Of a stretch of 64,000 bases of DNA, positions 1-64,000 are shown one piece after another. This stretch comes from Solirubrobacterales bacterium (GTDB taxonomy: Bacteria > Actinomycetota > Thermoleophilia > Solirubrobacterales > 70-9). The position numbers were made by a program, and so were the translations under genes. The notes beneath the pieces are model-generated. The model worked only from the letters and a program-made list of their open reading frames with translations. It was not told where the DNA came from and made no database searches. The DNA lies in assembly GCA_051954855.1 (NCBI GenBank), contig JBQCHH010000008.1, positions 18,978 to 82,977 on the forward strand, in the 5' to 3' direction. Positions within the stretch are counted from its first letter, which is position 1. Each line of letters begins with the position of its first letter.

Positions 1-1075
1 CCAGGAGCAGCGTCGCGACCAGGAGCGCGGCGACCAGCGAGTCGTTCGAGTTCGACTCCAGTACGTAAGCGGTGTACGGATAGGCGGCCCAGCCGAAGGC
101 GAGCGTCGCCGCTAATCGCTGTCCGGCCGGGCCGGGCCGAATGCGGACGCCGACCAGGAGCAGGAGGATGAAGGCGGCGACGTCGAAGAAGACCGCGGCC
201 GCGTGGGCGGCGGGCAGGTCGTCCCAGTGGCCGGACCAGGGCCAGATCCGCTCGAAGGGGACGTAGGCGAGGTAGTTGACCGGTCCGTAGGTGTCGCCCT
301 GGGAGATGTCGGAGGGGAAGTTGCCGTAGATCGGTTCCCCGTGGCTGATCCGGTCGGCGCCGACCACGCCCGCGTAGCCGACGTCGATCGCGCCCGAGTC
401 GGCGACGTTGAGCCCTACCCGGAAGCCCATCAGAAAGAGCGCGGCGACGACCAGCCAGGCGGCCGGCCAGACCGGGCGCAGACCCTCCCCCCTCCCCCGC
501 AGCCCGATCCAGAGGCAGCGTCCGAAGAGGTAGACCAGCACCGGGTAGACGAGCGGGACCGAGACGCCGATTTCAGCCCGGTTGAAGAAATAGTGGGAGA
601 CGCCGAAGCCGAGCAGGACCAGCAGGTCGAGGTTGGCGACCCGCCAGAGCCGCCGCCAGTCGACCAGGCCGAGGAGGAAGATCGCGCAGAGCGGCAGGAA
701 GACGTAGGGCGCGTTGAGCTTGTGACCGAAGGCGCCGGAGTAACCGCGGGCCATCTTCCAGAGGACCTGGTAGCCCGTCCACGATTCCGTCACTTCGCCG
801 CTGTGGGGATCGACGGCAACCAGCGCCACCTCCTTGCCGGCGGCGAAGTAAGCGACCTCCCAGTGGTCTTCGCGCATCGCCGCCGTCGCCGCCAGGTTCG
901 GATGATCGCGGCGCTCTTCGTGGACCTTCGGGTCGCGGTCGGCGGCGGCGATCGCTTGGGCTGAGGTAATGCGGTCTGGCCTTGCCGCGGACGGTTCCGG
1001 CGTCGCCACGGCGGCCGTCGGCGTCGCCAAGGCCAGCAGCCCGATCGCCGCAATCAGGAGCGCCGCGCGCCTCAC
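1..1075 (-). CDS. Polytopic integral membrane protein, 5' part only (gene runs off the left edge); possibly a GT-C-type glycosyltransferase, unverified
   Basis: Not in the ORF track because there is no stop in the window. Hand translation from GTG at 1075-1073 gives MRRAALLIAAIGLLALATPTAAV..., followed by hydrophobic stretches (YVFLPLCAIFLLGLV, LDLLVLLGFGVSHYFF, AAWLVVAALFLMGF, FFDVAAFILLLLVGV) with host-like GC-rich codons. GTGA start/stop overlap with the upstream gene. Confidence 0.5.
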   Translation of the reverse strand, partial: MRRAALLIAAIGLLALATPTAAVATPEPSAARPDRITSAQAIAAADRDPKVHEERRDHPNLAATAAMREDHWEVAYFAAGKEVALVAVDPHSGEVTESWTGYQVLWKMARGYSGAFGHKLNAPYVFLPLCAIFLLGLVDWRRLWRVANLDLLVLLGFGVSHYFFNRAEIGVSVPLVYPVLVYLFGRCLWIGLRGRGEGLRPVWPAAWLVVAALFLMGFRVGLNVADSGAIDVGYAGVVGADRISHGEPIYGNFPSDISQGDTYGPVNYLAYVPFERIWPWSGHWDDLPAAHAAAVFFDVAAFILLLLVGVRIRPGPAGQRLAATLAFGWAAYPYTAYVLESNSNDSLVAALLVATLLL

Positions 1076-2598
1076 GTGGGCACCCCGAAGTGCTTGCGGA
1101 CGACGGGAGCGACGTCGCGCAGCGTCCACTGCTCCTTCTCCTCCGCCGAGCCCGGCCCACAGCCGACGAAGAGCAGCGGCCCCAGCGAGTCGCCGGCATG
1201 CAGCGCGCCATGGCTGCCACCGCCGGCGTGGGAGACGCCGCCCCAGTCGACCGCCTCGAAGCCGGGCGCGAGCGAGACGACGAAGTCGCCCGAGTGCGGC
1301 GCGGTCAGCGCCGACCAGACCCGGGCCAGCGGGTCGGGGTACGTCTCGCTGCTGAGGCGCCCGTCCTCGACCGAGGCCTCCAGCGCCGCCAGGTCCCCCT
1401 CGACCTCCCAACTGCCGCCGCGCAGGTCGCCGACCTCGCCGCCGGGGCGGAAGCGCAGCCTCGCGTCGCCGCGGGACACTGCCGCCCACTCGCCGCCCGC
1501 GGCCGGCATCCCCGGGGTCTCGCGTCGCAGCGGCGTGCCGTCGCCTGTCTCCAGCCGGCAGACCAGGTCCACCCCCTCGATCACGCTCAACCGCGCCGCC
1601 ACCGCTGCCGGCTCGGCCCGCTCTCCCTCCCCCGGCAGCAGGTAGACGTGCGCCGCCCGGCCCGTCGGGCTGACCGCCAGCTGCGCCAGCTCGGGCCGCT
1701 CCTCGGAGGGCTGCAGCACCGTCCACTCCGACGCCAGCAGCTCGGCCAGCGGCAGGCCGCGACGGACGTCGGTCTGGGCGTGGTCGGCGAGCAGGATCAC
1801 CGCGTGGTCGGCGAGAAACTCGTCCAGCCCGCCGGCTTCCTCGGCGTAGGTGGCGAAGCCGGCGTCGGCCCTGGCGATCGACTCGACGCTCGCCTCCGGT
1901 CCGAAGCGGTGCGAGTAGTGGTCGTTGTCGGGCAACGAGAGCAGGAGGAAGTCGTAGAGGTCCTCGCGCAGCAGCTCGGCGGCGCAGCAGGCGGCGTAGC
2001 CGTCGCGGTTGCCGGGGATCGAGGTCGAGCGGCAGGGCACCTCGCGGCTGGCGTAGAGATCGCCGTAGAAGAGATCGGCCGGGCCCCAGGTGTGGTGGTG
2101 GAACTTCAGCTTGGTCGCGTCGACGGCGCGGCGCAGCAGACCCTCCAGGCTCACCTCGTGCCGCCGGCGGCCGCGGTAAATGAGGAACGGCGTGCAGGCG
2201 GTGCGGGCGCCGGCGTCTTCGAGCGTCTCGAACAGCGTCTCCACCTCGGGGCTGAGGTGACCGAGGTTCATGTTGTAGACGAGGTCGTAGAGGGCGCGGA
2301 AGAAGCCGAAGGCGCGCGTCGCCTCCAGCGAGGAGCCGTACTCGACGTAGCGCCGCTCGAGCCGGTGGTACCAGTTCATGCCGCTGATCCAGTGGCGGTC
2401 GGCGCCGACGCCGGTGAGCATCTCGGCGCAGGCGACCGGAGTCACCGAGGGGAAGCTGGAGACGCAGTCGGGGACGAGGACGCCGCGCTCAAGCAGAGCG
2501 CCGAAGGTCGGGGCGCGGCCCTCGGCGACGGCGCGCTGCAGCATGTCGGTGCGCAACGAGTCGACGTAGGTGAGGACGAGCTTCTTGCCGGCCGGCAT
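1072..2598 (-). CDS. Alkaline phosphatase / nucleotide pyrophosphatase-phosphodiesterase superfamily protein
   Basis: 508-aa ORF. N-terminal LTYVDSLRTDM...FPSVTPVACAEMLTG (metal-ligand and nucleophile-Thr region) and later LLADHAQTD, SHGGSHGALH motifs are typical of type I phosphodiesterase/AP-fold enzymes. Confidence 0.6.
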   Translation of the reverse strand: MPAGKKLVLTYVDSLRTDMLQRAVAEGRAPTFGALLERGVLVPDCVSSFPSVTPVACAEMLTGVGADRHWISGMNWYHRLERRYVEYGSSLEATRAFGFFRALYDLVYNMNLGHLSPEVETLFETLEDAGARTACTPFLIYRGRRRHEVSLEGLLRRAVDATKLKFHHHTWGPADLFYGDLYASREVPCRSTSIPGNRDGYAACCAAELLREDLYDFLLLSLPDNDHYSHRFGPEASVESIARADAGFATYAEEAGGLDEFLADHAVILLADHAQTDVRRGLPLAELLASEWTVLQPSEERPELAQLAVSPTGRAAHVYLLPGEGERAEPAAVAARLSVIEGVDLVCRLETGDGTPLRRETPGMPAAGGEWAAVSRGDARLRFRPGGEVGDLRGGSWEVEGDLAALEASVEDGRLSSETYPDPLARVWSALTAPHSGDFVVSLAPGFEAVDWGGVSHAGGGSHGALHAGDSLGPLLFVGCGPGSAEEKEQWTLRDVAPVVRKHFGVPT

Positions 2599-2645
2599 CG
2601 CCCTCGAATGATGCCCGGCGCGGGGCGGCGGCCGCAGGCGGTGCG

Positions 2646-3050
2646 TCAGCGGAGGACGCGGAGGCCCGCGTGTTTGCGCTGGGCGCGGCGGTGGCGGGAG
2701 ATCCCCAGCCAGAGCAGGCCGACCACGACCAGCAGCTCGAGCGGCGAGAAGACGAAGGCGATCGCGACGACGACGAGCGCCGCCAGGGCGACGATGAAGC
2801 CGAGCGCTCCGCCGCCGCTGCCCTCGCGGCGGCTGGCGCCGTAGACGACGTCGCTGACGACGATGCAGGCCAGCGCGGCGCCGACGAGCGCCGCCAGCGC
2901 CCCGACCGGGCCGTCGAGCAGGAAGCCGACGACGATCCCGATCACGGCGGCGAGGATGGTCATCCGCCCGCGGGCGGAGCCGTGCGTGCCGGCGGTGCCG
3001 GCAAGCATCCCGATCGCAAGTCCGATTCCGAGGGAAGTGAGAATGTCCAC
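2646..3050 (-). CDS. Small hydrophobic membrane protein, unknown function
   Basis: C-terminal third of the 365-aa ORF. GTG at 3050. Sequence VDILTSLGIGLAIGMLAG...ILAAVIGIVVGFLL...ALAALVVVAIAFVF has 3-4 predicted TM helices. The upstream part of that ORF is antisense to the aminotransferase gene and was discarded. Confidence 0.45.
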   Translation of the reverse strand: MDILTSLGIGLAIGMLAGTAGTHGSARGRMTILAAVIGIVVGFLLDGPVGALAALVGAALACIVVSDVVYGASRREGSGGGALGFIVALAALVVVAIAFVFSPLELLVVVGLLWLGISRHRRAQRKHAGLRVLR

Positions 3051-3104
3051 GTGCGAAAACCTAACCTCCCCGGCGGCCGCGCGTCGATCCGCCACACTTC
3101 CGGG

Positions 3105-4460
3105 ATGAGCGAAGTGCCCGAGCCGACTCACAGAAGGCGCTCCCACGCCGGCACCCGCGACCTCGAACGCTACGCGGGCCTGTTCGCCGAGCGGACGGGG
3201 GTGATGCGCTCCTCGGCGATGCGTGACCTGATGGCGATCACCGCCCGCCCGGAAGTGATCTCGCTGGCCGGCGGCCTGCCCGACACCTCGACCTTCCCGC
3301 CGCAGAGCTTCGCCGCGCAGATGACGCGGATCGCCCAGGAGTCGGCGGCGGAGGCGCTCCAGTACGGGCCGACGGAGGGCTTCGAGGAGACCAAGGACTG
3401 CATCCTCGAGGTGATGGGCGCCGAGGGGATGCTGCCCGACCCCGACGACGTGATCGTCACCACCGGCGGCCAGCAGGCGATCGACCTGATCTGCAAGGCG
3501 GTGATCGACCCCGGCGACGTGATCGTCTGCGAGGCGCCGACCTACCCGGGCGCGCTCTCGGTCTTCTCCAGCTACCAGGCCGACGTGGTCCAGGTCGAGT
3601 GCGACGAGGACGGGATGCGGGTCGAGGCGCTGGAGCGGTTGCTCGCCGATCTCCGCGCCGAGGGGCGGCGGCTGAAGTTCATCTACTCGGTGCCGAGCTT
3701 CCAGAACCCGGCTGGGGTGACGATGTCGCTTGAGCGCCGCCACCAGCTGGTCGGGCTGACGCGGGCCGAGGAGCTGCTGGTGGTCGAGGACAGCCCCTAC
3801 GGGCTGCTGCGCTACGGCGGCGAGCCGATGCCGCCGCTCTACCAGCTCGACGGCGGCGACTTCGTCATCTACGTGGGCACCTTCTCGAAGATCCTCTCCC
3901 CCGGCATCCGCCTCGGCTGGATGGTGGCGCCGCCGCCGATCATGGAGAAGGTCGTGCTCGGCAAGCAGGCCGCCGACCTCTGCACCTCGACCCTGACCCA
4001 GTACTTCGTCCGCGAGTACTTCGCCGAACGGCGCTGGCAGCGCTACATCGACGACCTGGTCGAGATCTACCGCGGCCGCCGCGACACGATGCTGGAGGCG
4101 CTGCGCACGTACTTCCCGGCGGAGGCGGCCTGGACCGAGCCCGAGGGCGGGCTCTTCATCTGGGCGACCCTGCCCGGCTACATCGACACCAGCGACCTGC
4201 TGGCGAAGGCGCTGCGCGCCGACGTCGCCTTCGTGCCGGGGCAGGCGGCCTACCTCGACGGGCGCGGCGGCCAGTCGATGCGGCTGAACTTCTCCGGCGT
4301 CGGCGACGAGGAGATCCGCGAGGGGGTGCGGCGGATCGGCAAGACGATCGCCGAGCAGGTCGAGCTCTACGGAGCGCTGACCGGTGAGCAGCGGGCGCCG
4401 GCGCCAGCTGAGGAGCCGGAGCCCAACGTGCTCCCCTTCCGCAAGGCGGAGGAAGCGTGA
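3105..4460 (+). CDS. PLP-dependent aminotransferase, class I/II (2-aminoadipate/MocR-like catalytic domain, no HTH)
   Basis: ATG at 3105, in frame with ORF 2670..4460. Motifs ISLAGGLPD, PTEG, VTTGGQQA, PTYPG, YSVPSFQNPAG, GTFSKILSPGIRLGW (PLP lysine), MRLNF. Confidence 0.8.
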   Translation: MSEVPEPTHRRRSHAGTRDLERYAGLFAERTGVMRSSAMRDLMAITARPEVISLAGGLPDTSTFPPQSFAAQMTRIAQESAAEALQYGPTEGFEETKDCILEVMGAEGMLPDPDDVIVTTGGQQAIDLICKAVIDPGDVIVCEAPTYPGALSVFSSYQADVVQVECDEDGMRVEALERLLADLRAEGRRLKFIYSVPSFQNPAGVTMSLERRHQLVGLTRAEELLVVEDSPYGLLRYGGEPMPPLYQLDGGDFVIYVGTFSKILSPGIRLGWMVAPPPIMEKVVLGKQAADLCTSTLTQYFVREYFAERRWQRYIDDLVEIYRGRRDTMLEALRTYFPAEAAWTEPEGGLFIWATLPGYIDTSDLLAKALRADVAFVPGQAAYLDGRGGQSMRLNFSGVGDEEIREGVRRIGKTIAEQVELYGALTGEQRAPAPAEEPEPNVLPFRKAEEA

Positions 4461-5389
4461 AGGTCGCGGTGCTGAAGGGCGGCCGCTCGCTGGAGCGCGG
4501 GGTCTCGCTGCGCTCGGGGGCGCGGGTCGAGGACGCGCTGGGGCGGCTCGGCCACGAGGTGCTGCCGATCGACGTCGGCCGCGACCTGGTCAAGCGCCTG
4601 ATCGCCGAGCGGCCCGACGTCGCCTTCGTCGCCATGCACGGGGTCGGCGGCGAGGACGGCACCGTGCAGGAGCTGCTGGAGATCCTCGGCATCCCCTTCA
4701 CCGGGCCCGGCGCCGCCGCCTGCGCGCGCTGCATGGACAAGGTCCAGGCCAAGTACTCGATCGAGGAGGCGGGGCTGCCGACGCCGGCCTGGTTCGCCTT
4801 CAACCAGACCGCCTTCCGCGAGCTCGGCGCCGCCGACGCGCTGGGGCGGCTGGAGGAGACGCTCGGCTTCCCGCTCGTGGTCAAGCCCAGCCGCGGCGGC
4901 TCCTCGCTCGGAGTCAAGTTCGCGGCCTCGCCGGGCGAGGTGCCGCAGGCGCTGGTGTCCGCCTTCAGCTATGACGAGCGGGTGCTCCTGGAGCGCTACG
5001 TCGAGGGGCGGGAGCTGGCGGTGAGCGTGCTCGGCGACGAGCCCCTGCCGGTGGTCGAGGCGATCCTGCTGGAGGGCGACCGCTACGACTTCGAGGCGCG
5101 CTACGAGATCGGCCGCACCCGCTTCGCCTGCCCGGCCGAGCTGAGCCCCGACGAGGAGCGGGCCGTGACCGAGGCCGCCCTCGGCGCGTACCGCGCCCTC
5201 GGCTGCACCGGCTTCGCCCGCATCGACCTGATCCTCGCCGCCGACGGCCCCTGGCTGCTGGAGGCCAACGCGATCCCCGGCCTCACCGACACCAGCCTCC
5301 TCCCCCAGGCCGCCGAGGCCACGGGGCTCTCTTTTGAGCAGCTGGTCGAGCGGATTCTCGATCTCGCTCTCAGGCCTGCAGCCGCCTAG
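4457..5389 (+). CDS. ddl: D-alanine--D-alanine ligase (short DdlB-type)
   Basis: MKVAVLKGGRSLERGVSLRSG..., HGVGGEDGTVQELLE, VVKPSRGGSSLGV, YDFEARY, EANAIPGLT. Collinear with E. coli DdlB as I recall it. GTGA overlap with the aminotransferase stop. Confidence 0.9.
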   Translation: MKVAVLKGGRSLERGVSLRSGARVEDALGRLGHEVLPIDVGRDLVKRLIAERPDVAFVAMHGVGGEDGTVQELLEILGIPFTGPGAAACARCMDKVQAKYSIEEAGLPTPAWFAFNQTAFRELGAADALGRLEETLGFPLVVKPSRGGSSLGVKFAASPGEVPQALVSAFSYDERVLLERYVEGRELAVSVLGDEPLPVVEAILLEGDRYDFEARYEIGRTRFACPAELSPDEERAVTEAALGAYRALGCTGFARIDLILAADGPWLLEANAIPGLTDTSLLPQAAEATGLSFEQLVERILDLALRPAAA

Positions 5390-5868
5390 CTTTCCCCCTG
5401 GGCGAAATCATCAGGCGTCACCTCGTCGAGGAACTCTTTGAAGCGGTCGACGACTTCCTCGGTGTCCTCGACCTCGTGCTCGAACTCGATCGCCGACTCC
5501 TCGATGACCTCCTCGGCGGCGAAGATCGGCGCCGCCACGCGGACCGCCAGCGCCAGCGCGTCGGAGGGGCGCGAGTCGATCTCGATCTCCGAGCCGTTGA
5601 CCGAGACGGTGATCGAGGCGTAGAAGGTGTTGTCGCGCAGCTCGGTGACGGCGACCCGCTCGCACTTGGCGTCGAGGTTCTCGAGCATGTCGGAGAGCAG
5701 GTCGTGGGTCATCGGCCGCGGCGTCGAAGCGCCCTGCAGCTTCATCAAAATCGCCGCCGCCTCCGGGTGGCCGATCCAGATCGGCAGGAAGCGGTTCCCG
5801 TCCACGGTCTTCAGCAACACGATCGGCTGCTTGCCGACCATGTCGAAACTGACCCCGTAGATCTGCAT
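5386..5868 (-). CDS. Bifunctional nuclease family protein (DUF151/BFN)
   Basis: Start taken at MQIYGVSFD. Motifs PIVLLK, FLPIWIGHPEAAAI, RPMTHDL, IDSRPSDALALAVR, plus an acidic C-terminal tail. Confidence 0.75.
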   Translation of the reverse strand: MQIYGVSFDMVGKQPIVLLKTVDGNRFLPIWIGHPEAAAILMKLQGASTPRPMTHDLLSDMLENLDAKCERVAVTELRDNTFYASITVSVNGSEIEIDSRPSDALALAVRVAAPIFAAEEVIEESAIEFEHEVEDTEEVVDRFKEFLDEVTPDDFAQGES

Positions 5869-5962
5869 CTGCTGCAAGAGAAGCTCCCGACCGTAGGTTG
5901 ACCGCCGATTATAGGTCGGGCACATACCCGGTCCAGAAGGGCGCGTACCGCGCGAAAGCCAG

Positions 5963-6036
<74 letters not shown>

Positions 6037-6118
6037 ATCGCGGCTTGAAGCCGAGCCACATCGTAGCGACGCACCTCTGTCTCCGTAGCCAACGTCAGTA
6101 GAGCTACCTGCCTTATCG

Positions 6119-6178
6119 TTGGACCGTAAACAGTCCATTTGGACCGTAAACAGTCCATATGGATGGTATTCTGTCCAA
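6119..6178. promoter_or_regulatory. Tandem 20-bp operator-like repeats (TTGGACCGTAAACAGTCCAT x2 plus one degenerate copy) upstream of the MNT-like gene
   Basis: 6119-6138 and 6139-6158 are identical. Each contains the inverted repeat TGGAC-N8-GTCCA. A third degenerate unit (ATGGATGGTATTCTGTCCAA) follows at 6159-6178, directly before ATG 6181. Confidence 0.5.
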
Positions 6179-6180
6179 GA

Positions 6181-6801
6181 ATGGATCTTGCTCAGCCATA
6201 CACCGCCATTTGTCCCCCCCTTGACGGAGGAGCTTTGAACGTGCTTGCGGGCACGACGCGGCCGATGACGGGACGAGAGATCGCTCGCCTGATGGGCCGT
6301 ACCTCTCACAGCAGGGTCCTCGTTACCTTGAACAGGCTCGTGGAGCATGGGCTGGTCGACAGAGAGGAGGCCGGGCGCGCTTTTCTCTTTACCCTCAACC
6401 GCGAGCATCTCGCAGCTCCCGCGGTCGACCTTCTCGCCCATATGCGGAGTGAGCTCTTTGATCGCCTCTCCCGCGCGGTGGGCTCTTGGGAGATCGCAGC
6501 GGTCCACGTTTCTCTCTTCGGATCGTTTGCTCGCGGCGAAGGAGATACGGGCAGCGACATCGACCTCTTCGTCGTACGGCCCCGGAAAGTGGATCGCGAG
6601 GATCCGCGCTGGCGGGAACAGCTCGACCTGCTCGCCCGCCAGGTCCAGCGCTGGACGGGGAACCGGGCCGGGATAGTCGAGGTGGGCGAGGAGGATCTCC
6701 CACGCCTGCGCAAAGAGGAGCCGCCGATCCTGGCCGAGCTTCGCAAGGATGCGATCGCCGTCGCTGGCAGCGAGGCGGCGGCGTTGCTGGGCGAGTCCTG
6801 A
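6181..6801 (+). CDS. Pol-beta-fold nucleotidyltransferase with N-terminal winged-helix domain (MNT-type antitoxin-like)
   Basis: wHTH segment (MTGREIARLMGRTSHSRVLVTLNRLVEHGLVDRE), then the NTase signature GSFARGEGDTGSDIDLFVV (G-S-x9-D-x-D). Starts at 6139 or 6163 would lie inside the repeats, so ATG 6181 is preferred. Confidence 0.7.
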   Translation: MDLAQPYTAICPPLDGGALNVLAGTTRPMTGREIARLMGRTSHSRVLVTLNRLVEHGLVDREEAGRAFLFTLNREHLAAPAVDLLAHMRSELFDRLSRAVGSWEIAAVHVSLFGSFARGEGDTGSDIDLFVVRPRKVDREDPRWREQLDLLARQVQRWTGNRAGIVEVGEEDLPRLRKEEPPILAELRKDAIAVAGSEAAALLGES

Positions 6802-7229
6802 TGGCCGGCCGCGGCTCCACTCGCACCCAGCCCTGCTCCCTCGCCCAAGCTCGTACGCGCCTGGCGCACGCTCGCAAGTTTCTCGAGGTTGCCGAGCTGG
6901 TCGCCGGCGAAGCGGGCGACGTGGAGTACGCCAGCGCCGCGGCCGCTGTTGCGGTCCTGGCCGGCATAGCCGCCTCAGACGCGGTGTGCTGTGCGGCTCT
7001 GGGTCGGCGCTCCCGTGGGCAGGATCACCTGCAGGCAGTCGGGTTGGTGGAGCAAGTCGCTCCGGGCGGCGCTCAAGCGGCCAAAGCACTACGCCGGTTA
7101 CTGAGTCTCAAGGACGAGGCGCACTATGGACTGTTCGATGTCAGCGGGCAGGATCTCCAAGCGGCAGTGCGACAGGCGAAGGCGCTGGTGGAGTTTGCCG
7201 GCGAGGTCGTGCAACGCCGGCCTATGTAA
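6801..7229 (+). CDS. Small all-helical HEPN-like protein, putative partner of the MNT-like gene
   Basis: ATG 6801 overlaps the upstream TGA by 1 nt. 142 aa with Ala-rich helices (LAGIAASDAVCCAALG...RGQDH...LLSLKDEAHYG). No canonical Rx4-6H motif, so the HEPN assignment is tentative. Confidence 0.5.
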   Translation: MAGRGSTRTQPCSLAQARTRLAHARKFLEVAELVAGEAGDVEYASAAAAVAVLAGIAASDAVCCAALGRRSRGQDHLQAVGLVEQVAPGGAQAAKALRRLLSLKDEAHYGLFDVSGQDLQAAVRQAKALVEFAGEVVQRRPM

Positions 7230-7235
7230 GCGAGC

Positions 7236-8099
7236 TCAGCCGGCGTGTTTGCGCAGGCGGCGGGCGAGGGCGTGGGCGTCGCGGACGTCGTCGAAGCGGA
7301 GCTCGGCGACGATTCCCTCCCCTTTCGCGCGGGCGGTCACTTCGTGGCCGAGAGCTTCCTCGAGGGCGTCGGCGACGTCGCGGAGCGCGGCAAGCGCGTC
7401 GGGATCGGCCGGGGCTCGTCTCGGTCTAGCTTTCGGCTGGCCGGCCAGCCGGACCCTCTCCTCGGTTTCGCGGACTGACCAGCCGGCGCGAGCGGCGTCG
7501 CGAGCGAGGCGGCGTCGGACATCGTTGCCCTGGGCGCCGAGCAGGGCCTTCCCATGGCCCTCGCTGAGGTCGCCGCTTTCCAGCATCTCCAGGGCCTCGT
7601 CGGGAAGCTCGAGCAGGCGGATCAGGTTCGAGACCGCGGGCCGGCTGCGGCCGACGCGACGCGCCAGCTCCTCTTTGGTCAGACCGAGGTCCTCGACCAG
7701 AGCGGCGCAGGCCTTCGCCTCCTCGACCGGGTTGAGGTCCTCGCGGACCATGTTCTCGATCAAGGCCGCCTGCAGCCGCTCCGCCTCGGCCTGGTCGCGG
7801 ATCACCGCCGGGACCTTCTCCAGCCCCGCCTGCTGCGCCGCTCGCCAGCGCCGCTCACCGGCGACCAGCTCATAGCTGCCGTCGGGCAGCGGGCGGACCA
7901 GCAGCGGCTGGACGACCCCGCTCGCCTCGATCGAGGCCGCCAGCGCCGCCAGCGCCTCCTCGTCGAACTTGGTGCGCGGCTGCGAGGGATTGGGCTTGAT
8001 CAGGCCGACGGGAAGCTCACGCAGCTCGCCGGCTGCGGTCGCCTCCGCTTCGGGAAGGATCGCCGCCAGGCCGCGGCCGATCCCCCGCCGGCTAGCCAC
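7236..8099 (-). CDS. parB: Chromosome partitioning protein ParB
   Basis: GIGRGLAAILPE, IKPNPSQPRTKFDEEALAALAASI, GVVQPLLVRP, YELVAGERRWRAAQQAG, HTH region LTKEELARRVGRSRPAVSNLIRLL. GTG 8099 chosen because it overlaps the parA stop; the ORF is open up to 8159. Confidence 0.9.
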   Translation of the reverse strand: MASRRGIGRGLAAILPEAEATAAGELRELPVGLIKPNPSQPRTKFDEEALAALAASIEASGVVQPLLVRPLPDGSYELVAGERRWRAAQQAGLEKVPAVIRDQAEAERLQAALIENMVREDLNPVEEAKACAALVEDLGLTKEELARRVGRSRPAVSNLIRLLELPDEALEMLESGDLSEGHGKALLGAQGNDVRRRLARDAARAGWSVRETEERVRLAGQPKARPRRAPADPDALAALRDVADALEEALGHEVTARAKGEGIVAELRFDDVRDAHALARRLRKHAG

Positions 8100-8850
8100 G
8101 GCTCGCCAACTCCTTCGCCAGGGCGCGGTAGGCGACGGCACCGTGGGAAGCGGGGGCATGCTCGGTCACGGGAAGACCATAACTCGGCGACTCGGCGACT
8201 CGGACGCTGCGGGGGATGACGGTCTCGAAAACCATGCCGTCGAAGTGGTCGCGCAGCTCCGCCTCGACGTCCTGGGCGAGCCGGGTGCGCTCGTCGTGCA
8301 TAGTGATCAGCAGACCCGAAACCTCAAGTTGAGGGTTGAGCTCGCGCCTGATCAGGCCCAGGGTTTCGAGGAACTGCACCAAGCCCTCCAGCGCCAGGTA
8401 CTCCGCCTGGACGGGAACGATGACCCGGTCGGCGGCGACCAAGGCGTTGACGCTGACCGGGCCGAGCGAGGGCGGGCAGTCGAGCAGGGTGACGGCGAAG
8501 CGCTCGCGCACCGGCCCCAGCCGCTCGCGCAGCCGCAACTCAGAGCCCTGAAGGCGCGGCAGCTCGACCGCGGCGCCGGCGAGGTCCCGATTGGCCGGGA
8601 CGAGCCAGAGATTGTCCGGCCCCGCCGGCCGCGCCGCTTCCGCCACCGAGACCTGACCGGTGAGGCAGTCGTAGGAGGAAGGATGCATGTCCCTGCCGCC
8701 GCCGAGGGCGACCGTCGCATTGCACTGGGGGTCGAGGTCGACGAGGAGCGTCTGCCGGCTTTCGCCTGCCGCGCAGGAGGCGAGGTTGACGGCGGTGGTC
8801 GTCTTCCCGACCCCGCCCTTCTGGTTCGCCACGGCGTAGACCTTGCCCAT
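8092..8850 (-). CDS. parA: Chromosome partitioning ATPase ParA/Soj
   Basis: MGKVYAVANQKGGVGKTTTAVNLA (deviant Walker A), LLVDLDPQCNAT, IVPVQAEYLALEG. Confidence 0.9.
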   Translation of the reverse strand: MGKVYAVANQKGGVGKTTTAVNLASCAAGESRQTLLVDLDPQCNATVALGGGRDMHPSSYDCLTGQVSVAEAARPAGPDNLWLVPANRDLAGAAVELPRLQGSELRLRERLGPVRERFAVTLLDCPPSLGPVSVNALVAADRVIVPVQAEYLALEGLVQFLETLGLIRRELNPQLEVSGLLITMHDERTRLAQDVEAELRDHFDGMVFETVIPRSVRVAESPSYGLPVTEHAPASHGAVAYRALAKELASRG

Positions 8851-8924
8851 TGGAGTCAGCCTAGTCAACGCGCCCCTCGCACATTCCTCAGCGCGTTCTG
8901 AGGCGGTCGGATAGCCTGCTGCCC

Positions 8925-9407
8925 GTGTCCGAGAGTTTCGACTGGCCCGACGATCCCGCCGAGCGCGCGCAGGAGCTCGTCGAGGGTGTCCTCGACGAGC
9001 TCGATCTCGACGGCGAGGTCCTGATCGAGGAGGACGACGACCGCATCCTGCTCACGGTCGAGGGAGACGACGACTACGGCCTCCTGATCGGGAAGCGGGG
9101 GCAGACGATCGATGCCTTGCAGCTGCTCTGCTACCAGGCCGCCTTCCGAGGCCTGCGCGACCGTAAGCGGGTGGTCGTGGACGCCGCCGGCTATCGCGCG
9201 CGGCGGCGGGAGACGCTGGAGGGGCGCGCCGACCGCGCCGCCGAGCAGGCGCTGACCAACAACCGCCAGGTCGAGATGGACCCGATGAGCGCGCAGGAAC
9301 GGCGCGTCGTCCACGAACGGCTGAAAGAGCGGCCGGGGATCGAGACCTACAGCGAGGGCGACGAGCCCAACCGCTGCGTGATCGTCGCCCCGCTCCTGCC
9401 GGAGTGA
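8925..9407 (+). CDS. jag: Jag/KhpB RNA-binding protein (KH + R3H domains)
   Basis: LIGKRGQTIDALQ (KH GxxG) and SAQERRVVHERLKERPGIETYSEGDEPNRCVIV (R3H). GTG start at 8925. Confidence 0.85.
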   Translation: MSESFDWPDDPAERAQELVEGVLDELDLDGEVLIEEDDDRILLTVEGDDDYGLLIGKRGQTIDALQLLCYQAAFRGLRDRKRVVVDAAGYRARRRETLEGRADRAAEQALTNNRQVEMDPMSAQERRVVHERLKERPGIETYSEGDEPNRCVIVAPLLPE

Positions 9408-10081
9408 GCGCCGACCCGGCGACGCTTCCGCAGGCTGCCCGCGAGCAGCTGGAAAAGGCGCTCGAACTGCTCGCCGAGGAGCGGGCCTCGGTCAGCTCGG
9501 TGGTCGACGAGCGGGCCTGGCAGGTACACGTCGTCGACAGCCTCACCGGATTGGAGGTGCCCCAGCTACGCCAAGCGGGTCGCATCGCGGACGTGGGCGC
9601 GGGAGCGGGCTTTCCGGGCCTGGCGCTGGCCGTGGCCCTGCCCGACGCCCAAGTCGACTTGATCGAGTCGGTCGGACGCAAGTGCGAGTTCATGCGCCGC
9701 GCCATCGAGGCGGCCGGAATCGACAACGCCACTGTTCTCAACACCCGCTCCGAGGATTGGGCCGGCTCCGGGGGACGCGAGGCCTACGACACTGTCACCG
9801 CCCGCGCCGTCGGCCGTCTCTCGACCCTCGCCGAGCTCGCGAGCCCGCTTCTGAAGCCAAATGGCGTCCTGGTTGCCTGGAAGGGCAAGCGCGACGCGGA
9901 TGAAGAGCGGCAGCTTGCGAACGCGTCTGAAGACCTCGCCGTGGCCCCTGAGCAGATCCTCGACGTCGGCAACCGCGCCGGCTCCGAGCACCGCCACCTC
10001 CACGTAGCCCGCAAGATCGGCCCCACGCCGCCAAACCTGCCTCGCAAGCCCGGAATAGCCAAGAAGCGCCCCAAGGGCTAG
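9404..10081 (+). CDS. rsmG: 16S rRNA (guanine527-N7)-methyltransferase RsmG (GidB)
   Basis: VVDSL, IADVGAGAGFPGLALAV (SAM motif I), DLIESVGRKCEFM, TARAVG, WKG. GTGA overlap with jag. Confidence 0.9.
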   Translation: MSADPATLPQAAREQLEKALELLAEERASVSSVVDERAWQVHVVDSLTGLEVPQLRQAGRIADVGAGAGFPGLALAVALPDAQVDLIESVGRKCEFMRRAIEAAGIDNATVLNTRSEDWAGSGGREAYDTVTARAVGRLSTLAELASPLLKPNGVLVAWKGKRDADEERQLANASEDLAVAPEQILDVGNRAGSEHRHLHVARKIGPTPPNLPRKPGIAKKRPKG

Positions 10082-10848
10082 CGACGCTTCTTTTTCTTTT
10101 TAGGGGGAGGCGGTGGCGGTTTCGCGGCCTGGATAGCCGCGGCGCCTTCAGGCGTCGCCGCAACCGGCGGCGGGATGATTTTCTGGATCACGAACGACTG
10201 CCCGATCGTCCAGAAGTTGGTGGTGATCCAGTAGAGGATCAGCCCCGCGGGGAAGTTGAGGATGAAGGGAACGAAGACCAGCGGCAACAGGAACATCATC
10301 GTCCGCTGGCTTTTGTCAGCGGTTACCGACATCACCATGCCGGAGACGAGCTGGGTGCCGACGTAGAGGATCAGCAACGCGATCAGTTCGCCCCCCGTCG
10401 CCTTTCCGGTCAGGTCATGGATGAAGAGGAATTCGGCTCCATAGGCGCTGCAGTGGCCGGCGGCTTCACAGCCCATGTCCGGGGGAAGCTCGTGGCGGAG
10501 GACGTAGAAGAGCGTGATGAAGACCGGCAGCTGGAGCAGCAGCGGCAGGCAGGAGGCGAAGGGATTGACTTTGTTCTCTTTGTAGAAGCGCATCATTTCC
10601 TGCTGCATGCGCTGTTTGTCGTTTTTGTACTTCTCCTGCAGCTCCTTGATCTGCGGCTGCAGGGCCTGCAGCGCGCGCATCCCTTTCAGCTGTTTGTAGG
10701 TCAGCGGAATCAGGATCGCCCGCGTAACGACGGTCAGGGCGATGATCGACATTCCCCAGCTGAGGCCGGCGTTGTCGTGGAAGAACTTCAGGACCGCGTT
10801 CGCGATATCGATCAGCGGCTGCAGGATGTTTGCGTCAGGCAGGATCAC
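10078..10848 (-). CDS. yidC: Membrane protein insertase YidC/Oxa1 family
   Basis: [74 protein letters not shown], basic C-terminal tail KKKKKRR. Confidence 0.9.
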   Translation of the reverse strand: [256 protein letters not shown]

Positions 10849-11120
10849 GGGTGGGGAGCTTTGCGGTGGTAGTCGGCGGGGTGGACCGGGCCGGTGCGGA
10901 GCGTGAATCTATCGGGGACGGGGTCGAAGCCGCCGTGACTGAAGGGATTGCAGCGCAGAAGCCGCCATCCGGCAACGAGAACACCGCGGCTTACGCCGAA
11001 GCGCTCGACCGCCTCCACAGCATAGGCAGAGCAGGTCGGCTCGTAGCGGCAGCGGCGGGGAAGGTGCGGGGAAATCCAGCGCTGATAGGCGCGGATGGGG
11101 GTGAGAAGGAGCCGTTTCAC
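10845..11120 (-). CDS. yidD: Membrane protein insertion efficiency factor YidD
   Basis: IRAYQRWISPHLPRRCRYEPTCSAYAVEAVERFG...RLLRCNPFSHGGFDPVP. Confidence 0.9.
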   Translation of the reverse strand: MKRLLLTPIRAYQRWISPHLPRRCRYEPTCSAYAVEAVERFGVSRGVLVAGWRLLRCNPFSHGGFDPVPDRFTLRTGPVHPADYHRKAPHP

Positions 11121-11128
11121 GTGGAACG
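11113..11128. promoter_or_regulatory. parS-like near-palindrome CGTTTCACGTGGAACG
   Basis: 13 of 14 core positions match the widespread parS core GTTTCACGTGAAAC. Lies on the rnpA stop / yidD start junction, about 3 kb from parAB. Confidence 0.35.
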
Positions 11129-11473
11129 CACCTTCGCCAGAGCCTCCTCGAGGTTGGCGGCGACGCCCGCCACTCCCTCTTTCTCGATCAAGTCATTGAT
11201 CTCCCTGCGGGCGACGATGACGAAATCATGGCGCGGGGGTAGACGATCGGCAAGGCCCCAGAAAGCCTCACGCAGCACCCGCTTCACCTTGTTGCGATCG
11301 ACCGCTCCGCCCACCTTGCGACTGACCGAGACGCCCAGCCGCACGTCCTCGCGCTCCTCGTCTTTGCGCGGGAACGTGTAGAGCACGAGATAGCGGGTCG
11401 CATGGGAGGACCCGTCGCGATACACGCGGTCGAACTCGCCGCTGCGCGAGAGGCGGCGTCGCCGGCCGGGCAT
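11117..11473 (-). CDS. rnpA: Ribonuclease P protein component
   Basis: Basic 118-aa protein: RLSRSGEFDRVYRDG, RLGVSVSRKVGGAVDRNKVKRVLREAF (RNR-like motif). Directly follows rpmH. Confidence 0.9.
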   Translation of the reverse strand: MPGRRRRLSRSGEFDRVYRDGSSHATRYLVLYTFPRKDEEREDVRLGVSVSRKVGGAVDRNKVKRVLREAFWGLADRLPPRHDFVIVARREINDLIEKEGVAGVAANLEEALAKVRST

Positions 11474-11608
11474 CTAAGGAGTGAGGCGCTTGCGCCCTTT
11501 ACGCCGGCGGCGCTTGAGGATGGCGCGGCCGCCGCGGCTGCTCATGCGTGCGCGAAAGCCGTGGGTCTTCGCCCGCTTCCGCTTCTTTGGCTGGTAGGTG
11601 CGCTTCAT
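11474..11608 (-). CDS. rpmH: 50S ribosomal protein L34
   Basis: The last 44 codons of the spurious 561-aa ORF read [47 protein letters not shown] is the complement of 11606-11608. Confidence 0.95.
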
Positions 11609-11707
11609 GCCGGCGGAAGTATAGGGAGGAACGTCTGAAATCTTTTCTGCGGCAATTGCGAGGCGCCCGGCAAGCGTGCTCAGGCACGGCGCTATGGTCG
11701 CCGCTCG

Positions 11708-13030
11708 GTGCCCGATGATTCTCCCCAACCCCCACTCGACGCCCTCTGGAGGGCAACCCAGGAGCGCCTTAAGGCGTCGGTGCCGGAGTCGACCTACAGC
11801 CTCTGGCTGGAGCCGCTCGGGGTCGCCGGAGCTGACGGGCAAACGCTCTACCTGACGGCGCCCGAGGGGATCCGCGCCTGGACCGAACGCCGCTACTCCT
11901 CGCTGATCGCCGAAGCGCTGGCCGAGCTCGACTCCTCCCTGACGCAGGTGAGCTTCGCCGAGCCACGGGAAGCTACGGGGGACCTTCAGTCCGACCTCGA
12001 GCTGAACCCCAACTACACCTTCGAGCGCTTCGTGATCGGCCCCGGCAACCGCTTGGCCCACGGCGCCGCCCTCGCCGTGGCCGAGGCGCCTTCTGAGGCC
12101 TATAACCCGCTCTTCCTGCACGGGCCGCCGGGATTGGGCAAGACGCACCTCCTGGCGGCGATCGCCAACTACCTGCGCGACAACGCTCCCGGCCTCAGCG
12201 TCCGCTACACGACCGCCGAGTCGTTCACGAACGAGTTCGTCGCCGCGCTGAAGTCGAAGGGCAGCGACGCCTTCAAGGCGCGCTACCGGGACATCGACGT
12301 GCTCCTGATCGACGACGTGCAGTTCCTCGAGGGCAAGCCGGCAACCGAGGAGGAGTTCTTCCACACCTTCAACGCCCTCTACGAGGGAGGCAGCCAGCTC
12401 GTCCTCTCCGCCGACCGCATTCCCAGCGAGCTCTCTACGCTCGCATCGCGCCTGCGCGATCGCTTCGAGTGGGGGCTGACGGTCGCGGTCGAGCCACCCA
12501 ACCTGGCGACGCGGCTCACCGTCCTGCGCCGGCTGGTCGAGGAGGCCGGGGTCGAGATCCCCGATTCCAACGCCCTTGTCGAGTTGGCGAACCGGATTGA
12601 CGCCAACGTCCGCCAGTTGCACGGGGCACTGACGAAAGTCATCGCCCACGCCTCGCTGATGGCCCGCCCGCTCAGCGCCGATCTGATCGCCGAGGTGATC
12701 CCGGCGGGCGGGCGCAGCTCCCGTCCAACCTCGGTTGAGGAGATTCAGCAGCGCGTCGCCGAGCGCTTCGGCATCTCCCGCGCCGAGCTGGTCGGCACCA
12801 GTCGCGCCGCCACTCCCCTGCGCGCCCGGCAGGTGGCGATCTTTCTCACTCGCGACCTCACCGACCTTTCCCTGCCGCAGATCGGCCGCCTCTACGGCGG
12901 TCGCGATCACACCACCGTCCTCAACTCCCTGCGCCGAGTCGAAGCGAGCCTTGACGAAGACGCCGAGCTGGCCGAGAAGATCCGGGAGTTGCGGGGAGCT
13001 ATCCACAACCCCGTGCCGGGGGAGCGCTGA
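11708..13030 (+). CDS. dnaA: Chromosomal replication initiator DnaA
   Basis: [35 protein letters not shown] (Walker A), [10 protein letters not shown]-terminal domain IV ([34 protein letters not shown]). GTG start. Confidence 0.95.
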
Positions 13031-13166
13031 TCGCCGCCGGCACTGCAAGAATCCCCAGCCTCCCACAGCGGCTTCCACATGCCGGAAACCGCGGCGGCAG
13101 GCCAAATCCCTCCCGCCCCCTACTTTTTCCACAAGCCCTAACCCAACTCGAGAAGGCAATCATCAG
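13031..13166. promoter_or_regulatory. Candidate oriC core: dnaA-dnaN intergenic region with three co-oriented DnaA-box-like 9-mers
   Basis: CCTCCCACA (13059-13067), GCTTCCACA (13071-13079) and TTTTCCACA (13125-13133; 8/9 to TTATCCACA). The 3' half is locally AT-richer. Confidence 0.4.
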
Positions 13167-14276
13167 TTGAAGCTCACGACCAAACGCGACGATCTCGTCT
13201 CCAAGCTCTCCACCGTCTCCAGGGCTGTTTCCACCCGCGCCGCCACCCAGGCGCTCTCCGGCGTGCTCCTCAATGCCGGCGATGGACGCGTCACCCTCGC
13301 TGCCACCGATCTCGACCTCGGGCTGGAGACTGCGCTCGAGGCGAACGTCGAGAGCGGCGGCACGGTTCTCCTTCCCGGCCGCCTCTTTGCCGAGGTCGCC
13401 CGTTCCCTGGCTGATCCGACCGTCGAAATCGAGTCGCGTGAGGCCGAGCACGACGTCGAGATCCGCAGCGGCGGCTCCAGCTTCCACCTGCGGGTGCTGC
13501 CGGTCGAGGATTTCCCGAAGCTTCCCCAGCCGCAGGAGGACGCGGGGCTGAAGATTCCGGCCGCGGCACTGGAAGAGAGCATCGAGCTGGTTGCGAGGGC
13601 CGCTTCGCGGGACGACATGCGGCCGGTCCTGACCGGCGTCTTCGTCACCGCCAGCGGCAAGGAGATGACGATGGTCGCGACCGACTCCTATCGGCTGGCC
13701 GTGAAGCGGACCGAGCTCGAGTCGGACCTCGGCGGTGAGCTCGAGGCGAACATCCCGGCGCGGGCGTTGCGGGAGCTGGGCCGGATTCTCTCCACCGAGG
13801 GCGCCGGCGATACCTCGATCTCACTGCTGCCGAACCAGGCGGTGTTCGTGGCCGGCTCGATCGTCCTCTCGACGCGGCTGATCGACGGCCAGTTCCCGAA
13901 CTTCCGCCAGCTGCTGCCGGAGTCCTACGAGCACGACGTGCGGCTTCCACGGCCGGACTTCCTCGACGTCACCCGCCGGGTCAGCCAGCTGGCGCTGCGC
14001 AACGCGCCGCTGCGGCTCTCGTTCAGCTCCGGGGAGCTGACGGTGGCGGCGGAGACGGCGGACGTCGGCGACGCGCGCGAGACGATGCCGGCGGCCTTCG
14101 AGGGCGAGCCGCTGGAGATCGGCTTCAACCCGGAGTTCCTGCGCGAGGGAATCGAAAGCGTCGCCGGCGACGAGGTGCTGGTGCGGTTGATCTCGCCGCT
14201 GCGTCCAGGCCTGCTGGAGCCGGTCGAGGGCGACGACTTCCGCTACCTGGTGATGCCGATCCGCCTCAACGTTTAG
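13167..14276 (+). CDS. dnaN: DNA polymerase III beta sliding clamp
   Basis: TTG 13167, with GAAGG about 10 nt upstream. LKLTTKRDDLVSKLSTVSRAVSTR...ALSGVLL, ATDSYRLAV, LIDGQFPNFRQLLP, C-terminal YLVMPIRL. Confidence 0.9.
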   Translation: MKLTTKRDDLVSKLSTVSRAVSTRAATQALSGVLLNAGDGRVTLAATDLDLGLETALEANVESGGTVLLPGRLFAEVARSLADPTVEIESREAEHDVEIRSGGSSFHLRVLPVEDFPKLPQPQEDAGLKIPAAALEESIELVARAASRDDMRPVLTGVFVTASGKEMTMVATDSYRLAVKRTELESDLGGELEANIPARALRELGRILSTEGAGDTSISLLPNQAVFVAGSIVLSTRLIDGQFPNFRQLLPESYEHDVRLPRPDFLDVTRRVSQLALRNAPLRLSFSSGELTVAAETADVGDARETMPAAFEGEPLEIGFNPEFLREGIESVAGDEVLVRLISPLRPGLLEPVEGDDFRYLVMPIRLNV

Positions 14277-14437
14277 TGCCCATCCGGCAACCCCCACGCA
14301 CGCCTGGCGGCGCCGGACACACTTCGCGGGGCGGCGTCCTCAGTCGGCCAAATGGCGCTGCCATTCGGCCTCCCTGCGTCCTACCCCCGCTCGGTCCGGC
14401 ACTTGCCAGGCGCACACGCGGGTTGCCGGATGGGCAC
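14276..14437. repeat. 162-nt long imperfect palindrome with 18-bp perfect termini (dnaN-recF spacer)
   Basis: GTGCCCATCCGGCAACCC (14276-14293) is the exact reverse complement of 14420-14437. Inner arms pair in blocks (GCCTGGC, GCCGGAC, GCGGGG). Tip hairpin is GGCCAAATGGC-gct-GCCATTCGGCC (14346-14370). Confidence 0.7.
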
Positions 14438-14468
14438 TTGGTGCTCCCGCCGGCCGGGTGAGCTCGCC

Positions 14469-15554
14469 GTGCTGGTCACCGCGATCGAGGCGAAGCCGCT
14501 GCGCAGCCTCAGCGGGGTGCGGGTCGAGTTGGCGCCGGGGATCGTCAGCGTCATCGGCCCCAACGGCGCCGGCAAGACGAACCTGATCGAGGCGCTCTAC
14601 TTCGCCCTCACCGGCCGTTCCTTTCGCACCTCGGACCGCCGCGACATGATCCCTTTCGGTGGCTCCCTTGCCAGGGCGGAAGCGACGATCCGCGATGAAG
14701 ATGGAATCGAGCACACGCTGCTGGCGGCGATCAGCCGCAGCGAAGGACGCCGGCACCTGCTCGACGGCAATCCCGCCGATCCGGCGACGCTGGCGCGGAG
14801 AAGACCGCCGGTGGCGGTCTTCTCCCCCGACCGGCTGACGCTGGTCAAGGGGCCGCCGGCGGAGCGCCGCGCCCACCTCGACGGCTTTGTCGCGGCACGC
14901 TGGCCGGCACGGGCGGAGCTGCGCAAGCGCTATGGCCAGGCGGTGGCGCAACGGAACGCGCTGCTCTCGCGCCTCAGTGCGGGTTACGGGTCGCCGGAGG
15001 ACCTGCGGATCTGGGACGCCGGCCTGGCCGAGGCCGCCGCGCCGCTGATCGAGGCGCGGGCGGAGGCGGTCGACGACCTCACCGCTCCCTTCGTCGAGGC
15101 CGCCGCCGAGCTGGGGCTGGAGGATGCGGCGCTCGATTACGCGCCGCGCGCCGCCGGCTCGGCGGAGGAGATCCGCGCCGGGCTGGAGGAGAGCCGAGAG
15201 CAGGACGTCAAGCTGGGCCGCAGTTCCTGGGGGCCGCACCTGGACGAGCTCAAGCTGAGCTCAGGCGGGCGCTCGCTGCGCCGCTACGGGTCCCAGGGCC
15301 AGCAACGCACTTCCCTGTTGGCGCTGCTCTTCGCCGAGCGCGAGGCGCTGCTGCGGGCACGACGGGTGACGCCGCTGCTATTGCTCGACGACGTGATGAG
15401 CGAGCTCGACCCCGGCCGGCGCGAGCGCCTGGTCGCCCGCCTCGGCGACGGAGGACAGGTGCTGATCACGGCTGCCGACGAAGAGCAGGTGCCGGTGATC
15501 GCCCGTGAATCGGTGGTGCGGATGCCACCGCAGACAGAAGGTGCCGGCGGATGA
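14469..15554 (+). CDS. recF: DNA replication/repair protein RecF
   Basis: VIGPNGAGKTNLIEALYF (Walker A), GPHLDEL, SQGQQRTSLLAL, LLLDDVMSELD. Start uncertain: GTG 14469 lies outside the palindrome, while ATG 14430 and ATG 14352 lie inside it. Confidence 0.85.
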   Translation: MLVTAIEAKPLRSLSGVRVELAPGIVSVIGPNGAGKTNLIEALYFALTGRSFRTSDRRDMIPFGGSLARAEATIRDEDGIEHTLLAAISRSEGRRHLLDGNPADPATLARRRPPVAVFSPDRLTLVKGPPAERRAHLDGFVAARWPARAELRKRYGQAVAQRNALLSRLSAGYGSPEDLRIWDAGLAEAAAPLIEARAEAVDDLTAPFVEAAAELGLEDAALDYAPRAAGSAEEIRAGLEESREQDVKLGRSSWGPHLDELKLSSGGRSLRRYGSQGQQRTSLLALLFAEREALLRARRVTPLLLLDDVMSELDPGRRERLVARLGDGGQVLITAADEEQVPVIARESVVRMPPQTEGAGG

Positions 15555-15850
15555 GCCGGCGCCGCGCTCCTCGCCCGGCCGCCGACGCGTTTCAGGCGGC
15601 ACTGCAGCAGGTCGCGCCGAAAACCCCGCTGGCGGCGGTTCAGGCAGCGTGGGAATCGGCGGTCGGGAAGCAGCTCGCGGCCGTCGCCACCCCCGTCTCC
15701 GAACGCGGCGGGACGCTGACGATCGAGTGCGCGGACGCGGTCTGGGCGCAGGAGCTCGACCTGATGCAGGAGACCCTTTTGCAGCGGCTGCGGGACGAGG
15801 TCGGAGAGCAGGCGCCGCAGGCGTTGCGCTTTCGCGTCAGATCCGACTGA
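15551..15850 (+). CDS. DUF721 domain protein (DciA-like, putative helicase operator)
   Basis: 99 aa. WESAVGKQLAAVATPVSERGGTLTIECADAVWAQEL...RLRDEVG...ALRFRV matches the DUF721 pattern. It holds the conserved recF-gyrB position, as the M. tuberculosis DciA gene does. ATGA overlap with recF. Confidence 0.7.
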   Translation: MSRRRAPRPAADAFQAALQQVAPKTPLAAVQAAWESAVGKQLAAVATPVSERGGTLTIECADAVWAQELDLMQETLLQRLRDEVGEQAPQALRFRVRSD

Positions 15851-15965
15851 TTCTCGTTACGCTTTTTCCACGATTTGCAGGGAATTTACCCGGTAGGGAG
15901 AGGTTGTCCGCGGTCCCGAACTGGTATTCTTATGGCAACTCGCGTTACGCCCCGACAACCCGTGA

Positions 15966-18431
<2,466 letters not shown>

Positions 18432-18467
18432 TCTCGCACCCAAACCGCTTAAAGGAGTAATGGCTTA

Positions 18468-20996
18468 ATGGCGCTGGAAGCACTTACCGGCCGTATCGAA
18501 GAGCGCGAGCTCGAGAAGGAGATGCGCTCGTCGTACCTCGATTACGCGATGAGCGTGATCGTCGGGCGGGCGCTGCCGGACGTGCGGGACGGGTTGAAGC
18601 CGGTGCATCGGCGGGTGTTGTTCGCGATGCACGACATCGGCCTGCAACCGACCCGGTCCTACCGCAAGTGCGCCTACATCGTCGGTGAGGTGATGGGCAA
18701 GTACCACCCGCACGGCGACTCGGCGATCTACGACACGTTGGTACGTATGGCGCAGGACTTCTCCCTGCGGTACGTCCTCGTCGACGGGCAGGGCAACTTC
18801 GGCTCGATCGACGACGACCCGGCGGCCGCGATGAGGTACACCGAGGCGCGGCTCGGGCGGCTCGCGACCGAGATGCTGCGGGACATCGACGCGGACACCG
18901 TCGACTTCGGCCCCAACTACGACGAGAAGGCGCAGGAACCGCTGGTGCTGCCGGCGCGCTTCCCGAACCTGCTGGTCAATGGCACCTCCGGGATCGCCGT
19001 GGGGATGGCGACCAACATCCCGCCGCACAACCTGCGCGAGGTCGCCGCCGCGGTCACCGCCTACATCGACGATCCCGGGATCGATCTCGAGGGCCTGATG
19101 GAGCACGTCAAAGGGCCGGACTTCCCCGGCGGCGGGATCATGAGCCGCGAGGGGATCCGCGACGCCTACGCCTCCGGCCGCGGCAGCATCCGGGTGCGGG
19201 CGCGCGCCCACGTCGAGCCGCTCAAAGGCGGCAAGGAGGCGATCGTCGTCACCGAGCTTCCCTTCATGGTCAAAAAGGGCGGCGAAGGCGGCCTGATCAC
19301 CAAGATCGCCGATCTCGTCCGCGACAAGAAGCTGGAGGGCATCTCCGACCTGCGCGACGAGTCCGACCGCTCCGGCATGCGGCTGGTGATCGAGCTGAAG
19401 CGCGGCGGCCCGCCGGCGAAAGTCGTTCTCAACAACCTCTACAAGAAAACCGCCATGCAGACGACCTTCGGCGCCAACATGGTGGCGCTGGTCGACGGGG
19501 TGCCGCGGACGCTGAGCCTGCGCGAGCTCGTCCACTACTACGTGGAGCACCAGCGCGAGGTCATCACCCGCCGCACCCAGTACGAACTGCGGCGGGCCGA
19601 GGCGCGGGCGCACATCCTCGAGGGGCTGCTGGTCGCGCTCGACAACCTCGACGCGGTGATCAAACTGATCCGCGGCTCGAAAGACCCGGACGCCGCCCGC
19701 GACGGGCTGATCTCGCAGTTCGAGCTCTCGCGCGAGCAGGCGCAGGCGATCCTCGACATGCGCCTGCAGCGGCTGACCGCGCTGGAGGCCGACAAGGTCC
19801 GCGCGGAGCACGCCGATTTGGTCGAGCGGATCGGCGAACTGCGGGCGATCCTCGGCGACGAAGCCAAAGTGATGGGCTTGGTCAAGGACGAGCTGGCCGA
19901 AGTCGTCGAGTCCTACGGCGACGAGCGCCGCACCGAGCTCGCCCACTTCGAGGGCGACGTCGGGATCGAGGACATGATCGCCGACCAGCAGATGGTGATC
20001 TCGCTGACCGCCTCCGGCTACGTCAAGCGGCTGCCGCTGGCGACCTACCGCCAACAACGCCGGGGCGGGGTCGGGGTGATGGGGATGAACCTCAAAGAGA
20101 ACGACTACATCGCCCATCTTCACATCTGCTCGACCCACGACTTCCTGCTCTTCTTCACCAACCGCGGCAAGGTCTACCGGCTCAAGGTGTACGAGCTGCC
20201 GGAGGGCTCGCGCACCTCGAAAGGCAGCTCGCTCAACAACCTGCTGCCGCTCCGCGAGGGCGAGCGGGTGATGGCGGTGATCCCGACCCGCGACTTCAAA
20301 GAGAACAAGTACCTGGCCTTCGCCACCGCCCAGGGGCTGATCAAGAAAACGAAATTCCTCGCCTACAACACGCCGATCCGCGCCGACGGGATCATCGCGA
20401 TCAAGGTCCGCGACGGCGACGAGTTGGTGCAAGTCCGCCTCACCTCGGGCGAAGACGACATCCTGATGGTCTCCCACTCCGGCCACGCCTCCCGCTTCTC
20501 GGAGAAGCTCGTGCGCGAGATGGGCCGCGACACCAGCGGCGTCAAAGGGATGAACGTCGCCGGCAAGGACAACCGGGTGCTGGCGATGGACGTCGCCCGC
20601 AACGACACCGAACTCTTCGTCGTCACCGAGAACGGCTACGGAAAGCGCACGCCGGTCGCCGAGTATCCGGTCAAGGGCCGCGGCACGAAAGGCGTGCTGA
20701 CCGCGAAGCTGACCGAGAAGAAGGGCGGCCTCGCCGGCGCCCTGATCGTCGCCGAGCACCAGGACCTCCTCTTCATCTCGCAGAACGGGATGGTCCAGCG
20801 CACCTCCGTTGGCGGCATCTCGCAGATGGGCCGTGCCACCCAGGGTGTCAAGGTGATGAACATCAAGGACGACGACCGCGTCAGCGCCGTCGCCCTCGTG
20901 GTCGAGTCCGAAGAATCGGACTCTCCTACCGAGATCGAGCCCCAGGCCGAGGAACTGCCTGGCGCCGACGGGGCGTCCGCGGACGGAGCGGGCTAG
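18468..20996 (+). CDS. gyrA: DNA gyrase subunit A
   Basis: [43 protein letters not shown] (QRDR), YTEARL (catalytic Tyr), C-terminal beta-pinwheel repeats and an acidic tail. Confidence 0.95.
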
Positions 20997-22012
20997 CCCC
21001 CAACACCAACAGCGCCTGAGAGGGGGCGCTGCGCTTCGGCTTCGAAAGCCTCTCCCGTCAGCGGGAACGAGGGGGCTCCGGGGAAGTTGACGGTGAGGTC
21101 GCCGGTCCAGGTCTTGGTCCCGTCGGGACTCGCCGTGTAGACGCCGACGCCGTGGAACGGAGGTGGCGGCGCAGCTTCGGCGTGGGTCAGAGCGTCATTG
21201 ACGACGAGGCTGCCGGAGTGCTGAGCGGTGACGGCGAGGCTGCCTGAATGCTGAATGGCGACGGCGAGGCGGATGATCGCGACCGAGCCGAGGGCCTGTT
21301 CGGACCTGGCGAAGAAAATCGGATGGAACAGAAGAGTCGTCGCGGAAAAATCAGCGGATTCGGTGCCGCGCCGCCACCCCGCCGTCAGCTCTTCACGCGG
21401 CACGAACGAGGAGAAGGGGCCCGACGAGGCAGTTGCCGATCGGCGCACGAAGAAGTGCGCGTGGGCGCAGACAGCGGTCTCCCGGCGAATGCTGCCGCCG
21501 GCGCGGTGAACCCGGACCGAGACGTAGTCGCCTTCGCCGGAGAAGCGGAAGCCGCCGACCCAGACACCGCGCCGTTTGGGGTGCCGGATGCTCCCGTGAC
21601 AGTGATGACGAGGCGGCAGCGGCGCCAGGTGAGGAGAGGGCCGGAAGCGCATGTCCAGCTTCCCGAAGCGCCCGAAATCGGCCGCCAACCTCCGGGAGGT
21701 CGCGACGCCGCGACCCAAGTAAGCGGTGACGGTGCCTTTCCGGCGGCCGATGATGACGACGATCGCACCCCCGATCTCGGTGGCCTCGACCCTGTAGCCG
21801 CTCGCGGTCTTGATCCGGAGGGTGGGCCGGAAATCGAAGCCTTGCTTCCTCGTGGAAGTCTCCTTTCGCACCAGCGGGACGATCTGCCCCCAGGCGGTTG
21901 CGGCGGGCCCCAGTCGCTCGAGCGGGACTTGCGCCTGAGCCACGGACGCGCTCGAGGCGACCAAGACGAGCAGCGCCGGCAAAAGCAAGAGGACCGGAAG
22001 CCCGCGCCTCAT
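20993..22012 (-). CDS. Secreted protein of unknown function, partner Q1 of the S1 protease; paralogue of 23013..23945
   Basis: Signal peptide [28 protein letters not shown]. Blocks shared with Q2: YL.(R/K)GVAT..RL.A.FG.FGK..MRF, YVSV.VHRA.G, PFHG.G.Y.A.PDG..TWTGDL.VNFPG.P..PLTG. ATGA overlap with the upstream protease gene. Confidence 0.7.
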
Positions 22013-22986
22013 CTCAGCCTCGCCACCCGTCCGTAGAGCCGCGCCACTTCCTGGCCGAAGTAGGACCCGTAGTCGGTCGCGGGGTCACGGGGATAGGCGT
22101 AGTCGGTAACGCTGTTCAGCGTGTCGCCTCCGATCGTCCAACCGCCGCCGGAGGCGCCACCGGTCACGTTGCAGGACACGGCCAGGTTCAGCGGGCCTTT
22201 CATCAGATAGCTCAGCGCGTCATGGGCGAGAAACGGCGTCTGCGAGCAAAGTCGCTGGGTTTCGCCGTCGAAGGGCGGTCCGGCTGGATAACCGTGAACG
22301 TCGAACACCTGGCGGGCTGGCTGGTTCCAGGCGATCCCGTCCCCGCCAACCGCTGCCTCCAGCGACTGCCCGCGTTCGTTGCGCCCGACCACAGCGGCGC
22401 CGACGTCGGCGTCCTCGCTCTCCTCCGACATCCACAGCTTCGTCGCGTCGAGATGGGTGGCGGGGAAAACCCCGAACGGCCGTTGTCCGAAGCGGAAGCC
22501 CGGAACGAAGACCCAGAGCCTGTCGTACCAGTGGTGGTTGGAGAAGCGGTTGAAGACGCAGTGTCCGGCGGTGAAGACGACACTGCGGTTGGGAGCGTTC
22601 ACCGAAGTGCCCGAGCAGCGCGCGGGGATTCCGTCTACGAGAAAGAAGACCACGCCGTTGCGGCGAAGCTCTTCGCTCGTCGGGTACGCTACTTCGTCAA
22701 AAGTCACGCCAGAAGCAGTGGCAGCCGTCGCCATGACCGCCCCTGGCCGTCCGTCCGGTTCGGCCCCCCGGCTGAGATGGAGGCTGGGGGGCGAGCCTTC
22801 CATCGGTTTCGCCGCGCGCATCCGCGCGGGGGTCCAGTAGCGCAGAGCCTGCTGGGTCAAGGAGGGGTCGATCCGGACGCTTGCCCGCGCCGACGATCCC
22901 CCGCCGAAGAGGGCGACGAGCAGCGCACCGAAAACGAGCACACCGACTTTCCAGGGGACGCCGGGAGCCCCGCCTGGCCGCATCAT
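22009..22986 (-). CDS. Secreted trypsin-like serine peptidase (family S1), copy P1
   Basis: Signal/TM segment, then VVFTAGHC (His), DVGAAVV (Asp) and TGGASGGGW (Ser nucleophile). Paralogue of 23942..24955. Confidence 0.75.
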   Translation of the reverse strand: MMRPGGAPGVPWKVGVLVFGALLVALFGGGSSARASVRIDPSLTQQALRYWTPARMRAAKPMEGSPPSLHLSRGAEPDGRPGAVMATAATASGVTFDEVAYPTSEELRRNGVVFFLVDGIPARCSGTSVNAPNRSVVFTAGHCVFNRFSNHHWYDRLWVFVPGFRFGQRPFGVFPATHLDATKLWMSEESEDADVGAAVVGRNERGQSLEAAVGGDGIAWNQPARQVFDVHGYPAGPPFDGETQRLCSQTPFLAHDALSYLMKGPLNLAVSCNVTGGASGGGWTIGGDTLNSVTDYAYPRDPATDYGSYFGQEVARLYGRVARLR

Positions 22987-23012
22987 GGACCAGAGTCTAT
23001 CCGCGTACTCGC

Positions 23013-23945
23013 CTAGAACGGCGCTTCGAGGAAGGTCTTGAAGTCCGGGCCCGTGAGGGGGTAGCGGGGGTCGCCGGGGAAGTTGACGCTGAGGTCGCCG
23101 GTCCAGGTGGTGCTGCCGTCGGGGGCGGCGCGGTAATGGCCGGCGCCGTGGAACGGAGCCGGAGGTGAGAGATCGGCGGCGGTGGCGGCTTCGTTGACGT
23201 GGAACGCTTTATGAGGGTCGGCGAAGGCGGCCCTGATGATCGCCAGCTTGCCTCGGCTTTCTTCGTGCGTCGCCAAAAGCTCTGATATCGGGCCGAATTC
23301 GAGCGCGAGGAGGCGGGTGAAGTCGACCCCGTGGCGCGACTCGGCCAGGAAGGCGGAGGGAGTCACGAAGAAAATGTTGCCGCCGCCGTTGGAATGGCGA
23401 TGGGGATGAGGGTGGGGACGCCGCGGACACCGTCCCCCCGGTTCCAGAATCCCTCCGGCAGCTCGATGGACGTGAACCGAGACGTAGCCGTTTTCTCCAC
23501 GGAAGCGGAGGCTGCCGACGAAGATGCCCTTGCGTCGAACGAGCCGGAAGGTGCCTAGGCAAACAGCGCGCTTGCTCGTTTCGTGGAAGCGCATCAGGAC
23601 CTTGCCGAAGTTGCCGAAGGTTGCCTGCAGCCGCTCCGGGGTCGCTACCCCCTTGGCGAGGTAGATGGTCTCGGCAACAGCCTCCCGATGCTGGTTGGAG
23701 ACCACGAGGGTCACCGCGCTGCCGAAGGTCGAAACCCCTACTTTGTAGCCGCCAGACGAAGGTTCCACCTGGAAGCCGGAGCGAAAAACGTGGAGAGGGG
23801 GAACGGGCGCTCCGACCTTGGTCATCAGCTTGCGCGGCGGCAGCGGCGGCAAGAGCCGTTCTTCTTCTGCGGCGTGAGCGGCGGGTGCCGCCAGCAGCGC
23901 CACTGCCAGCGCGAAAGGAATGAGGATGGTGAGCCGGAGACTCAT
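23013..23945 (-). CDS. Secreted protein of unknown function, partner Q2; paralogue of 20993..22012
   Basis: Signal peptide MSLRLTILIPFALAVALLAAPAAHA. Same conserved blocks as Q1. Contains a His-rich patch, CPRRPHPHPHRHSNGGG. ATGA overlap with the upstream protease P2. Confidence 0.7.
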   Translation of the reverse strand: MSLRLTILIPFALAVALLAAPAAHAAEEERLLPPLPPRKLMTKVGAPVPPLHVFRSGFQVEPSSGGYKVGVSTFGSAVTLVVSNQHREAVAETIYLAKGVATPERLQATFGNFGKVLMRFHETSKRAVCLGTFRLVRRKGIFVGSLRFRGENGYVSVHVHRAAGGILEPGGRCPRRPHPHPHRHSNGGGNIFFVTPSAFLAESRHGVDFTRLLALEFGPISELLATHEESRGKLAIIRAAFADPHKAFHVNEAATAADLSPPAPFHGAGHYRAAPDGSTTWTGDLSVNFPGDPRYPLTGPDFKTFLEAPF

Positions 23946-24955
23946 CTCACCTTTGCCGCTCGTCCGTAGAGTCGTGCGACTTCCTTACCGAAGTAAGCGC
24001 CGAAGTCGGGGCTGGTGTCGTCGAAATAGCCGTAGTTGGTGACGCTGTTGAGCGTGTCTCTGTCGATCGTCCAGCCGCCCCCTGAGGCGCCGCCGGTGAC
24101 TCCGCAGGCGACCGCGAGGTTGAGCGGCCCGGGGAAGAGGAAGGAGTCAGGGTCGTGGCCGATGAACGGTTCGTCGCGGCAGATCCGCTGGGTTTCCCCG
24201 TCGAACGGTTCTTCCGCCGGGTAGCCGTGGACGTCGAAGGTCTGGCGCGGCTTCAGGTTCCAGGCGATCCCGGCCCCGCCGACTGCTTCGCCGAGCGTTT
24301 CGCCGCGCTGGTTGGGGCCGACCACGGCAGCGCCGACGTCGTAGTTCTCGCTGCCGCTGCGGCGCCACTGCTTGGTCGTGTCGATCCAGCGCGCCGGGAA
24401 GACGCCGAAGGGCCGCTGCCCGTAGCGGTAGGCGGGGACGAAGACCCAGCGCTCCTTGAACCAGCGCCCGCGCGGACCGCCACTGTTGATGCAGTGGGCG
24501 GCGGTGAAGACCACGCTCTGGTTTCCGGAATGGACTGCCGTCCCCGAGCAGCGGGCGTAGCCGAAAATCCCGAAGGAGATGAAGATCGCGCCGTTGATCC
24601 GGTATTCGGGCGCCGTGGGGTCGGCCACCTGTTCGAAGCCGGATGCTTCGATCGTGAGCCGCGGCAGCTCGCCCGAGACGCGGTGCGGGCGACCGCGCAC
24701 GCCGGCCCGGGAGGCGGCAGCAGCGTCGAGGCGCGAGCGCTTGATCTCGAGCGGCTTCGCTTCCCGCATCCGCTGCGGCGTCCAGAAGGCGCCGGCTTCA
24801 CGGGCGGACAGCTGCGGCACCCAGACGCCGGCACGAGCGGGGGCGGCAGCGACGGCAACGATCGTCATGAGGAGAAGGAGCCCCGCCAGCATCGCGCCCG
24901 CGAGCGCCCGTTTCGGTCCCCCGGCCCGCGCAATCATCGGCGCAAGTCTACTCAC
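23942..24955 (-). CDS. Secreted trypsin-like serine peptidase (family S1), copy P2
   Basis: VVFTAAHC, DVGAAVVG, FDVHGYPAEEPFDGETQRIC, VTGGASGGGWTI. N-terminal signal/anchor. Confidence 0.75.
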   Translation of the reverse strand: MSRLAPMIARAGGPKRALAGAMLAGLLLLMTIVAVAAAPARAGVWVPQLSAREAGAFWTPQRMREAKPLEIKRSRLDAAAASRAGVRGRPHRVSGELPRLTIEASGFEQVADPTAPEYRINGAIFISFGIFGYARCSGTAVHSGNQSVVFTAAHCINSGGPRGRWFKERWVFVPAYRYGQRPFGVFPARWIDTTKQWRRSGSENYDVGAAVVGPNQRGETLGEAVGGAGIAWNLKPRQTFDVHGYPAEEPFDGETQRICRDEPFIGHDPDSFLFPGPLNLAVACGVTGGASGGGWTIDRDTLNSVTNYGYFDDTSPDFGAYFGKEVARLYGRAAKVR

Positions 24956-25013
24956 GTACTCAGAGGTACCTGCTCACCGACCGAGATGAAGCTGTGACAA
25001 CTCGCGCTGGCGC

Positions 25014-25523
25014 CTACGCGGCCTGCGGTAAGTACTGCTGCCAGGCGGGCGGGATCTTCGGGCTGGCGACCTGGATGAAGACCGTCGGCGGCGGCGCCTT
25101 CGGGGTCTTCGCCGGGTGCATGTGGATCTCGCGCGGGAGGCGGTTGCCCTTGCGGCGGTTGCAGGACGCGCAGGCGGCGACGATGTTCTCCCAAACCGAT
25201 TGACCGCCGCGGGAGCGGGGGATGACGTGGTCGACGGTGAGCCCGGATTTGGTGCAGCCGCAGTACTGGCAGGTCCAGGAATCGCGGGCGAGGACGGCGC
25301 GACGGGTGATCTTGCGGCGGTGCGCCTCGCGTGGGATCCGCACGTAGTTGACGAGCCGGATCACGTCGGGCCGCTCCATCGTCATCCGCTCGGAGTGCAG
25401 CGCGGCGCCGTCCCGCTGCTCGAGTAGTTCTGCTTTTTCCTTCAGGAGCAGGACAGCGGCTCGTCTCAACGTGCAGACGTTGATCGGCTCATACGTCGCG
25501 TTGAGTACCAGCACCCTGGCCAT
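25014..25523 (-). CDS. HNH endonuclease
   Basis: WTCQYCGCTKSGLTVDHVIPRSRGGQSVWENIVAACASCNRRKGN: Cys4 plus the H-N-H motif. Confidence 0.85.
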   Translation of the reverse strand: MARVLVLNATYEPINVCTLRRAAVLLLKEKAELLEQRDGAALHSERMTMERPDVIRLVNYVRIPREAHRRKITRRAVLARDSWTCQYCGCTKSGLTVDHVIPRSRGGQSVWENIVAACASCNRRKGNRLPREIHMHPAKTPKAPPPTVFIQVASPKIPPAWQQYLPQAA

Positions 25524-26373
25524 GGTTGACGGAAATTGTAGGGCCCACCGCGTAGGAACCCAGGATTCGCACCGATTCGGCCTTCGTCCGCAGCTGCGCG
25601 ATCGCCTCGGAGACGGCCGGGTCGGTGTCCCGGCCCTCGAGGTCGCAGAAGAACATGTAGCGCCCCAGGCCCTGGCGCAGCGGCCGCGACTCGATCCGGG
25701 TCAGGTTGATTCCGCGGCTGGAGAACTCGCTCAGCGCTTCGACCAGGGCGCCGGGGTGGTCGGCCCCCAGCTCGGAAAATACGAGCGAGGTTTTCCACGC
25801 CCCCTCACCTGCCGACTCGGTCCCGGCGGGGGCGATCCAGACGAAGCGGGTGACGTTGTCGGCGGAGTCCTCGACCCCTTCCAGAAGCAGCTCGCATCCA
25901 TACAGCGCCGCCGCCGCCCGCGCCCCCAGCGCCGCCCACGGCCGCGAGGACTCGCTCACCATGCGCACCGCCGCCGCGGTGCTGCTGACGCTGCGCCGTT
26001 CCACCTCGGGGAAGGTCTCGCGCAGGAAGCGGGCGCACTGGGCGAGCGGCTGGGGGTGCGAGAGCACCGCCTCGACGTCCTCGACCCGAACGCCGTCGCG
26101 GGCGATCAGGTGCACCCGAACTCGGTAGTCGTGCTCGCCGACGATCGTCACCGCCCTCGCCTCGAAGGCAAGGGTGTCGAGGGTGGGGCGGATCGAGCCC
26201 TCGACCGAGTTCTCGATCGGCACCAGCGCCCGCTCCGCCTCGCCGCGCTCGACCGCGAGGATCGCGTCATGAATCGTCGCCGTCCGCAGCGCCTCGTAGC
26301 CGCCGTCAGGCAGCGCCTCCCCGAGCGCGTCCTCGGTGAAGGTTCCAGCGGGTCCTAAATAGGCGATGCGCAT
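25489..26373 (-). CDS. pheA: Prephenate dehydratase (PDT + ACT domains)
   Basis: MRIAYLGPAGTFTEDA, VPIENSVEGSI, TRFVW, GINLTRIESRP, FFCDLEG. The 3' end overlaps the HNH gene start by 35 nt. Confidence 0.9.
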   Translation of the reverse strand: MRIAYLGPAGTFTEDALGEALPDGGYEALRTATIHDAILAVERGEAERALVPIENSVEGSIRPTLDTLAFEARAVTIVGEHDYRVRVHLIARDGVRVEDVEAVLSHPQPLAQCARFLRETFPEVERRSVSSTAAAVRMVSESSRPWAALGARAAAALYGCELLLEGVEDSADNVTRFVWIAPAGTESAGEGAWKTSLVFSELGADHPGALVEALSEFSSRGINLTRIESRPLRQGLGRYMFFCDLEGRDTDPAVSEAIAQLRTKAESVRILGSYAVGPTISVNHGQGAGTQRDV

Positions 26374-26379
26374 CGCCGG

Positions 26380-27414
26380 CTATTCAACCAGCAGCGTGTA
26401 AGTGGCTTCGTTGTTTTCGGTGAGGGTCTCGCCTGGCACCGGTTCGGCTTCGATTTCGAGGGTGACTTCGCCTTTCGGCGCGGGGGTGAGTGGGATCGTC
26501 GCCGTCGCTTCTTCGCCGGCGCCGATTTCTTCGATTTCGCCCTTGATCGACTTGCCTTCGACGGTGACGACGACGGTGACGCCGTTCTCGGTCGATTCGC
26601 CCTGGTTCTGAACCGTGACTTCCACTTCGACCCCTTCCGCGGCCGCGACGGGGGTGGCGCCGCCTTCGACCAGTTCGGAGCCGTTGACGCTGACCGTGCC
26701 CAGGCCGAGCCCGTGGATGCCCGGCCCCGCCGAGCCGCTGTTGCCGCTGATCGCCCCGAGGGCGCTTTCGACAGTGCGGGCTTCCAGCCATTTTTCGTCC
26801 GGCAGGAAAGAGCTTTCCGGCACGTCGTGGCCGGAGATCCCGTTCGAGGCGAGGACGTTGTCGATTTCCCCCCGCACCACCGTTTCGTAGACGACGTCGG
26901 AGGCGAGCAGCTTCTGCATCTGCCTGGCGATGCCGGCCATCGCCTTCTGCGCTCCCGCTTCGCCGAGCGCGGTGCTCATCTTTTCGGCGATCTGAGTCAT
27001 CGCGCCGGCCCGCAGCTCGTAGACGAGTTTGAGGTTGTTCTGGGCGTCCTTCATGTCGCCGGGCGCTCCCAGGCTTTCGACCCGGGAGACGTAGTTGTCC
27101 ATCGCGCTGGCGTCGGCGCTGACCTTGGCGACGAACTCGGTGACCGAGAGGTTGCCGGGGCTTTCGAGGCTGCCGAAGAAGTCTTTGCTCGTCTGTTCCG
27201 TTTCGTTGACGATCTCGGTGACCTTGTCGGCGTAGTCGCTCAGTTCCGATTCGGCACGGGCGTCGAGGCAGCCCTTGATCCCGAGCACGATCAGGATCAG
27301 GAGCAGCAGGCCACCGCCGAGGGCAAGCGCGCGCCGCAGCATGATCTGCTGGCGTTCCGGTCTGCGTTTGGGCCGCTCGCGCCGGGGCGGGCGTCGTGAG
27401 GCGAAGTCCTCCAC
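26380..27414 (-). CDS. Membrane-anchored protein with C-terminal CARDB-like domain
   Basis: Basic N-terminus plus one TM helix (LALGGGLLLLILIVLGI). C-terminal VEVEVTVQNQGES...ATATIPL...GETLTENNEATYTL resembles CARDB (E-x-N-E-x-N-N). Confidence 0.55.
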   Translation of the reverse strand: MEDFASRRPPRRERPKRRPERQQIMLRRALALGGGLLLLILIVLGIKGCLDARAESELSDYADKVTEIVNETEQTSKDFFGSLESPGNLSVTEFVAKVSADASAMDNYVSRVESLGAPGDMKDAQNNLKLVYELRAGAMTQIAEKMSTALGEAGAQKAMAGIARQMQKLLASDVVYETVVRGEIDNVLASNGISGHDVPESSFLPDEKWLEARTVESALGAISGNSGSAGPGIHGLGLGTVSVNGSELVEGGATPVAAAEGVEVEVTVQNQGESTENGVTVVVTVEGKSIKGEIEEIGAGEEATATIPLTPAPKGEVTLEIEAEPVPGETLTENNEATYTLLVE

Positions 27415-27533
27415 GGAGGCGAGAGTATGACTTCTGGCGGCGTTTCAGCGCCAGGAGCCGCCGCAAACGCCACCTTTTTCCCAATCGGGGCACCAGCAGG
27501 AAGAGATCCCTTACCGGCGAAGTGGAGAGAGCC

Positions 27534-28448
27534 ATGGTTGGCTCGCTCGTGCTCAACCGGTTCCTGATCGAGCGCCGCATCGGCAGCGGCGGCTTCGGCG
27601 TCGTCTACGAGGCATGGGACGGCCGGCTTGAGCGCCCGGTTGCGGTGAAGGCGATCGAGCAGCAGGGGGAGGCCGGCCGCCGGGTGCTGCGCGAGGCGCA
27701 GGCGGCGGCGCGGCTCAACCACCCCGGCATCGTCACTTTGTACGAGCTTGGCGAAGAGGACGGCAACGCGCTGCTGGTGACCGAGCTGGTCGAGGGCTCG
27801 ACCCTCGCCCGCCTCGCCCGCGACGGCGAGCTCTCCGACCGCGAGATCGGCGAGATCGGCGCCGACCTCTGCGAGGCGCTCGACCACGCCCACTCGCGCG
27901 GCGTCGTCCACCGCGACATCAAGCCGCAGAACGTGCAGGTGCTCGAGGACTCCGAGCCGCGGGCGAAGCTGATGGACTTCGGCGTCGCCCACCTCGCCGA
28001 CGACGCGCCGCTGACTGCGGCCGGAGACGTCGTCGGCACCCTCGCCTACATGTCGCCCGAGCAGGCCGAAGGCCGCCCCGCCGGGCCCGAGGCCGACGTC
28101 TACTCGCTGGCGCTGACCCTGTACGAGTGCTGGAGCGGCGAGAACCCGCATCGGCGCGCCACCCCGGCCGCGACCGCGCGGGCGATCGGCGGCCGCGCCC
28201 GCCGCCTGCGCCGGCTCCGCCCCGACCTGCCGCGCGAGCTGAGCGAGACGATCGACGCCTGCCTCTCGCCCCGGCCCAACCATCGCCCCTCGCTGGAGGA
28301 GCTGGGGACGACGATCGAGGACTGCCTCGACGAACTGGCCGACCGCTTGCCAACTTCCCACGGCCACTTCGCCACCCGCATCGGCGCCCTCGCCGCCGCC
28401 GCGACGATCGGCGGCTTCCTGGCGCTGCACGGAGCGGCGCTCCCTTAG
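27534..28448 (+). CDS. Ser/Thr protein kinase (Hanks type), short form with C-terminal hydrophobic anchor
   Basis: ATG 27534 with GGAGAGA upstream. IGSGGFGVVYEA, AVKAI, HRDIKPQNV, DFGVA, GTLAYMSPEQ. Confidence 0.8.
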   Translation: MVGSLVLNRFLIERRIGSGGFGVVYEAWDGRLERPVAVKAIEQQGEAGRRVLREAQAAARLNHPGIVTLYELGEEDGNALLVTELVEGSTLARLARDGELSDREIGEIGADLCEALDHAHSRGVVHRDIKPQNVQVLEDSEPRAKLMDFGVAHLADDAPLTAAGDVVGTLAYMSPEQAEGRPAGPEADVYSLALTLYECWSGENPHRRATPAATARAIGGRARRLRRLRPDLPRELSETIDACLSPRPNHRPSLEELGTTIEDCLDELADRLPTSHGHFATRIGALAAAATIGGFLALHGAALP

Positions 28449-28481
28449 GTCCCGCACAGACCGGATCCCTAGGATTTCGCC

Positions 28482-29258
28482 ATCGGCGTTCTAAGAAGTC
28501 TCGAGTCGCGGATCGAAGGCCTCGTCGAGGGGGTGTTCAGCCGTGCCTTCAGCTCGGAGGTGCAGCCGGTCGAACTGGCGCGCAAACTGGCGAAGGAAAT
28601 GGACGCCCACAAGACCGCCTCGGTCCAGCGCGTCTACGTCCCCAACGAGTACACGGTCTTCCTCTCGCGCCAGGATCGCAGCAAGCTCGAAGGCTACGAG
28701 CGCTCGCTCGAGCAGGAGCTCTCCGGCTACCTGCTGGAGCACGCCCGCCGGCGCGGCTACGACCTGCTGACCCGGCCGGCGGTCGAGTTCAGCACCGACA
28801 ACCGCCTGCGGCTGGGCGAGTTCGGGATCCAGGCGCGGCTGGTGAAGCCGCCTGCGCACGAGGGCCAGGCGCCCGAACAGGGCGAAGAGGGGCACACGAT
28901 GGTCTACTCGGCCGTGCGCGAGCGCGACCGCAGCCGCCCGAAACGGCCGGAGCAGGCGGTGGGGGCGCTGGTCTCCACCCGCGCTGTCATCTCGCTCGAA
29001 GATCGCCGCTACGTCCTCGACGGGCCGCGGGCGACGATCGGCCGCTCGAAGTCGGCCGAGTGCGTGCTCGCCGACCCGAACGTCTCGCGCCGCCACGCCG
29101 AGCTGCGGCGCGCCGAGAACGGCGACTGGCAGATCGTCGATCTCGGCTCGACCAACGGAATCAAGGTCAACGGGCGCCGCGTCGCCTCGACCCGGCTCAG
29201 CCCCGGCGACCAGGTCACCCTCGGCACCACCACCTTCAGCTTCGACATCGAGCAGTAG
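28482..29258 (+). CDS. fhaA: FhaA-like protein (DUF3662 N-domain + C-terminal FHA domain); proposed ATC initiation, conservative alternative GTG 28533
   Basis: From the GTG 28533 start it reads MFSRAF...VYVPNEYTVFLS...LGEFGI, then FHA (IGRSKSAECVLADPNVSRRHAEL...DLGSTNGIKVNG). The open frame upstream of GTG 28533 encodes IGVLRSLESRIEGLVEG, the conserved FhaA N-terminus. Confidence 0.8.
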   Translation: MGVLRSLESRIEGLVEGVFSRAFSSEVQPVELARKLAKEMDAHKTASVQRVYVPNEYTVFLSRQDRSKLEGYERSLEQELSGYLLEHARRRGYDLLTRPAVEFSTDNRLRLGEFGIQARLVKPPAHEGQAPEQGEEGHTMVYSAVRERDRSRPKRPEQAVGALVSTRAVISLEDRRYVLDGPRATIGRSKSAECVLADPNVSRRHAELRRAENGDWQIVDLGSTNGIKVNGRRVASTRLSPGDQVTLGTTTFSFDIEQ

Positions 29259-29292
29259 CGGCGGCTGCCGCTCTCATTAAGGTGCCTGCTGC

Positions 29293-29763
29293 GTGGAATT
29301 CGACCCCGTATCAGTAGCCCTGAAATTCGGCTTCCTTGTGGTCCTCTACCTGTTCGTGCTGGTGATCGCCCGCAGCGCGATCAAGGACCTGCGCCGGACC
29401 GTCTCGCCCGCCCCCGACGCGACCGGCTTCCACGCCGTGCCCGCCTTCGCCGAGGCGCCGCGCGGGCCCGATGCCTGGCTGATCGCCGAACGCGGCGGTG
29501 GCCTGCAGCGCGACCAGCGCTTCGACCTGATCGGGGGACTCTCCGTCGGCCGCTCGAAGGAGGCCGACGTGCAGATCGACGACCGCTACGCGTCGAGCAT
29601 CCACGCCCGCGTCTTCTCCCGCGAGGGACGGTTCTACGTGGAGGACATGAACTCGACCAACGGCACCCTGCTGAACGGCGCCACCCTGCAGGGGGAGGCG
29701 GAGCTGATCGACGGCGACACGGTTCAGATCGGCGACACGGTCTTCAGGCTCGAGGTGGGGTGA
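29293..29763 (+). CDS. fhaB: FhaB/FipA-like membrane-anchored FHA domain protein
   Basis: N-terminal TM helix (LKFGFLVVLYLFVLVIA), then FHA (VGRSKEADVQIDDRYASSIHARV...EDMNSTNGTLLNG). Confidence 0.8.
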   Translation: MEFDPVSVALKFGFLVVLYLFVLVIARSAIKDLRRTVSPAPDATGFHAVPAFAEAPRGPDAWLIAERGGGLQRDQRFDLIGGLSVGRSKEADVQIDDRYASSIHARVFSREGRFYVEDMNSTNGTLLNGATLQGEAELIDGDTVQIGDTVFRLEVG

Positions 29764-29768
29764 TTTAG

Positions 29769-30950
29769 GTGGCTCTGCGCATCGAGGAAGAAGCGGTCCG
29801 CACCGACACCGGCCGCCAGCGCAACGCCAACGAGGACTCGCTGTACACGAAGGCGCCGCTGTTCGTCGTCGCCGATGGGATGGGCGGCGCCCAGGCCGGC
29901 GAGGTCGCCTCGAAAGCGGCAGCCGAGTCGTTCGCCGGCGAGCTTCCCAAGGGCCCGCCGGAGCGAGTGCTCGAGCAGACGATCGAGGATGCCAACCGGA
30001 CGATCCACGAGCTCGCCCGCAAGGACCCGAGCCTGGCCGGGATGGGGACGACGACCACCGCCGCGATCGTCGACCTCGAAGCCGAAGAGGTGGCGATCGG
30101 CCACGTCGGCGACAGCCGCGCCTACCGCCTGCGGCGCGACCGCTTCGAGCAGCTGACCCGCGACCACTCGCTGGTCGAGGAGATGCGGCGCAAAGGTCAG
30201 CTCACCGACGCCCAGGCCGAGGACCACCCGCAGCGCTCGATCATCACCCGCGCGCTCGGGCCCGAACCAGAGGTCCAGGTCGACCTGCAGACGGTGCCCG
30301 CCCAGGCCGGCGACGTCTTCCTGATCTGCTCCGACGGGCTGACGACGATGCTGGGCGACGAGCAGATCGCCCGCGTCCTCACCCGCGCCACCTCGCTGCA
30401 GGCGGCGGTGCGGGCGCTGGTCGACGAAGCGAACCGCGCCGGCGGCCGCGACAACATCACCGTCGTCGCCTTCCGCCTGGAGGACGCGGCGGCGCCGGCG
30501 AAGATGGCCGAGGGGGCGACGCTGATCGGGCCCGACGCCGAACGCGAAGGGCTGACCGCGACCGAGGTGCGCCGCCGCGCCGCCGCCGAGGCCGCGCGCA
30601 AGCGGCGCGAGGAGCTGGCGGCGCAGCCGCGGCGCAAGCGCCTGCGCACCGCGGCCAAGGTGGCGGCCGTCGTCCTGGTGCTCGCGGCGCTCGCCTTCGG
30701 TGCCTGGTACGGCAACCGCCAGATCTGGTTCCTCGGCACCGACAACGCCGGCCGCGTCGCCCTCTACCGGGGCGCCCCCTATGAACTGCCGTTCGGGATC
30801 AAGCTCTACAGCGAGCGCTACGCGATCCCGGTTCAGACCAAATCGCTGCCGCAGCGGCGCAAAGACGCGGTCACCGGCCACAGCTTCCGCTCGCGCGGCG
30901 ACGCGGTCTCGCTGCTGGAAGAAATCGAGAAGACGGCGGGGCTGCGGTGA
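29769..30950 (+). CDS. pstP: PP2C-family Ser/Thr phosphatase with C-terminal TM segment
   Basis: RQRNANEDS, FVVADGMGGAQAGEVAS, GTTTTA, VGDSRAY, CSDGL, GGRDNITVV. TM helix VAAVVLVLAALAFGAW. Confidence 0.9.
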   Translation: MALRIEEEAVRTDTGRQRNANEDSLYTKAPLFVVADGMGGAQAGEVASKAAAESFAGELPKGPPERVLEQTIEDANRTIHELARKDPSLAGMGTTTTAAIVDLEAEEVAIGHVGDSRAYRLRRDRFEQLTRDHSLVEEMRRKGQLTDAQAEDHPQRSIITRALGPEPEVQVDLQTVPAQAGDVFLICSDGLTTMLGDEQIARVLTRATSLQAAVRALVDEANRAGGRDNITVVAFRLEDAAAPAKMAEGATLIGPDAEREGLTATEVRRRAAAEAARKRREELAAQPRRKRLRTAAKVAAVVLVLAALAFGAWYGNRQIWFLGTDNAGRVALYRGAPYELPFGIKLYSERYAIPVQTKSLPQRRKDAVTGHSFRSRGDAVSLLEEIEKTAGLR

Positions 30951-32278
30951 CCTCGGCCCGGAACCGGGAGCTGCTCGCCCTGGTTCCCGTCGCCCTTCTG
31001 CTTACCGCCGGCTTCGCCGCGGTCTTCTCGCAGGAGAGCGACAAACTCGGCAACCTCAGCCTCACCTACGGGGCCTATTTCTTCGCCGTCTGCCTCGCCA
31101 CCCACGTGTTCCTGCGCTTCCGGCTCCCCAACGCCGACCCGTACCTGTTCCCGCTGATGGCGACGCTGACGGCGTTCGGCTTCGTGATGATCTACCGGAT
31201 CGACGAAAGCCTGGCCCGCAACCAGGCCAACTGGTTCCTGCTCGGGCTGGTCCTCTTCGCGCTGACGATCTACTTCCTGCGCGACTACGAAGTGCTCGAG
31301 CGCTACCGCTACACGATCGCGGTCGCCGGCCTGCTGTTGCTGCTGGCGCCGCGGTTGCCGGGGATCGGCCAGCAGGTCAACGGCGCCTACCTCGGGGTGA
31401 AGCTGGGGCCGATCGCCTTCCAGCCGGCCGAGTTCACCAAGCTCGCGATCGTCGTCTTCCTCGCCAGCTACCTGCGCGAGCACCGCGAGGTGCTGATCGT
31501 CGGCGCCCGCCGGGTGCTGGGGGTGACGCTGCCGCCGCTGAAGCACTTCGGGCCGATGCTGGTGGTCTGGGGCGCTTCGATGTTCATGCTCGTCTTCATC
31601 CGCGACCTCGGCAGCTCGCTGATGTTCTTCGCCGCCTTCCTCGCCCTGCTCTACGTGGCGACCGGGCGCTTCTCCTTCGTCGTGATCGGGATGGCGATGT
31701 TCCTCCTCGGCGCCTGGTTCTTCGCCACCACCGTGCCGCACGTCCAAGAGCGGGTCGACGTCTGGCTCCACCCCTACGCCGAAGCGCAGGGCAACGGGTA
31801 CCAGATCCTGCAGTCGATCTTCGCCCAGGCCGACGGCGGCCTCTTCGGCAAAGGCTTCGGACAGGCGCTGATCACGGCGCCGGGAACGCACAGCGTGCTG
31901 CTGCCGGCCGCTGAAACCGACACGATCTACTCGCTGATCGTCAACGAGGTCGGGCTGGTCGGCGCCTGCGGGCTGATCCTCGTTTACCTGCTGATCACCG
32001 CCCGCGGCTTCAAAGTCGCGCTGCTGGCGAACGACGGCTTCTCGAAGCTGCTGGCGACGGGCCTGACCGCGGTCTTCGCGATCCAGGCTTTCGTGATCAT
32101 CGGCGGCGTAACCAGGGTGATCCCGCTGACCGGCGTCACCCTGCCCTTCATCAGCTACGGCGGCAGCTCGATCGTCGCCAACTTCGTGCTGCTGGCGCTG
32201 CTCTTGCTGGTCTCCGACCGCGCCCGCCGTGAAGCGGCCGCGCCGGCCGGCCGCGCGGCGTTGGGGGCGGCGCTGTGA
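30947..32278 (+). CDS. rodA: SEDS-family peptidoglycan glycosyltransferase (RodA/FtsW)
   Basis: About 10 TM helices. QPAEFTKLAIVVFLA, LQSIFAQADGGLFGKGFG, ETDTIYSLIVNEVGL, IPLTGVTLPFISYGGSS. GTGA overlap with pstP. Confidence 0.9.
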   Translation: MTSARNRELLALVPVALLLTAGFAAVFSQESDKLGNLSLTYGAYFFAVCLATHVFLRFRLPNADPYLFPLMATLTAFGFVMIYRIDESLARNQANWFLLGLVLFALTIYFLRDYEVLERYRYTIAVAGLLLLLAPRLPGIGQQVNGAYLGVKLGPIAFQPAEFTKLAIVVFLASYLREHREVLIVGARRVLGVTLPPLKHFGPMLVVWGASMFMLVFIRDLGSSLMFFAAFLALLYVATGRFSFVVIGMAMFLLGAWFFATTVPHVQERVDVWLHPYAEAQGNGYQILQSIFAQADGGLFGKGFGQALITAPGTHSVLLPAAETDTIYSLIVNEVGLVGACGLILVYLLITARGFKVALLANDGFSKLLATGLTAVFAIQAFVIIGGVTRVIPLTGVTLPFISYGGSSIVANFVLLALLLLVSDRARREAAAPAGRAALGAAL

Positions 32279-33732
32279 ACCGGCAGATCGTCAAATTGTT
32301 CGCCTTCATCGTCGTCCTCTTCGCGATCCTGGTCGGCTTCACGTCCTACTGGTCGGTCTTCGACGCCAAGGCGCTGAAGGAAAAGGACGTCAACAAGCGG
32401 CCGCTGTTCGAGGCGCAGCAGATCCACCGCGGCCGCATCCTCGCCGCCGACGGCACCGTGATCGCCAAGTCGGTGGCGAAGGGACAGGGCTCCGCCAAGC
32501 GGTACGTGCGGCGTTATCCGCAAGGTGCCCTCTTCGGCCACCCGATCGGATACAGCTTCATGGAATACGGCGACTCCCAGTTCGAGCAGTTCCATAACGC
32601 CGAACTGATCGGCGAAGAATCGGAATTCGGCTCGATCCTGGAAGAAATCCTCGGTCACACGCAGGAAGGCAACGACATCGTCACCAACCTCGACACCAAA
32701 GCGCAGCAGGTGGCGCTGAGCGCGCTGGAAGCAGCGGGCTTCGGCGCCGTGGTGGCGATCGTCCCCCAGACCGGTGAAGTCAAGGTGATGGCCTCCAACG
32801 CGCCGTATGACCCGAACCGGATCCCCAGCCAAATCGAAAAGCTGAATCGCAACGAAGCCGAAACGCCGCTGCTGAACCGGGCGACGCAGGGGCAGCGGCC
32901 GCCGGGCTCGACCTTCAAGGTCGTAACCGCGGCGGCGGGTCTGGAAAACGGCGTGATCACGCCGGAAACGACGATCGACTCGCCGGGCGAAATCACCGAC
33001 GAAGGAATACCGCTGCAGAACGACTTCACCCAGAACTGGGGTTCGATCTCGCTCGACACCGCCCTGACCAACTCGGTCAACACCTTCTTCGGCCAGCTCG
33101 GCCAGAAAGTCGGCCAGGACGCGCTGTTCGAACAGATGGAAAAGTTCGGTTTCAACGCCAAGCCGCCGATCGATCTGCCCTCGACCCAGATCGAGCCCAG
33201 CGGGGTCTTCTCCGAAGGGAAGCTCCTGCACCGCAACGACCCGGTCGACCTCGCCCGCGTCGCGATCGGCCAGGAGCGGCTGCTGGCGACGCCGCTGCAG
33301 ATGGCGATGGTCGTCGCCGCGGTCGCCGACAAGGGCAAGCTGATGAAGCCGCAGATCTGGAACCGGGTGATCGAACCCGACGGGCACGTCGTCGCCCGCC
33401 TCGAACCCTCCGTCTACAGCGAACCGGTCAGCGCCAAGACCGCGGAAGAGCTGACGACGGCGATGGAAGGCGTGGTGCGGGAAGGCACCGGGACCAACGC
33501 GAACATCGAAGGCGTCCCGGTCGCCGGGAAGACCGGCACCGCGGAAACGCCGAACAACAAAGCCTGCGGCGGCGGCGAAAACGAGAACCAGGCCTGGTTC
33601 ATGGGCTTCGCCCCGGCCAACGAACCGAAGATCGCGATCGTCGCCACGGTCGAATGCACCGAACAGTTCGGCGGCGACATCGCCGCGCCGATCTTCCGTC
33701 AGGTCGCGGAAACGATCCTCAACGGGGAATGA
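32275..33732 (+). CDS. pbpA: Class B penicillin-binding protein / transpeptidase
   Basis: GSTFKVVTAAA (SxxK), LTNSVN (SxN), GKTGTAE (KTG). N-terminal TM anchor. GTGA overlap with rodA. Confidence 0.9.
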   Translation: MNRQIVKLFAFIVVLFAILVGFTSYWSVFDAKALKEKDVNKRPLFEAQQIHRGRILAADGTVIAKSVAKGQGSAKRYVRRYPQGALFGHPIGYSFMEYGDSQFEQFHNAELIGEESEFGSILEEILGHTQEGNDIVTNLDTKAQQVALSALEAAGFGAVVAIVPQTGEVKVMASNAPYDPNRIPSQIEKLNRNEAETPLLNRATQGQRPPGSTFKVVTAAAGLENGVITPETTIDSPGEITDEGIPLQNDFTQNWGSISLDTALTNSVNTFFGQLGQKVGQDALFEQMEKFGFNAKPPIDLPSTQIEPSGVFSEGKLLHRNDPVDLARVAIGQERLLATPLQMAMVVAAVADKGKLMKPQIWNRVIEPDGHVVARLEPSVYSEPVSAKTAEELTTAMEGVVREGTGTNANIEGVPVAGKTGTAETPNNKACGGGENENQAWFMGFAPANEPKIAIVATVECTEQFGGDIAAPIFRQVAETILNGE

Positions 33733-33759
33733 GACTGCCGATGGGACGAAAACCGCCTT

Positions 33760-35676
33760 ATGTGTCCGGAAATCGGCCCGTCGGCGGCGGCATGGAGGCC
33801 GTGCGTGGCTGAGATCGCCGAGGGCAGCGTCGTCGACAACCGCTACCGGGTCCTGCGCCGGATCGGATCGGGGGGGATGGCCGACGTCTGGTTGGCCGAA
33901 GACACGCACCTGCAGCGGCAGGTGGCGCTGAAGGTCCTGCACCGCCGCTACCTCCAGGATCCGCAATTCGTCGAGCGCTTCCAGCGCGAGGCCGAGTCGG
34001 CGGCCGGGTTGCAGCACCCGAACGTGGTCGCCGTCTTCGACCGCGGCTCCGACGGCGAGGTCAACTACATCGCGATGCGCTACGTCGAGGGCCCGACGCT
34101 GAAGGAGCTGATCGACCGGGGTCTGACCCCGCCGCAGGCGGTGGCGCTGGTGCGGCAGGTGCTGGAGGCGGCCCGCTTCGCCCACCGCCACGGGATCGTC
34201 CACCGCGACCTGAAGCCGCAGAACGTGATCGTCGACGAGGAGGGCAAAGCCGTCGTCACCGATTTCGGCATCGCCCGCGCCGGCGTCTCCGACATCACCC
34301 AGACCGGCTCGGTGATGGGGACGCCGCACTACCTCTCGCCCGAGCAGGCGCAGGGGCACGACGTCACCTCGGTCTCCGACCTCTACTCGATCGGGGTGAT
34401 CCTCTACGAGGCGCTGACCGGGCGGGTCCCGTTCGAGGGCGAAAGCGCGGTGGCGGTGGCGATGAAACAGGTCTCGCAGACGCCGCAGCGGCCGAGCTCG
34501 ATCAACCCGCAGGTCTCGCCGGCGCTCGACGCGGTAGTGATGCGGGCGCTGGAGAAGGAGCCCGGCAACCGCTTCCAGAGCGCGGACGCGTTCATCGCCG
34601 CCCTCGACGCGGCGATGAAAGACCCGGGGGTCAGCCGCGACACCGCCGCGATGGCGCCGCTGCCGCCGGTGGTCGCCGCGCCGGTAGAGGAGGAGGTGCC
34701 GCCGGAGGAAGACCGCAGACGCAACTGGTGGCTGTGGGCGCTGCTTGTCGCGGCGATCGCGATCGGCATCCTCGCCGGCCTGGCGCTGACCCGCGACACG
34801 ACGACGAAGGTGCCGAACGTGACCGGGATCCCGCTCAATGTCGCCGTCAACCTGCTGCAGCAGGACGGGTTCCAGGTCGGTGAAGTGACCCGGGTCGAAC
34901 GCCAGGCGCCGGCCAACGAAGTGCTCGAGCAGGAACCGGCGGCCTCGCCGCCGCAGGCGGACATGAACTGCGCCTTCCTCACCTTCTTCTGCTCGAAGCC
35001 CGCCGTCGACCTCACCGTCAGCGCTGGGCCCGGCCAGGAAAAAGTTCCTTCGGTGGCGGGCAAGACGCAGGCGGAAGCGACGAAGGAACTGGAAGCAGTC
35101 GGGTTCAAGGTCGCCGTGCAGAGGGTCAACTCGGACCAGGTCGAAGAAGGATTGGTAACCCACTCCGAGCCGGGCGGCGGCACGACCGCGACCAAGGGCT
35201 CGACCGTCACCCTCTTCGTCTCACAGGGGCCGAAGCTGGTGAAGGTGCCGGTGATCGTCGGCAATCAGCGGTCCGAGGCGGTTGAAGCGATCCGCTCGCG
35301 CGGGCTCACGCCCAGCGTCAGCGAAGAAGAAGACGCGGCGCCGAAAGGCCGGGTGATCCGCCAGTCGCCCGGCGCCGGCACGTCGGTCGAACCGGGTTCG
35401 ACGGTGACGATCGTCGTCTCCAGCGGCGAAGAAGAACAGCAGGCGAAGGTGCCGGGCGTGATCGGCAAGGAACGCCGCGCAGCGGTGGAAGCGATCCGCG
35501 CTGCCGGCCTCAAACCGGTGGTCGAAGAAGAAGAAACCGAAGTGCCGAGCCAGGTCGGGCGCGTAACCGATCAGTTCCCGCCGCCGGGAACCGAAGCCGA
35601 ACCCGGCGCGACGGTGACGATCGTGGTCGGCAAGCGGGCGGTTGAACCGGCCGAAGGAGAAGGGGTCGAAGGGTGA
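33760..35676 (+). CDS. pknB: Ser/Thr protein kinase PknB type with extracellular PASTA repeats
   Basis: IGSGGMADVWLA, ALKVL, HRDLKPQNV, DFGIA, GTPHYLSPEQ. One TM helix (WLWALLVAAIAIGILAGLAL), then repeated PASTA-like units (VP.V.G......A...L...G). The start could be GTG 33805. Confidence 0.9.
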   Translation: MCPEIGPSAAAWRPCVAEIAEGSVVDNRYRVLRRIGSGGMADVWLAEDTHLQRQVALKVLHRRYLQDPQFVERFQREAESAAGLQHPNVVAVFDRGSDGEVNYIAMRYVEGPTLKELIDRGLTPPQAVALVRQVLEAARFAHRHGIVHRDLKPQNVIVDEEGKAVVTDFGIARAGVSDITQTGSVMGTPHYLSPEQAQGHDVTSVSDLYSIGVILYEALTGRVPFEGESAVAVAMKQVSQTPQRPSSINPQVSPALDAVVMRALEKEPGNRFQSADAFIAALDAAMKDPGVSRDTAAMAPLPPVVAAPVEEEVPPEEDRRRNWWLWALLVAAIAIGILAGLALTRDTTTKVPNVTGIPLNVAVNLLQQDGFQVGEVTRVERQAPANEVLEQEPAASPPQADMNCAFLTFFCSKPAVDLTVSAGPGQEKVPSVAGKTQAEATKELEAVGFKVAVQRVNSDQVEEGLVTHSEPGGGTTATKGSTVTLFVSQGPKLVKVPVIVGNQRSEAVEAIRSRGLTPSVSEEEDAAPKGRVIRQSPGAGTSVEPGSTVTIVVSSGEEEQQAKVPGVIGKERRAAVEAIRAAGLKPVVEEEETEVPSQVGRVTDQFPPPGTEAEPGATVTIVVGKRAVEPAEGEGVEG

Positions 35677-36638
35677 GGGTCGCGGTCCTCTCCGGAGGGC
35701 GCTCCTCCGAGCACGACGTCTCGCTGCGCTCCGGCGCGGCCGTGGCGCGCGGGCTGCGCGAGGCCGGCCACGAGGCGGTCGAGGTGACGATCGGCCGCGA
35801 CGGTGGCTGGGCCGCCGCCGGCGGCACGATCGGGCTGACGCCGGGCGGCGGCCTGCTCGGGGCCGACGCCGTCTTCCCGGCCCTGCATGGCGCCTTCGGC
35901 GAGGACGGCAGCGTCCAGGGCCTGCTCGAGCAGCTCGACGTCCCCTACGTCGGCTCCGACGTGCTCGCCTCGGCGATCTGCATGGACAAGCTGACGCTGA
36001 AGCGGCTGTTCGCGGCGCACGGCGTGCCGCAGGTCGAGTTCACTGCGGTCGAGGGCAGCGACTGGTGGGGCCGCTGCGAGCGGATGGGCCTGCCGCTCTG
36101 GGTCAAGCCCTCGCGGATGGGCTCCAGCGTCGGCATCAGCCGCGTCGCGGCTCTGGCCGAGCTCGACGCGGCGGTGGAGCTGGCGCTGCGCCACGACCCG
36201 CGGGTGATCGTCGAGGCTTCGGCCGCCGGGCGCGAGGTCGAGTGCTCGGTGCTCGGCAACGGCGAGCCGCGGGCTTCGCTGCCGGGCGAGATCGTCTCCC
36301 AAGGGGTCTGGTACGACTTCCAGGCCAAGTACACCGAGGGCGGGATGGAGCTGCGCGTCCCCGCCCCGATCGGCGACGACGCGGTCGAGCGCGTCCGCGA
36401 GCTCGCCGTCTCGGTCTTCCAGCTCGCCGGCTGCTCCGGCCTTGCCCGCTGCGACTTCTTCGTCGAGCCCGACGGCTCGGTCCTCGTCAACGAGATCAAC
36501 ACCATGCCCGGCTTCACCGACACCAGCGTCTACGCCAAGCTCTGGGAGGCGACGGGAACCGATTACCCCAAGCTCTGCGACCGCCTCGTCCAGCTGGCCG
36601 TCGAACGCCACCGCGAAGCCCGCGCCTACGAGTTCTAG
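35673..36638 (+). CDS. ddl: D-alanine--D-alanine ligase, second copy (DdlA / Gram-positive type)
   Basis: MRVAVLSGGRSSEHDVSLRSG, HGAFGEDGSVQGLLE, WVKPSRMGSSVGI, WYDFQAKYTEGG, NEINTMPGFT. GTGA overlap with the pknB stop. Confidence 0.85.
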   Translation: MRVAVLSGGRSSEHDVSLRSGAAVARGLREAGHEAVEVTIGRDGGWAAAGGTIGLTPGGGLLGADAVFPALHGAFGEDGSVQGLLEQLDVPYVGSDVLASAICMDKLTLKRLFAAHGVPQVEFTAVEGSDWWGRCERMGLPLWVKPSRMGSSVGISRVAALAELDAAVELALRHDPRVIVEASAAGREVECSVLGNGEPRASLPGEIVSQGVWYDFQAKYTEGGMELRVPAPIGDDAVERVRELAVSVFQLAGCSGLARCDFFVEPDGSVLVNEINTMPGFTDTSVYAKLWEATGTDYPKLCDRLVQLAVERHREARAYEF

Positions 36639-36639
36639 A

Positions 36640-36706
36640 GAAAATTCAGCGCTCGCTGAATTTTCACCCCTATAGGGGCCATTTTTCAGCGCTCGCTGAA
36701 TTTTCA
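36640..36706. terminator. Three consecutive palindromes, including a 22-bp direct repeat, between convergent genes (probable bidirectional terminators)
   Basis: GAAAATTCAGCG-CT-CGCTGAATTTTC (36640-36665), CCCCTATAGGGG (36667-36678) and TTCAGCGCTCGCTGAA (36685-36700). TTCAGCGCTCGCTGAATTTTCA occurs twice (36645-36666 and 36685-36706). Confidence 0.5.
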
Positions 36707-37636
36707 GTAAGCGGTGTTGCGCGAGCGGGGGCGGGGGAGGGACTTGTAGCGCTGGGCACGGCCGCGATTCCAGAGGGCGCTATCGATCTCGGCGGGGCTG
36801 AGGACGCCGGCGGTGGCGGTGCTGAGGAGCTCGATGGCGTGGACAGCGGCGGCGCGGAGCTCGACCTCCTCGGGGGAGCCGTGGGCGAGGAGCTCTTCGG
36901 CTTCGATGCGGGCAGTGAGGTCGGGGTCGAGCTGGAGGAGGCCGTCCACGCGGAGGACGTGGGGGACGAGGTTGTCGGCGAAGGCGGTTAGGCGGAACAC
37001 GCCGGGCAGGTCGGCGACGCCGGCGCGGTGGAGGTCAGCGGCGGCGAGCTGGGCGCGCTTGTAGAAGGGGACCTCGCGGCCCTCGTAGGTGGAGACGTCG
37101 GCGAAGGCCTCCCAGCCGGCGAAGATCTCCGCGAGGACAGGGATGGACTCGGCTGCTTCGACCGGGCCGAGGAAGCGGCCGCCGTGCTCGGCCTGCAGGC
37201 GGGCGCCGACGTCGCGGAGGGCGTCGGCGAATTGGCCCATCAGCGGGTGCTCGGAGTCCTGACCGACCACGGCGGCGATCGTGGCTCCGTCCATTGCCGC
37301 CAGTTGCTCCGCACTCCAGGGCCCGTGCCCAGCGAAGCGGTCGATCACTCCGGCGGCCATCGTTGCGTAGCCGCTGAGGCCCGGCCGCTTGCGGATCGTC
37401 GGCCACCAGCCCGAGCCGAAGTTGATCGCGTTCATGCAGATCGCGAAGGCGGCGGTGTGTTCCGGCTCGGTGACCGAAGGGCTCGATGGCGCCTCGTCCG
37501 GCGCTGCTTCGACGCTTTTCACCAATCCGCCGGCGTAATCGGCAATCTGCTCCTGATCCACCCGCACCCAGCGTGCCCGCTCCATCACCCAGGCGCAGGC
37601 GATGCGGGCTTCGTCGGGAAGGGAGACTGCGGTCAT
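36704..37636 (-). CDS. Queuosine salvage family protein (DUF2419 / Qng1-like)
   Basis: Start at MTAVSLPDEARIACAWV. Motifs NAINFGSGWW, FYKRAQLAAADL, LTAFADNLVPHVLRVDGLL, as in DUF2419 proteins. Confidence 0.65.
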   Translation of the reverse strand: MTAVSLPDEARIACAWVMERARWVRVDQEQIADYAGGLVKSVEAAPDEAPSSPSVTEPEHTAAFAICMNAINFGSGWWPTIRKRPGLSGYATMAAGVIDRFAGHGPWSAEQLAAMDGATIAAVVGQDSEHPLMGQFADALRDVGARLQAEHGGRFLGPVEAAESIPVLAEIFAGWEAFADVSTYEGREVPFYKRAQLAAADLHRAGVADLPGVFRLTAFADNLVPHVLRVDGLLQLDPDLTARIEAEELLAHGSPEEVELRAAAVHAIELLSTATAGVLSPAEIDSALWNRGRAQRYKSLPRPRSRNTAY

Positions 37637-38105
37637 GGAGATCCCACAGATACCGGTTCGGCAGGCGACGGCGGAGGACGCCGCCGCGATCGCCCGGCTC
37701 CTGCACGACTTCAACACCGAGTTCTCAGAACCGACGCCCGGTGCTGAGGCCCTGACCGAACACGCCCGGCGCCTGCTGGAGGACGGCGAGATGGCGGTGC
37801 TGCTGGCCGGCGAGGGGCCGGACGGGCTCTCCCTGCTCCGCTTCCGCCTCTCGGTCTGGACCGGAGAGCCGGAAGCCCACCTGCAGGAGCTCTACGTCGT
37901 CCCCGACCTGCGCGGCCGCGGCATCGGCCGGGCGCTAATGGAGGCGACGATCGAGTTCGCCCGCGCCGCCGGCGCCACCAACCTCGACCTCAACACCGGC
38001 GAAACCGACACCGCCGCCCGCGCCCTCTACGAGAGCATGGGCTTCACCAATCGTGAAGGCGGCCCCGGAGGGCCGTCGATGCTCTTCTACGAGCGCGAGC
38101 TCTGA
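37635..38105 (+). CDS. GNAT family N-acetyltransferase
   Basis: ATG 37635, preceded by GGGAAGGGAG. IPVRQATAEDAAAIARLL, LYVVPDLRGRGIGRALM (Q/RxxGxG/A motif), NTGETDTAARALYESMGF. Confidence 0.8.
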   Translation: MEIPQIPVRQATAEDAAAIARLLHDFNTEFSEPTPGAEALTEHARRLLEDGEMAVLLAGEGPDGLSLLRFRLSVWTGEPEAHLQELYVVPDLRGRGIGRALMEATIEFARAAGATNLDLNTGETDTAARALYESMGFTNREGGPGGPSMLFYEREL

Positions 38106-38995
38106 GCCGTCAGCTCGGTGAAGCCGATCCCCTCCGGCGGCTGCACCCGCTCGGGGTGGAAGAGGTGGGCGAGCAGCTCGACGCCGTCGATGAGGCGGGG
38201 GCCGGGGCGGGAGAAGGTCGAGGCGGCGTCGACGGCGTAGATGCGTTGCGCGTCGAGTGAAGCCAGCCGCTCCCAGTGCTCCAGCGCCTGGGCGCGAGAG
38301 TCGTCGAGGTACCAGCCGCAGGGCATCGCCACGATCACGTCGGGAGCGAGACCTTGGAGGTCTCCCCACCCCACCTGCGGCGACTTCTCGCCAGCCCGGC
38401 CGGCGACATCGACGCCACCGGCGATCTCGATCATCTCCGGGATCCAGTGTCCGCCGAGGAACGGCGGATCGAGCCACTCGAGGGCCAGGACGCGCGGCCC
38501 ATCGGCGCCATCGACTGCGCCGCGGACCGCGTCCAGCCGCCGTTCAAGACCACTCCGCAACTCGCGCGCCCGCTCTTCGATGCCCGCCGCCTCGCCCAGG
38601 CGCGTCACGTCCTCGAGCACCTCTCCCAGGGTGCTCGGGTCCTGCTGCAGCACCTGCGGCCGGCTCGGCAGCCGCGCAGCCACCGCGACGACGTCGTCGT
38701 AGGAGACGGCGCAGACCTCGCAGACCGCCTGGGTGACGATCAGATCCGGCGCCAGCTCGGCCAAGCGCTCCTCGTCGAGGCTGTAGAGCGCGCGCCCTTC
38801 GCCGACCATCTCCTTCACCGCCGCGTCGATCTCGCCGGCAGATAGTCCAGCCGGCAGCACCGTCGCCGTCAGCTGCGGCAGCTCCGCCGCGGCCGGCGGC
38901 CAGTCGCACTCGTGGGTGACGCCGACCACGCTCTCGCCAAGGCCGAGCGCAAACAGCATCTCCGTCGCCGAGGGGACAAGGCCGGCGATCCTCAC
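38087..38995 (-). CDS. Periplasmic-binding-protein-fold protein (BtuF / Fe-siderophore-binding-like) without signal peptide
   Basis: MRIAGLVPSATEMLFALGLGESVVGVTHECDWP, APDLIV, PPFLGGHWIPEMIEIAGG, resembling cobalamin-binding-like PBP family members. GTG start. Tail-to-tail 19-nt overlap with the GNAT gene. Confidence 0.6.
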   Translation of the reverse strand: MRIAGLVPSATEMLFALGLGESVVGVTHECDWPPAAAELPQLTATVLPAGLSAGEIDAAVKEMVGEGRALYSLDEERLAELAPDLIVTQAVCEVCAVSYDDVVAVAARLPSRPQVLQQDPSTLGEVLEDVTRLGEAAGIEERARELRSGLERRLDAVRGAVDGADGPRVLALEWLDPPFLGGHWIPEMIEIAGGVDVAGRAGEKSPQVGWGDLQGLAPDVIVAMPCGWYLDDSRAQALEHWERLASLDAQRIYAVDAASTFSRPGPRLIDGVELLAHLFHPERVQPPEGIGFTELTAQSSRS

Positions 38996-39097
38996 GGCAC
39001 TACCTGAAACCTCAAGTATTCTTGATAAGTGGGAGCCTTCCTGCTACGACGAAGGCTCGTCCATGCGCCGACGCGGCGCTGAAGGAAAGGGAGAATC

Positions 39098-39697
39098 ATG
39101 AGACACCTGAAGATTGCCAGCCTTGCGGGATTGACGGCGCTGATCCTGTTGGCATTTGTTGGAGTTGCGACGGCACCGGCAACCGTCCTTTGCAAAACAG
39201 GAACCGCACCGTGCGGCGCTGGATGGACGCTAGGAGCGGGCGACACAATTGGAGCCACTCTTGAGGGCTCGTCCCATTGGGAACGGGAAGGGACTGAATT
39301 CGCCACATGCACCGAAGGGATGTTTGTGATTAAACTCGAAAACCCTGGCAGTGCCGCGGAAACAGTACACGGCATCTTCAGTAGCATATCCATAAAAAAC
39401 TGCACCAATACAGTGGACACTGTAACGAATGGGCCGATTGAAGTCCATGCTATTCCCGGAAGTTCCAATGGCACACTCACAGGCAAAGCCATATTCCGAA
39501 TGCAGTTCTTCGGAATAACTTGCACCTACGGTGGGAGTGGTGACCTTGGCACGCTCACAGCAGGATCGACGGCAACACTCGACGTTAATCTGAAGATTCC
39601 TAAGGAAGAAGGCGGCATTCTCTGTCCAAGCGAAATGGAATGGGGAGCTAGATACACGGTAACCAGCCCCCTCCCCCTCTTTGTGACTGCCTCATAA
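39098..39697 (+). CDS. Small secreted Cys-rich protein, unknown family (copy A), in a low-GC islet
   Basis: Signal peptide MRHLKIASLAGLTALILLAFVGVATA and six Cys in the mature part. A/T-ending codons (ACA, GGA, ATA, AAA, GTA, ATT) are unlike all neighbours. Paralogue of 45851..46459. SD AAGGGAGA. Confidence 0.7.
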   Translation: MRHLKIASLAGLTALILLAFVGVATAPATVLCKTGTAPCGAGWTLGAGDTIGATLEGSSHWEREGTEFATCTEGMFVIKLENPGSAAETVHGIFSSISIKNCTNTVDTVTNGPIEVHAIPGSSNGTLTGKAIFRMQFFGITCTYGGSGDLGTLTAGSTATLDVNLKIPKEEGGILCPSEMEWGARYTVTSPLPLFVTAS

Positions 39698-39711
39698 GCA
39701 GTGATTAGGAC

Positions 39712-39755
39712 CTCACCCTGTCCCGTCGTCATCTGCGGTCGCGGGACAGGGTGAG
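39712..39755. terminator. Hairpin with a 14-bp perfect stem between convergent genes
   Basis: CTCACCCTGTCCCG (39712-39725), a 16-nt loop, then CGGGACAGGGTGAG (39742-39755). Confidence 0.5.
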
Positions 39756-39768
39756 CTGACACTGAGGC

Positions 39769-40637
39769 TTATGCCCCGGCAGCCAGCAGCGCTGCTGCGC
39801 CGCCTTCCATGCCGGCCTTGTTGGGGTGGAGCGGGGCGGCTAGTTCGCCTGGGGCCAGGGGTTCGACCCAGCGGGTTGAGCTGCCCTTGCAGGCGTCGTG
39901 GCCAATGCTGGCGTTGTACCAATTGACCAGCGTTGCTCCGTTTGCCGCGGCCTGGGTTGCGAGCATCGAGTCGAGGCGCTGCTCGGTCGAGCGCAGGTAG
40001 GGCACGTCCTGGAACCCGATCGGCATCTGCGGCCAGCAGCCGGACCCGGTCTCGGGGAAGATCGCCGGGTAATTGACGACGTAGATTTTCGCCAGGGGCG
40101 AGCGGGCGTGGATGCCCTGCAGCACCGCCGCGACCTTTGGCGCCGTCGCTTCGATTCGTGCCTTGAGCTGGTCGACCCCGCCGGCGTCGTACTTGTCGAG
40201 GCAGGGGTGGCTGAACGGGTTCAGGGTGATGCAGCTCTCCGCGACTTCGGAGAAGCCGATGTCGTTGCCGCCGATCGTCAGCGAGACGACCGTCGTTTCG
40301 GCGTTGAGCGAGTTGAACTGCGGCGGGTTCGGCCCGTCGATTTCGACGCTCTGCGGTTCGGTCATGTCAGCAGTGGTCGCGCCGCTGCAGCTCGCGTCCC
40401 GCAGCGTCAGCCGATCCCCGGTGCCGCGAGATGGGGGTAGTTGTGGTCCGACTTGAGGCAGCCGAGCGGCAGGACCGGGTTCGGGATCAGCGGCCCGGCC
40501 GCGTAGGAGTCGCCGAGCGCGACGTAGTCGGCGGCCCGCGCTCCGACCGCCGTGGCGGCGGCGAGCGTCAGCGCTGCCAGTGCTAGTAGAAGCAGCCACA
40601 GCGCCTGCCGGCTGCGGCTGGGAATTGACTGGTTCAT
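39769..40637 (-). pseudogene. SGNH/GDSL-family secreted lipase/esterase, interrupted by a frameshift (or a sequencing error)
   Basis: Signal peptide and block I (ADYVALGDSYAAG...NYPHLAA) lie in ORF 40407..40637. Blocks II-V (ASCSGATT, LTIGGNDIGF, YVVNYP, ...HPNKAG) lie in the frame of ORF 39769..40713. The frames meet near 40415-40425 at a CCGGGG run. Confidence 0.6.
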
Positions 40638-40759
40638 GTACCTCTCCTTCCGGTTGATTGCCCTGCCGCTCCCCGGGTATGGTCAAGATAGTTTGGGGTG
40701 CGTCGAAGCGCAACCCTGCAAACTTTTGGGTACCCAGTCATTCGATCCGGAGGAGAACC

Positions 40760-41659
40760 ATGCGCCGTAACCTCATTGCCCTACTTGCGTTCCTTGCCGT
40801 CTTAGCCGCCGTTCCCGCCGGCGCCAACGCCGAACTGCCGGTGATCTACAACGGCGTCTACGGCTACGCCCACGTCAGCCCGACCGCGAGCCCGCCCGGC
40901 GCCAACGACTGGTCCTGCCAGCCGAGCGCCGCCCACCCGCGGCCGGTGGTTCTCGTCCACGGCACCTTCGCCGACATGTCCGACAGCTGGCAGGCGCTCT
41001 CGCCGCTGCTGAAGAACAACGGCTGGTGCGTCTTCGCCCTCAACTACGGCTCCTACGACGGCAGCGGCGCGCTCGGCGTCTACGGCGTCGGCGAGATCCG
41101 CAACTCGGCGCAGGAACTCTCCGCCTTCGTCGACAAAGTCCTCACCGCCACCGGTGCCGGCGAAGTCGACATGGTCGGTCACTCGCAGGGCGGGATGATG
41201 CCGCGCTACTACCTCAAGTTCCTCGGCGGGGCGGAAAAGGTCCACACCCTCGTCGGCCTCTCGCCCTCCAACCACGGCACCACCCTCGACGGGATCGGCG
41301 TCCTCGCCCGCTTCTTCCCGGGCGCCGAACAGTTCACCGGCGCGCTCTGCCCGGCTTGCGAAGAGCAGCTCGTCGGCTCGGCGTTCCTCAACGAACTGAA
41401 CGCCGGCGGCGACACGGTGCCAGGGGTCGAATACACGGTGATTCAGACCCGCTACGACCAGGTCGTCACCCCGTACACCTCGGCCTTCCTCAGCGGCGCC
41501 GACAACGTCCTGCTGCAGAACCAGTGCGTGCTCGACCTCGGCGACCACCTCTCGATGCCGTACGACCACATCGCCGACGCCGACGTGCTGACGGCGCTGG
41601 ACCCGGCGCACCCGCGCCACCCGCTCTGCACCCCGATCCTGCCGACGTCAGGGGGCTGA
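40760..41659 (+). CDS. Secreted alpha/beta-hydrolase lipase/esterase
   Basis: ATG 40760 with GGAGGAG upstream. Signal peptide MRRNLIALLAFLAVLAAVPAGANA, then VVLVHGTFAD and the nucleophile elbow VGHSQGG. Confidence 0.75.
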   Translation: MRRNLIALLAFLAVLAAVPAGANAELPVIYNGVYGYAHVSPTASPPGANDWSCQPSAAHPRPVVLVHGTFADMSDSWQALSPLLKNNGWCVFALNYGSYDGSGALGVYGVGEIRNSAQELSAFVDKVLTATGAGEVDMVGHSQGGMMPRYYLKFLGGAEKVHTLVGLSPSNHGTTLDGIGVLARFFPGAEQFTGALCPACEEQLVGSAFLNELNAGGDTVPGVEYTVIQTRYDQVVTPYTSAFLSGADNVLLQNQCVLDLGDHLSMPYDHIADADVLTALDPAHPRHPLCTPILPTSGG

Positions 41660-41668
41660 GCAGACTTC

Positions 41669-42964
41669 CTACTGCGAGCCGTTTTCCCCGCCGCGGTATG
41701 GCCCCGGCTTCGGCCGGGGCTTGCCGCCGGGGAAGGCGAGCCGCAGGATCGTCCGCTGCACCATCCCCAGCTGCTGCATCAGGGGGCCGCTGTTGTACGG
41801 GAGGCCGTAGCGCTCACAGACGTCTTTGACCTGGGGGGCGATCTCCGCGTAGCGGGTGCTCGGCATGTCCGGGAAGAGGTGGTGCTCGACCTGGTAGCCG
41901 AGATTGCCGCTGGCGACGTGGAAGAGAGGGCTGCCCTCGATGTTGGCCGAGCCAGAGAGCTGGCGCACGTACCAGCCGCCGCGACTCTCGTTCTCGACCT
42001 CCTTCTCGGAGAAGGTGTAGGTCTGGTCGGGGAAGTGGCCGCAGAAGATGATCGCGTAGGCCCAGACGTTGCGGACGATGTTGGCGGTGGCGTTGGCCTT
42101 GGCGGTGGCGCGGAAGGTCCTGCTGCCACTGTCCAAGGCGGCTTCCACCACCGGCGCCCAGCGACTCTGTCGTCTCCGCCTCGCCCGTCCCAGGAGACCG
42201 CGCGGCTGCTTGCGCTGCCGCCTCGTCTCCACCACCGCGTCGACGGCCGTTGCCGCCAGGGCGCTGACCAGCGGCCAGGCGATGTAATCCTTGACGACCT
42301 GGCTGCGGGCCTTGCCGGCGATCCCTTTCAGCTCCCGCTTCAGCTGCGACTTCGACTTCTCCCCTTTGCGGATCGCCTCGAAGTCGAGGTCGTGCAGCGC
42401 CACGCCCCACTCGAACAGCGCCATCAGGATCAGGTTGTAGAAGGGCTGCAGGAGGTAGACCGGGTGCCAGTGCTGGGCGGGGTCGATCCGCATGATCTCG
42501 TAGCCGAGGTCCTTGTCTTTGCCGCGGATGTTGGTGTAGGTGTGGTGGACGTAGTTGTGGGAGTGCTTCCAGGCCTCGGCGGTGGAGGCGGTGTCCCAGT
42601 CCCAGGTGGAGGAGTGGATGCGCGGGTCGTTCATCCAGTCCCACTGGCCGTGCATGACGTTGTGGCCGATCTCCATGTTCTCGAGGATCTTCGCCGCCGA
42701 GAGGGCCGAGGTCCCGGCTGCCCAGAGGGCCCGGTTGCGGGAGCCGAGCAGGAGCGCGCGGCCGAGCACGGCGAGGCGCCGCTGCATCGCGATCATGCTC
42801 TCGATGTAGCGGCGGTCGCGGTCGCCGAGCTCGGCCATGACCCGGTCGCGGATAGCGTCGAACTCGCGGCCCAACTCCTCCAGTTGCTCCTCGCTGAGGT
42901 GCGCAAGCGGGCTCTCCTCATGAGTGTCGGGGGGGGGAGTGCTGGGAAGTGCCGTCGTAGTCAT
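41669..42964 (-). CDS. Membrane fatty-acyl desaturase (DesA3-like, histidine-box di-iron)
   Basis: Start MTTTALPS (ATG is the complement of 42962-42964). His boxes HNVMHGQWD, HSHNYVHHTYTN, QVEHHLFP. The ORF-track extension to 43459 overlaps the reductase gene and was rejected. Confidence 0.85.
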   Translation of the reverse strand: MTTTALPSTPPPDTHEESPLAHLSEEQLEELGREFDAIRDRVMAELGDRDRRYIESMIAMQRRLAVLGRALLLGSRNRALWAAGTSALSAAKILENMEIGHNVMHGQWDWMNDPRIHSSTWDWDTASTAEAWKHSHNYVHHTYTNIRGKDKDLGYEIMRIDPAQHWHPVYLLQPFYNLILMALFEWGVALHDLDFEAIRKGEKSKSQLKRELKGIAGKARSQVVKDYIAWPLVSALAATAVDAVVETRRQRKQPRGLLGRARRRRQSRWAPVVEAALDSGSRTFRATAKANATANIVRNVWAYAIIFCGHFPDQTYTFSEKEVENESRGGWYVRQLSGSANIEGSPLFHVASGNLGYQVEHHLFPDMPSTRYAEIAPQVKDVCERYGLPYNSGPLMQQLGMVQRTILRLAFPGGKPRPKPGPYRGGENGSQ

Positions 42965-42975
42965 CTGTTCACCTT

Positions 42976-44073
42976 TCAAAGTGCGATCGCAACGTCGCCT
43001 TCCGGCGCGTTGACACAAGTTCGGACCATTTCTCCCTCTTGCCCATAGACCTCGCCGGTCCGCAGGTCCCTTACTTCGCCGGCGCAGAGCCGGCCGATGC
43101 AGGTGTGGCAGATCCCCATCCGGCAGCCGAACGGCAACTCCGCGCCGGCTTCCTCGCCGGCCACGAGGATCGGAGTGCCGCCGTCGCATTCCGCCTCGAC
43201 CCCGCTGGAGAGAAAGCGGATCGCGCCGCCCTCTCCGGCCACCGCGCCGCCGCCGATCACCGGCTGGAAGCGCTCCATCTCCAGTAGCTCGGGGTCCCCC
43301 TCCTCGCGCCAGTGCTGGACGAGCGCGTCGAGCATCTCGCCCGGACCGGAGGCGAAGGCGTGGCGCGCTCGCCAGTCGGGGCAGAGCTCGTCGAGGTGAG
43401 CCGGCGCGACACGCCCCGCCTCGCTGGTGATGCGCAGGTGCGGCCGGTAGCCGTCGCAACGGTGGTCGAGATCACGTAGCTGCTCGCCGAAGATGACGCC
43501 CTCGACGGTGCGCGAGGAGTGGATGTGGACGACGTCGTGCATCGCTTCATCGCGGTCAAGGCTGCGCAGCATGCTCATGATCGGCGTGATGCCGCTGCCG
43601 GCGCTGATGAAGAGGAGCCGCCGCGGCGGCGGGTCGGGCAAGACGAAAGTTCCTTCGACGCCGCCGAGGCGAACGATGTCCCCCGGCCGCGCCTGCCGCA
43701 CCAGGTAGGGGGAGACGACGCCGGATTCGACCAGCTTCGGGGTGATCCCGATCAGCCCGTCGGGCCGGCCGGGATCGGTCGTCAGCGAGTAGGCGCGCCA
43801 GTGGTGGACGCCGTCGACCACCACCCCGATCCGCAGGTACTGCCCGGGCCGGTGGCCCATCCATTCGTATCCGGGGCGGATCAGGACGGTGACCGCATCC
43901 GGCGTCTCGCGCTCGATCCGCTCGATCCGGCCGCGCAGCTCCTGCGTCGACCAGAGTGGGTTGATCAGTTCGAGGTAGTCGTCGGGCAGCAGCGGCGTGA
44001 ACAGGGAGCGCACCGCGCCCAGCGCGCGACGGCGAGTCTTGGAGACGTTGGGTTTGGCGCCCTGCTCAGCCAT
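42976..44073 (-). CDS. Ferredoxin-NAD(P) reductase-type oxidoreductase with C-terminal 2Fe-2S domain (Rv3230c-like desaturase partner)
   Basis: RAYSL (FAD RxYS), GGVEG, LFISAGSGITPIMSML (NAD), CRMGICHTCIGRLCAG...C (plant-type ferredoxin cysteines). Confidence 0.85.
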   Translation of the reverse strand: MAEQGAKPNVSKTRRRALGAVRSLFTPLLPDDYLELINPLWSTQELRGRIERIERETPDAVTVLIRPGYEWMGHRPGQYLRIGVVVDGVHHWRAYSLTTDPGRPDGLIGITPKLVESGVVSPYLVRQARPGDIVRLGGVEGTFVLPDPPPRRLLFISAGSGITPIMSMLRSLDRDEAMHDVVHIHSSRTVEGVIFGEQLRDLDHRCDGYRPHLRITSEAGRVAPAHLDELCPDWRARHAFASGPGEMLDALVQHWREEGDPELLEMERFQPVIGGGAVAGEGGAIRFLSSGVEAECDGGTPILVAGEEAGAELPFGCRMGICHTCIGRLCAGEVRDLRTGEVYGQEGEMVRTCVNAPEGDVAIAL

Positions 44074-44144
44074 GGCTCATGATTGCACGGATCGGTGTAA
44101 TCGTTCTGTGAAGGCGATCACTCCTATACCCGCCTGGGCGGGAC

Positions 44145-45671
44145 TCAGTCGATCAGCTTGACGTCGCTGATTTCCACCTGGTAGCGGCCTTCCTGATCCT
44201 GCGCCGGGGCCGCTTTGTTGAACCAGATCAAGAAGTACCGGGCGGGCGCTTCCAGGTGGAGCTCGACTTCGTTCAGCTCCTTGGCGTCGCTGACGGTGGC
44301 GACCGGTTCGCCCCAGCCCTGCAGTTCTTCCGGCGGTCCGGAGGCGGCGACGAAGATCTCCGCGTCCCAGCCGGGGGAGGGGGTGCGGATGATCATTTCC
44401 GCCGGCTTCACGGCTGACTTGGTGATGACGTAAAGACCGACGCCAGGATCGGGGCCGGTCTTGGTCCCGGCGAAGGTGGGACTGTCGTAGTGCTCGCTGC
44501 TCCAGGCGGTGCCGGTCGGATTGCCGTCGATCGCCAAGCCGATCTCTTCCGGGTCCTCTTCGCCGTCCCCCTGTGGGTCGTAGTCGGAGACGCCGGAGAG
44601 CGGGATCGGGCTGCCCTTGCCCTTGAGGGCACCGCCCCCGCCCCCGCTCTCGCCGCTGCCGATCAGCTGCACGGCCAGCAGGGCCGCGCCGGCGGCGAGG
44701 ACGAGCAGCGCGATCGCCAGCCGGGAGCGCCGGCGGCCGCCGTTGAGCTTGCGTTCGGCCGGCGGCACCGCCTCCAGCACGGTCGTCGCCTCGCCGGTCG
44801 CCGAGCCCGCCCGCGCCGCCTCGACTTCGAGCGCGGTCGCCAGGTCGGCGATCAGCTCGCCGACCTCCTGGTAGCGCTCGGTCGGGTCCTTGGCGGTCGC
44901 CCGCTCGACCGTCATCGCCGCCGCGGCCGAGAGCTCCGGCCGGCGCTGCTGGACGTCGGGCAGCTCTTCGTTGACGTGTTTCATCGCCACCCCGACCTGA
45001 CTGTCGGCGTGGAAGGGGACCTGGCCGATCAGCATCTCGTAGAGGACGACGCCGAGCGAGTAGATGTCGGAGCGCTGGTCGACCGGGTGGCCCATCGCCT
45101 GCTCGGGGGAGACGTAGTCGGTGGTGCCGAGGACGCGGCCGGTCGCGGTCATCCCGTCCTGCTCGAGCTGGCGCGAGATGCCGAAGTCGGTCAGCTTCGC
45201 CCGCCCCTCGGAGTCGATCAGCACGTTCTGCGGCTTGATGTCGCGGTGGACCATCCTGCGGGCGTGGGCGACGGTGAGCCCGCGGGCGATCTCGATCGCA
45301 TAGGCGAGCGCCTCCTGGGCGTCGAGTGCGCCGACCCGGTTGATCCGCTGCTTCAGCGTCTCTCCCTCGACGTATTCGAAGACAATGTAGGGGTGGCCGC
45401 CGTCCTCGCCGGCGTCGATCACGGCGACGACGTTGGGGTGCGAGAGCTTCGCCACCGCCCGCGCCTCCTGCCGGAAGCGCTCCAGCTGGTCGGCCTGCTC
45501 GGACATCTCCCGGTGCATCACCTTCACCGCCACCGGGCGGTCGAGCGTCGTATCCCGCGCCAGATACACGGTCGACATCCCGCCGCTGCCCAGCTTCGCC
45601 TCCAGCTTGTAGCGCCCGGAGAGCACGGTCCCGATCATCTGCGAGCTGGGGGAGGAGGCCGGGTCGGTCAC
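44145..45671 (-). CDS. Ser/Thr protein kinase with one TM helix and an unassigned ~190-aa extracellular domain
   Basis: LGSGGMSTVYLA, AVKVM, HRDIKPQNVL, DFGIS, GTTDYVSPEQ. TM helix LAIALLVLAAGAALLAV. Start uncertain: 45731 ATG, 45671 GTG or 45638 ATG. Confidence 0.8.
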   Translation of the reverse strand: MTDPASSPSSQMIGTVLSGRYKLEAKLGSGGMSTVYLARDTTLDRPVAVKVMHREMSEQADQLERFRQEARAVAKLSHPNVVAVIDAGEDGGHPYIVFEYVEGETLKQRINRVGALDAQEALAYAIEIARGLTVAHARRMVHRDIKPQNVLIDSEGRAKLTDFGISRQLEQDGMTATGRVLGTTDYVSPEQAMGHPVDQRSDIYSLGVVLYEMLIGQVPFHADSQVGVAMKHVNEELPDVQQRRPELSAAAAMTVERATAKDPTERYQEVGELIADLATALEVEAARAGSATGEATTVLEAVPPAERKLNGGRRRSRLAIALLVLAAGAALLAVQLIGSGESGGGGGALKGKGSPIPLSGVSDYDPQGDGEEDPEEIGLAIDGNPTGTAWSSEHYDSPTFAGTKTGPDPGVGLYVITKSAVKPAEMIIRTPSPGWDAEIFVAASGPPEELQGWGEPVATVSDAKELNEVELHLEAPARYFLIWFNKAAPAQDQEGRYQVEISDVKLID

Positions 45672-45850
45672 TTGCGGGACAACGTTACGACGCAGGCGGG
45701 ATGAGCGCCATTTGCAGCCATCTTCGGGCATGCATCCATGCAGAAGGATGTTTTAGGTACGCATTCGTTTTTGACTACTTCTTCTTGTGGGACTACTAAT
45801 AGAGGCAAACGATCCGGCGTCCTCAGGGCGCCGGCTAAGGGAGAGATCAA

Positions 45851-46459
45851 ATGAATTGCCTGAAGATTCTCGGGCTCGCAGCGATCGTGGCTGCGGCCCT
45901 AACGGCGCTCGCCGGAGCTGGAACTGCCGGAGCGACCGTGTTCTGCCCCACTACATCGACACCGTGCCAGTCGAAGCCGTACGAAGTGGGGACGGCAGTC
46001 GACGCAAACCTGAGTAACAAAGCAATAATTGAGAATATCTTAGGTGAAGCGTTGGTCCAGTGTACGGAAGGGACACTGAAGGGCAAACTCGCCCACGAAG
46101 GCTCCGGAACCGAAACAGTTCTCGGGACCGTCGAAAGCCTCACGTGGGGTAAATGCAACGCTGCGATTGCCACGGTGGCCGAAGGGTTCTATGAAGTTCA
46201 TAGCATCGTCAATACCGACAACGGCACAGTGACAGGCGGAAATACCGAAGTGACATTCGATATCCTCACGAACATCAGCTGCACCTATAGCGTCGAGAGA
46301 GAAGACCTCGGTACGCTCAAAGGCGGGGCCCCGGCAACCCTTGACATTAACGCAGATCTCACCAAGACGGGAGGCGGCAACCTGTGTCCCGGATTCGTGT
46401 TTTGGACAGCTGAATACAAATTCGCAGAACCACTTCCACTCTACGTCGAGTCTAAATAG
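45851..46459 (+). CDS. Small secreted Cys-rich protein, unknown family (copy B), in a low-GC islet
   Basis: Signal peptide MNCLKILGLAAIVAAALTALAGAGTAGA and six mature Cys. Aligns with copy A at ATV(L/F)C, CTEG, ETV.G, EVH, NGT.TG, (T/S)CTY, DLGTL..G..ATLD(V/I)N, LCP, PLPL(F/Y)V. Confidence 0.7.
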   Translation: MNCLKILGLAAIVAAALTALAGAGTAGATVFCPTTSTPCQSKPYEVGTAVDANLSNKAIIENILGEALVQCTEGTLKGKLAHEGSGTETVLGTVESLTWGKCNAAIATVAEGFYEVHSIVNTDNGTVTGGNTEVTFDILTNISCTYSVEREDLGTLKGGAPATLDINADLTKTGGGNLCPGFVFWTAEYKFAEPLPLYVESK

Positions 46460-46474
46460 ATAACTGACACCGGT

Positions 46475-46503
46475 ATTGCGGCCACTCGGCGGGTGGCCGC
46501 AAT
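46475..46503. terminator. Hairpin with an 11-bp perfect stem between convergent genes
   Basis: ATTGCGGCCAC-tcggcgg-GTGGCCGCAAT, followed by TAT on the plus strand. Confidence 0.5.
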
Positions 46504-46505
46504 TA

Positions 46506-47513
46506 TCAAGGGCCGACAACTTGGCGAGGACGTTCAGTGACTCGGCCGATCCGCTGCGCCGCGGGGTAATGGGTGCGGAGCAGCGTCAGCGCCGCGGCTT
46601 CGTCAGCGGCCGGGACGACGACGCAGAAGCCGCAGCCCATGTTGAAGACCTCGCGCATCTCCTCGTCGGAGACTTCGCCGCGCTCTTGGATCAGGTCGAA
46701 GATCGGGGGGATGGGGAGCGGGTCGTCGATCTCGTAGCCGACCTCGGCGGCGAGGCGGAGGAGGTTGCCGGTGCCGCCGGAGGTGATGTGGGCGAGGCCG
46801 CGGACCTCGACCTCGGAGCGCAGCAGCTCGACGATCGGCTTGACGTAGATCTCGGTCGGCTCGAGCAGGACGTCGCCGAGCGGGCGGCCGAGACGGCCTT
46901 CGGGATCGTCGCCGAGGTCGATGCCGGCGAGGGCGGAGCGGGCGAGGGTGTAGCCGTTGGAGTGGATGCCGCTGGAGGGGAGGCCGATGACGACGTCGCC
47001 GGGCTCGACCGTCGAGCCGTCGACGATCGCGTCGAGGGGGACGATCCCGAAGCAGGCGCCGGAGACGTCGACGCCGCGCACCAGCTGCCCGAGCTGGGCG
47101 AGCTCGCCGCCGGGGATCTCGATCCCGGCCAGTTCCGCCCCCCGCGCCAGGCCAATGCCGATTTCCTCGCAGACCGTCGGGTCGGCCTTCTCGATCGCGA
47201 TGTAGTCGAGCATCGCCAGCGGCTCGGCGCCGACGCAGATCACGTCGTTGACGTTCATCGCCACGCAGTCGATTCCGACCGTGTCGTAGCGGCCGAGCTC
47301 CTCGGCGACCACCAGCTTGGTCCCGACGCCATCGGTCGAGAGCGCGATCCCGGTCCGCTCGTCGATCTTGATCACGCTCGCATAGTGCCCTGGCAGCGGC
47401 ACCTGATCCGAGGGGCGCCCAAGCTTGATCGCGCCGAGGGCACGCACCAGCCCGGCCACGGCCGCATCGGCCGCTCCCTGGTCGACCCCGGCTTTCGCGT
47501 AGGCGTCGGTCAC
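46506..47513 (-). CDS. purM: Phosphoribosylformylglycinamidine cyclo-ligase (AIR synthetase)
   Basis: YAKAGVD, STDGVGTKL, TVGIDCVAMNVNDVICVGAEPLAMLDY, SSGIHSNGYTLAR, PTEIYVKP, HITSGG, FNMGCGF. Collinear with E. coli PurM as I recall it. Confidence 0.8.
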   Translation of the reverse strand: MTDAYAKAGVDQGAADAAVAGLVRALGAIKLGRPSDQVPLPGHYASVIKIDERTGIALSTDGVGTKLVVAEELGRYDTVGIDCVAMNVNDVICVGAEPLAMLDYIAIEKADPTVCEEIGIGLARGAELAGIEIPGGELAQLGQLVRGVDVSGACFGIVPLDAIVDGSTVEPGDVVIGLPSSGIHSNGYTLARSALAGIDLGDDPEGRLGRPLGDVLLEPTEIYVKPIVELLRSEVEVRGLAHITSGGTGNLLRLAAEVGYEIDDPLPIPPIFDLIQERGEVSDEEMREVFNMGCGFCVVVPAADEAAALTLLRTHYPAAQRIGRVTERPRQVVGP

Positions 47514-48313
47514 TTGCGCCCTAGCTTTGCAAGAACCACGGCCGCCAGGCCGATCCGGTAGGCGGCGTAGGGCCAGAGCGCACGGTCGCGCTCGACCAGT
47601 TGGATCAGGCGCTGGCTCGCGAGGGTCGAGGCGAAGGAGGCGGCGACGCCGACGGCGAGGGCGCGGCGCAGCTCGGGGGTGGTGCCGCGGCGGGCGAGGC
47701 GGGCGCCCTTGAGGCCGGTGGCGCCGACGATGATCGGCAGCGCGATCGTGCGCGAGAGCAGGTTTGCCTGGTCACGCGAGAAACGGCGCCAGCGGGCGGC
47801 CGCCAGGGTGACGCCGTTGCGGGAGACGCCCGGCGCCAGCGCCGCCGCCTGGGCGATTCCCAGCGCCAGCCCGTCCATCGGCGTCGCGTCGCCGCGCCCG
47901 CGCCGTTGCGGCCGCCGGTCGGCGACGAGCATCGCCGCCGCCCCGGCCAGCAGCCCGTAGGCGGTCGCCCGCGGCCCGCCCAGCCGCCGCTCGATCGGTC
48001 GCTCCAGGGTGTAGCCGACCACCGCCGCCGGCAGGAAGGAGAGCCCCAGCAGCAGCGCCCGCCGCCCGTCGAACTGGCGCAGCTCTTCGGCGATCACCCG
48101 CCGCTGGCCGATCAGCAGCGCCGCCGCGGCGCCGGTGTGCAGCGCCACCTCGAAGCTCTTGCGCAGCTCCGGGTCGACCTCCTCCCAGTCCCATCCCGCC
48201 AGCCAGGGGACGAGGACGATGTGGGCCGAGCTGGAGACCGGGAGCAGCTCCGCCGGGCCCTGCACCAGCCCCAGCGCGACGGCGCGATGGGCGGGAATCC
48301 CCCCCGCGCTCAA
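47510..48313 (-). CDS. uppP: Undecaprenyl-diphosphate phosphatase (BacA/UppP)
   Basis: LGLVQGPAELLPVSSSAHIVL, FEVALHTGAAAA, GIAQAAALAPGVSRNGVTL. TTG start (complement of 48311-48313) overlaps the dedA TGA. The N-terminal part of the 323-aa ORF overlaps dedA and was rejected. Confidence 0.85.
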   Translation of the reverse strand: MSAGGIPAHRAVALGLVQGPAELLPVSSSAHIVLVPWLAGWDWEEVDPELRKSFEVALHTGAAAALLIGQRRVIAEELRQFDGRRALLLGLSFLPAAVVGYTLERPIERRLGGPRATAYGLLAGAAAMLVADRRPQRRGRGDATPMDGLALGIAQAAALAPGVSRNGVTLAAARWRRFSRDQANLLSRTIALPIIVGATGLKGARLARRGTTPELRRALAVGVAASFASTLASQRLIQLVERDRALWPYAAYRIGLAAVVLAKLGRK

Positions 48314-49008
48314 ACCTCGCTCGTGTTGGCCGGCTGCGGCGCGGGCCGCTCGTCCTCGCGCCCGCTCTCGTCGCCACCGCCGGACCCACCGCCGCGCCAG
48401 CGCTGGACGACCCAGTAGATCGCCAGGCCGACGATCGCGGCGACGACCAGGTAGTCGAGGATCTGCAGGTGGTGGCGCCACTTTTCCCAGTTGCTGCCGA
48501 CCGCCTGCCCGATCAGCGCGAAGACCAGCACCCAGGGCAGCGAGCCGAGCGCGGTCAGCCAGGTGAAGCGCCAGAACGGCATCTCCGCGACGCCCGCCGG
48601 CAGCGAGATGAAGGCCCGCACCAGCGGCAGCAGACGGGCGAAGAAGACGGTCGCATCGCCGTGGCGTTTGAACCAGTTGTCGACCCAGGCGAGCCGGCTG
48701 GGGCTGAGGTGGATCAGCCGGTTCTTCTCCAGCAGGTCGATCCGCCCGTAGTAGCCGATCGCGTAGGTCAGCCAGGACCCCACCATGTTCCCGGCCAGCC
48801 CCGCCAGGGTAACTCCGAGCAGGGTCTGGTCATGGTTGGAGACGCTGAAGCCGGCAAACAGCATCACCGCCTCGCTGGGGATCGGGATGCAGGCGCTGCC
48901 GGCGGCCATCAGCAGGAAGATGCCGGCCAGGCCGGCTTCTTCGATCACGTTGACGCAGAAGTTGACGACCGGGCCCGTCAGGTCCGCGTAGAGGAATGGA
49001 TGCAGCAT
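48310..49008 (-). CDS. dedA: DedA family membrane protein
   Basis: GIFLLMAAGSACIPIPSEAVMLFAG, GNMVGSWLTYAIGYYGR, FFARLLPLVRAFISLPAG. Confidence 0.85.
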   Translation of the reverse strand: MLHPFLYADLTGPVVNFCVNVIEEAGLAGIFLLMAAGSACIPIPSEAVMLFAGFSVSNHDQTLLGVTLAGLAGNMVGSWLTYAIGYYGRIDLLEKNRLIHLSPSRLAWVDNWFKRHGDATVFFARLLPLVRAFISLPAGVAEMPFWRFTWLTALGSLPWVLVFALIGQAVGSNWEKWRHHLQILDYLVVAAIVGLAIYWVVQRWRGGGSGGGDESGREDERPAPQPANTSEV

Positions 49009-49057
49009 CAGGAGAGCACGTGATCCTAGAGCACACAGCCCGTAGACTGGCGGCTAG

Positions 49058-50947
49058 ATGCGCCGGTTGAACCACCCCGTCTACCGCAACCGGGTTCTGC
49101 AGATCGCGGCGGACGCCGTGCTCGTCGCGCTGGCCTACTTCCTCGCCTTCCAGCTGCGCTTCCTCGACCAGGCGCACGGCTGGCCGCACCGCTACGAAGT
49201 GCTCTTCGCCCAGTCGGTCGGCTTCGTCGTCGCCGGCAAGCTCGTCGTCTTCGCCGGCTTTGGCCTCTACCAGAAGTGGTGGCGCTACATCACCGGCCGC
49301 GACTTCCTGCTGATCCTCCGCGCCGTCGCCGTCGCCAGCGCCCTGCTGGTGATCGTCTTCGCCGTCGCCAAGCCGTTCCCGCACACGCTGCCGCGCTCGG
49401 TCGAGGTCACCGACTTCGTCCTCACCCTGATCCTGATCGCCGGCGCCCGCCTCGGCGTGCGGCTGATCATCGAGCGCCCGACCCGCGGCTCGCGCCTGCT
49501 CAAGCACCAGGTGCTGGTGGTCGGCGCCGGCTCCGGCGGCCAGATGGTCGTTCGCGAGCTGCAGCTCAACCCCAACCTCGGCGCCACCGCGATCGGCTTC
49601 CTCGACGACGACCCGCGCAAGCGCGGGATGCGGATGCTGGGGCTGAAGGTGCTCGGCTCGACCAAGCAGATCGAGAAGATCCTCGACGAGACCGAGCCCG
49701 ACGAAGTCGTGATCGCGATCCCCTCGGCGCCGGGCACCCTGCGCGGCCGCATCGTCGCCGCCTGCCGCGAGCGCGAAATCCGCGTCCGCACCCTGCCGAC
49801 CGTCTTCGAGCTGCTGCGCGGCGGCGTCCAGCTCAACAAACAGCTGCGCGAGGTCCAGGTCGAGGACGTGCTCGGCCGCGATCCGATCGTGGTCGAGCTC
49901 GATCGCGTCGGCGCCTACCTGCGCGACCGCATCGTCCTCGTCACCGGCGCCGGCGGCTCGATCGGCTCCGAGCTCTGCCGCCAGATCGCCCGCGTCGGCC
50001 CGCGCCTGCTGGTGATGCTCGACCACGCCGAGGACAACCTCTTCCAGATCGACCGCGAGATGGTCGAGGAGCGCCACTTCGCCAGCTGCGAGGGGGTGCT
50101 GGCCGACTGCAAGGAGCCGCACCGGATGCTGGAGGTGATGCAGCGCTTCAAGCCCGACGTCGTCTTCCACGCCGCTGCCTACAAGCACGTGCCGCTGATG
50201 GAGGCCAACCCGCTCGAGGCGGTCCGCAACAACGCGATCGCCACCCGCGTCACCGCCGAGACCGCCGCCGCCTCCAAAGTCGAGCGCTTCGTCCTCATCT
50301 CCACCGACAAGGCGGTCAACCCGCAGACGGTGATGGGCGCCTCGAAGGCGATGGCCGAGTGGATCGTCGAGGCGGCCGGGCACAAGTACCCGGAGACGCG
50401 CTTCGCCTCGGTCCGCTTCGGCAACGTGCTCGCCAGCTCCGGCAGCGTGGTGCCGATCTTCCGCAGCCAGATCGAGCGCGGCGGCCCGGTCACCGTCACC
50501 CATCCGGAGATGACCCGCTACTTCATGACGATCCCGGAGGCGGTGCAGCTCGTGATCCGCGCCGGCGACCTAGGCGCCGGCAAAGGCGACGTCTTCGTCC
50601 TCGACATGGGCGAGCCGGTGAAGATCGTCGACCTTGCCCACAACATGATCCGGCTGGCGGGCTACGAGCCGGAGCGGGACATCGCCGTCGAGTTCACCCA
50701 GCCGCGGCCGGGGGAGAAGCTGCACGAGGTGCTGTTCGGCGACATCGAGGAGTGCCGGCCGACGGCGGCGAAGCGGATCAACCGGGCGGTGCGGCAGGTG
50801 CCGCTCGACCAGGAGTGGGTCGAGTCGACCCTGAACGGGCTGGAACACCTGGTTCTGGCCGGGGACGAGGCTAATTTGGCGGAGCGAGTGGTGGAGATGA
50901 TCGCCTCGCCGGGTGGGGACGCTGCGGCGGTCGTCCCCAACGAATAG
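49058..50947 (+). CDS. Membrane-bound NDP-sugar 4,6-dehydratase/epimerase (CapD/PglF/WbpM-like)
   Basis: Four N-terminal TM helices, VLVVGAGSGGQMV, VTGAGGSIGSELCRQI, ISTDKAVNP, MGASK, GPVTVTHPEMTRYFMTI. Confidence 0.85.
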   Translation: MRRLNHPVYRNRVLQIAADAVLVALAYFLAFQLRFLDQAHGWPHRYEVLFAQSVGFVVAGKLVVFAGFGLYQKWWRYITGRDFLLILRAVAVASALLVIVFAVAKPFPHTLPRSVEVTDFVLTLILIAGARLGVRLIIERPTRGSRLLKHQVLVVGAGSGGQMVVRELQLNPNLGATAIGFLDDDPRKRGMRMLGLKVLGSTKQIEKILDETEPDEVVIAIPSAPGTLRGRIVAACREREIRVRTLPTVFELLRGGVQLNKQLREVQVEDVLGRDPIVVELDRVGAYLRDRIVLVTGAGGSIGSELCRQIARVGPRLLVMLDHAEDNLFQIDREMVEERHFASCEGVLADCKEPHRMLEVMQRFKPDVVFHAAAYKHVPLMEANPLEAVRNNAIATRVTAETAAASKVERFVLISTDKAVNPQTVMGASKAMAEWIVEAAGHKYPETRFASVRFGNVLASSGSVVPIFRSQIERGGPVTVTHPEMTRYFMTIPEAVQLVIRAGDLGAGKGDVFVLDMGEPVKIVDLAHNMIRLAGYEPERDIAVEFTQPRPGEKLHEVLFGDIEECRPTAAKRINRAVRQVPLDQEWVESTLNGLEHLVLAGDEANLAERVVEMIASPGGDAAAVVPNE

Positions 50948-50962
50948 CCTCTCGCAGCCACT

Positions 50963-51730
50963 TTGGTCCATGTGATCGAACAAATCGGCGCCTTCGCCGG
51001 CCTGGCGGCGTTCCTCGGCCTTGCCGTGTTGGCGCTGCTCTCCTTCACCCACGGGCGCGACATCCGCCGCCTGCGCGACTGGGCGGGCTCGGCGCCCGAG
51101 CGCGACGCCGAGCGCAAGGAGCAGACCTCGACGATCGCCGCCCAGCGGGCGGAAGAGCTGCGGGCGCTGGAGGAGACGCGGACGGCCGAACAGCAGGCGG
51201 TCAGCAGTCGCGAGGAGCGCCGGCGGCGGCGCGAGGAAGGCCTGCCCGAACAGACTGTGGGCGAGCGCCTGCGGGGCAGGTTCTCCGGCTTCGGCGAGTG
51301 GGCGGCGCGGCCGAGCTCGCTGGTGGCGCTCTTCGTCGTCGTCCTGGTGATCGTCGGCGGCATCGTCTTCCTGGCGATCGGCGGCTCTGGTGGCGGCAAC
51401 GGGAGCGGCAAGCAGGCGGCGGCGAAGCTGAAGCCGAGCGAAATCAAGGTCACCGTGCTGAACGGGACCGCGGTGCCGGGACTGGCCGCCACCTTCGCCG
51501 ACAAGGTCGAAGGCAAGGGCTTCGAGCGCGGCGCCGTCACCAACAGCAAATCCAGCTTCGCCACCAGCGTCGTCATGTTCAAGCGCGGCCACAAGCCGGA
51601 AGCGCGCATGGTGGCCAAGCGGCTGCAGATCTCGAAGCTGCAATTGATGACCGGGGAAATCGAATCCGTCTCGGCTGGGGCCCCCGTCGCTGTGATCGTC
51701 GGCGAGGACAATGCCGAAGCGGCGGGATAA
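50963..51730 (+). CDS. Membrane protein with LytR_C (cell-envelope-related) C-terminal domain
   Basis: TM helix, a charged linker, a second TM helix, then KVTVLNGTAVPGLAATFADKVEGKGF...VVMFKRGHKPEARMVAKRL. The start could be GTG 50972. Confidence 0.6.
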   Translation: MVHVIEQIGAFAGLAAFLGLAVLALLSFTHGRDIRRLRDWAGSAPERDAERKEQTSTIAAQRAEELRALEETRTAEQQAVSSREERRRRREEGLPEQTVGERLRGRFSGFGEWAARPSSLVALFVVVLVIVGGIVFLAIGGSGGGNGSGKQAAAKLKPSEIKVTVLNGTAVPGLAATFADKVEGKGFERGAVTNSKSSFATSVVMFKRGHKPEARMVAKRLQISKLQLMTGEIESVSAGAPVAVIVGEDNAEAAG

Positions 51731-52256
51731 GGGCAGGGGGCTCCTCTCCCCGCGTCCCGCGCTCGTCTTCGCCCTCCTCGTTCTCGCCACGGTAGCCGCC
51801 TTCGCCTACGCCCAGCGGGTCAAGCGCGACCCGCTCGTGCTCGACCGCGTCACCTTCGTCGGCGCCCCGCACGTGAAGGGGACGAAGCCGGTCCACAGCT
51901 TCACCCCCAACAGCGACTGCCGCTTCGACAAGATCCGGATCCGTTTCCGCACCACCGTCTCGGGCCAGGGCACGGTGCAGGTGGTCAAGCCCGGCGGGCG
52001 CGTCGTCCTCACCCTCGCCCGGAACCAGTTCCTCAAGCGCTACAGCTTTCACACCTACTACTGGGACGGGCATCAGCGCAACGACGGCATCGCACCGCCG
52101 GGCCGCTACAAGCTGCGGGTCAAGTTCGACGGCCGCACCCTGGTGACGGGAGGCGCGATCCGCCTGCACCGCGCGCCGAGGCACGCCAAGTCCCACTGCA
52201 CGACGAAGGCCGGCGCCGGCGGAGTCAGCGCAGGGCCGCAGGGGTCGAAGCCGTGA
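51711..52256 (+). CDS. Membrane-anchored protein with FlgD-Ig-like fold, unknown function
   Basis: TM helix ALVFALLVLATVAAFAY. YYWDGHQRNDGIAPPGRYKLRV resembles FlgD_ig-type domains. 20-nt overlap with the previous gene. Confidence 0.45.
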   Translation: MPKRRDKGRGLLSPRPALVFALLVLATVAAFAYAQRVKRDPLVLDRVTFVGAPHVKGTKPVHSFTPNSDCRFDKIRIRFRTTVSGQGTVQVVKPGGRVVLTLARNQFLKRYSFHTYYWDGHQRNDGIAPPGRYKLRVKFDGRTLVTGGAIRLHRAPRHAKSHCTTKAGAGGVSAGPQGSKP

Positions 52257-53851
52257 GCGGCTTCCTCGCCGGCGCCGGCGTCCTCATCGCCGCCGCGGCC
52301 AGCGCCGCCGCGATCCTGCTGCCACCGGGCCGGCAGCGTTCGGCCGCGATGCTGCTGGCGCTGGCCCTCTTCCCGGTCCTGATCGTCGGCGACCAGTGGC
52401 ACAACCCGCAGATCGTCGACCTGCGCCACCACTCCGCTCGCCTCATCGCCGCGCTTGCGATTGCAGCCATCATTGTCGGTGCCCTTGCCTACGCCTTCCG
52501 CCGTTGGCGGATGCTGCTGCCGCTCGCCGTCATCTTCGCGCTGCCTTTCCGCGTGCCGCTCCACGCGGGGGGCGAATCGGCCAACCTGCTGGTGCCGCTC
52601 TATCTGGTGATCGCCGGAGGCGTAGTCGCCGCCCTGCTGCGAGACTGGGTGGCTCCTCGGGCGGGTGGCGCGGATTTGGGGGACCGCCCCGACAGGGGTG
52701 GTGGCGCCAAATCGGCGACAGGACCCGCCCGCTGGCTACCCCCCGTCCTCGCCGTAGTGGTGGTCCTTTACGCGGTTCAGACGTGGTACTCAGCTGACTT
52801 CTCGAAGGGGCTGCAGAACGTTTGCTTCTTCTTGGTGCCGTTCACGGTGGCGTTCGCGCTGCTTCAAGACGTCAAGTGGGACCGGCGGCTGTTGAAGTGG
52901 GTGCTGATCGTGGTCGGGGTGGAGGCGACTGCCTTCGTGCTGATCGGGAGCGTGGAGTACGTCACGCGTGGCCTCTTCTGGAACAGCCAGATCATCAGGT
53001 CGAATGAATTCCACACCTACTTCCGGGTCAACTCGGTGTTCTGGGACCCGAACATCTACGGGCGCTACCTGGGGCTGGTCACGGTCATCGCTGCCGCAGC
53101 GATGCTGTGGGCGCGAACGCGCAACACGTTCTGGCTCCTCAGCGGCCTGATCCTCGTCCTCTGGCTCGGCCTCGTGCCGACCTTCTCTCAGTCGAGCTTC
53201 CTGGCGTTGCTGGCGGGCCTCGCGATGCTGGCGGCGATTCGCTGGAGCTGGCGATGGACTTTGGGCGTGGTCGTCGTCGGTGCGATCGGAGCGGTCCTCG
53301 TCGTCCTCCTGGTCGGCGGTTCAGGAAGGCTCACCCCCGACCGTCTCAACGTGGACCTCAGCGGCCGCGGCAGCCTCATCTCCGGCGGCGTCGATCTCTT
53401 CGGTGAACGCCCGATCGAGGGCTACGGCTCGGGCTCCTTCCAGGCGGCATACCGCGAACACCGCAAGAACCAGAACACCCCCGTAACGGTCTCCCACACC
53501 GAGCCGGTCACCGTCGCAGCCGAGCAGGGCCTCATCGGCCTGATCGCCTACGCGGCCTTGATCATCGTCGCGCTATGGACTCTCGGATCAGGGCTCTGGG
53601 CCGCTCGGCCGGCGGGTCCTGTCGCCGATTTGGTGCCACCACCCCTATCGGGGCGGTCCCCCAAATCCGCGCCACCCGCCGGACAGGCCGCCAGGGCAGC
53701 AGTCCTAGCGGCCTTTGCCGCGTTGCTTGTGCACACCCTGGCTTACGCCGGGTTCTTTGAGGACCCGATCACCTGGGTCCTCCTAGCTGTCGGGGCGTCT
53801 CTCGCTACTGCAACCCCCTTGGGGGAATCCGCAGTCCGCGAACCCGCGTAG
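52253..53851 (+). CDS. O-antigen ligase / polymerase family (Wzy_C) membrane protein
   Basis: More than 10 TM helices. TFSQSSFLALLAGLAMLA, GYGSGSFQAAY, HTEPVTVAAEQGLIGL. GTGA overlap with the upstream gene. Confidence 0.7.
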   Translation: MSGFLAGAGVLIAAAASAAAILLPPGRQRSAAMLLALALFPVLIVGDQWHNPQIVDLRHHSARLIAALAIAAIIVGALAYAFRRWRMLLPLAVIFALPFRVPLHAGGESANLLVPLYLVIAGGVVAALLRDWVAPRAGGADLGDRPDRGGGAKSATGPARWLPPVLAVVVVLYAVQTWYSADFSKGLQNVCFFLVPFTVAFALLQDVKWDRRLLKWVLIVVGVEATAFVLIGSVEYVTRGLFWNSQIIRSNEFHTYFRVNSVFWDPNIYGRYLGLVTVIAAAAMLWARTRNTFWLLSGLILVLWLGLVPTFSQSSFLALLAGLAMLAAIRWSWRWTLGVVVVGAIGAVLVVLLVGGSGRLTPDRLNVDLSGRGSLISGGVDLFGERPIEGYGSGSFQAAYREHRKNQNTPVTVSHTEPVTVAAEQGLIGLIAYAALIIVALWTLGSGLWAARPAGPVADLVPPPLSGRSPKSAPPAGQAARAAVLAAFAALLVHTLAYAGFFEDPITWVLLAVGASLATATPLGESAVREPA

Positions 53852-53860
53852 GGTCATCTC

Positions 53861-55435
53861 GTGCCAGAGAGCCCCGAAGCTCCCCGGCAGGGCATGTCGG
53901 GATACCTGCGCCGTCTGGCGACGACCGGCGCCGCCTACACCGCCGCCAGCATCTTCTCCAAAGTCATCGCGGTCGCCCTGCTGCCGCTCTACACGCGGTA
54001 CCTGACCACGACCGACTACGGCGCCGCCGAAGTCCTCTTCGCGGCAGTCGTCTTCGCCAGCATCGTCGTCCGCCTCGGCCTGATCGAGGCGATCCTGCGC
54101 TTCTACTACCTCGATGAGGAGGACCCGCGCGAGGTTGTGCGCAGCACCTTCGCCGGGCTCTTCTGGTTGGCGACGATCGGCGCCCTCGTCCTCCTGCCCT
54201 TCGCCGGGCCGCTCTCGGAAGCGCTGCTCACGAAATCCGCCCCCGGCCTGATGCGAATCGCGATCGGCGGGCTCTGGGTGCTGACGATGTGGGAGTTCAT
54301 GCTGACCCTGTTCCGGCTCGAGGAGCGCGCCCAGGCTTACTTCGTGACGACGCTCCTCAACGTGCTCGCCGCGATCGGCCTCACCGTCGTCCTCGTGGTC
54401 GGCTTCGAAGACGGCGCCCGCGGGCTGCTGCTCGGCAGCTACGCGAGCGGCGGCGTCTTCGTCCTCGGCCTGATCGTCCTCCAGTGGCGCCGGCTCTCGC
54501 TGCGCTTCGACCCCGCCCTGCTGCGCCGCCTCTTCCGCTTCGGCCTGCCGACGATGCCCGCCGAGGCCTCCCTCTACCTGCTCAACTTCGTCGACCGGCT
54601 GATCATCGTCCGCTCGCTCGGCCTCGCCGAGGCGGGCCTCTACTCCTTGGCGGTGAAGTTCGCCCAGGCGGTCAACGTCCTCGTCCGCGGCTTCCAGCTC
54701 GCCTGGCCGCCGCTCGCCTACTCGATCCGCGACGACGGCGAGGCCCGGCGCGCCTACGCCGTCGTCGTCACCCTCTTTGCCGCCGGCTGCGCCTGGGTCG
54801 TCGCCGGGATGTGGCTGTTCTCGCGCTGGATCGTCCGCGCCCTCGCCGCACCGGAATTCTTCGCCTCCTACGAGGCGATCGGCCTGATCTCGACCGGCGT
54901 CACCCTCTACGCCCTCTACCTGGTCCTGGTCGTGATCCTCGGCCGCACCGGCCGCACCGGGTTCAACTTCCCGGCGGCGATCGGCGGCCTCCTCGCCAAC
55001 GTCGCGCTCAACCTCGCGCTGGTGCCGGCGCTCGGCATCGCCGGCGCCGGCCTCGCCCTCGTCATCTCCTACCTGGTGGTGCTGGGGCTGATGTACGTGT
55101 TCACCCAGCGCCTCTTCCCGGTGCCCTACGAGTGGGGTCGCCTACTCCGCGTCATCGCCACCGTCGCCGTCCTCGTCGGCGCCGGCGAACTGCTCGTCCC
55201 CACCTCCGGTGCGCTCGGCCTGCTGATCCGCGCCGCTCTCTTCGCCGCCTACCCCCTGGCCCTCTTCATCACCGGCTTCTTCAGCGAAGGCGAACGCCGC
55301 TGGCTGGCCCGCCTCCGCGACCCGGGCGCAGTCATCGCCGCCCTCGCCTCCTTGCGAGCCGAGCCCGCCATGGTCGACGGCCGCGTCCCCGAGACCTACG
55401 AGGCCGAGCAGCTAGACGAAGACGCCCGCCTCTGA
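53861..55435 (+). CDS. MOP-superfamily polysaccharide flippase (Wzx-like)
   Basis: About 14 TM helices. N-terminal GAAYTAASIFSKVIAVALLPLYTRYLTTTDYG is typical of polysaccharide biosynthesis/export proteins. Confidence 0.75.
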   Translation: MPESPEAPRQGMSGYLRRLATTGAAYTAASIFSKVIAVALLPLYTRYLTTTDYGAAEVLFAAVVFASIVVRLGLIEAILRFYYLDEEDPREVVRSTFAGLFWLATIGALVLLPFAGPLSEALLTKSAPGLMRIAIGGLWVLTMWEFMLTLFRLEERAQAYFVTTLLNVLAAIGLTVVLVVGFEDGARGLLLGSYASGGVFVLGLIVLQWRRLSLRFDPALLRRLFRFGLPTMPAEASLYLLNFVDRLIIVRSLGLAEAGLYSLAVKFAQAVNVLVRGFQLAWPPLAYSIRDDGEARRAYAVVVTLFAAGCAWVVAGMWLFSRWIVRALAAPEFFASYEAIGLISTGVTLYALYLVLVVILGRTGRTGFNFPAAIGGLLANVALNLALVPALGIAGAGLALVISYLVVLGLMYVFTQRLFPVPYEWGRLLRVIATVAVLVGAGELLVPTSGALGLLIRAALFAAYPLALFITGFFSEGERRWLARLRDPGAVIAALASLRAEPAMVDGRVPETYEAEQLDEDARL

Positions 55436-55439
55436 CGGA

Positions 55440-56363
55440 TCAGACCCGAGGGCGGTCGCGGATCGATTCGCCGCGGTCGGGGAAGAGCGCCTGTCTCGCG
55501 TGAGCACAGTAGATCTGCGCCGGCTGGTTGGGGAGGACAGTTGCAACCAGGGCTCGGATTGCGTATGACCACGCGGTGAGCGCCCGCACCGCCAGCGCCG
55601 CCGCCCACCCGTGGTGCTTGCGCATGTACAGATCGCGGTTGCGATGGAATTCGACGATGCGGGGGAGGCCCTTGGCGAGGTCGGTGGAGAGCTGGTCGTG
55701 GTGGACGGCCTCGGCAGCCGGGACGAAGAGCGAGTGCCAGCCGGCGTCGGCCAGGCGCTTGGCGAAGTCGCACTCGTCGTAGTAGACGAAGAACGCCGGG
55801 TCCATGTAGCCGACTTCCTCCGCCGCCTCGCGGCGGACCAGCAGCGCGCTCGACTGGCCCCAGTCGACTCGCCGCGTCTCGGTGCCCTTGCTCTGCACGG
55901 TCAGCCAGCGATGCAGGAACAGCGCCCCGGCCGCCGCCGTCCCGACTCCAGGGAAGCGCCAGGCGCAGGGGACGGGACGACCAGCCGAGTCGAGCAGCTG
56001 CGCCGTCGCCGCGGCCGCTTTCGGGTCGGCGTCGAGGGCGGCAACCAGCGCCTCCGCCGCCCCCGGTCGCAGCTCGGAGTCCTCGTTCAGAAGCAGGCAG
56101 TACCTGCCTCGCGCCTCGCGCATCAGGGTCGAGTCGTTCTCCGCCTTGCCCGCCTGCCGCTCCAGCGCGATCAGCCGGATCTCGCCGCCGAGCGCCTGCA
56201 CCGCCTCGGCCGAGCCGTCGTCGGAGGCGTTGTCGAGGACGAGGACCTCGCGCTCCACGCCCTCGGGATGGGTGCGCTCGATCGAGGCCAGGCAGGCGAG
56301 CAGGTACTCGCGGCCGTTCGTGTTCACGACGCAGTAGGAGAGCGCGGGGGCCAAGGCGGTCAC
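55440..56363 (-). CDS. Glycosyltransferase family 2
   Basis: SYCVVNTNGREYLLACLASI, VLDNASDDGS, LLLNEDSEL (DxD-like), FFVYYDECDFAKR. Confidence 0.8.
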   Translation of the reverse strand: MTALAPALSYCVVNTNGREYLLACLASIERTHPEGVEREVLVLDNASDDGSAEAVQALGGEIRLIALERQAGKAENDSTLMREARGRYCLLLNEDSELRPGAAEALVAALDADPKAAAATAQLLDSAGRPVPCAWRFPGVGTAAAGALFLHRWLTVQSKGTETRRVDWGQSSALLVRREAAEEVGYMDPAFFVYYDECDFAKRLADAGWHSLFVPAAEAVHHDQLSTDLAKGLPRIVEFHRNRDLYMRKHHGWAAALAVRALTAWSYAIRALVATVLPNQPAQIYCAHARQALFPDRGESIRDRPRV

Positions 56364-56410
56364 GATAATCCGCCGCTCCGGATAACCGCTAATCGATTTG
56401 CAGAAATTCT

Positions 56411-57517
56411 GTGAAGGTCCAACTCGTCGATCCCTCTGCGTTCACGCCGCCCTACGACCGCGCCCTCGCGGCCGCGCTTGCCCGCGCCGGCGCCGAGGTC
56501 GAGCTGCTGACCACGCGCTTCCTCTACGGGCCCGTGCCCCCGGCGGAGGGCTACGAGGTCGACGAGCGCTTCTACCGCCGCAGCGCCGCCCGCGGGCTCA
56601 GCGCCCGGGGGCGCCTCCCGTTTAAGACGGCCGAGCACCTCGGCGACATGCTCCGCTTCCGCCGGGACGCCGCCGCCGACGTCGTCCACTACCAGTGGCT
56701 GACGATCCCGGGCCTCGACGTTCGCCTGCTGTCGCCGCTGCGACCGCGGGTGATGACCGCCCACTACATCCTGCCGCCGCGGCCGAGCCGCCGGGCGGTC
56801 CGCTCCGCCCGCCGCCTCTTCGACAGCATGGACGCCGTCGTCGCCCACTCCGAGCACGGCGCCGCCCGCCTCCGCGGCGAGGTCGGGCTCGACCCGTCCA
56901 AGGTCCGCGTCATCCCCCACGGCGCGTTCGACTACCTGACCAGGCTGCCCGAGGAGAAGCCGCTGCCGGCCGAGCTGGAGGGTGCCGAGGGGACCGTGGT
57001 CCTCTCCTTCGGCCTGCTTCGCCCCTACAAGGGGATCGAGAACCTGCTCGAAGCCTTCCGCCGGGTGCCCGACGCCGAGCTCTGGATCGTCGGCAACCCG
57101 CGCGTGGACGTCGGGCCCCTGCGCGAGCTGGCCGGTGGCCGCGTCCGCTTCGTCACCCGCTTCGTCGAGGACGCCGAGATCCCGGCGATCTTCCGCCGCG
57201 CCGACCTTGTCGTGCTGCCGTACCTGGATGCCGAGCAGTCGGGCGTCCTTTACACCGGCCTCGCCTTCGGCAAGCCGCTGCTGTTGAGTGCGGTCGGCGG
57301 GTTTCCGGAAGTGGCCGAGACCGGCGCCGCCCGGCTGGTCCCGCCCGGCGACACCGCGGCGCTCGCCTCGGCCCTGGAGGAACTGACGAGCGACGCGGCC
57401 GCCCGCGCCGAGCTCTCCGCCGCCGCGACCCGCGCCGCCGCCGGCCCCTTCTCCTGGGACGAGGCCGCCCGCCGCACGCTCGACCTCTACCGCGATTTGC
57501 TGGAGGCGCGGGCGTGA
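56411..57517 (+). CDS. Glycosyltransferase family 4 (GT-B fold)
   Basis: VVLSFGLLRPYKGIENL, LWIVGNP, ADLVVLPYLDAEQSGVLYTGLAFGKPLLLSAVGGFPEV (E-x7-E-like region). Confidence 0.8.
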   Translation: MKVQLVDPSAFTPPYDRALAAALARAGAEVELLTTRFLYGPVPPAEGYEVDERFYRRSAARGLSARGRLPFKTAEHLGDMLRFRRDAAADVVHYQWLTIPGLDVRLLSPLRPRVMTAHYILPPRPSRRAVRSARRLFDSMDAVVAHSEHGAARLRGEVGLDPSKVRVIPHGAFDYLTRLPEEKPLPAELEGAEGTVVLSFGLLRPYKGIENLLEAFRRVPDAELWIVGNPRVDVGPLRELAGGRVRFVTRFVEDAEIPAIFRRADLVVLPYLDAEQSGVLYTGLAFGKPLLLSAVGGFPEVAETGAARLVPPGDTAALASALEELTSDAAARAELSAAATRAAAGPFSWDEAARRTLDLYRDLLEARA

Positions 57518-58662
57518 CCACCCTCGCCGCGATCCTCTTCTGGCTCAGTGCCGGCCTGCTCGTCTACACCCACCTCGGCTACCCGCTGGTGCTGTCGGGG
57601 CTGGTGCGACTGAAGAAAGAGCGGCGGCCTTTTAAGCTGCGCGGCACGGGTTCCGGCCCAGAGCATCTCCCAACGGTCTCGCTGATCATCCCCGCCTATG
57701 ACGAGGAGGAGGTGATCGCCGCCAAAGTCGCCAACGCGCTCGCGCTCGAATACCCGCGCGACCGGCTGCAGGTGATCGTCGCCTCCGACGGTTCATCCGA
57801 TGCCACCGCCGCCCGCGCCCGCGCCGCCGGCGCCAGCCTCGTCCTCGAGCTGCCCCCCGGCGGCAAGGTCGCCGCACTCAACGCCGCCGCCGAGCAGGCC
57901 GCCGGCGACGTGCTGGCCTTCTCCGACGCCAACAGCGTCTGGAAGCCCGATGCGCTGAAGCAGCTCGTCGTCCCCTTTGCCGACCCCGCCGTCGGCTACG
58001 TCTGCGGTCGCGTTCGCTTTCTCGACCCCGAGGGCAACAACCTCGAGGGCGCCTACTGGCGCTACGAGATGGCGGTGCGGGAAATGGAGTCGGCGCTGGC
58101 CGGCGTCACCGCCGGCAACGGCGCCATCTACGCGGTCCGCCGCGACGCCTACATCCCCCTCGCCCCCTCCGGCAGCCACGACCTCAGCTTCCCCTTCCTC
58201 CTCGCCAAACGCCGCCTGCGCTCGCTCTACGCGCCCAACGCCCGCGCCGAGGAGAAGATGGTGCCGACGATCGAGGGCGAGTTCGAGCGCAAACGGCGGA
58301 TGATGGTCGGCCTCTGGGACATCGTCGTCGGCGAAGGAATGCTCTCGCCGCGCCGCTACCCGCCGCTGTTCGCCTTCGAGATCGCCTCCCACCGGCTGCT
58401 GCGGTACCTCAGCCCGCTGCTGCACCTCATCGCCCTCATCGCCAACGCCTTCCTGCTCGGCGCCGGCTGGTTCTACGTACTCGCCTTCGTCCTCCAGCTC
58501 GCCCTGATCGCCGCCGCCCTGCTCGGCCGCGCCATCCCGATCATCCCCTTCCGCGTTGCCCGCTACTACGCGCTGACCACCGCCTCGATCGCCGCCGGCC
58601 TCTGGGACCGCTTTCGCGGCGGTGCCGGAGGGCGCTGGGAGAAGGCAGCAGGAACCCGCTGA
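57514..58662 (+). CDS. Membrane-associated glycosyltransferase family 2
   Basis: GTG 57514, GTGA overlap. TM helix, VSLIIPAYDEEEVI, VASDGSSDAT, FSDANS, GNGAIYAVRR, C-terminal TM helices. Confidence 0.8.
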   Translation: MTTLAAILFWLSAGLLVYTHLGYPLVLSGLVRLKKERRPFKLRGTGSGPEHLPTVSLIIPAYDEEEVIAAKVANALALEYPRDRLQVIVASDGSSDATAARARAAGASLVLELPPGGKVAALNAAAEQAAGDVLAFSDANSVWKPDALKQLVVPFADPAVGYVCGRVRFLDPEGNNLEGAYWRYEMAVREMESALAGVTAGNGAIYAVRRDAYIPLAPSGSHDLSFPFLLAKRRLRSLYAPNARAEEKMVPTIEGEFERKRRMMVGLWDIVVGEGMLSPRRYPPLFAFEIASHRLLRYLSPLLHLIALIANAFLLGAGWFYVLAFVLQLALIAAALLGRAIPIIPFRVARYYALTTASIAAGLWDRFRGGAGGRWEKAAGTR

Positions 58663-59225
58663 TGCCGCGCGCCTTCGACATCCTCATTGCCGCGATCGCC
58701 CTCGCGATCCTCTCGCCGGTTCTCCTGATCGCCGCGATCGCGATCAAGCTGACCAGCTCCGGGCCGGTGATATACCGCCAGCGCCGCGTCGGCCTCGGTG
58801 GCCGCGAGTTCGAGATGTGGAAGCTGCGGACGATGGTCAGGGGCTCCGACCCGGTGGGGGTCGGCAAGGTCGTCTACCGCGACGACCCCCGCGTCACCGG
58901 CCCCGGCCGCTTCCTCCGCCGCACTTCGCTCGACGAGATCCCGAACCTGGTCAACGTCCTCCGCGGCGAGATGGCGATAGTCGGCCCCCGCCCGACGATC
59001 CCGACCCAGGTCGAGTCCTACACCCCCCACCAGAAACGCCGCCACGAGGTGCTGCCCGGGATCACCGGCTGGGCCCAGGTCCAGGGCCGCGCCGGCATTC
59101 CCTGGGAGGAGCGGATCGAGCTCGACGTCTGGTACGTCGACCACCGCACCCCCGCCCTGGACCTCCGCATCCTCCTCCGGACCGTGTACCTGGTCCTAAC
59201 CGGCCAAGGTCTAGCCCCCGACTGA
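58662..59225 (+). CDS. Small monotopic phosphoglycosyl transferase (bacterial sugar transferase, PglC/WbaP C-domain type)
   Basis: FDILIAAIALAILSPVLLIAAIAIKL, GPVIYRQRRVG, FEMWKLRTM, DDPRVT, LRRTSLDEIPNLVNVLRGEMAIVGPRP. Confidence 0.9.
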   Translation: MPRAFDILIAAIALAILSPVLLIAAIAIKLTSSGPVIYRQRRVGLGGREFEMWKLRTMVRGSDPVGVGKVVYRDDPRVTGPGRFLRRTSLDEIPNLVNVLRGEMAIVGPRPTIPTQVESYTPHQKRRHEVLPGITGWAQVQGRAGIPWEERIELDVWYVDHRTPALDLRILLRTVYLVLTGQGLAPD

Positions 59226-59272
59226 ACTGCATCAACTTCTACTTCTGCTGGGTGTAGAAGTTGATGCAGTTC
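59224..59272. terminator. 19-bp perfect-stem hairpin, AT-rich for this genome, immediately after the sugar-transferase stop
   Basis: GAACTGCATCAACTTCTAC (59224-59242), an 11-nt loop, then GTAGAAGTTGATGCAGTTC (59254-59272). No following T-tract. Confidence 0.45.
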
Positions 59273-59303
59273 GAGAGTGGGGAGACCACATAGGGTTTGC
59301 GAC

Positions 59304-59852
59304 ATGACCGATCGCCCAAAGGTCTCGCTGCGCCCGTTCCGGCTTGAGGACGTGCCAGCTGTGCACCGCTGGTTCAACAACCCGGAGGCGACGAAGACGC
59401 TGATGGAGCAGCGGGACGAGTTCACGCGGGAGCAGGCCGAGGCCTGGACGCGGCGGGCGATGGACGACTCCGGCGAGGACCGCAAGTTCGCGATCGAGGT
59501 CGAGGGCTACGACGAGCCGGTCGGCTTCACTGCCCTTTACGGGCTCTTCCGCCAGACCGCGCCCGAGCTCGGTGCGCTGATCGGCGACGACGTGCGCGGC
59601 AAGGGGGTCGGCCGCCGCGCCGAGGCGCTGACGATCGCCAAGGCCTTCGACGAGTACGGCGCCCACCGCGTCTACGGCCGCATCCCCGCCCGCAACGAGG
59701 TGGCGAAGAAGACGGTCGCCGGGCTCGGCTGGAAGCACGAGGGGACGATGCGTGCCCACCTCGCGCGCAGGGACGGCCCGCCGGACGACTGCGAGGTCTG
59801 GGGCGTGCTCCCCGACGAGTTCCGCACCGCAGCCGCGGACCTGCTGCGGTGA
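59304..59852 (+). CDS. GNAT family N-acetyltransferase (RimJ/RimL-like)
   Basis: LRPFRLEDVPAVHRWFNNPE, IGDDVRGKGVGRRAEAL, YGRIPARNEVAKKTVAGLGWKHEG. Confidence 0.8.
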   Translation: MTDRPKVSLRPFRLEDVPAVHRWFNNPEATKTLMEQRDEFTREQAEAWTRRAMDDSGEDRKFAIEVEGYDEPVGFTALYGLFRQTAPELGALIGDDVRGKGVGRRAEALTIAKAFDEYGAHRVYGRIPARNEVAKKTVAGLGWKHEGTMRAHLARRDGPPDDCEVWGVLPDEFRTAAADLLR

Positions 59853-60841
59853 GCTTCGCCGCCAAGGCCGAGCTGATCGAGGACCGCGGTGAGGCTGCGG
59901 CGGGCGACGAGTTCTTCCGCTCGCGCCCTTTTCTCGATGCCGAGGGAGTTACCCACACGCTCCGCATCGAGAGCGACGAGAGCGAACTGCTGGCTCCTCT
60001 GATCGTTCGCGAGATCGAGGGAACCGATGAGCGCGACGCGATCTCTCCCTATGGATATCCGGGAATCGTGGCCGGGGGGAGCCGGGGGTATACCCGCCGG
60101 AGCAACAGCGGGGAGGCTCCGTCGGATATACCCCCGGCTCCTTCCAACCTCGATCCGGCGGCGATCGACTGGGAGGGCACGGGCCTGGTCAGCATCTTCG
60201 TTCGTCACACGCTCGAGCCTGCGCTGTTGGCTGGTACCACCGAGCGGAACGTTGTTCAGATCGCCGACCCGAGCTTGCCGCCGAAGAGCCGGCCGAGCGA
60301 TCGCCGTCAGGTGCGGCGCAATCTCGAAGCCGGCTACAAGCTGGAGCTGGTCCCCGGACCCGAGACCAGTGCCGAGCAGCGTGCGGGTTTCCTCGATGTC
60401 TACGAGCAGACGATGCGCCGTACCGGGGCTGCTGACCATTACCTCTTCGGCGCGGCCTACTTCGAGCGCGTCCTCGAAGCGCTCCGCACCTGGCTCGCTC
60501 TCGCCTACGACCCCGAAGGCTCGATCGCCGCTGCCTCGATCGCAGCCGTCAGCGACGGCTACCTCCACTACTACCTCAGCGGCAGCGCCGATTCGCACCT
60601 GCGCGAGGCGCCGATGAAGAACGTCGTCAGCCGTCTCGTCGAACATGCCGCGGAGCTCGGCCTGCCCCTCAACCTCGGCGGCGGCATCCAGCCCGGCGAC
60701 GCGCTCGAGGAGTTCAAGCGCGGCTTCGCCAACCGCCGTCGGCCATGGCTCACCTCAGAGCTGATCTGCGACGCCGAGAGGTACGCGCAACTGAGCAGCG
60801 GTCGCGAGGCGGGCGGCTTCTTCCCCGCCTATCGCGCCTGA
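59849..60841 (+). CDS. FemAB-like / GNAT-fold (Acetyltransf_6-like) protein, putative aminoacyl or acyl transferase
   Basis: YYLSGSADSHLREAPMKNVVSRLVEHAAELGLPLNLGGG...LEEFKRGF resembles FemAB/BioF2-like GNAT proteins. GTGA overlap with the preceding GNAT. Confidence 0.5.
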   Translation: MSFAAKAELIEDRGEAAAGDEFFRSRPFLDAEGVTHTLRIESDESELLAPLIVREIEGTDERDAISPYGYPGIVAGGSRGYTRRSNSGEAPSDIPPAPSNLDPAAIDWEGTGLVSIFVRHTLEPALLAGTTERNVVQIADPSLPPKSRPSDRRQVRRNLEAGYKLELVPGPETSAEQRAGFLDVYEQTMRRTGAADHYLFGAAYFERVLEALRTWLALAYDPEGSIAAASIAAVSDGYLHYYLSGSADSHLREAPMKNVVSRLVEHAAELGLPLNLGGGIQPGDALEEFKRGFANRRRPWLTSELICDAERYAQLSSGREAGGFFPAYRA

Positions 60842-60845
60842 GTTG

Positions 60846-61682
60846 CTATTCGGACTTCTTCGCCGGTTCCGGTTCTTCCGGTTCCGCCGGCGTCGGGCCG
60901 GTGAAGGGGAAGTACTGGACCGGCTCACCGCCGTATTTGCCCCACGTCGCCTTGCCGAAGGCGCGGATCGCATCGAGCGTCGCCGCCCCCTCATAGCCCG
61001 GGCAGCCCAGCAGGTTGGTCCAGGTCGTCGCGGCGACGGCGTAGTTCATTTTGGTGTTCGGGAAGAACAGCGTCGCCCCGTACATCTCGTCGTAGAGGCC
61101 CTTCAGTTCCCGCTGGTCTTTTTCTGAGATGTCAGGGAAGTACTGGATCTCCATCCGCCCGTGCTCCAGCGAGTGGACGAAGTCGATCGGTTCCGGCATT
61201 TCGAAGTAGGCACCGTCGGCCTGCTGGTAGGGCGGTTCGACGTGGGGGCCGGAGGTTGGCGGGTTGGTTTCGTAGTGAGGTTCGGGCGAGCCGGGCGGAA
61301 TATGCTCGTGTCCCTCGTCCTTGAGGTGCAGTTCCAGGTAGCAACCGGCTTTTTCCGCCGCCTTTTTCAGGTTCGTGATCTTCGGCGGCGGTGGGATGAT
61401 GCCGGTCCGTTCGTCGGGCTGGACCCCGTTGGTCGAGCCGATTTCGGTGTTGAGGTTGATGTGGGCGCCGCCGGCATCGGCTTCGCCGGGACGCGTACCC
61501 CCGCTGCTTTCGCTGCTGCCGCCGCTGGCGACGATGAAGATCACCACCGCGACCGCGAGGATCAACGCCGCGACGACCGCGTAGCCGATGATCAGCCGGT
61601 TGCGGTTCGGTTTCTCCCCGCCTTGTTCGGCATCGATTCGCTCCTGCCGGAGCTGCTCCCTGTCTTTCCCACCCTCGGCCAT
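60846..61682 (-). CDS. DUF3105 domain membrane-anchored protein
   Basis: TM helix LIIGYAVVAALILAVAVVIFIV. NPPTSGPH, FVHSLEHGRMEIQY, as in DUF3105. Confidence 0.6.
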   Translation of the reverse strand: MAEGGKDREQLRQERIDAEQGGEKPNRNRLIIGYAVVAALILAVAVVIFIVASGGSSESSGGTRPGEADAGGAHINLNTEIGSTNGVQPDERTGIIPPPPKITNLKKAAEKAGCYLELHLKDEGHEHIPPGSPEPHYETNPPTSGPHVEPPYQQADGAYFEMPEPIDFVHSLEHGRMEIQYFPDISEKDQRELKGLYDEMYGATLFFPNTKMNYAVAATTWTNLLGCPGYEGAATLDAIRAFGKATWGKYGGEPVQYFPFTGPTPAEPEEPEPAKKSE

Positions 61683-61694
61683 CGGACTGAAAGC

Positions 61695-62612
61695 CTAATC
61701 GGCTCGCTCCATTTCGGCGGCGTCGCCGCGCACCCGCTCCCAGGGACGCGAGGCCCTCAGAGCACCCAGGACCGCCCGCGTCGCCGGCGCCCGGTTCAGC
61801 GCGTAGAAGTGGATGCCCGGCGCCCCGGCGATCAGCAGCTCGGCGCACTGTTGCGCGGCGTAAGCGATGCCGAGCTCGAACTCCCGCTCGGGGTCGCCGC
61901 CGGCCGCCTCGAAGGCGGCCTCCAGCGGTGGTGGGATCGTCGCGTCGCAGAGCTCGCAGATTCGCTTCGTCTGGGCGAAGCTGGCGACGGGAATCACGCC
62001 GGCGAGGATCGGGACCTCGATTCCCCGCGCCCGCGCCGCCCGCACGAAGTCGAAGTAGACCTGGTTGTCGAAGAAGAGCTGGGTGATCAGGAAGCCGGCG
62101 CCGGCGTCGACCTTCGTCTTCAGGTAGCGCAAGTCGGTCTCCGGGTCAGGCGCATCCGGGTGCACCTCGGGGAAGCAGGCGCCGCCGATCCCGAAGCTCC
62201 AGCCGGAGGTGATGAAGGCCGCCAGCTCAGCCGCGCTCCCCAGCCCTCCCTCGGGCTGGACGAAGTCCTCCTGCCCCCGCGGCGGGTCGCCGCGCAGCGC
62301 GAAGACGTTCTCGATCCCGGCCGCCTCGATCCGGTCCAGCGTCGCGCCCAGACCCTCGGTCGTCTCGCCGACGCAGCTGAGGTGGGCCATCGTCTCGAAG
62401 CCGAGCTCGTCCTTCAGCGCCGCCGTGATCTCGACCGTGCCGTCGCGGGTCGAGCCGCCGGCACCGTAGGTGACCGAGACGAAGTCCGGCTCCAGCGCCC
62501 GCAGCTCGCGCGCCGTCTCGTAGAGCTGCTCGGTCGCCGCCGCCGTCTTCGGCGGGAAGAACTCGACCGAGAAGGTCGGCCTCCGCTCAGCGATGATTTC
62601 GTCAATGCGCAC
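61695..62612 (-). CDS. metF: 5,10-methylenetetrahydrofolate reductase
   Basis: FSVEFFPPKT, FVSVTYGAGGSTR, AHLSCVG, ALRGDPP, ITQLFFD. GTG start. Confidence 0.9.
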   Translation of the reverse strand: MRIDEIIAERRPTFSVEFFPPKTAAATEQLYETARELRALEPDFVSVTYGAGGSTRDGTVEITAALKDELGFETMAHLSCVGETTEGLGATLDRIEAAGIENVFALRGDPPRGQEDFVQPEGGLGSAAELAAFITSGWSFGIGGACFPEVHPDAPDPETDLRYLKTKVDAGAGFLITQLFFDNQVYFDFVRAARARGIEVPILAGVIPVASFAQTKRICELCDATIPPPLEAAFEAAGGDPEREFELGIAYAAQQCAELLIAGAPGIHFYALNRAPATRAVLGALRASRPWERVRGDAAEMERAD

Positions 62613-62766
62613 GGGATGAGGGTAGCCGTCCCGCTCGTCCAGGCGTCAGCCGGCGGCTGCGAGAAACGCACTCGTGCCTAGTTAGAAACCTTCGAAGGCA
62701 AGTGCTTTACATCGATTGCCACCGTGGGAAGCTGATGGCCAGATCAAAAAAGAAACAGCGAGTGAC

Positions 62767-63273
62767 ATGAATCACCTGCTGTTTCGTTACTCAGCGCGGC
62801 GGGGGCACGTGCAGTTGGCTGGTTTAGGAGGGACGCGGGTGATCAAGCAATCCGCCGCAAAGGGACGATTTTCAGAGAACGACGGGGCTCCAGCCACCGG
62901 GTTGGCGACCCTCGAGGTCCTGCGGCTGCTCAGCAGCGGGGCCAACGGTGCGATCCTGATGGCTCTGGGGGACGGCCCCCTGCGAACGAGGGAGCTCACC
63001 GAGCGGGTGCGCGGCTACGCCCCACGGACCGTCTACCGCTACACCGGCAAGCTGGTCGGGGCGGGGCTGGTCGAACGACACGAGGAGCCGGGCGTGCCCT
63101 CGAAAGTGACCCATAGCCTCACTCGGCCCAGCGGTCAGGAGCTTCACGATCTGCTGGAGGCCTATGCGGAGGCTTCGTTGAGGCGGCTGCCCAGTGGGGA
63201 GATCTGCGCTTACGCCTGGGGCTCGTTGCTCTCCTCGCCCATCTTTGGGAATCGGGGATGGTCGACGAACTGA
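62767..63273 (+). CDS. HxlR-like winged-helix transcriptional regulator (start uncertain; may be the 5' half of a frameshifted two-wHTH gene)
   Basis: LEVLRLLSSGANGAILMALGDGPLRTRELTERVRGYAPRTVYRYTGKLVGAGLVERHEEPGVPSKVTHSLT. Confidence 0.55.
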   Translation: MNHLLFRYSARRGHVQLAGLGGTRVIKQSAAKGRFSENDGAPATGLATLEVLRLLSSGANGAILMALGDGPLRTRELTERVRGYAPRTVYRYTGKLVGAGLVERHEEPGVPSKVTHSLTRPSGQELHDLLEAYAEASLRRLPSGEICAYAWGSLLSSPIFGNRGWSTN

Positions 63274-63842
63274 ACATCGAACCGCGCTCGCTGACGGAAC
63301 TCTCCCGCGGCCCCCATGGTCTCAGCTATCACCAGGTCAGCCGCCGTGCCAACCTGCTTGCGATCGGCGGCTTCATCCAGGAGTGGCCGAGTTCGGGCGC
63401 GCGGCGGCCCTATGCGCTGACTGACAAGGCCCGGCGGGCGATGGCCCTTATCGTCGGCATCGGGCGCTGGCGCCGGCACGCCGTCCCAAAGGGCAAAACG
63501 GGGTTGGATGCCCCTGAAGCAGCAACGGCGCTGCGGGCGGTGCTGCCGCTGGCCGTCCTTCCGGAGCATGGAGGGAAGAGCTTCGGGATCGGCGTCGCCG
63601 AAGAGGAGGTGTGGGCGAGCGTCGGGCTGGACGGCAACATCCGTTGCTCCGCCTCCCCGCCACCGCACCTTGACGGCCACGCCCGGGGAGGAGTGAAGAT
63701 GTGGATCGACACGCTCCTCGACGGTCCTCCAGAGAAGCTGAGCACCGACGGCGACGGCCACCTTATCCGCACTTGCCTCTTGCGGCTGCACGCGACGCTG
63801 TGGACGAGATGGGCGAGGCCTCCGATCCCTGATTCATCCTGA
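63258..63842 (+). CDS. Second winged-helix-like protein, with a C-terminal domain of unknown function
   Basis: IEPRSLTELSRGPHGLSYHQVSRRANLLAIGGFIQEWPSSGARRPYALT parallels the wHTH of the preceding ORF. Its first helix appears to be encoded upstream of ATG 63258 in the same frame. Confidence 0.5.
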   Translation: MVDELNIEPRSLTELSRGPHGLSYHQVSRRANLLAIGGFIQEWPSSGARRPYALTDKARRAMALIVGIGRWRRHAVPKGKTGLDAPEAATALRAVLPLAVLPEHGGKSFGIGVAEEEVWASVGLDGNIRCSASPPPHLDGHARGGVKMWIDTLLDGPPEKLSTDGDGHLIRTCLLRLHATLWTRWARPPIPDSS

Positions 63843-64000
63843 AGAAGAACCGCGCCGACGCTGCTTTCAGCGCTGTTTGCGGGAACGTCGTGCGGCCACC
63901 CCTAGCGCGGCGGAGGGGAGAGAGCTACATTGATCCTGTGACCGGGAGAGACCGGTTCCCGCGGAAGCCCAGCGGGAAAGGGTCTCGAAGGTGACGCCAC

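Follow-up and report, generated by a model that had tools for sequence, protein, structure and literature searches.

A conserved gene pair in Solirubrobacterales encoding a predicted secreted S1 serine protease and a candidate cognate binding partner

Known protease and partner systems

In the staphopain–staphostatin operons (scpAB and sspBC) and in the serralysin/AprA–AprI(Inh) system, the protease gene is followed by, and co-transcribed with, the gene for a small β-barrel protein that inhibits the protease specifically and in a 1:1 ratio. AprI/Inh carries a signal peptide and fills the active-site cleft with its N-terminal segment. The pro region of α-lytic protease and the lipase-specific foldase Lif are stoichiometric folding helpers, each required a single time per hydrolase molecule, that then become temporary inhibitors of the secreted hydrolase, and the C-terminal tail of the α-lytic protease pro region sits in the active site. 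The protease–inhibitor operons (scpAB, sspBC and AprA–AprI) may be the closest analogue for the action of the gene pair described here, in which a secreted protease, P, is followed by a second secreted protein, Q. Staphopain and serralysin/AprA belong to other protease classes (cysteine and metallo), unlike the serine protease P, and Q is larger than staphostatin or AprI (~285 mature residues, in two lobes), is very basic, and resembles neither I57 nor I38 nor any further Pfam inhibitor family in sequence or fold. Unlike the trans-folding systems, P keeps its own N-terminal pro-region while Q is separately encoded, downstream; no homology was detected between Q and the α-lytic protease pro region or Lif.

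The closest described enzymes are AL20 (Nesterenkonia, PDB 3CP7), Anisep (Arthrobacter nicotinovorans, PDB 3WY8) and PrtA of Xylella fastidiosa. PrtA is an active secreted protease that has been modelled on 3CP7 and is inactive as the S280A variant (PMC4974619), and AL20 favours hydrophobic residues at substrate position P1, as given in the passage of PMC6906142 that cites Bakhtiar 2005. Like P, these enzymes are S1 proteases of actinobacterial type that are secreted, and they share its fold and triad motifs (TAxHC, D, and GGxSGG without Asp before Ser), but P is only ~30% identical to them and forms its own clade, marked by the pro-region motif FWTPxRMRxAxP. At the level of the proteins, no partner resembling Q has been reported for AL20, Anisep or PrtA. 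The next-best structural matches to P are the staphylococcal S1B enzymes (V8/SspA, Esp, Spl and the exfoliative toxins; E 1e-10 to 1e-7), which are likewise secreted as precursors and require exact N-terminal processing. Their identity to P is only 12–21%, they are Firmicute enzymes with other operon partners, and the Glu specificity of the V8-like members is not established for P despite its JGI name.

Gene layout of the cassette

The window analysed is a 64,000-nucleotide stretch of DNA from a Solirubrobacterales bacterium (GCA_051954855.1 JBQCHH010000008.1:18978-82977), and all coordinates refer to it. An earlier note on this DNA described four minus-strand genes arranged as two P–Q pairs, and all four open reading frames were matched exactly in the ORF list:

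23942..24955, minus strand: P2, prepro S1 serine protease (predicted); longest ORF 337 aa
23013..23945, minus strand: Q2, 310 aa; secreted, strongly basic all-β protein of an uncharacterised family (signal peptide by eye, fold from the AF2 model)
22009..22986, minus strand: P1, paralogous prepro S1 serine protease (predicted), 325 aa
20993..22012, minus strand: Q1, 339 aa; divergent paralogue of Q2
23942..23945, minus strand: ATGA stop/start overlap of P2 and Q2, consistent with translational coupling; the same overlap is found in 56/56 and 73/73 pairs elsewhere
22009..22012, minus strand: ATGA stop/start overlap of P1 and Q1, read from the sequence
18468..20996, plus strand: gyrA, the convergent neighbour; context only, outside the module

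The overlaps within each pair are present as the note had described them, and so is the 26-nt gap between the pairs, which runs from the Q2 stop to the P1 start. Its description of the cassette as directly downstream of gyrA did not hold: gyrA is on the plus strand and convergent with Q1, their 3' ends overlapping by 4 nt (stop over stop), so that the cassette is not transcriptionally downstream of gyrA and the adjacency is physical only. Base composition and selection speak for real genes: GC3 lies between 0.78 and 0.86 in all four cassette reading frames. P2 and Q2 are both under purifying selection, with a dN/dS of 0.17–0.24 against orthologues. The true start of P2 is probably the ATG at 24937 (331 aa) rather than 24955; a gene caller also picks 331 aa, and this start is aligned with that of P1 and with a conserved upstream element. 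All four N-termini, read by eye, combine a basic n-region with a hydrophobic core and an AxA-type site, and P and Q both appear to bear Sec-type signal peptides.

Protease P

Sequence comparison and modelling show P1 and P2 as predicted S1 (clan PA, chymotrypsin-fold) serine endopeptidases of the AL20/Anisep, V8-like group (COG3591). The two are clear paralogues (53% identity, E 2e-107), as first noted, and every motif quoted in support of an intact S1 triad is present. Against PDB sequences, P2 residues 121–334 match 3wy8 (E 1.1e-31) and 3cp7 (E 3e-26) at 29–30% identity, and the following residues of P2 and P1 align with the triad motifs TAxHC, D and GxSGG of these two structures:

24494-24496, 24338-24340 and 24083-24085, minus strand: codons of the P2 triad, H154, D206 and S291
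22561-22563, 22405-22407 and 22150-22152, minus strand: codons of the P1 triad, H142, D194 and S279

The triad (H154, D206 and S291 in P2) and two Cys pairs are invariant among 22 homologues, and again among 33. The P2 signal peptide extends to ~ARA42|G43 and the catalytic domain begins at about residue 110; between them lies the pro-region, with the motif FWTPQRMREAKP (W58). The AF2 model of P2 has a pLDDT of 71.5 and a pTM of 0.74, with the pro-region at high confidence (pLDDT 87–96) and the active-site loop (residues 289–294) at low confidence. A Foldseek search of this model against the PDB gave 355 matches at E <= 1e-3, the best 50 of which are all S1 proteases; 3cp7/3wy8 lead (E 1e-13, target TM 0.71–0.73), followed by Esp, V8, the exfoliative toxins and the Spl proteases. 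Homologues of P are named 'trypsin-like serine peptidase' or 'V8-like Glu-specific endopeptidase' in databases, the latter name coming from JGI. No Pfam (Trypsin, Trypsin_2) or relevant NCBIfam model matched P at E <= 1, and none is precomputed for the homologues; this reflects model coverage and is no argument against the fold.

Protein Q

Q is shown to be a non-enzymatic, two-lobed, all-β protein with a large positive charge that belongs to a family without known relatives. Mature Q has about 285 residues, a median net charge of +21 and a median pI of 11.2, and the family, which is confined to Solirubrobacterales-type genomes, forms about 1,900 clusters at 50% identity. Q1 and Q2 are 39% identical (E 6e-50), which bears out their description as paralogues with signal peptides and conserved blocks; the motifs quoted for them are all present. 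In Q2, the signal peptide is cut, by eye, at AHA25|A26, a Pro-rich N-terminal tail follows at residues 26–53, C129 and C173 are invariant, and the C-terminus reads ...FLEAPF. The His-rich patch PHPHPHRH remarked on in the earlier note is a His/Arg loop at residues 177–184 (23394-23417, minus strand). Q1 keeps all 39 family-invariant residues; it also has an atypical 8-residue extension, SGAVGVGG, past the usual C-terminal end, and a tandem repeat at 21199-21270 (30 nt x 2.4) that encodes QHSGSL(A/V)V. The AF2 model of Q2 (pLDDT 80, pTM 0.72) places the last strand, residues 303–307, in the folded core, and in the basic loop after C173, residues 180–192 have a pLDDT below 50.

The earlier note could assign Q to no known family, and profile and structure searches agree. 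Q1 and Q2 have no Pfam or NCBIfam match, and none is common to 30 aligned or 10 distant members; the Q profile found nothing among PDB sequences. With the Q2 model, the best Foldseek match in the PDB was a 25-phosphosteroid lyase (E 1e-4, but TM 0.21–0.25 and rmsd ~20 Å), no inhibitor was among the matches, and BFVD returned nothing at E <= 1e-3. Known protease inhibitors and propeptides (SSI I16, Inh/AprI I38, staphostatin I57, ecotin I11 and I9) gave no sequence match to Q, the solved inhibitor and propeptide folds in the PDB gave no convincing Foldseek match, and no known chaperone family was matched by sequence or fold.

Linkage of P and Q across genomes

The linkage was counted over 129 informative P–Q pairs, 56 from genomes (Q-seeded) and 73 from metagenomes (P-seeded). 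P lies immediately upstream of Q with an in-frame ATGA/GTGA overlap in 56/56 intact genome pairs, and Q lies downstream of P with the same 4-nt overlap at 73/73 metagenome loci. Adjacency, and with it the expectation that a P homologue is always followed by a Q homologue, thus held in 129/129 cases. A single pair in the order pheA-HNH-P-Q><gyrA-gyrB is found at about 38 genome loci and most metagenome loci, and P and Q are kept as a pair across at least four paralogous clades. The association is asymmetric: P without Q was seen in none of the 129 pairs, whereas distant Q homologues (~30% identity) stand by themselves in a variety of contexts, two of them (loci L067 and L073) beside a different secreted protein. 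No natural P–Q fusion was found in the protein collection searched.

P and Q also co-diverge beyond the neighbouring pheA. In the orthologous clade their distances correlate with r = 0.87, and the partial correlation given pheA over 56 loci is 0.75 (partial Mantel p = 0.001), well above that of P or Q with pheA; secreted proteins that have lineage-specific rates in common can also produce a mirror-tree correlation of this kind. Every related soil actinobacterial genome that was examined retains the whole module, and P and Q therefore almost certainly work together. We consider it highly probable that they form a functional cognate pair, and the overlaps and the partial correlation strongly support the earlier proposal of cognate partners inherited as a unit.

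Several traits are confined to the P-linked form of Q. A Pro-rich tail of ~20–40 aa, conserved although its pLDDT is below 50, is absent from solo Q. Among 107 P-linked Q proteins, 101 end exactly 11 residues past the PLTG motif and 94 have F or W as the C-terminal residue, and the core charge is +6 to +30 when P-linked versus -1 to +19 in solo Q.

Promoter and expression

P1 and P2 have a leader in common, GAGTACG..TAGACT-N7-ATGAT, in which a hexamer of the -10 type stands at a fixed distance from the start codon:

24945..24950, minus strand: TAGACT, -10-like hexamer (TANNNT), exactly 7 nt upstream of the P2 ATG at 24937
22994..22999, minus strand: TAGACT, -10-like hexamer, 7 nt upstream of the P1 ATG at 22986, inside the 26-nt Q2–P1 spacer

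Elsewhere TAGACT recurs at the 7-nt spacing in 61/137 P genes and within 5–9 nt of the start in 81/137, despite diverged flanks; at this base composition, TANNNT would turn up by chance at a single fixed position with a probability of about 0.004. P1 and P2 show the hallmark of leaderless transcripts, TANNNT 6–8 nt before the start without a Shine-Dalgarno leader. The spacing makes P probably leaderless, and the sequence suggests that each P–Q pair yields a leaderless or near-leaderless transcript from a predicted promoter. P would be transcribed from TAGACT, and ribosomes would re-initiate at the ATGA overlap to translate Q, so that roughly equimolar P and Q are expected. An SD-like AAGGTGAG lies within P2, directly upstream of the P2/Q2 overlap. 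No terminator-like site was found at the P/Q junctions or in the Q2–P1 spacer; the six weak consensus matches are all within coding sequence. On this reading each P–Q pair forms an autonomous unit of expression, and the module to which it belongs is conserved in a soil lineage of Solirubrobacterales (Actinomycetota).

Proposed role of Q

We favour, as a plausible reading that falls somewhat short of probable, a direct 1:1 binding of Q to P in an inhibitor or escort role; a latency or escort role ranks as most likely, and a dedicated substrate is its main rival. Q would bind P outside the cell as a cognate factor that keeps the protease inactive or guides it, and the positive charge of Q may tether the complex to the anionic cell wall until Q is lost by release or degradation. 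Candidate contacts with P are the disordered Pro-rich tail, the fixed Phe/Trp C-terminus and the extra basic charge. The aromatic C-terminus is reminiscent of the tail of the α-lytic protease pro region; unlike that tail, the last strand of Q is built into the modelled fold, so that the fixed terminus may have a structural role instead of binding the protease. Since P has its own conserved, confidently modelled pro-region, a separate foldase is not obviously needed, and the existence of solo homologues implies a P-independent role for the Q fold. The lack of any match of Q to an inhibitor, propeptide or chaperone family, in sequence or fold, counts against latency or escort.

Linkage and co-divergence would be equally strong if Q were a dedicated substrate of P, matured by removal of the Pro-rich tail or by a cut in the exposed His/Arg-rich inter-lobe loop, which we judge unlikely; that processed Q, not P, carries the function, such as a cell-envelope or polyanion-binding role, is doubtful to the same degree. 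The tail and the basic loop of P-linked Q are both conserved, disordered and open to proteases, and in solo Q they are missing or differ in form; solo homologues would be versions without need of processing. Yet an enzyme–substrate pair needs no equimolar synthesis, and the 4-nt overlap is kept in 129/129 pairs; even among members of the P-linked clades the basic loop is variable in both sequence and length, no cleavage motif in Q is conserved across clades, and AL20, the nearest characterised protease, favours hydrophobic P1 residues over Arg/His in the cited passage of PMC6906142. Less likely still, P and Q may be co-expressed and act side by side on one external target without mutual binding. 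Cationic Q would then bind polyanions such as the cell wall or extracellular DNA, an equally slim prospect, and the part of P would be that of a general extracellular protease for nutrient scavenging or envelope turnover, which is no more probable. The extreme charge of Q fits such an arrangement, as do the Q-like proteins that occur without P, including those at L067 and L073, and the description of the P relatives AL20 and PrtA as general secreted proteases in the relevant passages of PMC6906142 and PMC4974619. It leaves unexplained, however, the strict asymmetry (P without Q in 0/129 pairs, over at least four old paralogous lineages), and both the traits confined to P-linked Q and the height of the P–Q partial correlation over that of either protein with pheA argue against it.

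Origin of the two pairs

P2–Q2 is the ancestral, syntenic pair, and P1–Q1 is an old paralogous pair beside it. Duplication of the pair as a unit with later divergence, as the earlier note had it, stands insofar as paralogous pairs are kept together; P1–Q1 is not a recent in-place duplicate. Such a recent tandem duplication of P2–Q2 might be read from the adjoining position of the pairs in the same order and orientation, from the leader that P1 and P2 have in common, and from DNA blocks 71–75% identical at constant spacing in the two cassettes, but we regard it as very improbable. In 50/50 bootstrap NJ trees P1 is placed outside the gyrA-linked clade, and it clusters with P genes that lie at other sites in the genome. 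The closest relatives (84–91% Q2 identity) carry a single pair, and about 135 loci with a P gene yielded no further tandem arrangement. A recent duplicate would also have had to lose identity down to 53% for P and 39% for Q over a time in which P2 and Q2 stayed 81–92% identical to their orthologues. The Q–gyrA spacer is an insertion hot spot in relatives, and P1–Q1 may have landed there.

Gene layout

A secreted S1 protease (P) and an uncharacterised secreted basic beta-protein (Q) are always encoded together, share a stop/start overlap, and co-diverge. In the window, the two pairs form four consecutive minus-strand genes beside the gyrase genes, and the coordinates in the earlier note agree exactly with the ORF list and the sequence.

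Genes of the cassette and the adjoining gyrase genes (P and Q entries from the ORF list and the reverse-strand sequence)
15990-18431, plus strand, gyrB
18468-20996, plus strand, gyrA
20993-22012, minus strand, Q1, partner of P1, 339 aa
22009-22986, minus strand, P1, secreted S1 protease, 325 aa
23013-23945, minus strand, Q2, partner of P2, 310 aa
23942-24955, minus strand, P2, secreted S1 protease, 337 aa

The same note had described ATGA junctions within the pairs and a short gap between them, and the sequence bears this out: at both junctions the P stop and the Q start codon share a 4-nt overlap, and 26 nt separate the Q2 stop from the P1 start. P1 and P2 are indeed paralogues (53% identity, E 2e-107), as are Q1 and Q2 (39% identity, E 6e-50), and every quoted motif was found, including PHPHPHRH in Q2. 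Signal peptides had been claimed for Q1 and Q2; by eye, Sec-like N-termini are present in all four proteins, with a basic start and a hydrophobic core followed by ARA-G, AHA-A, ARA-S and AQA-Q. The annotated frames of P1, P2, Q1 and Q2 have a GC3 of 0.78-0.86, and dN/dS against orthologues is 0.17-0.24 for P2 and Q2; the four are genuine genes under selection. The cassette had also been placed downstream of gyrA, which does not hold: gyrB and gyrA lie on the plus strand, and the cassette is therefore convergent with gyrA rather than transcriptionally downstream of it, the 3' ends overlapping by 4 nt.

A 169-aa HNH-domain gene (25014-25523, minus strand) overlaps the 3' end of pheA (25489-26373) by 35 nt. 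Among relatives its product varies less (mean distance 0.05, 90-98% identity) than pheA, P, Q, or gyrA; conservation this strong is unusual when a core locus encodes a small HNH protein. Rfam revealed no RNA element in the whole window beyond one tRNA, and this tRNA-Ile (anticodon GAT; 5962-6036, minus strand) is the only Rfam/ARAGORN match in the 64 kb.

Linkage and co-divergence of P and Q

The proposed adjacency of P and Q extends well beyond this genome. Scanning one genome per species with Q as the seed yielded 78 loci, every one in Solirubrobacterales or unclassified Actinomycetota. The pair is intact in 56 of them, and in each of these P directly precedes Q, the two genes overlapping in frame at ATGA or GTGA. 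A P-seeded metagenome scan (at least 55% identity to P2) gave 80 loci, and each of the 73 with enough downstream sequence carries a Q with the matching overlap. The order pheA, HNH, P, Q, and convergent gyrA and gyrB, with one pair, recurs in about 38 genome loci and in most metagenome loci. The locus adjoins dnaA-dnaN-recF and is therefore a core locus near the replication origin. A defence system was ruled out, as PADLOC gave no match for the pair, which is a core syntenic gene pair.

The relation is asymmetric. A P of this clade lacking Q was never found in the genome and metagenome loci scanned; distant Q homologues (~30% identity) stand on their own in a variety of contexts. Across the 56 unique loci of the orthologous clade, P and Q distances correlate at r = 0.87, compared with r = 0.69 for P versus pheA and r = 0.69 for Q versus pheA, and the P-Q correlation persists given pheA (partial r = 0.75, partial Mantel p = 0.001). 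P and Q each evolve at two to three times the rate of pheA. A concatenated P2 and Q2 query detected no natural fusion in the protein collection, returning only P-length proteins, and two apparent P-Q fusions were artefacts of a frameshift or a misplaced start.

Several loci depart from the standard arrangement (L-numbers denote loci in related genomes and metagenomes). At L034:3301-5998, a 476-aa transposase-like ORF (4107-5537, opposite strand) splits P and leaves the downstream Q intact with its GTGA overlap, so that in at least one lineage an insertion can eliminate P; a candidate second tandem case, this locus actually holds a single split P gene. At L067:5662-8115 and L073:5458-8028, the gene after a solo Q (a Q homologue without P) begins within 4-7 nt and encodes a secreted protein of 460-473 aa with the motif WR..TFPELG(S/T)TGLFL.VDCPSE, so other secreted proteins may also serve as partners of Q-like proteins. 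Tandem genes for solo Q homologues are found as well (L055:4716-6759 and L063:5866-10250), and the 688-aa protein P0210 contains two Q-like stretches and is thus an apparent Q-Q fusion.

The protease P

P2 matches two solved secreted proteases, 3wy8 (E 1e-31; annotated in the Foldseek results as Anisep from Arthrobacter nicotinovorans) and 3cp7 (alkaline serine protease AL20; E 3e-26), over the entire catalytic domain, with the TAxHC, D, and GGxSGG motifs aligned; Pfam and NCBIfam gave no useful match for P. The AlphaFold model of P2 (pLDDT 71.5, pTM 0.74) retrieves the same two structures by Foldseek at E 1e-13 with TM 0.71-0.73, followed by Esp, V8, the exfoliative toxins, and the Spl proteases. 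The S1 triad context noted earlier resolves to His154, Asp206, and Ser291 (P2 numbering), which, like two cysteine pairs, are invariant in 22 and in 33 homologues and are also present in P1. The loop ahead of the catalytic serine has a length unlike that of trypsin. Public databases name P homologues 'trypsin-like serine peptidase' or 'V8-like Glu-specific endopeptidase'. A pro-region separates the signal peptide from the catalytic domain; it has an invariant FWTPxRMRxAxP segment, modelled at high confidence (pLDDT 87-96), and then a linker predicted to be disordered. Among characterised relatives, AL20 cleaves after hydrophobic residues, according to a passage in PMC6906142 citing Bakhtiar 2005, and Xylella PrtA is an active secreted protease that a Ser-to-Ala change inactivates (PMC4974619). 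P is thus an ordinary protease, a new representative of a known S1 kind.

The partner Q

Q could not be assigned to a family in the earlier note, and searches of Pfam, NCBIfam, PADLOC, PDB sequences, and Foldseek leave it so, with no convincing match. The sequence searches, which used single sequences, a 30-member alignment, and longer distant members, gave no Pfam, NCBIfam, PADLOC, or PDB-sequence match (the Pfam and NCBIfam scans covered Q, the 30 aligned members, and 10 longer distant members). A word-indexed search found at least 441 homologues, all 'hypothetical', with named sources nearly all Solirubrobacterales metagenome-assembled genomes. A profile search of 1.84 billion cluster representatives returned 1,887 matches at E <= 1e-3 and 1,358 at E <= 1e-10, a family of about 1,900 clusters at 50% identity.

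The AlphaFold model of Q2 (pLDDT 80, pTM 0.72) shows an all-beta protein of two lobes (residues 55-172 and 197-307). A disordered loop (180-192) after the second of two invariant cysteines connects them, and residues 1-50 have low confidence. The best Foldseek hit in the PDB, 25-phosphosteroid lyase (E 1e-4), reaches a TM of only 0.21-0.25 and is not convincing. With a TM of about 0.2, this likeness would be a weak lead only, and the papers retrieved on the lyase do not describe its fold. The viral structure library BFVD gave no match to the model. A weak likeness to outer-membrane beta-barrels and lipocalins was dropped, given TM values below 0.26 and strands full of charged residues; the lineage, which we take to be Gram-positive, also counted against it. 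On this modelling, the fold of Q may be new.

Mature Q is strongly basic, with a median pI of 11.2 and a median net charge of +21 over 58 pairs. P-linked Q proteins, encoded directly after P, carry a Pro-rich segment of ~20-40 residues between the signal peptide and the core, whereas solo Q has only ~8-15 residues there. The segment (LLPPLPPxxLxTQVGAPVPP in the gyrA-linked clade) is conserved within clades yet predicted to be disordered. The C-terminus of P-linked Q ends exactly 11 residues after PLTG in 101 of 107 unique proteins and in Phe or Trp in 94 of 107, whereas solo C-termini are longer and variable. Core charge ranges from +6 to +30 in P-linked Q and from -1 to +19 in solo Q, and gyrA-clade Q has an Arg/His-rich loop after the second cysteine.

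Expression signals

Aligned upstream regions of P1 and P2 share GAGTACG..TAGACT, 7 nt, and ATGAT. Of 137 P genes, 61 have a TANNNT hexamer, mostly as GTAGACT, at a distance of exactly 7 nt from an in-frame start, and in 81 the distance is 5-9 nt, even though the flanks have diverged. TAGACT would be the -10 element of a leaderless or near-leaderless actinobacterial P transcript. The arrangement places the P2 start at ATG 24937 (331 aa), which the gene caller also picks, and gives each pair a putative promoter of its own, that of P1 lying inside the 26-nt spacer. A few bases before the Q start, within the 3' end of P, stands an SD-like GGTG or GAGG. A sigma-70 consensus scan found no promoter, and a terminator consensus scan found no site at the P/Q junctions or in the Q2-P1 spacer; six weak terminator matches in the region all fall within coding sequence, near the chance count. 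TAGACT-N7-ATG with the ATGA overlap would be a clean example of leaderless transcription, as we infer it, with coupled translation, and the motif could help annotation in this lineage, including start-codon correction.

How the pair may work

We infer that P and Q are produced in equimolar amounts and contact each other. The reading ranked first, which we hold to be quite possible, has Q bind P 1:1 and serve as its latency or escort factor; the charge of Q may hold the complex on the cell wall. Such logic would resemble that of the staphostatins and AprI/Inh, with a different ancestry. Two features argue against it: P has a pro-region of its own, and the last strand of Q is predicted to belong to the fold. 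The main rival, rather unlikely in our estimate, takes Q as a pro-protein whose tail or basic loop is where P acts to mature it. A looser association in which the two do not touch is improbable.

The binding-partner reading can be extended to a joint one: Q would represent a new family of cognate S1-protease regulators, perhaps of a new fold, made 1:1 with P by coupled translation of a leaderless message, with the Pro-rich N-terminal tail and/or the aromatic C-terminus occupying the protease and positive charge pinning the latent complex to the wall. All of these parts together are doubtful. If true, they would establish a new inhibitor or escort family of the MEROPS type, specific to a soil actinobacterial order dominated by uncultured members and diversified into several cognate pairs.

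The literature searched yielded no description of the partner family, the strict coupling, the conserved leaderless arrangement, or the several cognate lineages; the pair is a variant on the known theme of a protease with a cognate partner. The Solirubrobacterales are abundant in soil and little studied, and the analysis defines for them a conserved two-gene module of a recognisable protease and a large family of unknown proteins, which gains a testable context through production together with a protease. Were Q a specific protease regulator, it would represent a new inhibitor or escort family and fold, with several natural cognate pairs for specificity studies; were it a substrate, the module would be a new secreted maturation pathway.

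Origin of the second pair

The earlier reading of the cassette as a tandem duplication, taken as a recent event in place, is contradicted by the trees and by the closest relatives (Q2 identity 84-91%), which have one pair only. Neighbour-joining trees built on the catalytic domain put P1 outside the gyrA-linked clade in 50 of 50 bootstraps; its companions there are P genes sited elsewhere in their genomes (L035, L048 and L038). Q1 has a long branch and is nested within the gyrA-linked clade in only 4 of 50 bootstraps. The placement of P1 and Q1 indicates that the P-Q unit split long ago into several lineages, and a member of another such lineage occupies the Q-gyrA spacer here. Q1 keeps all 39 family-invariant residues and has an atypical C-terminal extension. 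It also contains a 30-nt tandem repeat (21199-21270; 2.4 copies, 85% match), which encodes [20 protein letters not shown] in a loop that has no insertion in other family members.

In many relatives the Q-gyrA spacer holds 0.4-2 kb of unrelated inserted ORFs, as at L010:6809-8529 (246- and 327-aa ORFs) and L024:6835-8759 (a 478-aa membrane-like ORF), with further insertions at L011, L014, L017, L023, L037, L084, L093, L097, L110, L114, L122, L132 and L161. The spacer appears to be an insertion hot spot, and P1-Q1 sits in it in the window. The gyrA gene of the window (18468-20996) is free of intein-type insertions; at L002, L012, L013, L022, L026 and L058, the gyrA match is broken by about 1.1-1.2 kb of non-matching DNA that looks like an intein-type insertion.

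What the first reader, a model, noticed from the sequence alone, without database searches (positions are those of the whole stretch)
38996..39768. Low-GC single-gene islet A encoding a small secreted six-Cys protein of an unrecognised family
**Seen in sequence.**
- Composition drops sharply. For example 39361-39420 has 25 G+C of 60, against 42 of 60 at 38701-38760 in the neighbouring gene.
- The only convincing ORF (39098-39697) has a signal peptide and six mature cysteines. Its codon usage is dominated by A/T-ending codons (ACA, GGA, ATA, AAA, GTA, ATT), unlike every other gene in the window.
- A strong SD (AAGGGAGA) precedes it, and a 14-bp perfect hairpin follows it.
- It has a clear paralogue 6.7 kb away (45851-46459) in a second islet of the same kind.

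**Inference.** This is either a recently acquired or rapidly turning-over secreted effector, adhesin or toxin-like family, or a gene kept AT-rich for expression reasons.
Basis: partly seen in the sequence, partly recalled or inferred. Interest (0 to 1): 0.65.

Follow-up and report, generated by a model that had tools for sequence, protein, structure and literature searches.

The report
Mobile secreted surface-protein gene cassette
The low-GC islet is a self-contained expression cassette for one member of a large, uncurated family of small secreted proteins found here only in soil Solirubrobacterales; the low GC is a trait of the whole family, not a sign of recent foreign origin, and the genes probably supply variable parts of an undescribed cell-surface fibre or adhesion system.

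Summary

The protein matches no curated family or solved structure. The family is nevertheless large (2,888 clusters at 50% identity). All 54 confirmed genome loci are Solirubrobacterales or unclassified actinomycete MAGs, with up to 10 copies seen per genome.

All 125 members examined are GC-poor relative to their hosts. They share a specific codon pattern (AAA, GAA, ACA, AGA). None occurs on phages or plasmids. Recent foreign acquisition is therefore not supported.

Rapid turnover is supported. The islet B site is empty in two syntenic relatives, and three genomes carry copies at four different intergenic sites. A resident orthologue pair is under purifying selection (dN/dS 0.14).

In about 33 of 57 loci the family flanks a conserved cluster: an NHL-propeller/Fn3 protein and an Ig-like adhesin-type stalk protein (PrgB, antigen I/II-like). 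A membrane-anchored collagen-like protein and a lipoprotein recur nearby in 9 and 8 loci.

Best reading: a variable extracellular component of a lineage-specific surface fibre or adhesion apparatus. The function is inferred. The cause of the codon pattern and the mobility mechanism are unexplained.

The parts
38996..39768 (+). Islet A: the complete intergenic cassette between the btuF-like gene (38087-38995, -) and the SGNH-hydrolase-like gene (39769-40713, -)
   Evidence: GC trough. Boundaries are set by the flanking ORFs. Homology with syntenic relative L016 on the btuF side ends at about window 39002.
39022..39050 (+). Promoter-like boxes TTGATA-N17-TACGAC, 47 nt upstream of the ATG (inferred, not an E. 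coli consensus)
   Evidence: TTGAnn-N16-18-TAnnWn lies 40-95 nt upstream of the ATG in 55 of 119 family genes, with median distance 53 nt and a 17-nt spacer in 39 of the 55. The E. coli-type consensus scan finds nothing.
39068..39083 (+). 5'-UTR GC-rich stem-loop (GCGCCG-ACG-CGGCGC) immediately 5' of the SD
   Evidence: The stem is conserved across 60 family 5' UTRs: 82% of cells pair in register against 32-44% when slid. There are 16 double-change cells, reached by 0 of 500 shuffles.
39087..39094 (+). Shine-Dalgarno AAGGGAGA
   Evidence: Nearly all family members have AAGGAG-type SDs and ATG starts.
39098..39697 (+). Family gene A: 199-aa precursor, Sec-type signal peptide (residues 1-28, cleavage AxA|T inferred), about 171-aa all-beta mature domain with 6 Cys
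   Evidence: The AF2 model has pLDDT 84 with 11 beta-strands, and residues 1-25 are below pLDDT 50.
39712..39755 (+). Terminator-like hairpin, 14-bp perfect stem, 16-nt loop, no T-tract
   Evidence: z = -5.7.
45701..46505 (+). Islet B: an approximately 800-bp insertion/deletion relative to two syntenic relatives, lying between the purM stop and the conserved upstream region of the Ser/Thr kinase gene
   Evidence: Junctions mapped by local alignment to L016 and L005, where purM and the kinase gene are 23-43 nt apart.
45771..45799 (+). Islet B promoter-like boxes TTGACT-N17-TACTAA
45851..46459 (+). Family gene B: 202-aa paralogue, 38-40% identical to A, GC 0.553, GC3 0.62
46475..46503 (+). Islet B terminator-like hairpin (13-14-bp stem)

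Best explanation
Islet A is a complete, autonomous expression cassette. It comprises promoter-like boxes, a conserved 5'-UTR stem-loop, a strong SD with an ATG start, the ORF, and a hairpin terminator.

The product is a Sec-secreted, disulfide-bonded, all-beta protein of about 171 aa after cleavage. It has no membrane anchor, lipobox or sortase signal.

It belongs to a large, uncurated multigene family. Every confirmed genome locus comes from Solirubrobacterales or unclassified actinomycete MAGs.

The family's usual genomic home is a conserved cluster: [small genes]n, an NHL-propeller/Fn3 protein of about 1,100 aa, an Ig-like-domain adhesin-type stalk protein of about 890 aa, then [small genes]n. 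A membrane-anchored collagen-like protein and a lipoprotein often follow. An HxlR-type regulator is often nearby. The window's MAG carries two such stalk-protein genes under the same locus-tag prefix, listed on a 75,868-bp contig.

A and B are dispersed extra copies. The most likely role (inferred) is a variable, abundantly made extracellular component of a lineage-specific cell-surface fibre or adhesion apparatus. That component could be a subunit, a decoration or a binding module.

The low GC is an intrinsic, long-standing property of the family and cluster, seen as a specific preference for A-ending codons. It is not a footprint of recent import. What changes quickly is the number and position of cassettes, which are gained and lost at intergenic sites by an unknown mechanism that needs no transposase.
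For: Shown by tool results:
- Family size and multi-domain forms: 2,888 clusters at 50% identity with E <= 1e-3, 651 with E <= 1e-30, including proteins with 2, 3 or 4 tandem domains.
- Taxonomy: all 54 confirmed loci in GTDB species representatives are Solirubrobacterales or unclassified Actinomycetes MAGs. Up to 10 copies were seen per genome in 31 genomes.
- Composition: 125 of 125 members have GC below the local background (median 0.590 against 0.676), and 110 of 125 by more than 5 points. Family GC3 has a median of 0.70.
- Codon pattern: AAA 79%, GAA 82%, ACA 34% and AGA 28%, against 16, 20, 5 and 4% in host genes. ATC, AAC and GAC stay C-ending.
- The same pattern appears in the NHL-propeller protein (0.65), the collagen-like protein (0.69) and the lipoprotein (0.54). 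The host median is 0.21.
- Cluster: the two large genes adjoin family genes in about 33 of 57 loci.
- The NHL/Fn3 assignment rests on a TRIM3 NHL match at 4.6e-7 and on weak Fn3 and beta-propeller Pfam hits.
- The stalk-protein model (pLDDT 69, N-terminal half 80-90) matches PrgB Ig-like domains at E = 1e-13, and antigen I/II C123, SspB and UafA at 1e-7 to 2e-5.
- Collagen repeat PF01391 scores above the gathering threshold.
- Stalk-protein homologues ACTHNP_09995 and ACTHNP_10155 share the locus-tag prefix of the window's gene ACTHNP_01365.
- Cassette anatomy: ATG start plus AAGGAG SD in nearly all members, promoter-like boxes, 5'-UTR stem, terminator hairpins.
- Turnover: synteny with L016 and L005 at 79-88% aa identity. 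The islet B site is empty in both. Copies sit at four different sites and are only 40-47% identical to A or B.
- Function is retained: the L002/L003 orthologues have dN/dS 0.14. A and B keep all invariant residues.
- Signal peptide pairwise identity is 63% against 40% for the mature part. Four Cys are invariant. C32 and C39 are both present in 36 sequences and both absent in 4.
- No phage, plasmid, viral-contig or defence-system link.

Inferred:
- Sec secretion and AxA cleavage, from the sequence pattern and the low-pLDDT N-terminus.
- A surface-apparatus role, from the gene neighbourhood and the adhesin-like folds of the partner proteins.
Against: - No direct evidence of expression, localisation or physical association with the large proteins.
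- The window itself contains neither large gene. The link therefore rests on relatives and on locus tags of the same MAG, whose contig could not be retrieved.
- The small protein's fold has no significant match. The best matches are avidin (prob 0.90, TM 0.32/0.48) and phage 'OMP beta-barrel' models (TM about 0.4). Its own structure therefore gives no functional assignment.
- Neither the small proteins nor the stalk protein has a recognisable wall anchor.
- The promoter boxes do not meet an E. coli-type consensus, and only 55 of 119 genes match the strict pattern.
The taxonomic restriction is therefore a lower-bound picture.
- The cause of the low GC is not explained. GC3 does not track divergence (rho = 0.04), and GroES does not share the codon pattern.
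Confidence: 0.55

Rival explanations
1. Recently acquired foreign gene. The islet is a horizontally transferred fragment from a donor of about 50-55% GC that has not yet ameliorated.
For: Sharp GC and GC3 drop with clean boundaries. The islet B site is empty in two syntenic relatives. A and B are only 40-47% identical to any other member retrieved.
Against: - Every one of 125 members in at least 31 high-GC genomes shows the same depression and the same specific codon pattern.
- No member was found outside Solirubrobacterales-type MAGs, or on plasmids, phages or viral contigs.
- There is no integrase, transposase, target-site duplication, terminal inverted repeat or adjacent tRNA.
- The signal-peptide part keeps a higher GC3 (median 0.82) than the mature part (0.685).
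- The genome's own conserved cluster genes share the codon pattern.
Confidence: 0.07
2. Free soluble ligand-binding barrel. The mature domain would be an avidin- or calycin-like up-and-down beta-barrel secreted to scavenge or sequester small molecules. The paralogues would cover different ligands, and the protein would be functionally independent of the large proteins.
For: The nearest geometric neighbours of the confident AF2 model are small up-and-down barrels: avidin at prob 0.90, and phage 'OMP beta-barrel' models at prob 0.85-0.96. The protein has a Sec signal and no anchor. It is stabilised by disulfides. Many divergent paralogues exist.
Against: - TM-scores are only 0.32-0.48 with rmsd 6-16 A and E > 0.009, so there is no fold assignment.
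- Family genes are tightly and recurrently linked to adhesin-like and collagen-like surface proteins.
- Fusions of 2-4 tandem domains are more typical of structural or adhesive proteins.
Confidence: 0.15
3. Secreted toxin, bacteriocin or effector family that diversifies under conflict.
For: A small, secreted, Cys-stabilised protein that is multi-copy, divergent, and polymorphic in presence and absence.
Against: - No toxin domain and no adjacent immunity-like gene in single-gene islets A and B or in L002/L003.
- No match to defence or toxin libraries.
- Purifying selection in the orthologue pair, dN/dS 0.14.
- Up to 6-7 tandem copies with no partner genes between them.
Confidence: 0.07
4. The composition is a regulatory device; this adds to the main explanation and does not replace it. 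AT-richness and A-ending codons would be maintained by selection. One route is silencing of the cassettes by an Lsr2-type nucleoid protein that targets GC drops, followed by counter-silencing. Another is translation that depends on particular tRNAs or modifications, analogous to bldA/TTA control in Streptomyces.
For: - The codon shift is specific (A over G at wobble positions, while C stays preferred over T). It is conserved across sequences only 35-45% identical in at least 31 genomes, and shared by the whole cluster.
- It does not correlate with divergence (rho = 0.04) or with orphan status.
- Lsr2-like proteins of Actinobacteria bind regions with a distinct GC drop (PMC7002338, PMC6584129).
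- An HxlR-type regulator recurs beside the cluster in 21 loci.
Against: No Lsr2 homologue was found in the roughly 1 Mb held, but that query sequence was recalled from memory and the test is inconclusive. The tRNA repertoire is not available. There are no expression data. AT-biased mutation combined with weak codon selection could contribute, since dS is the highest in its neighbourhood at 0.67.
Confidence: 0.25
5. Outer-membrane-type beta-barrel protein inserted in a lipid outer layer.
For: Weak fold resemblance to OmpW and phage-encoded 'outer membrane protein beta-barrel' models. The strands are long, at 12-17 residues.
Against: TM is about 0.3-0.45 only. The protein has invariant disulfide cysteines, a Thr/Ser/Gly/Asn-rich composition, a non-aromatic C-terminus (…PLYVxES) and tandem multi-domain forms. 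From general knowledge, Actinomycetota of this class are not known to have a BAM-type outer membrane; this was not tested here.
Confidence: 0.03

Closest known systems
Gram-positive surface adhesin systems with Ig-like-domain stalks (Enterococcus PrgB, Streptococcus antigen I/II and SspB, Staphylococcus UafA)
   Same: The conserved ~890-aa partner protein of the family is predicted to be an array of Ig-like domains. Its best structural matches are these adhesin stalks: E = 1e-13 for PrgB, and 1e-7 to 2e-5 for antigen I/II C123, SspB and UafA. All components carry signal peptides.
   Different: There is no sequence similarity. No LPXTG sortase signal is visible at the partner protein's C-terminus. 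The small 171-aa family, which is the subject of the finding, has no counterpart in those systems.
Bacterial collagen-like surface fibres (Bacillus BclA exosporium nap, Streptococcus Scl1/Scl2); comparison from general knowledge
   Same: Nine of the fetched loci, mostly beside the cluster, encode a protein with genuine collagen triple-helix repeats (PF01391, 2e-10). It has an N-terminal membrane anchor, so it is expected to project a fibre from the cell surface.
   Different: The small family itself has no G-X-Y repeats. The C-terminal domains are unrelated as far as tested. No collagen-like gene lies in the window.
Variable surface-protein multigene families whose 5' region and signal peptide are conserved while the mature part varies (for example Mycoplasma Vsp/Vlp lipoproteins); comparison from general knowledge
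   Same: Many paralogues per genome occur in tandem arrays plus dispersed copies. The signal peptide is more conserved than the mature part (63% against 40% pairwise identity). The 5' UTRs are conserved. Presence and absence vary between close relatives.
   Different: No lipobox, no site-specific recombinase, no inversion sites and no internal repeats were found. Each copy has its own promoter-like region, so nothing indicates one-at-a-time expression.
Avidin- or calycin-like and small 8-stranded up-and-down beta-barrels
   Same: A meander of long antiparallel strands. These are the top geometric neighbours of the AF2 model.
   Different: TM is 0.32-0.48 and E >= 0.01, with no sequence signal. 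This is a resemblance only, not a fold assignment.
Classical genomic islets of horizontally acquired DNA
   Same: A sharp compositional trough, a single accessory gene between housekeeping genes, and absence from the same site in relatives.
   Different: The composition is family-wide and lineage-internal. No mobility genes, att repeats or tRNA are associated, and there is no external donor.

Membership tests
Horizontally acquired genomic island (foreign DNA) | Composition atypical for the host genome | tested here: met
   GC 0.533 and GC3 0.53, against GC 0.675-0.72 and GC3 0.77-0.92 in neighbouring genes.
Horizontally acquired genomic island (foreign DNA) | Atypical composition reflects a donor, so homologues elsewhere have a different, donor-like context and resident relatives do not share the anomaly | tested here: not met
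   All 125 homologues in at least 31 high-GC Solirubrobacterales-type genomes are GC-depressed in the same way and share the same codon pattern. No homologue occurs in plasmid, phage or viral collections.
Horizontally acquired genomic island (foreign DNA) | Mobility hallmarks: integrase or transposase, flanking direct repeats, adjacent tRNA | tested here: not met
   No flanking direct repeats and no significant terminal inverted repeats. The only tRNA in the window is 33 kb away. The islets contain a single ORF.
Horizontally acquired genomic island (foreign DNA) | Presence/absence polymorphism at the site among relatives | tested here: met
   The islet B site is empty in L016 and L005. This shows turnover but not foreign origin.
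Sortase-anchored Gram-positive pilins and MSCRAMM adhesins | C-terminal LPXTG-type sorting signal followed by a hydrophobic segment and a basic tail | tested here: not met
   The C-terminus is …SPLPLFVTAS in A and the family consensus is …SPxPLYVxES. There is no LPXTG and no C-terminal TM segment in 40 aligned members.
Type IV pilins and pseudopilins | Class III signal peptide: short basic leader, G|(F/M)xxxE cleavage motif, conserved N-terminal helix retained in the mature protein | tested here: not met
   Gly8 is common but not invariant (Ser in A), and there is no Glu at +5. The invariant AxA (A26-x-A28) followed by Thr fits signal peptidase I cleavage. Residues 1-25 are low-confidence coil in the AF2 model.
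Bacterial lipoproteins | Lipobox [LVI][ASTVI][GAS]C at the end of the signal peptide | tested here: not met
   The sequence around the first Cys is A-T-V-L-C, with Leu at position -1. This Cys is absent in 4 of 40 members, always together with C39.
Any curated protein family (Pfam-A 2025, NCBIfam 20.0, PHROGs v4, PADLOC 2.0) | Profile match at or above the curated threshold | tested here: not met
   No families for A. B has one sub-threshold chance hit, 14 bits against a cut-off of 307. Ten further family members, including multi-domain forms, have no hit that is both above threshold and aligned.
Avidin- or calycin-like beta-barrel fold | Structural superposition with TM >= 0.5 and a significant Foldseek E-value | tested here: not met
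   The best PDB match of this kind is avidin, with TM 0.32 (query) and 0.48 (target), rmsd about 8 A and E = 0.06. The best BFVD matches have TM of about 0.37-0.45.
Bacterial collagen-like surface proteins (PF01391) | G-X-Y triple-helix repeats | tested here: not met
   The feature is absent from A, B and the family. It is present only in a neighbouring cluster gene in relatives.
New Solirubrobacterales small secreted beta-protein family (defined here) | Conserved signal peptide MKYLKMLGLAAVAA.ALMAF.GAGSASA|T, four invariant Cys (71, 102, 142, 176 in A numbering), C-terminal SPxPLYV motif, length of about 190-215 aa per domain | tested here: met
   A and B align end to end with 38 other members and keep all invariant columns. 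Against the 10-sequence profile built from alignment A1, which includes A and B, the window's protein P0001 scores E = 6e-76.

The most novel reading that the evidence does not exclude
The small proteins, the NHL-propeller protein, the Ig-like stalk protein, the anchored collagen-like protein and the lipoprotein would together build a previously undescribed type of cell-surface fibre in Solirubrobacterales. The small proteins would be interchangeable, disulfide-locked subunits or tip modules with a fold that has no solved relative. Their family-specific signal peptide and the A-ending codon pattern (AAA, GAA, ACA, AGA) would form a dedicated control layer, through special processing and/or tRNA- or silencer-dependent expression. 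Cassettes would spread within the genome by a recombination mechanism that needs no transposase.
Probability: 0.15. Interest if true: 0.75.

Novelty: new variant of a known kind. Interest (0 to 1): 0.5.

Why it matters
Solirubrobacterales are abundant soil Actinomycetota that are almost uncultured, and nothing is known about their cell surface. This finding points to a large protein family (2,888 clusters at 50% identity) and a conserved multi-gene cluster. All of its components are annotated 'hypothetical', and it probably specifies a major surface structure.

It is also a clean counter-example to the habit of reading a sharp GC trough as horizontal transfer. Here the trough is an inherited, family-specific codon pattern that persists across sequences only 35-45% identical in 69% GC genomes. 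That raises a testable question about what maintains it.

Finally, the presence/absence polymorphism of complete promoter-to-terminator cassettes without mobile-element hallmarks is a tractable case of gene-family turnover.

Tried and rejected
- Pfam, NCBIfam, PHROGs and PADLOC on A and B: nothing.
- PDB sequence search: chance hits only.
- Foldseek of the confident AF2 model against PDB and BFVD: no significant match. The long list of coronavirus spike hits has TM 0.12-0.17 and is meaningless.
- The word-index homologue search returned only 9 relatives and made the family look tiny. The exhaustive profile search corrected this to 2,888 clusters.
A signal-peptide-centred subset worked.
- Viral contigs, phage records and plasmid records: no relatives.
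- Retrieval of the window MAG's own cluster contig failed because there is no exact record.
- RNAalifold predicted no structure on the gappy 5'-UTR alignment. Explicit pair counting was used instead.
- Rfam: nothing relevant.
- The E. coli-type promoter and terminator scan misses both the promoter-like boxes and the T-less hairpins.
- Hypothesis that low GC3 reflects decay of diverged or orphan copies: rejected. Spearman rho with HMM score is 0.04, and orphan copies equal cluster copies.
- Hypothesis that the AAA/GAA preference is the lineage's ordinary high-expression bias: rejected by GroES, whose A-ending fraction is 0.10.
- Search for target-site duplications, terminal inverted repeats or tRNA at the islets: none. 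An 11-nt inverted repeat flanking islet A is within my rough estimate of chance, which was not computed with a tool.
- Lsr2 homologue in the held sequence: none, but only partial genomes are held and the query came from memory.
- Literature search for prior descriptions: nothing relevant.
Full report
**1. Observation**

The region is exactly as described.
- GC falls from 0.72-0.73 in the flanking gene to 0.51-0.55 across 39100-39700, then returns to about 0.67.
- ORF 39098-39697 (+, 199 aa) has GC 0.533 and GC1/2/3 of 0.525/0.545/0.53. Six neighbouring genes have GC 0.675-0.72 and GC3 0.77-0.92.
- The SD AAGGGAGA lies at 39087-39094.
- The perfect 14-bp hairpin arms lie at 39712-39725 and 39742-39755. 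The fold is -44.3 kcal/mol, z = -5.7.
- Cysteines sit at residues 32, 39, 71, 102, 142 and 176.
- The paralogue at 45851-46459 is 38-40% identical (E = 3e-29 to 5e-32). It lies in a second trough and has its own 13-14-bp hairpin.
- tblastn finds no further copy in the window. The other GC dips hold yidC and unrelated genes.

**2. The protein and its family**

A and B match nothing in Pfam, NCBIfam, PHROGs, PADLOC or PDB sequences.

The word-index search found the window's own protein, an NCBI 'hypothetical protein ACTHNP_01365' from a Solirubrobacterales MAG, and only eight relatives. An exhaustive profile search then found 2,888 clusters at 50% identity with E <= 1e-3, and 651 with E <= 1e-30. 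Many of these proteins carry two, three or four tandem copies of the domain. Those looked up are all 'hypothetical' or unnamed metagenome proteins, and none has a Pfam domain.

A 40-sequence alignment shows the following:
- Four invariant cysteines.
- An N-terminal cysteine pair that is either present together (36 sequences) or absent together (4 sequences).
- A conserved C-terminal SPxPLYV motif.
- A signal peptide (consensus MKYLKMLGLAAVAAxALMAFxGAGSASA|TV) that is more conserved than the mature part, at 63% against 40% mean pairwise identity.

The invariant AxA followed by Thr fits signal peptidase I cleavage. There is no lipobox, no class III (pilin) motif and no LPXTG.

AlphaFold2 gives a confident all-beta model, with pLDDT 84 and pTM 0.76. 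It has eleven strands, several of them 12-17 residues long, and residues 1-25 are disordered.

Foldseek finds no significant match in the PDB or BFVD. The nearest shapes are small up-and-down barrels such as avidin, OmpW and phage 'OMP beta-barrel' models, with TM of only 0.3-0.48.

**3. Taxonomy and copy number**

A pattern-plus-tblastn scan of GTDB species representatives returned 54 confirmed loci. All are from Solirubrobacterales MAGs or unclassified Actinomycetes/Actinomycetota MAGs.

An HMM search of all held sequences found 125 family ORFs. Up to 10 were seen per genome across 31 genomes, often in tandem arrays of up to 6-7 copies.

**4. Composition is a family trait**

- All 125 members have GC below the local background (median 0.590 against 0.676). 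110 are more than 5 points lower, and none reaches the background. Median GC3 is 0.70, against about 0.9 for neighbouring genes.
- The shift is specific. AAA is 79% of Lys codons (host 16%), GAA 82% of Glu (20%), ACA 34% of Thr (5%) and AGA 28% of Arg (4%). ATC, AAC and GAC remain the preferred C-ending codons.
- The amino-acid composition is also unusual: Thr 18%, Gly 13%, and Arg 1% against 10% in the host.
- GC3 does not correlate with divergence from the family profile (rho = 0.04). It does not differ between dispersed and cluster copies.
- The signal-peptide part keeps a higher GC3 (0.82) than the mature part (0.685).
- The same A-ending Lys/Glu preference is shared by the cluster partners and by a Lys/Ala-rich histone-like protein. 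GroES does not share it (fraction 0.10). It is therefore not the lineage's general high-expression bias.
- No member occurs in IMG/VR contigs, phage records or plasmid records.

**5. Each gene is a cassette**

- Nearly all members start with ATG, preceded by an AAGGAG-type SD.
- 55 of 119 have TTGAnn-N16-18-TAnnWn boxes 40-95 nt upstream of the ATG, at a median distance of 53 nt. The boxes are TTGATA/TACGAC at 39022-39050 in A and TTGACT/TACTAA at 45771-45799 in B.
- These are not E. coli-consensus promoters, so they remain an inference.
- A GC-rich stem-loop lies immediately 5' of the SD and is conserved. In a 60-sequence alignment, 82% of cells pair in register against 32-44% when slid. There are 16 double-change cells, reached by 0 of 500 shuffles.
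- No Rfam family matches.
- Strong T-less hairpins follow both window genes.

**6. Turnover**

Two GTDB genomes (L016 and L005) are syntenic with the window across uppP, purM, Ser/Thr kinase, FAD oxidoreductase, desaturase, then btuF-like and GNAT genes, at 79-88% amino-acid identity.
- In both, purM and the kinase gene are 23-43 nt apart. Homology with the window breaks just after the purM stop (about 46505) and resumes at about 45700. Islet B is therefore an indel of about 800 bp containing exactly one cassette.
- L016 carries its family gene between btuF and GNAT, which overlap in the window. L005 carries one beyond GNAT. The window has islet A on the other side of btuF. Three genomes thus have copies at four intergenic sites, none of them shared.
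- Family members from the fetched loci, including the copy in L005, are at most 40-47% identical to A or B, so these are different paralogues.
- No target-site duplications, terminal repeats, recombinase genes or adjacent tRNA were found.
- By contrast, L002 and L003 hold an orthologous copy at the same site, between folK and a GST gene. It is 87% identical, with dN/dS 0.14 and the highest dS of its neighbourhood (0.67 against 0.22-0.46).

Resident copies are therefore under purifying selection. The rapid change is in gain and loss of copies.

**7. Genomic home and likely role**

- In about 33 of 57 loci the small genes flank two large secreted proteins.
- The first, about 1,100 aa, has an N-terminal NHL-type beta-propeller (TRIM3 NHL match, 4.6e-7) and weak Fn3 hits. 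I also read a second propeller-like region and a basic tail from the sequence, but these were not tested.
- The second, about 890 aa, is 62-78% conserved and has no sequence match anywhere. It has more than 2,856 homologues.
- Its AF2 model has pLDDT 69, and 80-90 over the first ~460 residues. Foldseek matches it to the Ig-like domain arrays of Gram-positive adhesins: PrgB at 1e-13, and antigen I/II C123, SspB and UafA at 1e-7 to 2e-5. Complement and alpha-2-macroglobulin MG-domain proteins also match.
- Clustering of all called proteins adds further recurrent neighbours:
  - a membrane-anchored collagen-like protein (PF01391, 2e-10; 9 loci)
  - a lipoprotein of about 150 aa (8 loci)
  - an HxlR-type regulator (21 loci)
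  - a GGDEF protein (10 loci)
- Two homologues of the 890-aa protein carry locus tags of the window's own MAG, ACTHNP_09995 and ACTHNP_10155, both listed on a 75,868-bp contig. The genome therefore has the cluster elsewhere. That contig could not be fetched.
- The window itself has neither large gene.

Several facts point the same way. The proteins are Sec-secreted and disulfide-stabilised. They are made from strong, independent cassettes. Natural fusions of 2-4 domains exist. The genes are tightly linked to adhesin-like, propeller and collagen-like surface proteins. The best-supported reading is that the family supplies variable extracellular components of a lineage-specific surface fibre or adhesion apparatus. 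This step is inference. Expression, localisation and interactions are untested.

**8. Rivals**

- Foreign acquisition is largely refuted (sections 4 and 6).
- A free ligand-binding barrel remains possible on shape alone, but it lacks fold-level support and ignores the linkage.
- A toxin or effector role has no positive evidence.
- An outer-membrane barrel is unlikely.
- A regulatory purpose for the composition adds to the main explanation and is open. It could work through silencing by an Lsr2-type protein, which in Actinobacteria targets GC drops (PMC7002338, PMC6584129). It could also work through tRNA-dependent translation. An Lsr2 search in the held sequence was negative but inconclusive.

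**9. Verdict**

The family is unrecognised, secreted, rapidly turning over and plausibly adhesin-related. It is not recently foreign.

This is a new variant of a known kind, namely a variable multigene surface-protein family within an uncharacterised surface-structure cluster. Three things remain unexplained: a fold with no solved relative, a persistent A-ending codon pattern, and cassette mobility without a transposase. Interest is moderate at 0.5.

Noticed in passing
window 45640-45731 (- strand): The longest ORF for the Ser/Thr kinase starts at ATG 45731, inside the islet B insert. In the syntenic relatives, homology begins only at about 45700. The conserved N-terminus (…VTDPASSPSSQMIGTVLSGRYKLE) suggests the true start is the GTG near 45675 or the ATG near 45640. 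The first 20-30 codons of the long ORF are probably not translated.
   Followed up: partly
window 7236-11473: Gene order rnpA, yidD-like, yidC, jag, rsmG, parA, parB on both strands indicates an origin-proximal chromosomal region. Gene identities were read from the ORF translations and not confirmed with a profile search. yidC (10078-10848) is itself a mild GC trough (about 0.60) and shares the A-ending Lys/Glu codon preference (0.59).
   Followed up: partly
window 5386-7229: A second low-GC stretch (about 0.59) lies next to the only tRNA gene of the window, tRNA-Ile(GAT) at 5962-6036. It holds small ORFs whose translations look like a nuclease-like protein and a nucleotidyltransferase-type pair. 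It could be a small tRNA-associated islet.
   Followed up: no
L039 4264-4722 (-), L020 3800-4264 (-), L035 3694-4113 (-): A Lys/Ala/Ser-rich histone-H1-like protein of 140-155 aa, with no Pfam hit, uses AAA/GAA for 81-90% of its Lys and Glu codons. That is the most extreme case of the codon pattern outside the cluster. It is possibly an abundant nucleoid protein.
   Followed up: partly
window 22012-24955 (- strand): Three adjacent ORFs of 310-337 aa have signal-peptide-like N-termini. Two of them share the motif …(Y/F)WTP.RMR.AKP.E…. All three have an elevated A-ending Lys/Glu fraction (0.52-0.62). They may be another envelope-protein gene group.
   Followed up: no
window 38976-38986 and 39811-39821: An 11-nt perfect inverted repeat (ACAAGGCCGGC / GCCGGCCTTGT) brackets islet A, with each arm inside a flanking coding region. 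My rough estimate, not computed with a tool, is that about 0.1-0.5 such pairs are expected by chance in this GC-rich 1-kb region. It is probably coincidental.
   Followed up: partly
L027 2584-3567 (-) and 20 other loci; L033 6684-7778 and 9 other loci: An HxlR-type double winged-helix regulator (21 loci) and a GGDEF diguanylate cyclase (10 loci) recur in the fetched loci. They are candidate regulators of the cluster.
   Followed up: partly
window 39769-41659, compared with L005 8340-8397 and L016 6229-9018: The stretch between the desaturase and btuF-like genes is a variable hot spot. The window has an SGNH-hydrolase-like gene, a lipase-like gene and islet A there. L005 has nothing (a 57-nt gap). 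L016 has other ORFs and a lipase fragment.
   Followed up: partly
L001, L002 and L016, about 10-25 nt upstream of the -35-like box: Several cassettes share an ACTCAG(G/A)(T/A)G-like motif just 5' of the TTGAC box (L001 18011-18061 region, L002 1736-1839). A similar string lies upstream of btuF in L016. It could be a regulator binding site.
   Followed up: no

Follow-up and report, generated by a model that had tools for sequence, protein, structure and literature searches.

Mycoplasma Vsp/Vlp and Borrelia Erp/Mlp ('upstream homology box') are surface-protein multigene families whose members share a 5′ region and a signal peptide. The leaders of E. coli ompA and B. subtilis aprE form 5′ stem-loops that stabilize the mRNA, for which the hairpin must be 5′-terminal, and in Streptomyces the bldA tRNA and TTA codons place developmental genes under rare-codon control. 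S-layer genes of Lactobacillus have a strong promoter together with a 5′-UTR stem-loop, which stabilizes the mRNA and keeps the ribosome-binding site exposed (PMC10221546). The family of small six-cysteine secreted proteins described here resembles each of these systems in part. As in Lactobacillus slpA S-layer genes, a predicted strong promoter, a 5′-UTR stem-loop and a Sec signal precede an acidic, Thr-rich, Arg/Met-poor product, but this product has only 18 kDa per domain, with three predicted disulfides, lacks an anchoring domain and any sequence or fold similarity to S-layer proteins, and its high expression is presumptive. As in Vsp/Vlp and Erp/Mlp, promoter, leader and signal are near-constant while the mature part diverges, and genes lie in tandem arrays and vary in copy number at a single locus; unlike them, the members are not lipoproteins, with Leu or Phe before Cys. 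The short stable 5′-UTR hairpin upstream of an accessible strong Shine-Dalgarno sequence recalls the ompA and aprE leaders, although it may or may not be 5′-terminal, and it corresponds to no Rfam family. As with bldA/TTA, high-GC actinobacterial genes are loaded with codons nearly absent elsewhere, except that the codons are ACA, AAA and GAA and occur many times per gene, not once.

We analyzed a 64,000-nucleotide stretch of a Solirubrobacterales metagenome-assembled genome (MAG), hereafter the window, in which a low-GC islet at 45672-46505 has 55% GC compared with 68.6% window-wide; a recount reproduced the values given in an initial annotation, 26 G+C of 60 at 45721-45780 and 30 of 60 at 46201-46260. 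That annotation had taken the islet gene, copy B (ORF 45851-46459 on the plus strand, 202 aa), for a second secreted six-Cys paralogue of copy A (ORF 39098-39697 on the plus strand, 199 aa), and end-to-end alignment bears this out, with 41% identity and retention of all six mature Cys and of the sequence blocks that it had singled out. Within the window, tblastn pairs A and B at an E-value of 5e-32 and finds no third family copy; judged by sequence, the paralogy of the two proteins is far above chance. We consider copy B to be probably an autonomous monocistronic cassette of a large multi-copy family that would encode an abundant, diversifying extracellular protein (Table 1). Each gene would be a unit of promoter, leader hairpin, Shine-Dalgarno sequence, signal peptide and 3′ hairpin, and this module would drive strong and stable expression from a near-consensus predicted promoter; its 5′ stem-loop would not occlude the ribosome-binding site, and the A-rich coding region would have little structure. 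The products would be abundant and extracellular or envelope-associated, stabilized by three disulfides, and their exposed surfaces may diversify under pressure, as expected of a binding, coat or adhesion module.

Table 1. Features of the copy A and copy B units and the adjoining kinase gene, in window coordinates.
Feature	Position	Strand	Basis or remark
Copy A predicted promoter: TTGATA (39022-39027), 17-nt spacer, tgcTACGAC (-10 hexamer 39045-39050)	39022..39050	+	sequence
Copy A 5′-UTR hairpin, GCGCCG-ACG-CGGCGC, 6 perfect G-C pairs	39065..39079	+	RNAfold, -11.0 kcal/mol
Copy A Shine-Dalgarno, AAGGGAGA	39087..39094	+	sequence
Copy A CDS: 199 aa, 28-residue signal, 171-aa mature domain, pI 4.8, 6 Cys	39098..39697	+	sequence
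Copy A 3′ hairpin, 14-bp stem, CTCACCCTGTCCCG ... CGGGACAGGGTGAG	39712..39755	+	-32.7 kcal/mol
Whole copy A unit, insertion/deletion polymorphism	38996..39764	.	comparison with L001, L002
Receptor-type Ser/Thr kinase (context only, outside the unit)	44145-45671	-	Hanks-type, transmembrane segment, ~165-aa extracellular tail
Copy B intergenic region, holding promoter and 5′ UTR	45672..45850	+	between kinase start (GTG 45671, minus strand) and copy B
Copy B predicted -35 hexamer, TTGACT	45771..45776	+	sequence reading; motif recurs upstream of family genes
Copy B predicted -10 element, TACTAAT, 17 nt beyond -35	45794..45800	+	orthologue L008 has identical ACTACTAAT
Copy B 5′-UTR hairpin, CCGGCGUCC-UCA-GGGCGCCGG, 9 pairs including one G-U	45814..45834	+	RNAfold, covariance models
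Copy B Shine-Dalgarno, AAGGGAGA, 6 nt ahead of ATG	45837..45844	+	sequence
Copy B signal peptide, 28 codons, MNCLKILGLAAIVAAALTALAGAGTAGA; predicted cleavage before TVFC	45851..45934	+	n-region, core, AxA
Copy B mature domain and stop: 174 aa, 18.3 kDa, pI 4.5, 6 Cys, 24 Thr, 1 Arg	45935..46459	+	sequence, AlphaFold
Copy B 3′ hairpin, ATTGCGGCCAC-(7 nt)-GTGGCCGCAAT, no T-run	46475..46503	+	putative terminator

An exhaustive profile search returned 3,268 family clusters (formed at 50% identity) with E ≤ 1e-3, and 730 with the stricter E ≤ 1e-30, which exposes as a sensitivity artefact the tiny family of 15 relatives seen with a word-indexed search from copy B. The matched stretches number one to four per protein (tandem domains), rare members carry the domain at the C-terminus of NHL/Fn3 proteins, and the named members are all 'hypothetical protein' entries from Solirubrobacterales or Actinomycetota MAGs; a literature search found no published paper on the family. 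Further loci were gathered, from one genome per species, by scanning for a degenerate DNA pattern that covers the signal peptide. The pattern, which is biased to canonical signal peptides, matched 45 stretches, of which ~39 were Solirubrobacterales or Actinomycetota MAGs with family genes, some in tandem arrays of two or three, and ~6 were chance matches (Bacteroidota, Holophaga and others). The search for copies beyond A and B, a step that the initial annotation had proposed, counted at least four in the source MAG. In different relatives the slot between the kinase and AIRS-family genes holds one copy, two copies, or a three-domain gene plus one copy.

Rule-based reading assigns both copies a Sec-type (type I) signal peptide. 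The N-terminus of copy B runs MNCLK, ILGLAAIVAAALTALAGAG, TAGA/T and that of copy A MRHLK...TAPA/T (slash, predicted cleavage), and in copy B a positive n-region, a hydrophobic core of ~19 residues and an AxA motif are evident; in a first AlphaFold model of the protein, residues 1-25 had pLDDT <50, with a helix at 7-20. The AxA-TVLC junction (ASA/TVLC) sits at a fixed position in most family members, and the mean frequency of the top residue is 0.79 in the signal peptide versus 0.52 in the mature part. Lipoproteins were rejected as a class, as there is no lipobox ([LVI][ASTVI][GAS]C): Cys is preceded by T-V-L or T-V-F, G, A and S never occur at position -1, and the same VLC motif opens internal repeats that lack a preceding signal peptide. 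Double-glycine leaders and pilin-type signals were likewise ruled out from sequence, and no wall or membrane anchor is recognizable in the copy B protein, which is soluble in character (GRAVY about 0).

The mature domain is an acidic, Thr- and Gly-rich, Arg-poor unit of 18 kDa with conserved polar residues E115, H117, N124, Y146 and D152. AlphaFold models it for copy B as all-beta with 14 strands, at pLDDT 97.3 and pTM 0.91. Foldseek searches against the PDB (with this model and with the first one) and the BFVD viral models gave no match at E ≤ 1e-3, the best E-values being 0.075 (PDB) and 0.02 (viral) with PDB TM-scores of at most 0.46, and we therefore describe the fold as all-beta, predicted with confidence, and lacking a solved relative among PDB and viral models. 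Nor did sequence searches assign it: Pfam gave nothing at E ≤ 0.01 for A, B and multi-domain members, the sole NCBIfam match was a chance one of 14 bits, and no match from a PDB sequence-profile search fell below E 0.4. The weak best Foldseek likenesses (streptavidin, DynF, OmpW, OmpA, lipocalin) raise the alternative that the domain binds ligands as a soluble beta-barrel, like avidin or lipocalin, and that its paralogues capture different small molecules; the domain shares an antiparallel beta meander and a similar size with the streptavidin, DynF and OmpW/OmpA barrels, and secreted, disulfide-stabilized, multi-copy products, the conserved polar residues and the Peripla_BP_2 gene adjoining copy A would all suit such a role. 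We regard it as unlikely. Every PDB match has E ≥ 0.075, TM 0.30-0.46, RMSD ~9 Å and 8-16% identity, so that even with a pLDDT-97 model there is no genuine fold match to an avidin/streptavidin or lipocalin-type barrel, for which a significant E-value and TM >0.5 would be expected; unlike up-and-down barrels, moreover, the family protein is disulfide-bonded and occurs in tandem strings, and strings of two to four domains and the NHL/Fn3 fusion suit adhesion or structural modules better. The position of copy A is itself an insertion/deletion polymorphism, so that its genomic context is not conserved.

The expression signals of the copy B cassette recur across the family. A (gtt)cTTGACTa motif lies at matching distance upstream of many family genes, and the predicted -10 position in other members reads tGnTA(G/C)GAC; the predicted family pattern is a TTGACT-type -35 with a TGnTAnnAC-type -10. 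A strict sigma-70 scan found no site. Nearly all family leaders contain AAGGAGA or AAGGGAGA. A leader stem of at least 5 bp is present in 57 of 59 family leaders, compared with an average of 29.8 in shuffles; its consensus is loose (CCGGCGC/GCGCCGG) and its end lies at a median of -17 from the ATG. All seven base pairs of the hairpin covary, with double-sided changes, and 86% of cells are paired versus 74.6% in shuffles (reached in 0 of 500) and 31-45% in slid controls, figures from an alignment that was fitted to the structure by hand, which favors the structure, and that was checked with these shuffles and slid controls and with a leave-out model. RNAalifold applied to a MAFFT alignment of the leaders, in which the stems are misaligned, found no structure.

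A covariance model run over 436 kb gave 37 matches, all of them family leaders, with no others at E ≤ 0.1. The copy B leader, which RNAfold folds at -17.2 kcal/mol, scored 30.5 bits with model R1 and 28.7 bits (E 2.9e-7) with the leave-out model R2, built without window sequences or B orthologues, and was the sole significant match of R2 in the window. The copy A leader scored 18.2 bits with R1, which had been trained on it, and was not detected by R2. These data argue strongly for a structured, family-specific 5′-UTR element at copy B; copy A has the hairpin but fails the leave-out model. In Rfam 15 the only match of the window above the gathering threshold is a tRNA, and nothing reaches E ≤ 1 within 45650-46550. 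The leader palindrome might alternatively serve as a protein-binding site.

At the 3′ end, the 11-bp perfect hairpin reported earlier is present as arms 46475-46485 and 46493-46503 with 11 perfect pairs, or 13 when G-U is counted (RNAfold, -24.3 kcal/mol). The terminator consensus scan called neither the A nor the B hairpin, both of which lack a T-run. In Actinobacteria, hairpins are often accepted as terminators even when no U-tract follows. Across the family, 36 of 55 genes have a 3′ stem of 8 bp or longer no more than 70 nt from the stop, against a shuffle average of 8.3 and maximum of 14. The copy B hairpin is likely a terminator, which would also serve the convergent AIRS-family gene ending at 46506.

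The initial annotation had further proposed that a leader conserved between the two copies makes them co-regulated, with the adjacent kinase as candidate sensor or regulator. The strings on which the first point rested are indeed there, GGCGC...AAGGGAGA...ATG in both copies and CTGAAGATT as codons 4-6 in both. As a pair, however, the A and B leaders are no more alike at the nucleotide level than chance allows: alignment of the 150 nt upstream gave a local score of 12 compared with 9.7 ± 1.5 for dinucleotide shuffles, and 122 of 1,000 shuffles reached 12; the significant signal is the leader architecture of the family as a whole. Since pair similarity is at chance level and the leave-out model finds B but misses A, co-regulation is plausible only in the loose sense that both copies carry the general expression module of the family; on this reading the expression signals are a conserved family-wide property and not one specific to A and B.

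The claim concerning the kinase fared less well. Copy B is indeed divergent from it across a spacer described as ~180 bp, which measures 179 bp from the GTG start at 45671 (an alternative start is ATG at 45731), and the arrangement is kept in four relatives (L001, L002, L008 and L009). Together with the hairpin and Shine-Dalgarno sequence present in both copies, this would suit a regulon in which the receptor kinase senses an external cue and acts on A and B through a shared leader. The adjacency is nevertheless confined to these close relatives and is uninformative because they share the whole region, L001 aligning to the window over 13 kb at ~88% DNA identity, with a break in the blastn alignment across 45694-45826 in the copy B spacer, and L008 and L009 matching it in their flanking genes (91-97% amino-acid identity). 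Copy A lacks a kinase neighbor, as do nearly all remaining members of the family, and so a module of kinase plus target gene was rejected. The 124 neighbors of family genes at ~40 other loci fall into 112 different Pfam families, none of them enriched, and Pkinase is outside the 25 most frequent. A Hanks kinase does not itself act by binding DNA or RNA, the A-B leader similarity is at chance level, and the kinase evolves slowly (dN/dS 0.11-0.17) whereas copy B evolves fast. We judge the regulon very unlikely; the kinase appears, from this comparison of loci, to be a neighbor by descent and not a dedicated regulator.

The low GC of the islet is due to A-ending codon usage. GC3 is 0.53 in copy A and 0.62 in copy B against 0.77-0.92 in the flanking genes, and at every locus examined the family has 0.53-0.69 against 0.75-0.94 in flanking genes. 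ACA makes up 30% of Thr codons in the family versus 1% in neighbors, AAA 78% versus 21%, and GAA 88% versus 28%. Rare A-ending codons normally speak against codon-optimized high expression, and this observation stands against our preferred reading of the cassette as abundantly expressed.

Such composition could also be that of a donor, with the islets as recently acquired foreign DNA. The contrast in GC3 with the surrounding genes would fit this, as would the history of copy A, whose ~766-bp unit corresponds in L001 and L002 to 20 bp that separate the Peripla_BP_2 gene from the GDSL gene, and whose nearest relative among the collected sequences is only 42-45% identical. Yet copy B orthologues occupy the kinase-AIRS slot of four relatives and have diverged to 65-69% identity while keeping an equally low GC3 (0.58-0.60), and so the low GC is no evidence of recent foreign origin. 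Moreover, the same bias marks family genes of ~40 other genomes, the named members all come from one order, and what is in excess is A at third positions and not AT in general. A genomic island or mobile element was rejected, as no mobility genes (integrase, transposase), tRNA or attachment borders, or target duplication were seen in the surroundings of either copy and the copy A indel has no recognizable ends; when the small proteins were searched for phage, defence and viral-contig relatives, all results were negative, with no viral contigs or phage families matched and nothing in PHROGs or PADLOC. Recent foreign acquisition is highly improbable. Persistent A-ending codons in vertically inherited genes imply that an islet of low GC is not in itself a sign of recent horizontal transfer, a case that matters for island-prediction methods.

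To the composition must be added the rate at which the gene changes. Compared with three syntenic orthologues, copy B has dN 0.23-0.24 and dN/dS 0.51-0.60, whereas its flanking genes in the same comparison have 0.01-0.09 and 0.06-0.21; dS of copy B is raised 1.5-2 fold, and non-synonymous change in the mature part is 5-20 times that of the flanking genes. As a whole-gene value, dN/dS below 1 could also reflect a simple relaxation of constraint. Paralogues that are decaying or weakly expressed, with a composition set by mutation pressure alone, would account for these rates and for a codon usage that departs from that of the host, but such decay seems most unlikely given that all copies examined are intact ORFs, with exactly six Cys in 137 of 181 family copies, that promoter, hairpin, Shine-Dalgarno sequence and signal peptide are strongly conserved, and that a very confident fold prediction implies a strong coevolution signal. 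The codon shift is also directional, with ACA far above ACT though ACC is the common ancestor codon, and AAA and GAA stand at 78-88% and not at ~50%.

A further alternative concerns what the products may join. At seven loci (L005, L010, L017, L025, L033, L040 and L055) family genes adjoin at least one of a pair of conserved large secreted proteins, an NHL/beta-propeller plus Fn3 protein of ~1100 aa and a second of ~890 aa, which are 40-78% identical between loci; at L055 five consecutive family genes follow the large-protein pair. PDB sequence searches with the two large proteins gave uninformative matches. The small proteins might accordingly be subunits or accessories of a larger extracellular assembly with these two proteins, A and B being dispersed extras, and the rare fusions of NHL and Fn3 to a C-terminal family domain point the same way. 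Most family genes, A and B included, lie away from the large genes, however, and the window has no homologue of either; no sortase, usher or secretion ATPase occurs among the neighbors, and the large proteins have no detectable family domain. We hold this assembly to be possible but doubtful.

We place a similarly tentative estimate on the joint proposition that the new beta fold, dedicated signal peptide, new RNA-hairpin cassette and atypical codons together make up an undescribed extracellular system, a hypervariable coat or binding layer. In such a layer the A-ending codons might prevent the mRNA from folding or make translation depend on rare tRNAs, the two large proteins of the NHL-propeller and ~890-aa types could be further components, and diversification could be driven by phages, predators or competitors.

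Solirubrobacterales are common soil Actinomycetota, and the family was found here only in uncultured MAGs. It marks an annotation gap: its clusters run to thousands and a genome has several copies, yet it carries no annotation, and its fold, predicted with confidence, has no solved relative, though without an assigned function its biological weight is moderate. The predicted module of promoter, hairpin, Shine-Dalgarno sequence and signal peptide illustrates how a high-GC bacterium may build a gene for export, and it could serve as an expression and secretion cassette. We also observed that family genes lie in the chromosomal core near gyrB and gyrA.

The stretch holding copy B (45672-46505) has a G+C content of 55% against 68.6% for the window, and both 60-nt G+C counts given in the initial annotation proved exact on recount. 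Copy B and its paralogue, copy A, aligned over their full length with 41% identity, signal peptide and six mature Cys included, and every conserved block previously listed for the pair was found again. Comparison of A with B by tblastn within the window gave E = 5e-32 and no third family copy. With a dS of about 1.3 the two are old paralogues, and the nearest relative of A in the sequences collected is no closer than 45% identity. Both have database entries as 'hypothetical protein' from a Solirubrobacterales MAG (MGN6274569.1, ACTHNP_01400; MGN6274562.1, ACTHNP_01365). The window is origin-proximal core genome with dnaN, gyrB, gyrA, pbpA and a PASTA kinase, which places A and B in a very conserved chromosomal region of high gene dosage. 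A low-GC dip near 6000 is explained by tRNA-Ile(GAT), the sole tRNA of the window and its sole Rfam match at the gathering threshold.

Coordinates of features in the window and at loci of other genomes that carry family genes (L numbers)
Feature	Location	Strand	Details
tRNA-Ile(GAT)	5962-6036	-	
dnaN	12735-14276		
gyrB	15990-18431		
gyrA	18468-20996		
GAA-rich ORF	23013-24955	-	
GAA-rich ORF	26380-27414	-	
PBP-A type transpeptidase	32275-33732	+	GAA-rich
PASTA-domain Ser/Thr kinase	33760-35676		
Copy-A unit	38996-39764		predicted promoter, gene, putative terminator; 20 bp at L001 3864-3883
Copy A predicted promoter	39022-39027; 39045-39050	+	TTGATA; -10 hexamer of tgcTACGAC
Copy A leader hairpin	39065-39079		
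Copy A	39098-39697	+	199 aa
Desaturase and reductase pair	41669-44073	-	
Receptor-type Ser/Thr kinase	44145-45671	-	
Copy B predicted promoter	45771-45776; 45794-45800	+	TTGACT; TACTAAT
Copy B	45851-46459	+	202 aa
Copy B 3' hairpin	46475-46503	+	11 perfect pairs; -24.3 kcal/mol; no T-run
Large-protein loci	L055 2829-8815; L005 10851-15760; L010 1-5258; L017 93-3778; L025 2130-5597; L033 3464-6241; L040 5591-7996		
Inter-gene hairpin regions	L017 4540-4630, 5250-5340; L037 2800-3570		

Neither copy matched Pfam, NCBIfam, PHROGs, PADLOC or PDB sequences, and a word-indexed search retrieved only 15 relatives. An exhaustive profile search of 1.84 billion cluster representatives returned 3,268 clusters at E<=1e-3, of which 730 reached E<=1e-30. 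These proteins carry between one and four tandem copies of the domain, and in a few long ones it comes after NHL and Fn3 repeats. Another profile search yielded 342 proteins; among the best 120, all named ones are hypothetical proteins from Solirubrobacterales or Actinomycetota MAGs, and at least two further members come from the same MAG as the window. A DNA pattern derived from the signal peptide matched 45 stretches in a one-genome-per-species collection, about 39 of them in Solirubrobacterales/Actinomycetota MAGs with family genes, some in tandem arrays of two or three; the bin059 MAG supplied six stretches with about ten family genes. Neither the family itself nor its fold, leader hairpin or codon signature appears to have been described before. 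In kind it is familiar: secreted proteins that are confined to one lineage, occur in many copies, evolve fast and keep a conserved 5' module. JGI names one member (P0167) 'cytoskeletal protein CcmA (bactofilin family)', apparently a mis-annotation, since its record lists no bactofilin domain.

The low GC had implicitly been read as that of a foreign islet, a reading that does not stand. At every locus examined, GC3 is 0.53-0.69 in family genes versus 0.75-0.94 in flanking genes (medians 0.68 and 0.89; 63 genes), so the codon bias belongs to the family and not to this genome. Syntenic orthologues of B keep the bias at 65-69% protein identity, so its cause is not recent transfer. The bias is largely an excess of A: third-position A reaches 21.7% versus 6.3% in neighbours, and T 11.9% versus 6.5%. 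In the mature part of family genes at L005-L055 and in the window, ACA supplies 30% of Thr codons (1% in neighbouring genes), AAA 78% of Lys (21%) and GAA 88% of Glu (28%), while signal-peptide codons lie nearer host usage (GC3 0.79 vs 0.68, p 4e-9). Simple AT-biased decay fits poorly as well: it should yield more ACT than ACA and should leave AAA and GAA below the 80-90% that they reach. Several ordinary high-GC3 ORFs of the window, including a CARDB-domain protein, two ORFs without a Pfam match and the PBP, use GAA for 70-85% of Glu, most others preferring GAG; GAA preference alone is thus not unique to the family. The use of ACA is: it accounts for 17 of the 53 Thr codons in A and B, and nearly all other ORFs of the window have none. 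Candidate causes are selection for mRNA that is A-rich and weakly folded, and dependence on rare tRNAs.

The proposal that A and B share regulatory and translation-initiation signals holds in modified form, as does their paralogy. Both leaders contain GGCGC...AAGGGAGA...ATG and both genes have identical codons 4-6 (CTGAAGATT), as previously stated, and the 11 perfect pairs of the hairpin ending copy B were confirmed. Compared directly with each other, the 150-nt upstream regions of the two genes show no similarity beyond that of shuffled sequence (score 12 vs 9.7 +/- 1.5; 122 of 1000 shuffles score at least as high). The common architecture is clear family-wide: in many members a promoter-like motif, (gtt)cTTGACTa, 17-18 nt, tGnTA(G/C)GAC, is followed by a short GC hairpin, a strong Shine-Dalgarno site (AAGGAGA or AAGGGAGA), 5-7 nt and the ATG. 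Stems of at least 5 bp occur in 57 of 59 non-identical leaders (shuffles: mean 29.8, maximum 38) and of at least 6 bp in 43 (mean 11.9, maximum 21); relative to the ATG, the 3' end of the hairpin has a median position of -17 (IQR -20 to -15). A covariance model run on 436 kb of loci found 37 leaders at E<=0.1, all preceding family genes; in their alignment 86% of cells pair, a level that none of 500 shuffles attains (74.6% for shuffles), all seven hairpin pairs show double-sided changes, and sliding the partner by 1-3 columns lowers pairing to 31-45%. With window sequences and B orthologues left out of training, the leader of B was the sole significant match in the 64-kb window (28.7 bits, E 2.9e-7), and the leader of A was not recovered there. 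B is therefore a typical member of the family and A a divergent one that retains a hairpin and the Shine-Dalgarno site. Rfam gave no match here. Stems of at least 8 bp lie within 70 nt of the stop in 36 of 55 genes (shuffles: mean 8.3) and, together with the common leader architecture, mark each family gene as a probable self-contained transcription unit. At L017 and L037, where family genes lie in tandem, consecutive genes are separated by one long GC hairpin, for example GGCGGCCGCCCC-CCTAA-GGGGCGGCCGCC, which seems to double as the terminator of the gene before it and the leader hairpin of the gene after it.

The initial annotation correctly identified the gene divergent from copy B as a Ser/Thr kinase; it is of Hanks type and carries a transmembrane segment plus an extracellular tail of ~165 residues. 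Its proposed role as sensor or regulator is not supported. The window shares the gene order kinase, family gene, AIRS gene, BacA with L001, a locus of a relative with about 88% DNA identity, and with L002; the slot between kinase and AIRS gene holds two tandem family copies in L008 and, in L009, a three-domain gene of 557 aa together with a single copy. At other loci, family genes sit among ordinary housekeeping genes: the 124 neighbours represent 112 Pfam families, each seen at most six times, and protein kinase is outside the 25 commonest. We therefore take the adjacency as inherited synteny of a small clade, uninformative on function. Against the PD-T4-6 defence-kinase models of PADLOC the kinase has a very high score (E 8e-133), probably owing to general similarity among Hanks kinases, because the gene is syntenic, slowly evolving (dN/dS 0.11-0.17) and set among housekeeping genes. 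A fatty-acid desaturase and ferredoxin/FAD/NAD reductase pair adjoins the kinase and is kept in L001 and L002, its reductase also in L009.

The copy-A site is empty in L001 and L002, with 20 bp in place of about 766 bp. Copy A lies antisense between two co-directional genes, for a GDSL lipase and then Peripla_BP_2, and comparison with L001 and L002 revealed neither a repeat nor a mobility gene where the unit begins and ends. Copy B differs from three syntenic orthologues with dN 0.23-0.24, dS 0.39-0.46 and dN/dS 0.51-0.60, whereas the adjoining kinase, AIRS, BacA and reductase genes have dN 0.01-0.09 and dN/dS 0.06-0.21. The family combines fast protein evolution and a directional codon bias with copy-number change at fixed slots, and has no link to its neighbours.

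AlphaFold2 predicted the mature domain from 111 sequences with high confidence (pLDDT 97.3, pTM 0.91) as an all-beta fold of 14 strands, four of them long. Foldseek searches against the PDB (twice) and viral models gave no hit at E<=1e-3, the top rows being the up-and-down barrels streptavidin, OmpA, OmpW and DynF (TM 0.30-0.46, RMSD about 9 A). The predicted domain with its six conserved Cys looks new and is used modularly in tandem. It is acidic (median pI 4.9) and rich in Thr (17%) and Gly (12%), with 0.9% Arg; 137 of 181 single-domain members have six Cys and 35 have eight. As read from sequence, the N-terminus (MK.LK, a hydrophobic core of ~19 residues, then ASA followed by TVLC) is a classical Sec signal. 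A lipobox was ruled out because Leu or Phe precedes the Cys and the same VLC motif starts internal repeats. The signal peptide is the best-conserved region (mean top-residue frequency 0.79 vs 0.52 in the mature part), and synonymous variation in its codons indicates that conservation acts on the peptide, not the DNA.

In S-layer genes, a strong promoter and a 5'-UTR stem-loop exposing the ribosome-binding site yield very abundant protein (PMC10221546), and the predicted module of the family parallels this arrangement. By analogy, the 5' module would give strong, stable expression, and the products may be abundant extracellular proteins with diversifying surfaces. We consider it probable that family genes are autonomous, strongly expressed secreted-protein units of this kind. 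Considerably more tentative are specific functions as a binding or coat module, a ligand-binding barrel or a partner of a large NHL protein. Two large, conserved secreted proteins recur directly beside family genes, singly or together, at seven loci. The first has about 1100 aa and weak signatures of NHL/SBBP and Fn3, the second about 890 aa and no known domain (no match in Pfam, NCBIfam or PDB). At L055, five family genes stand in a row after the large-protein pair, and this kind of neighbourhood may be the 'home' locus of the family; the window holds no homologue of either large protein.
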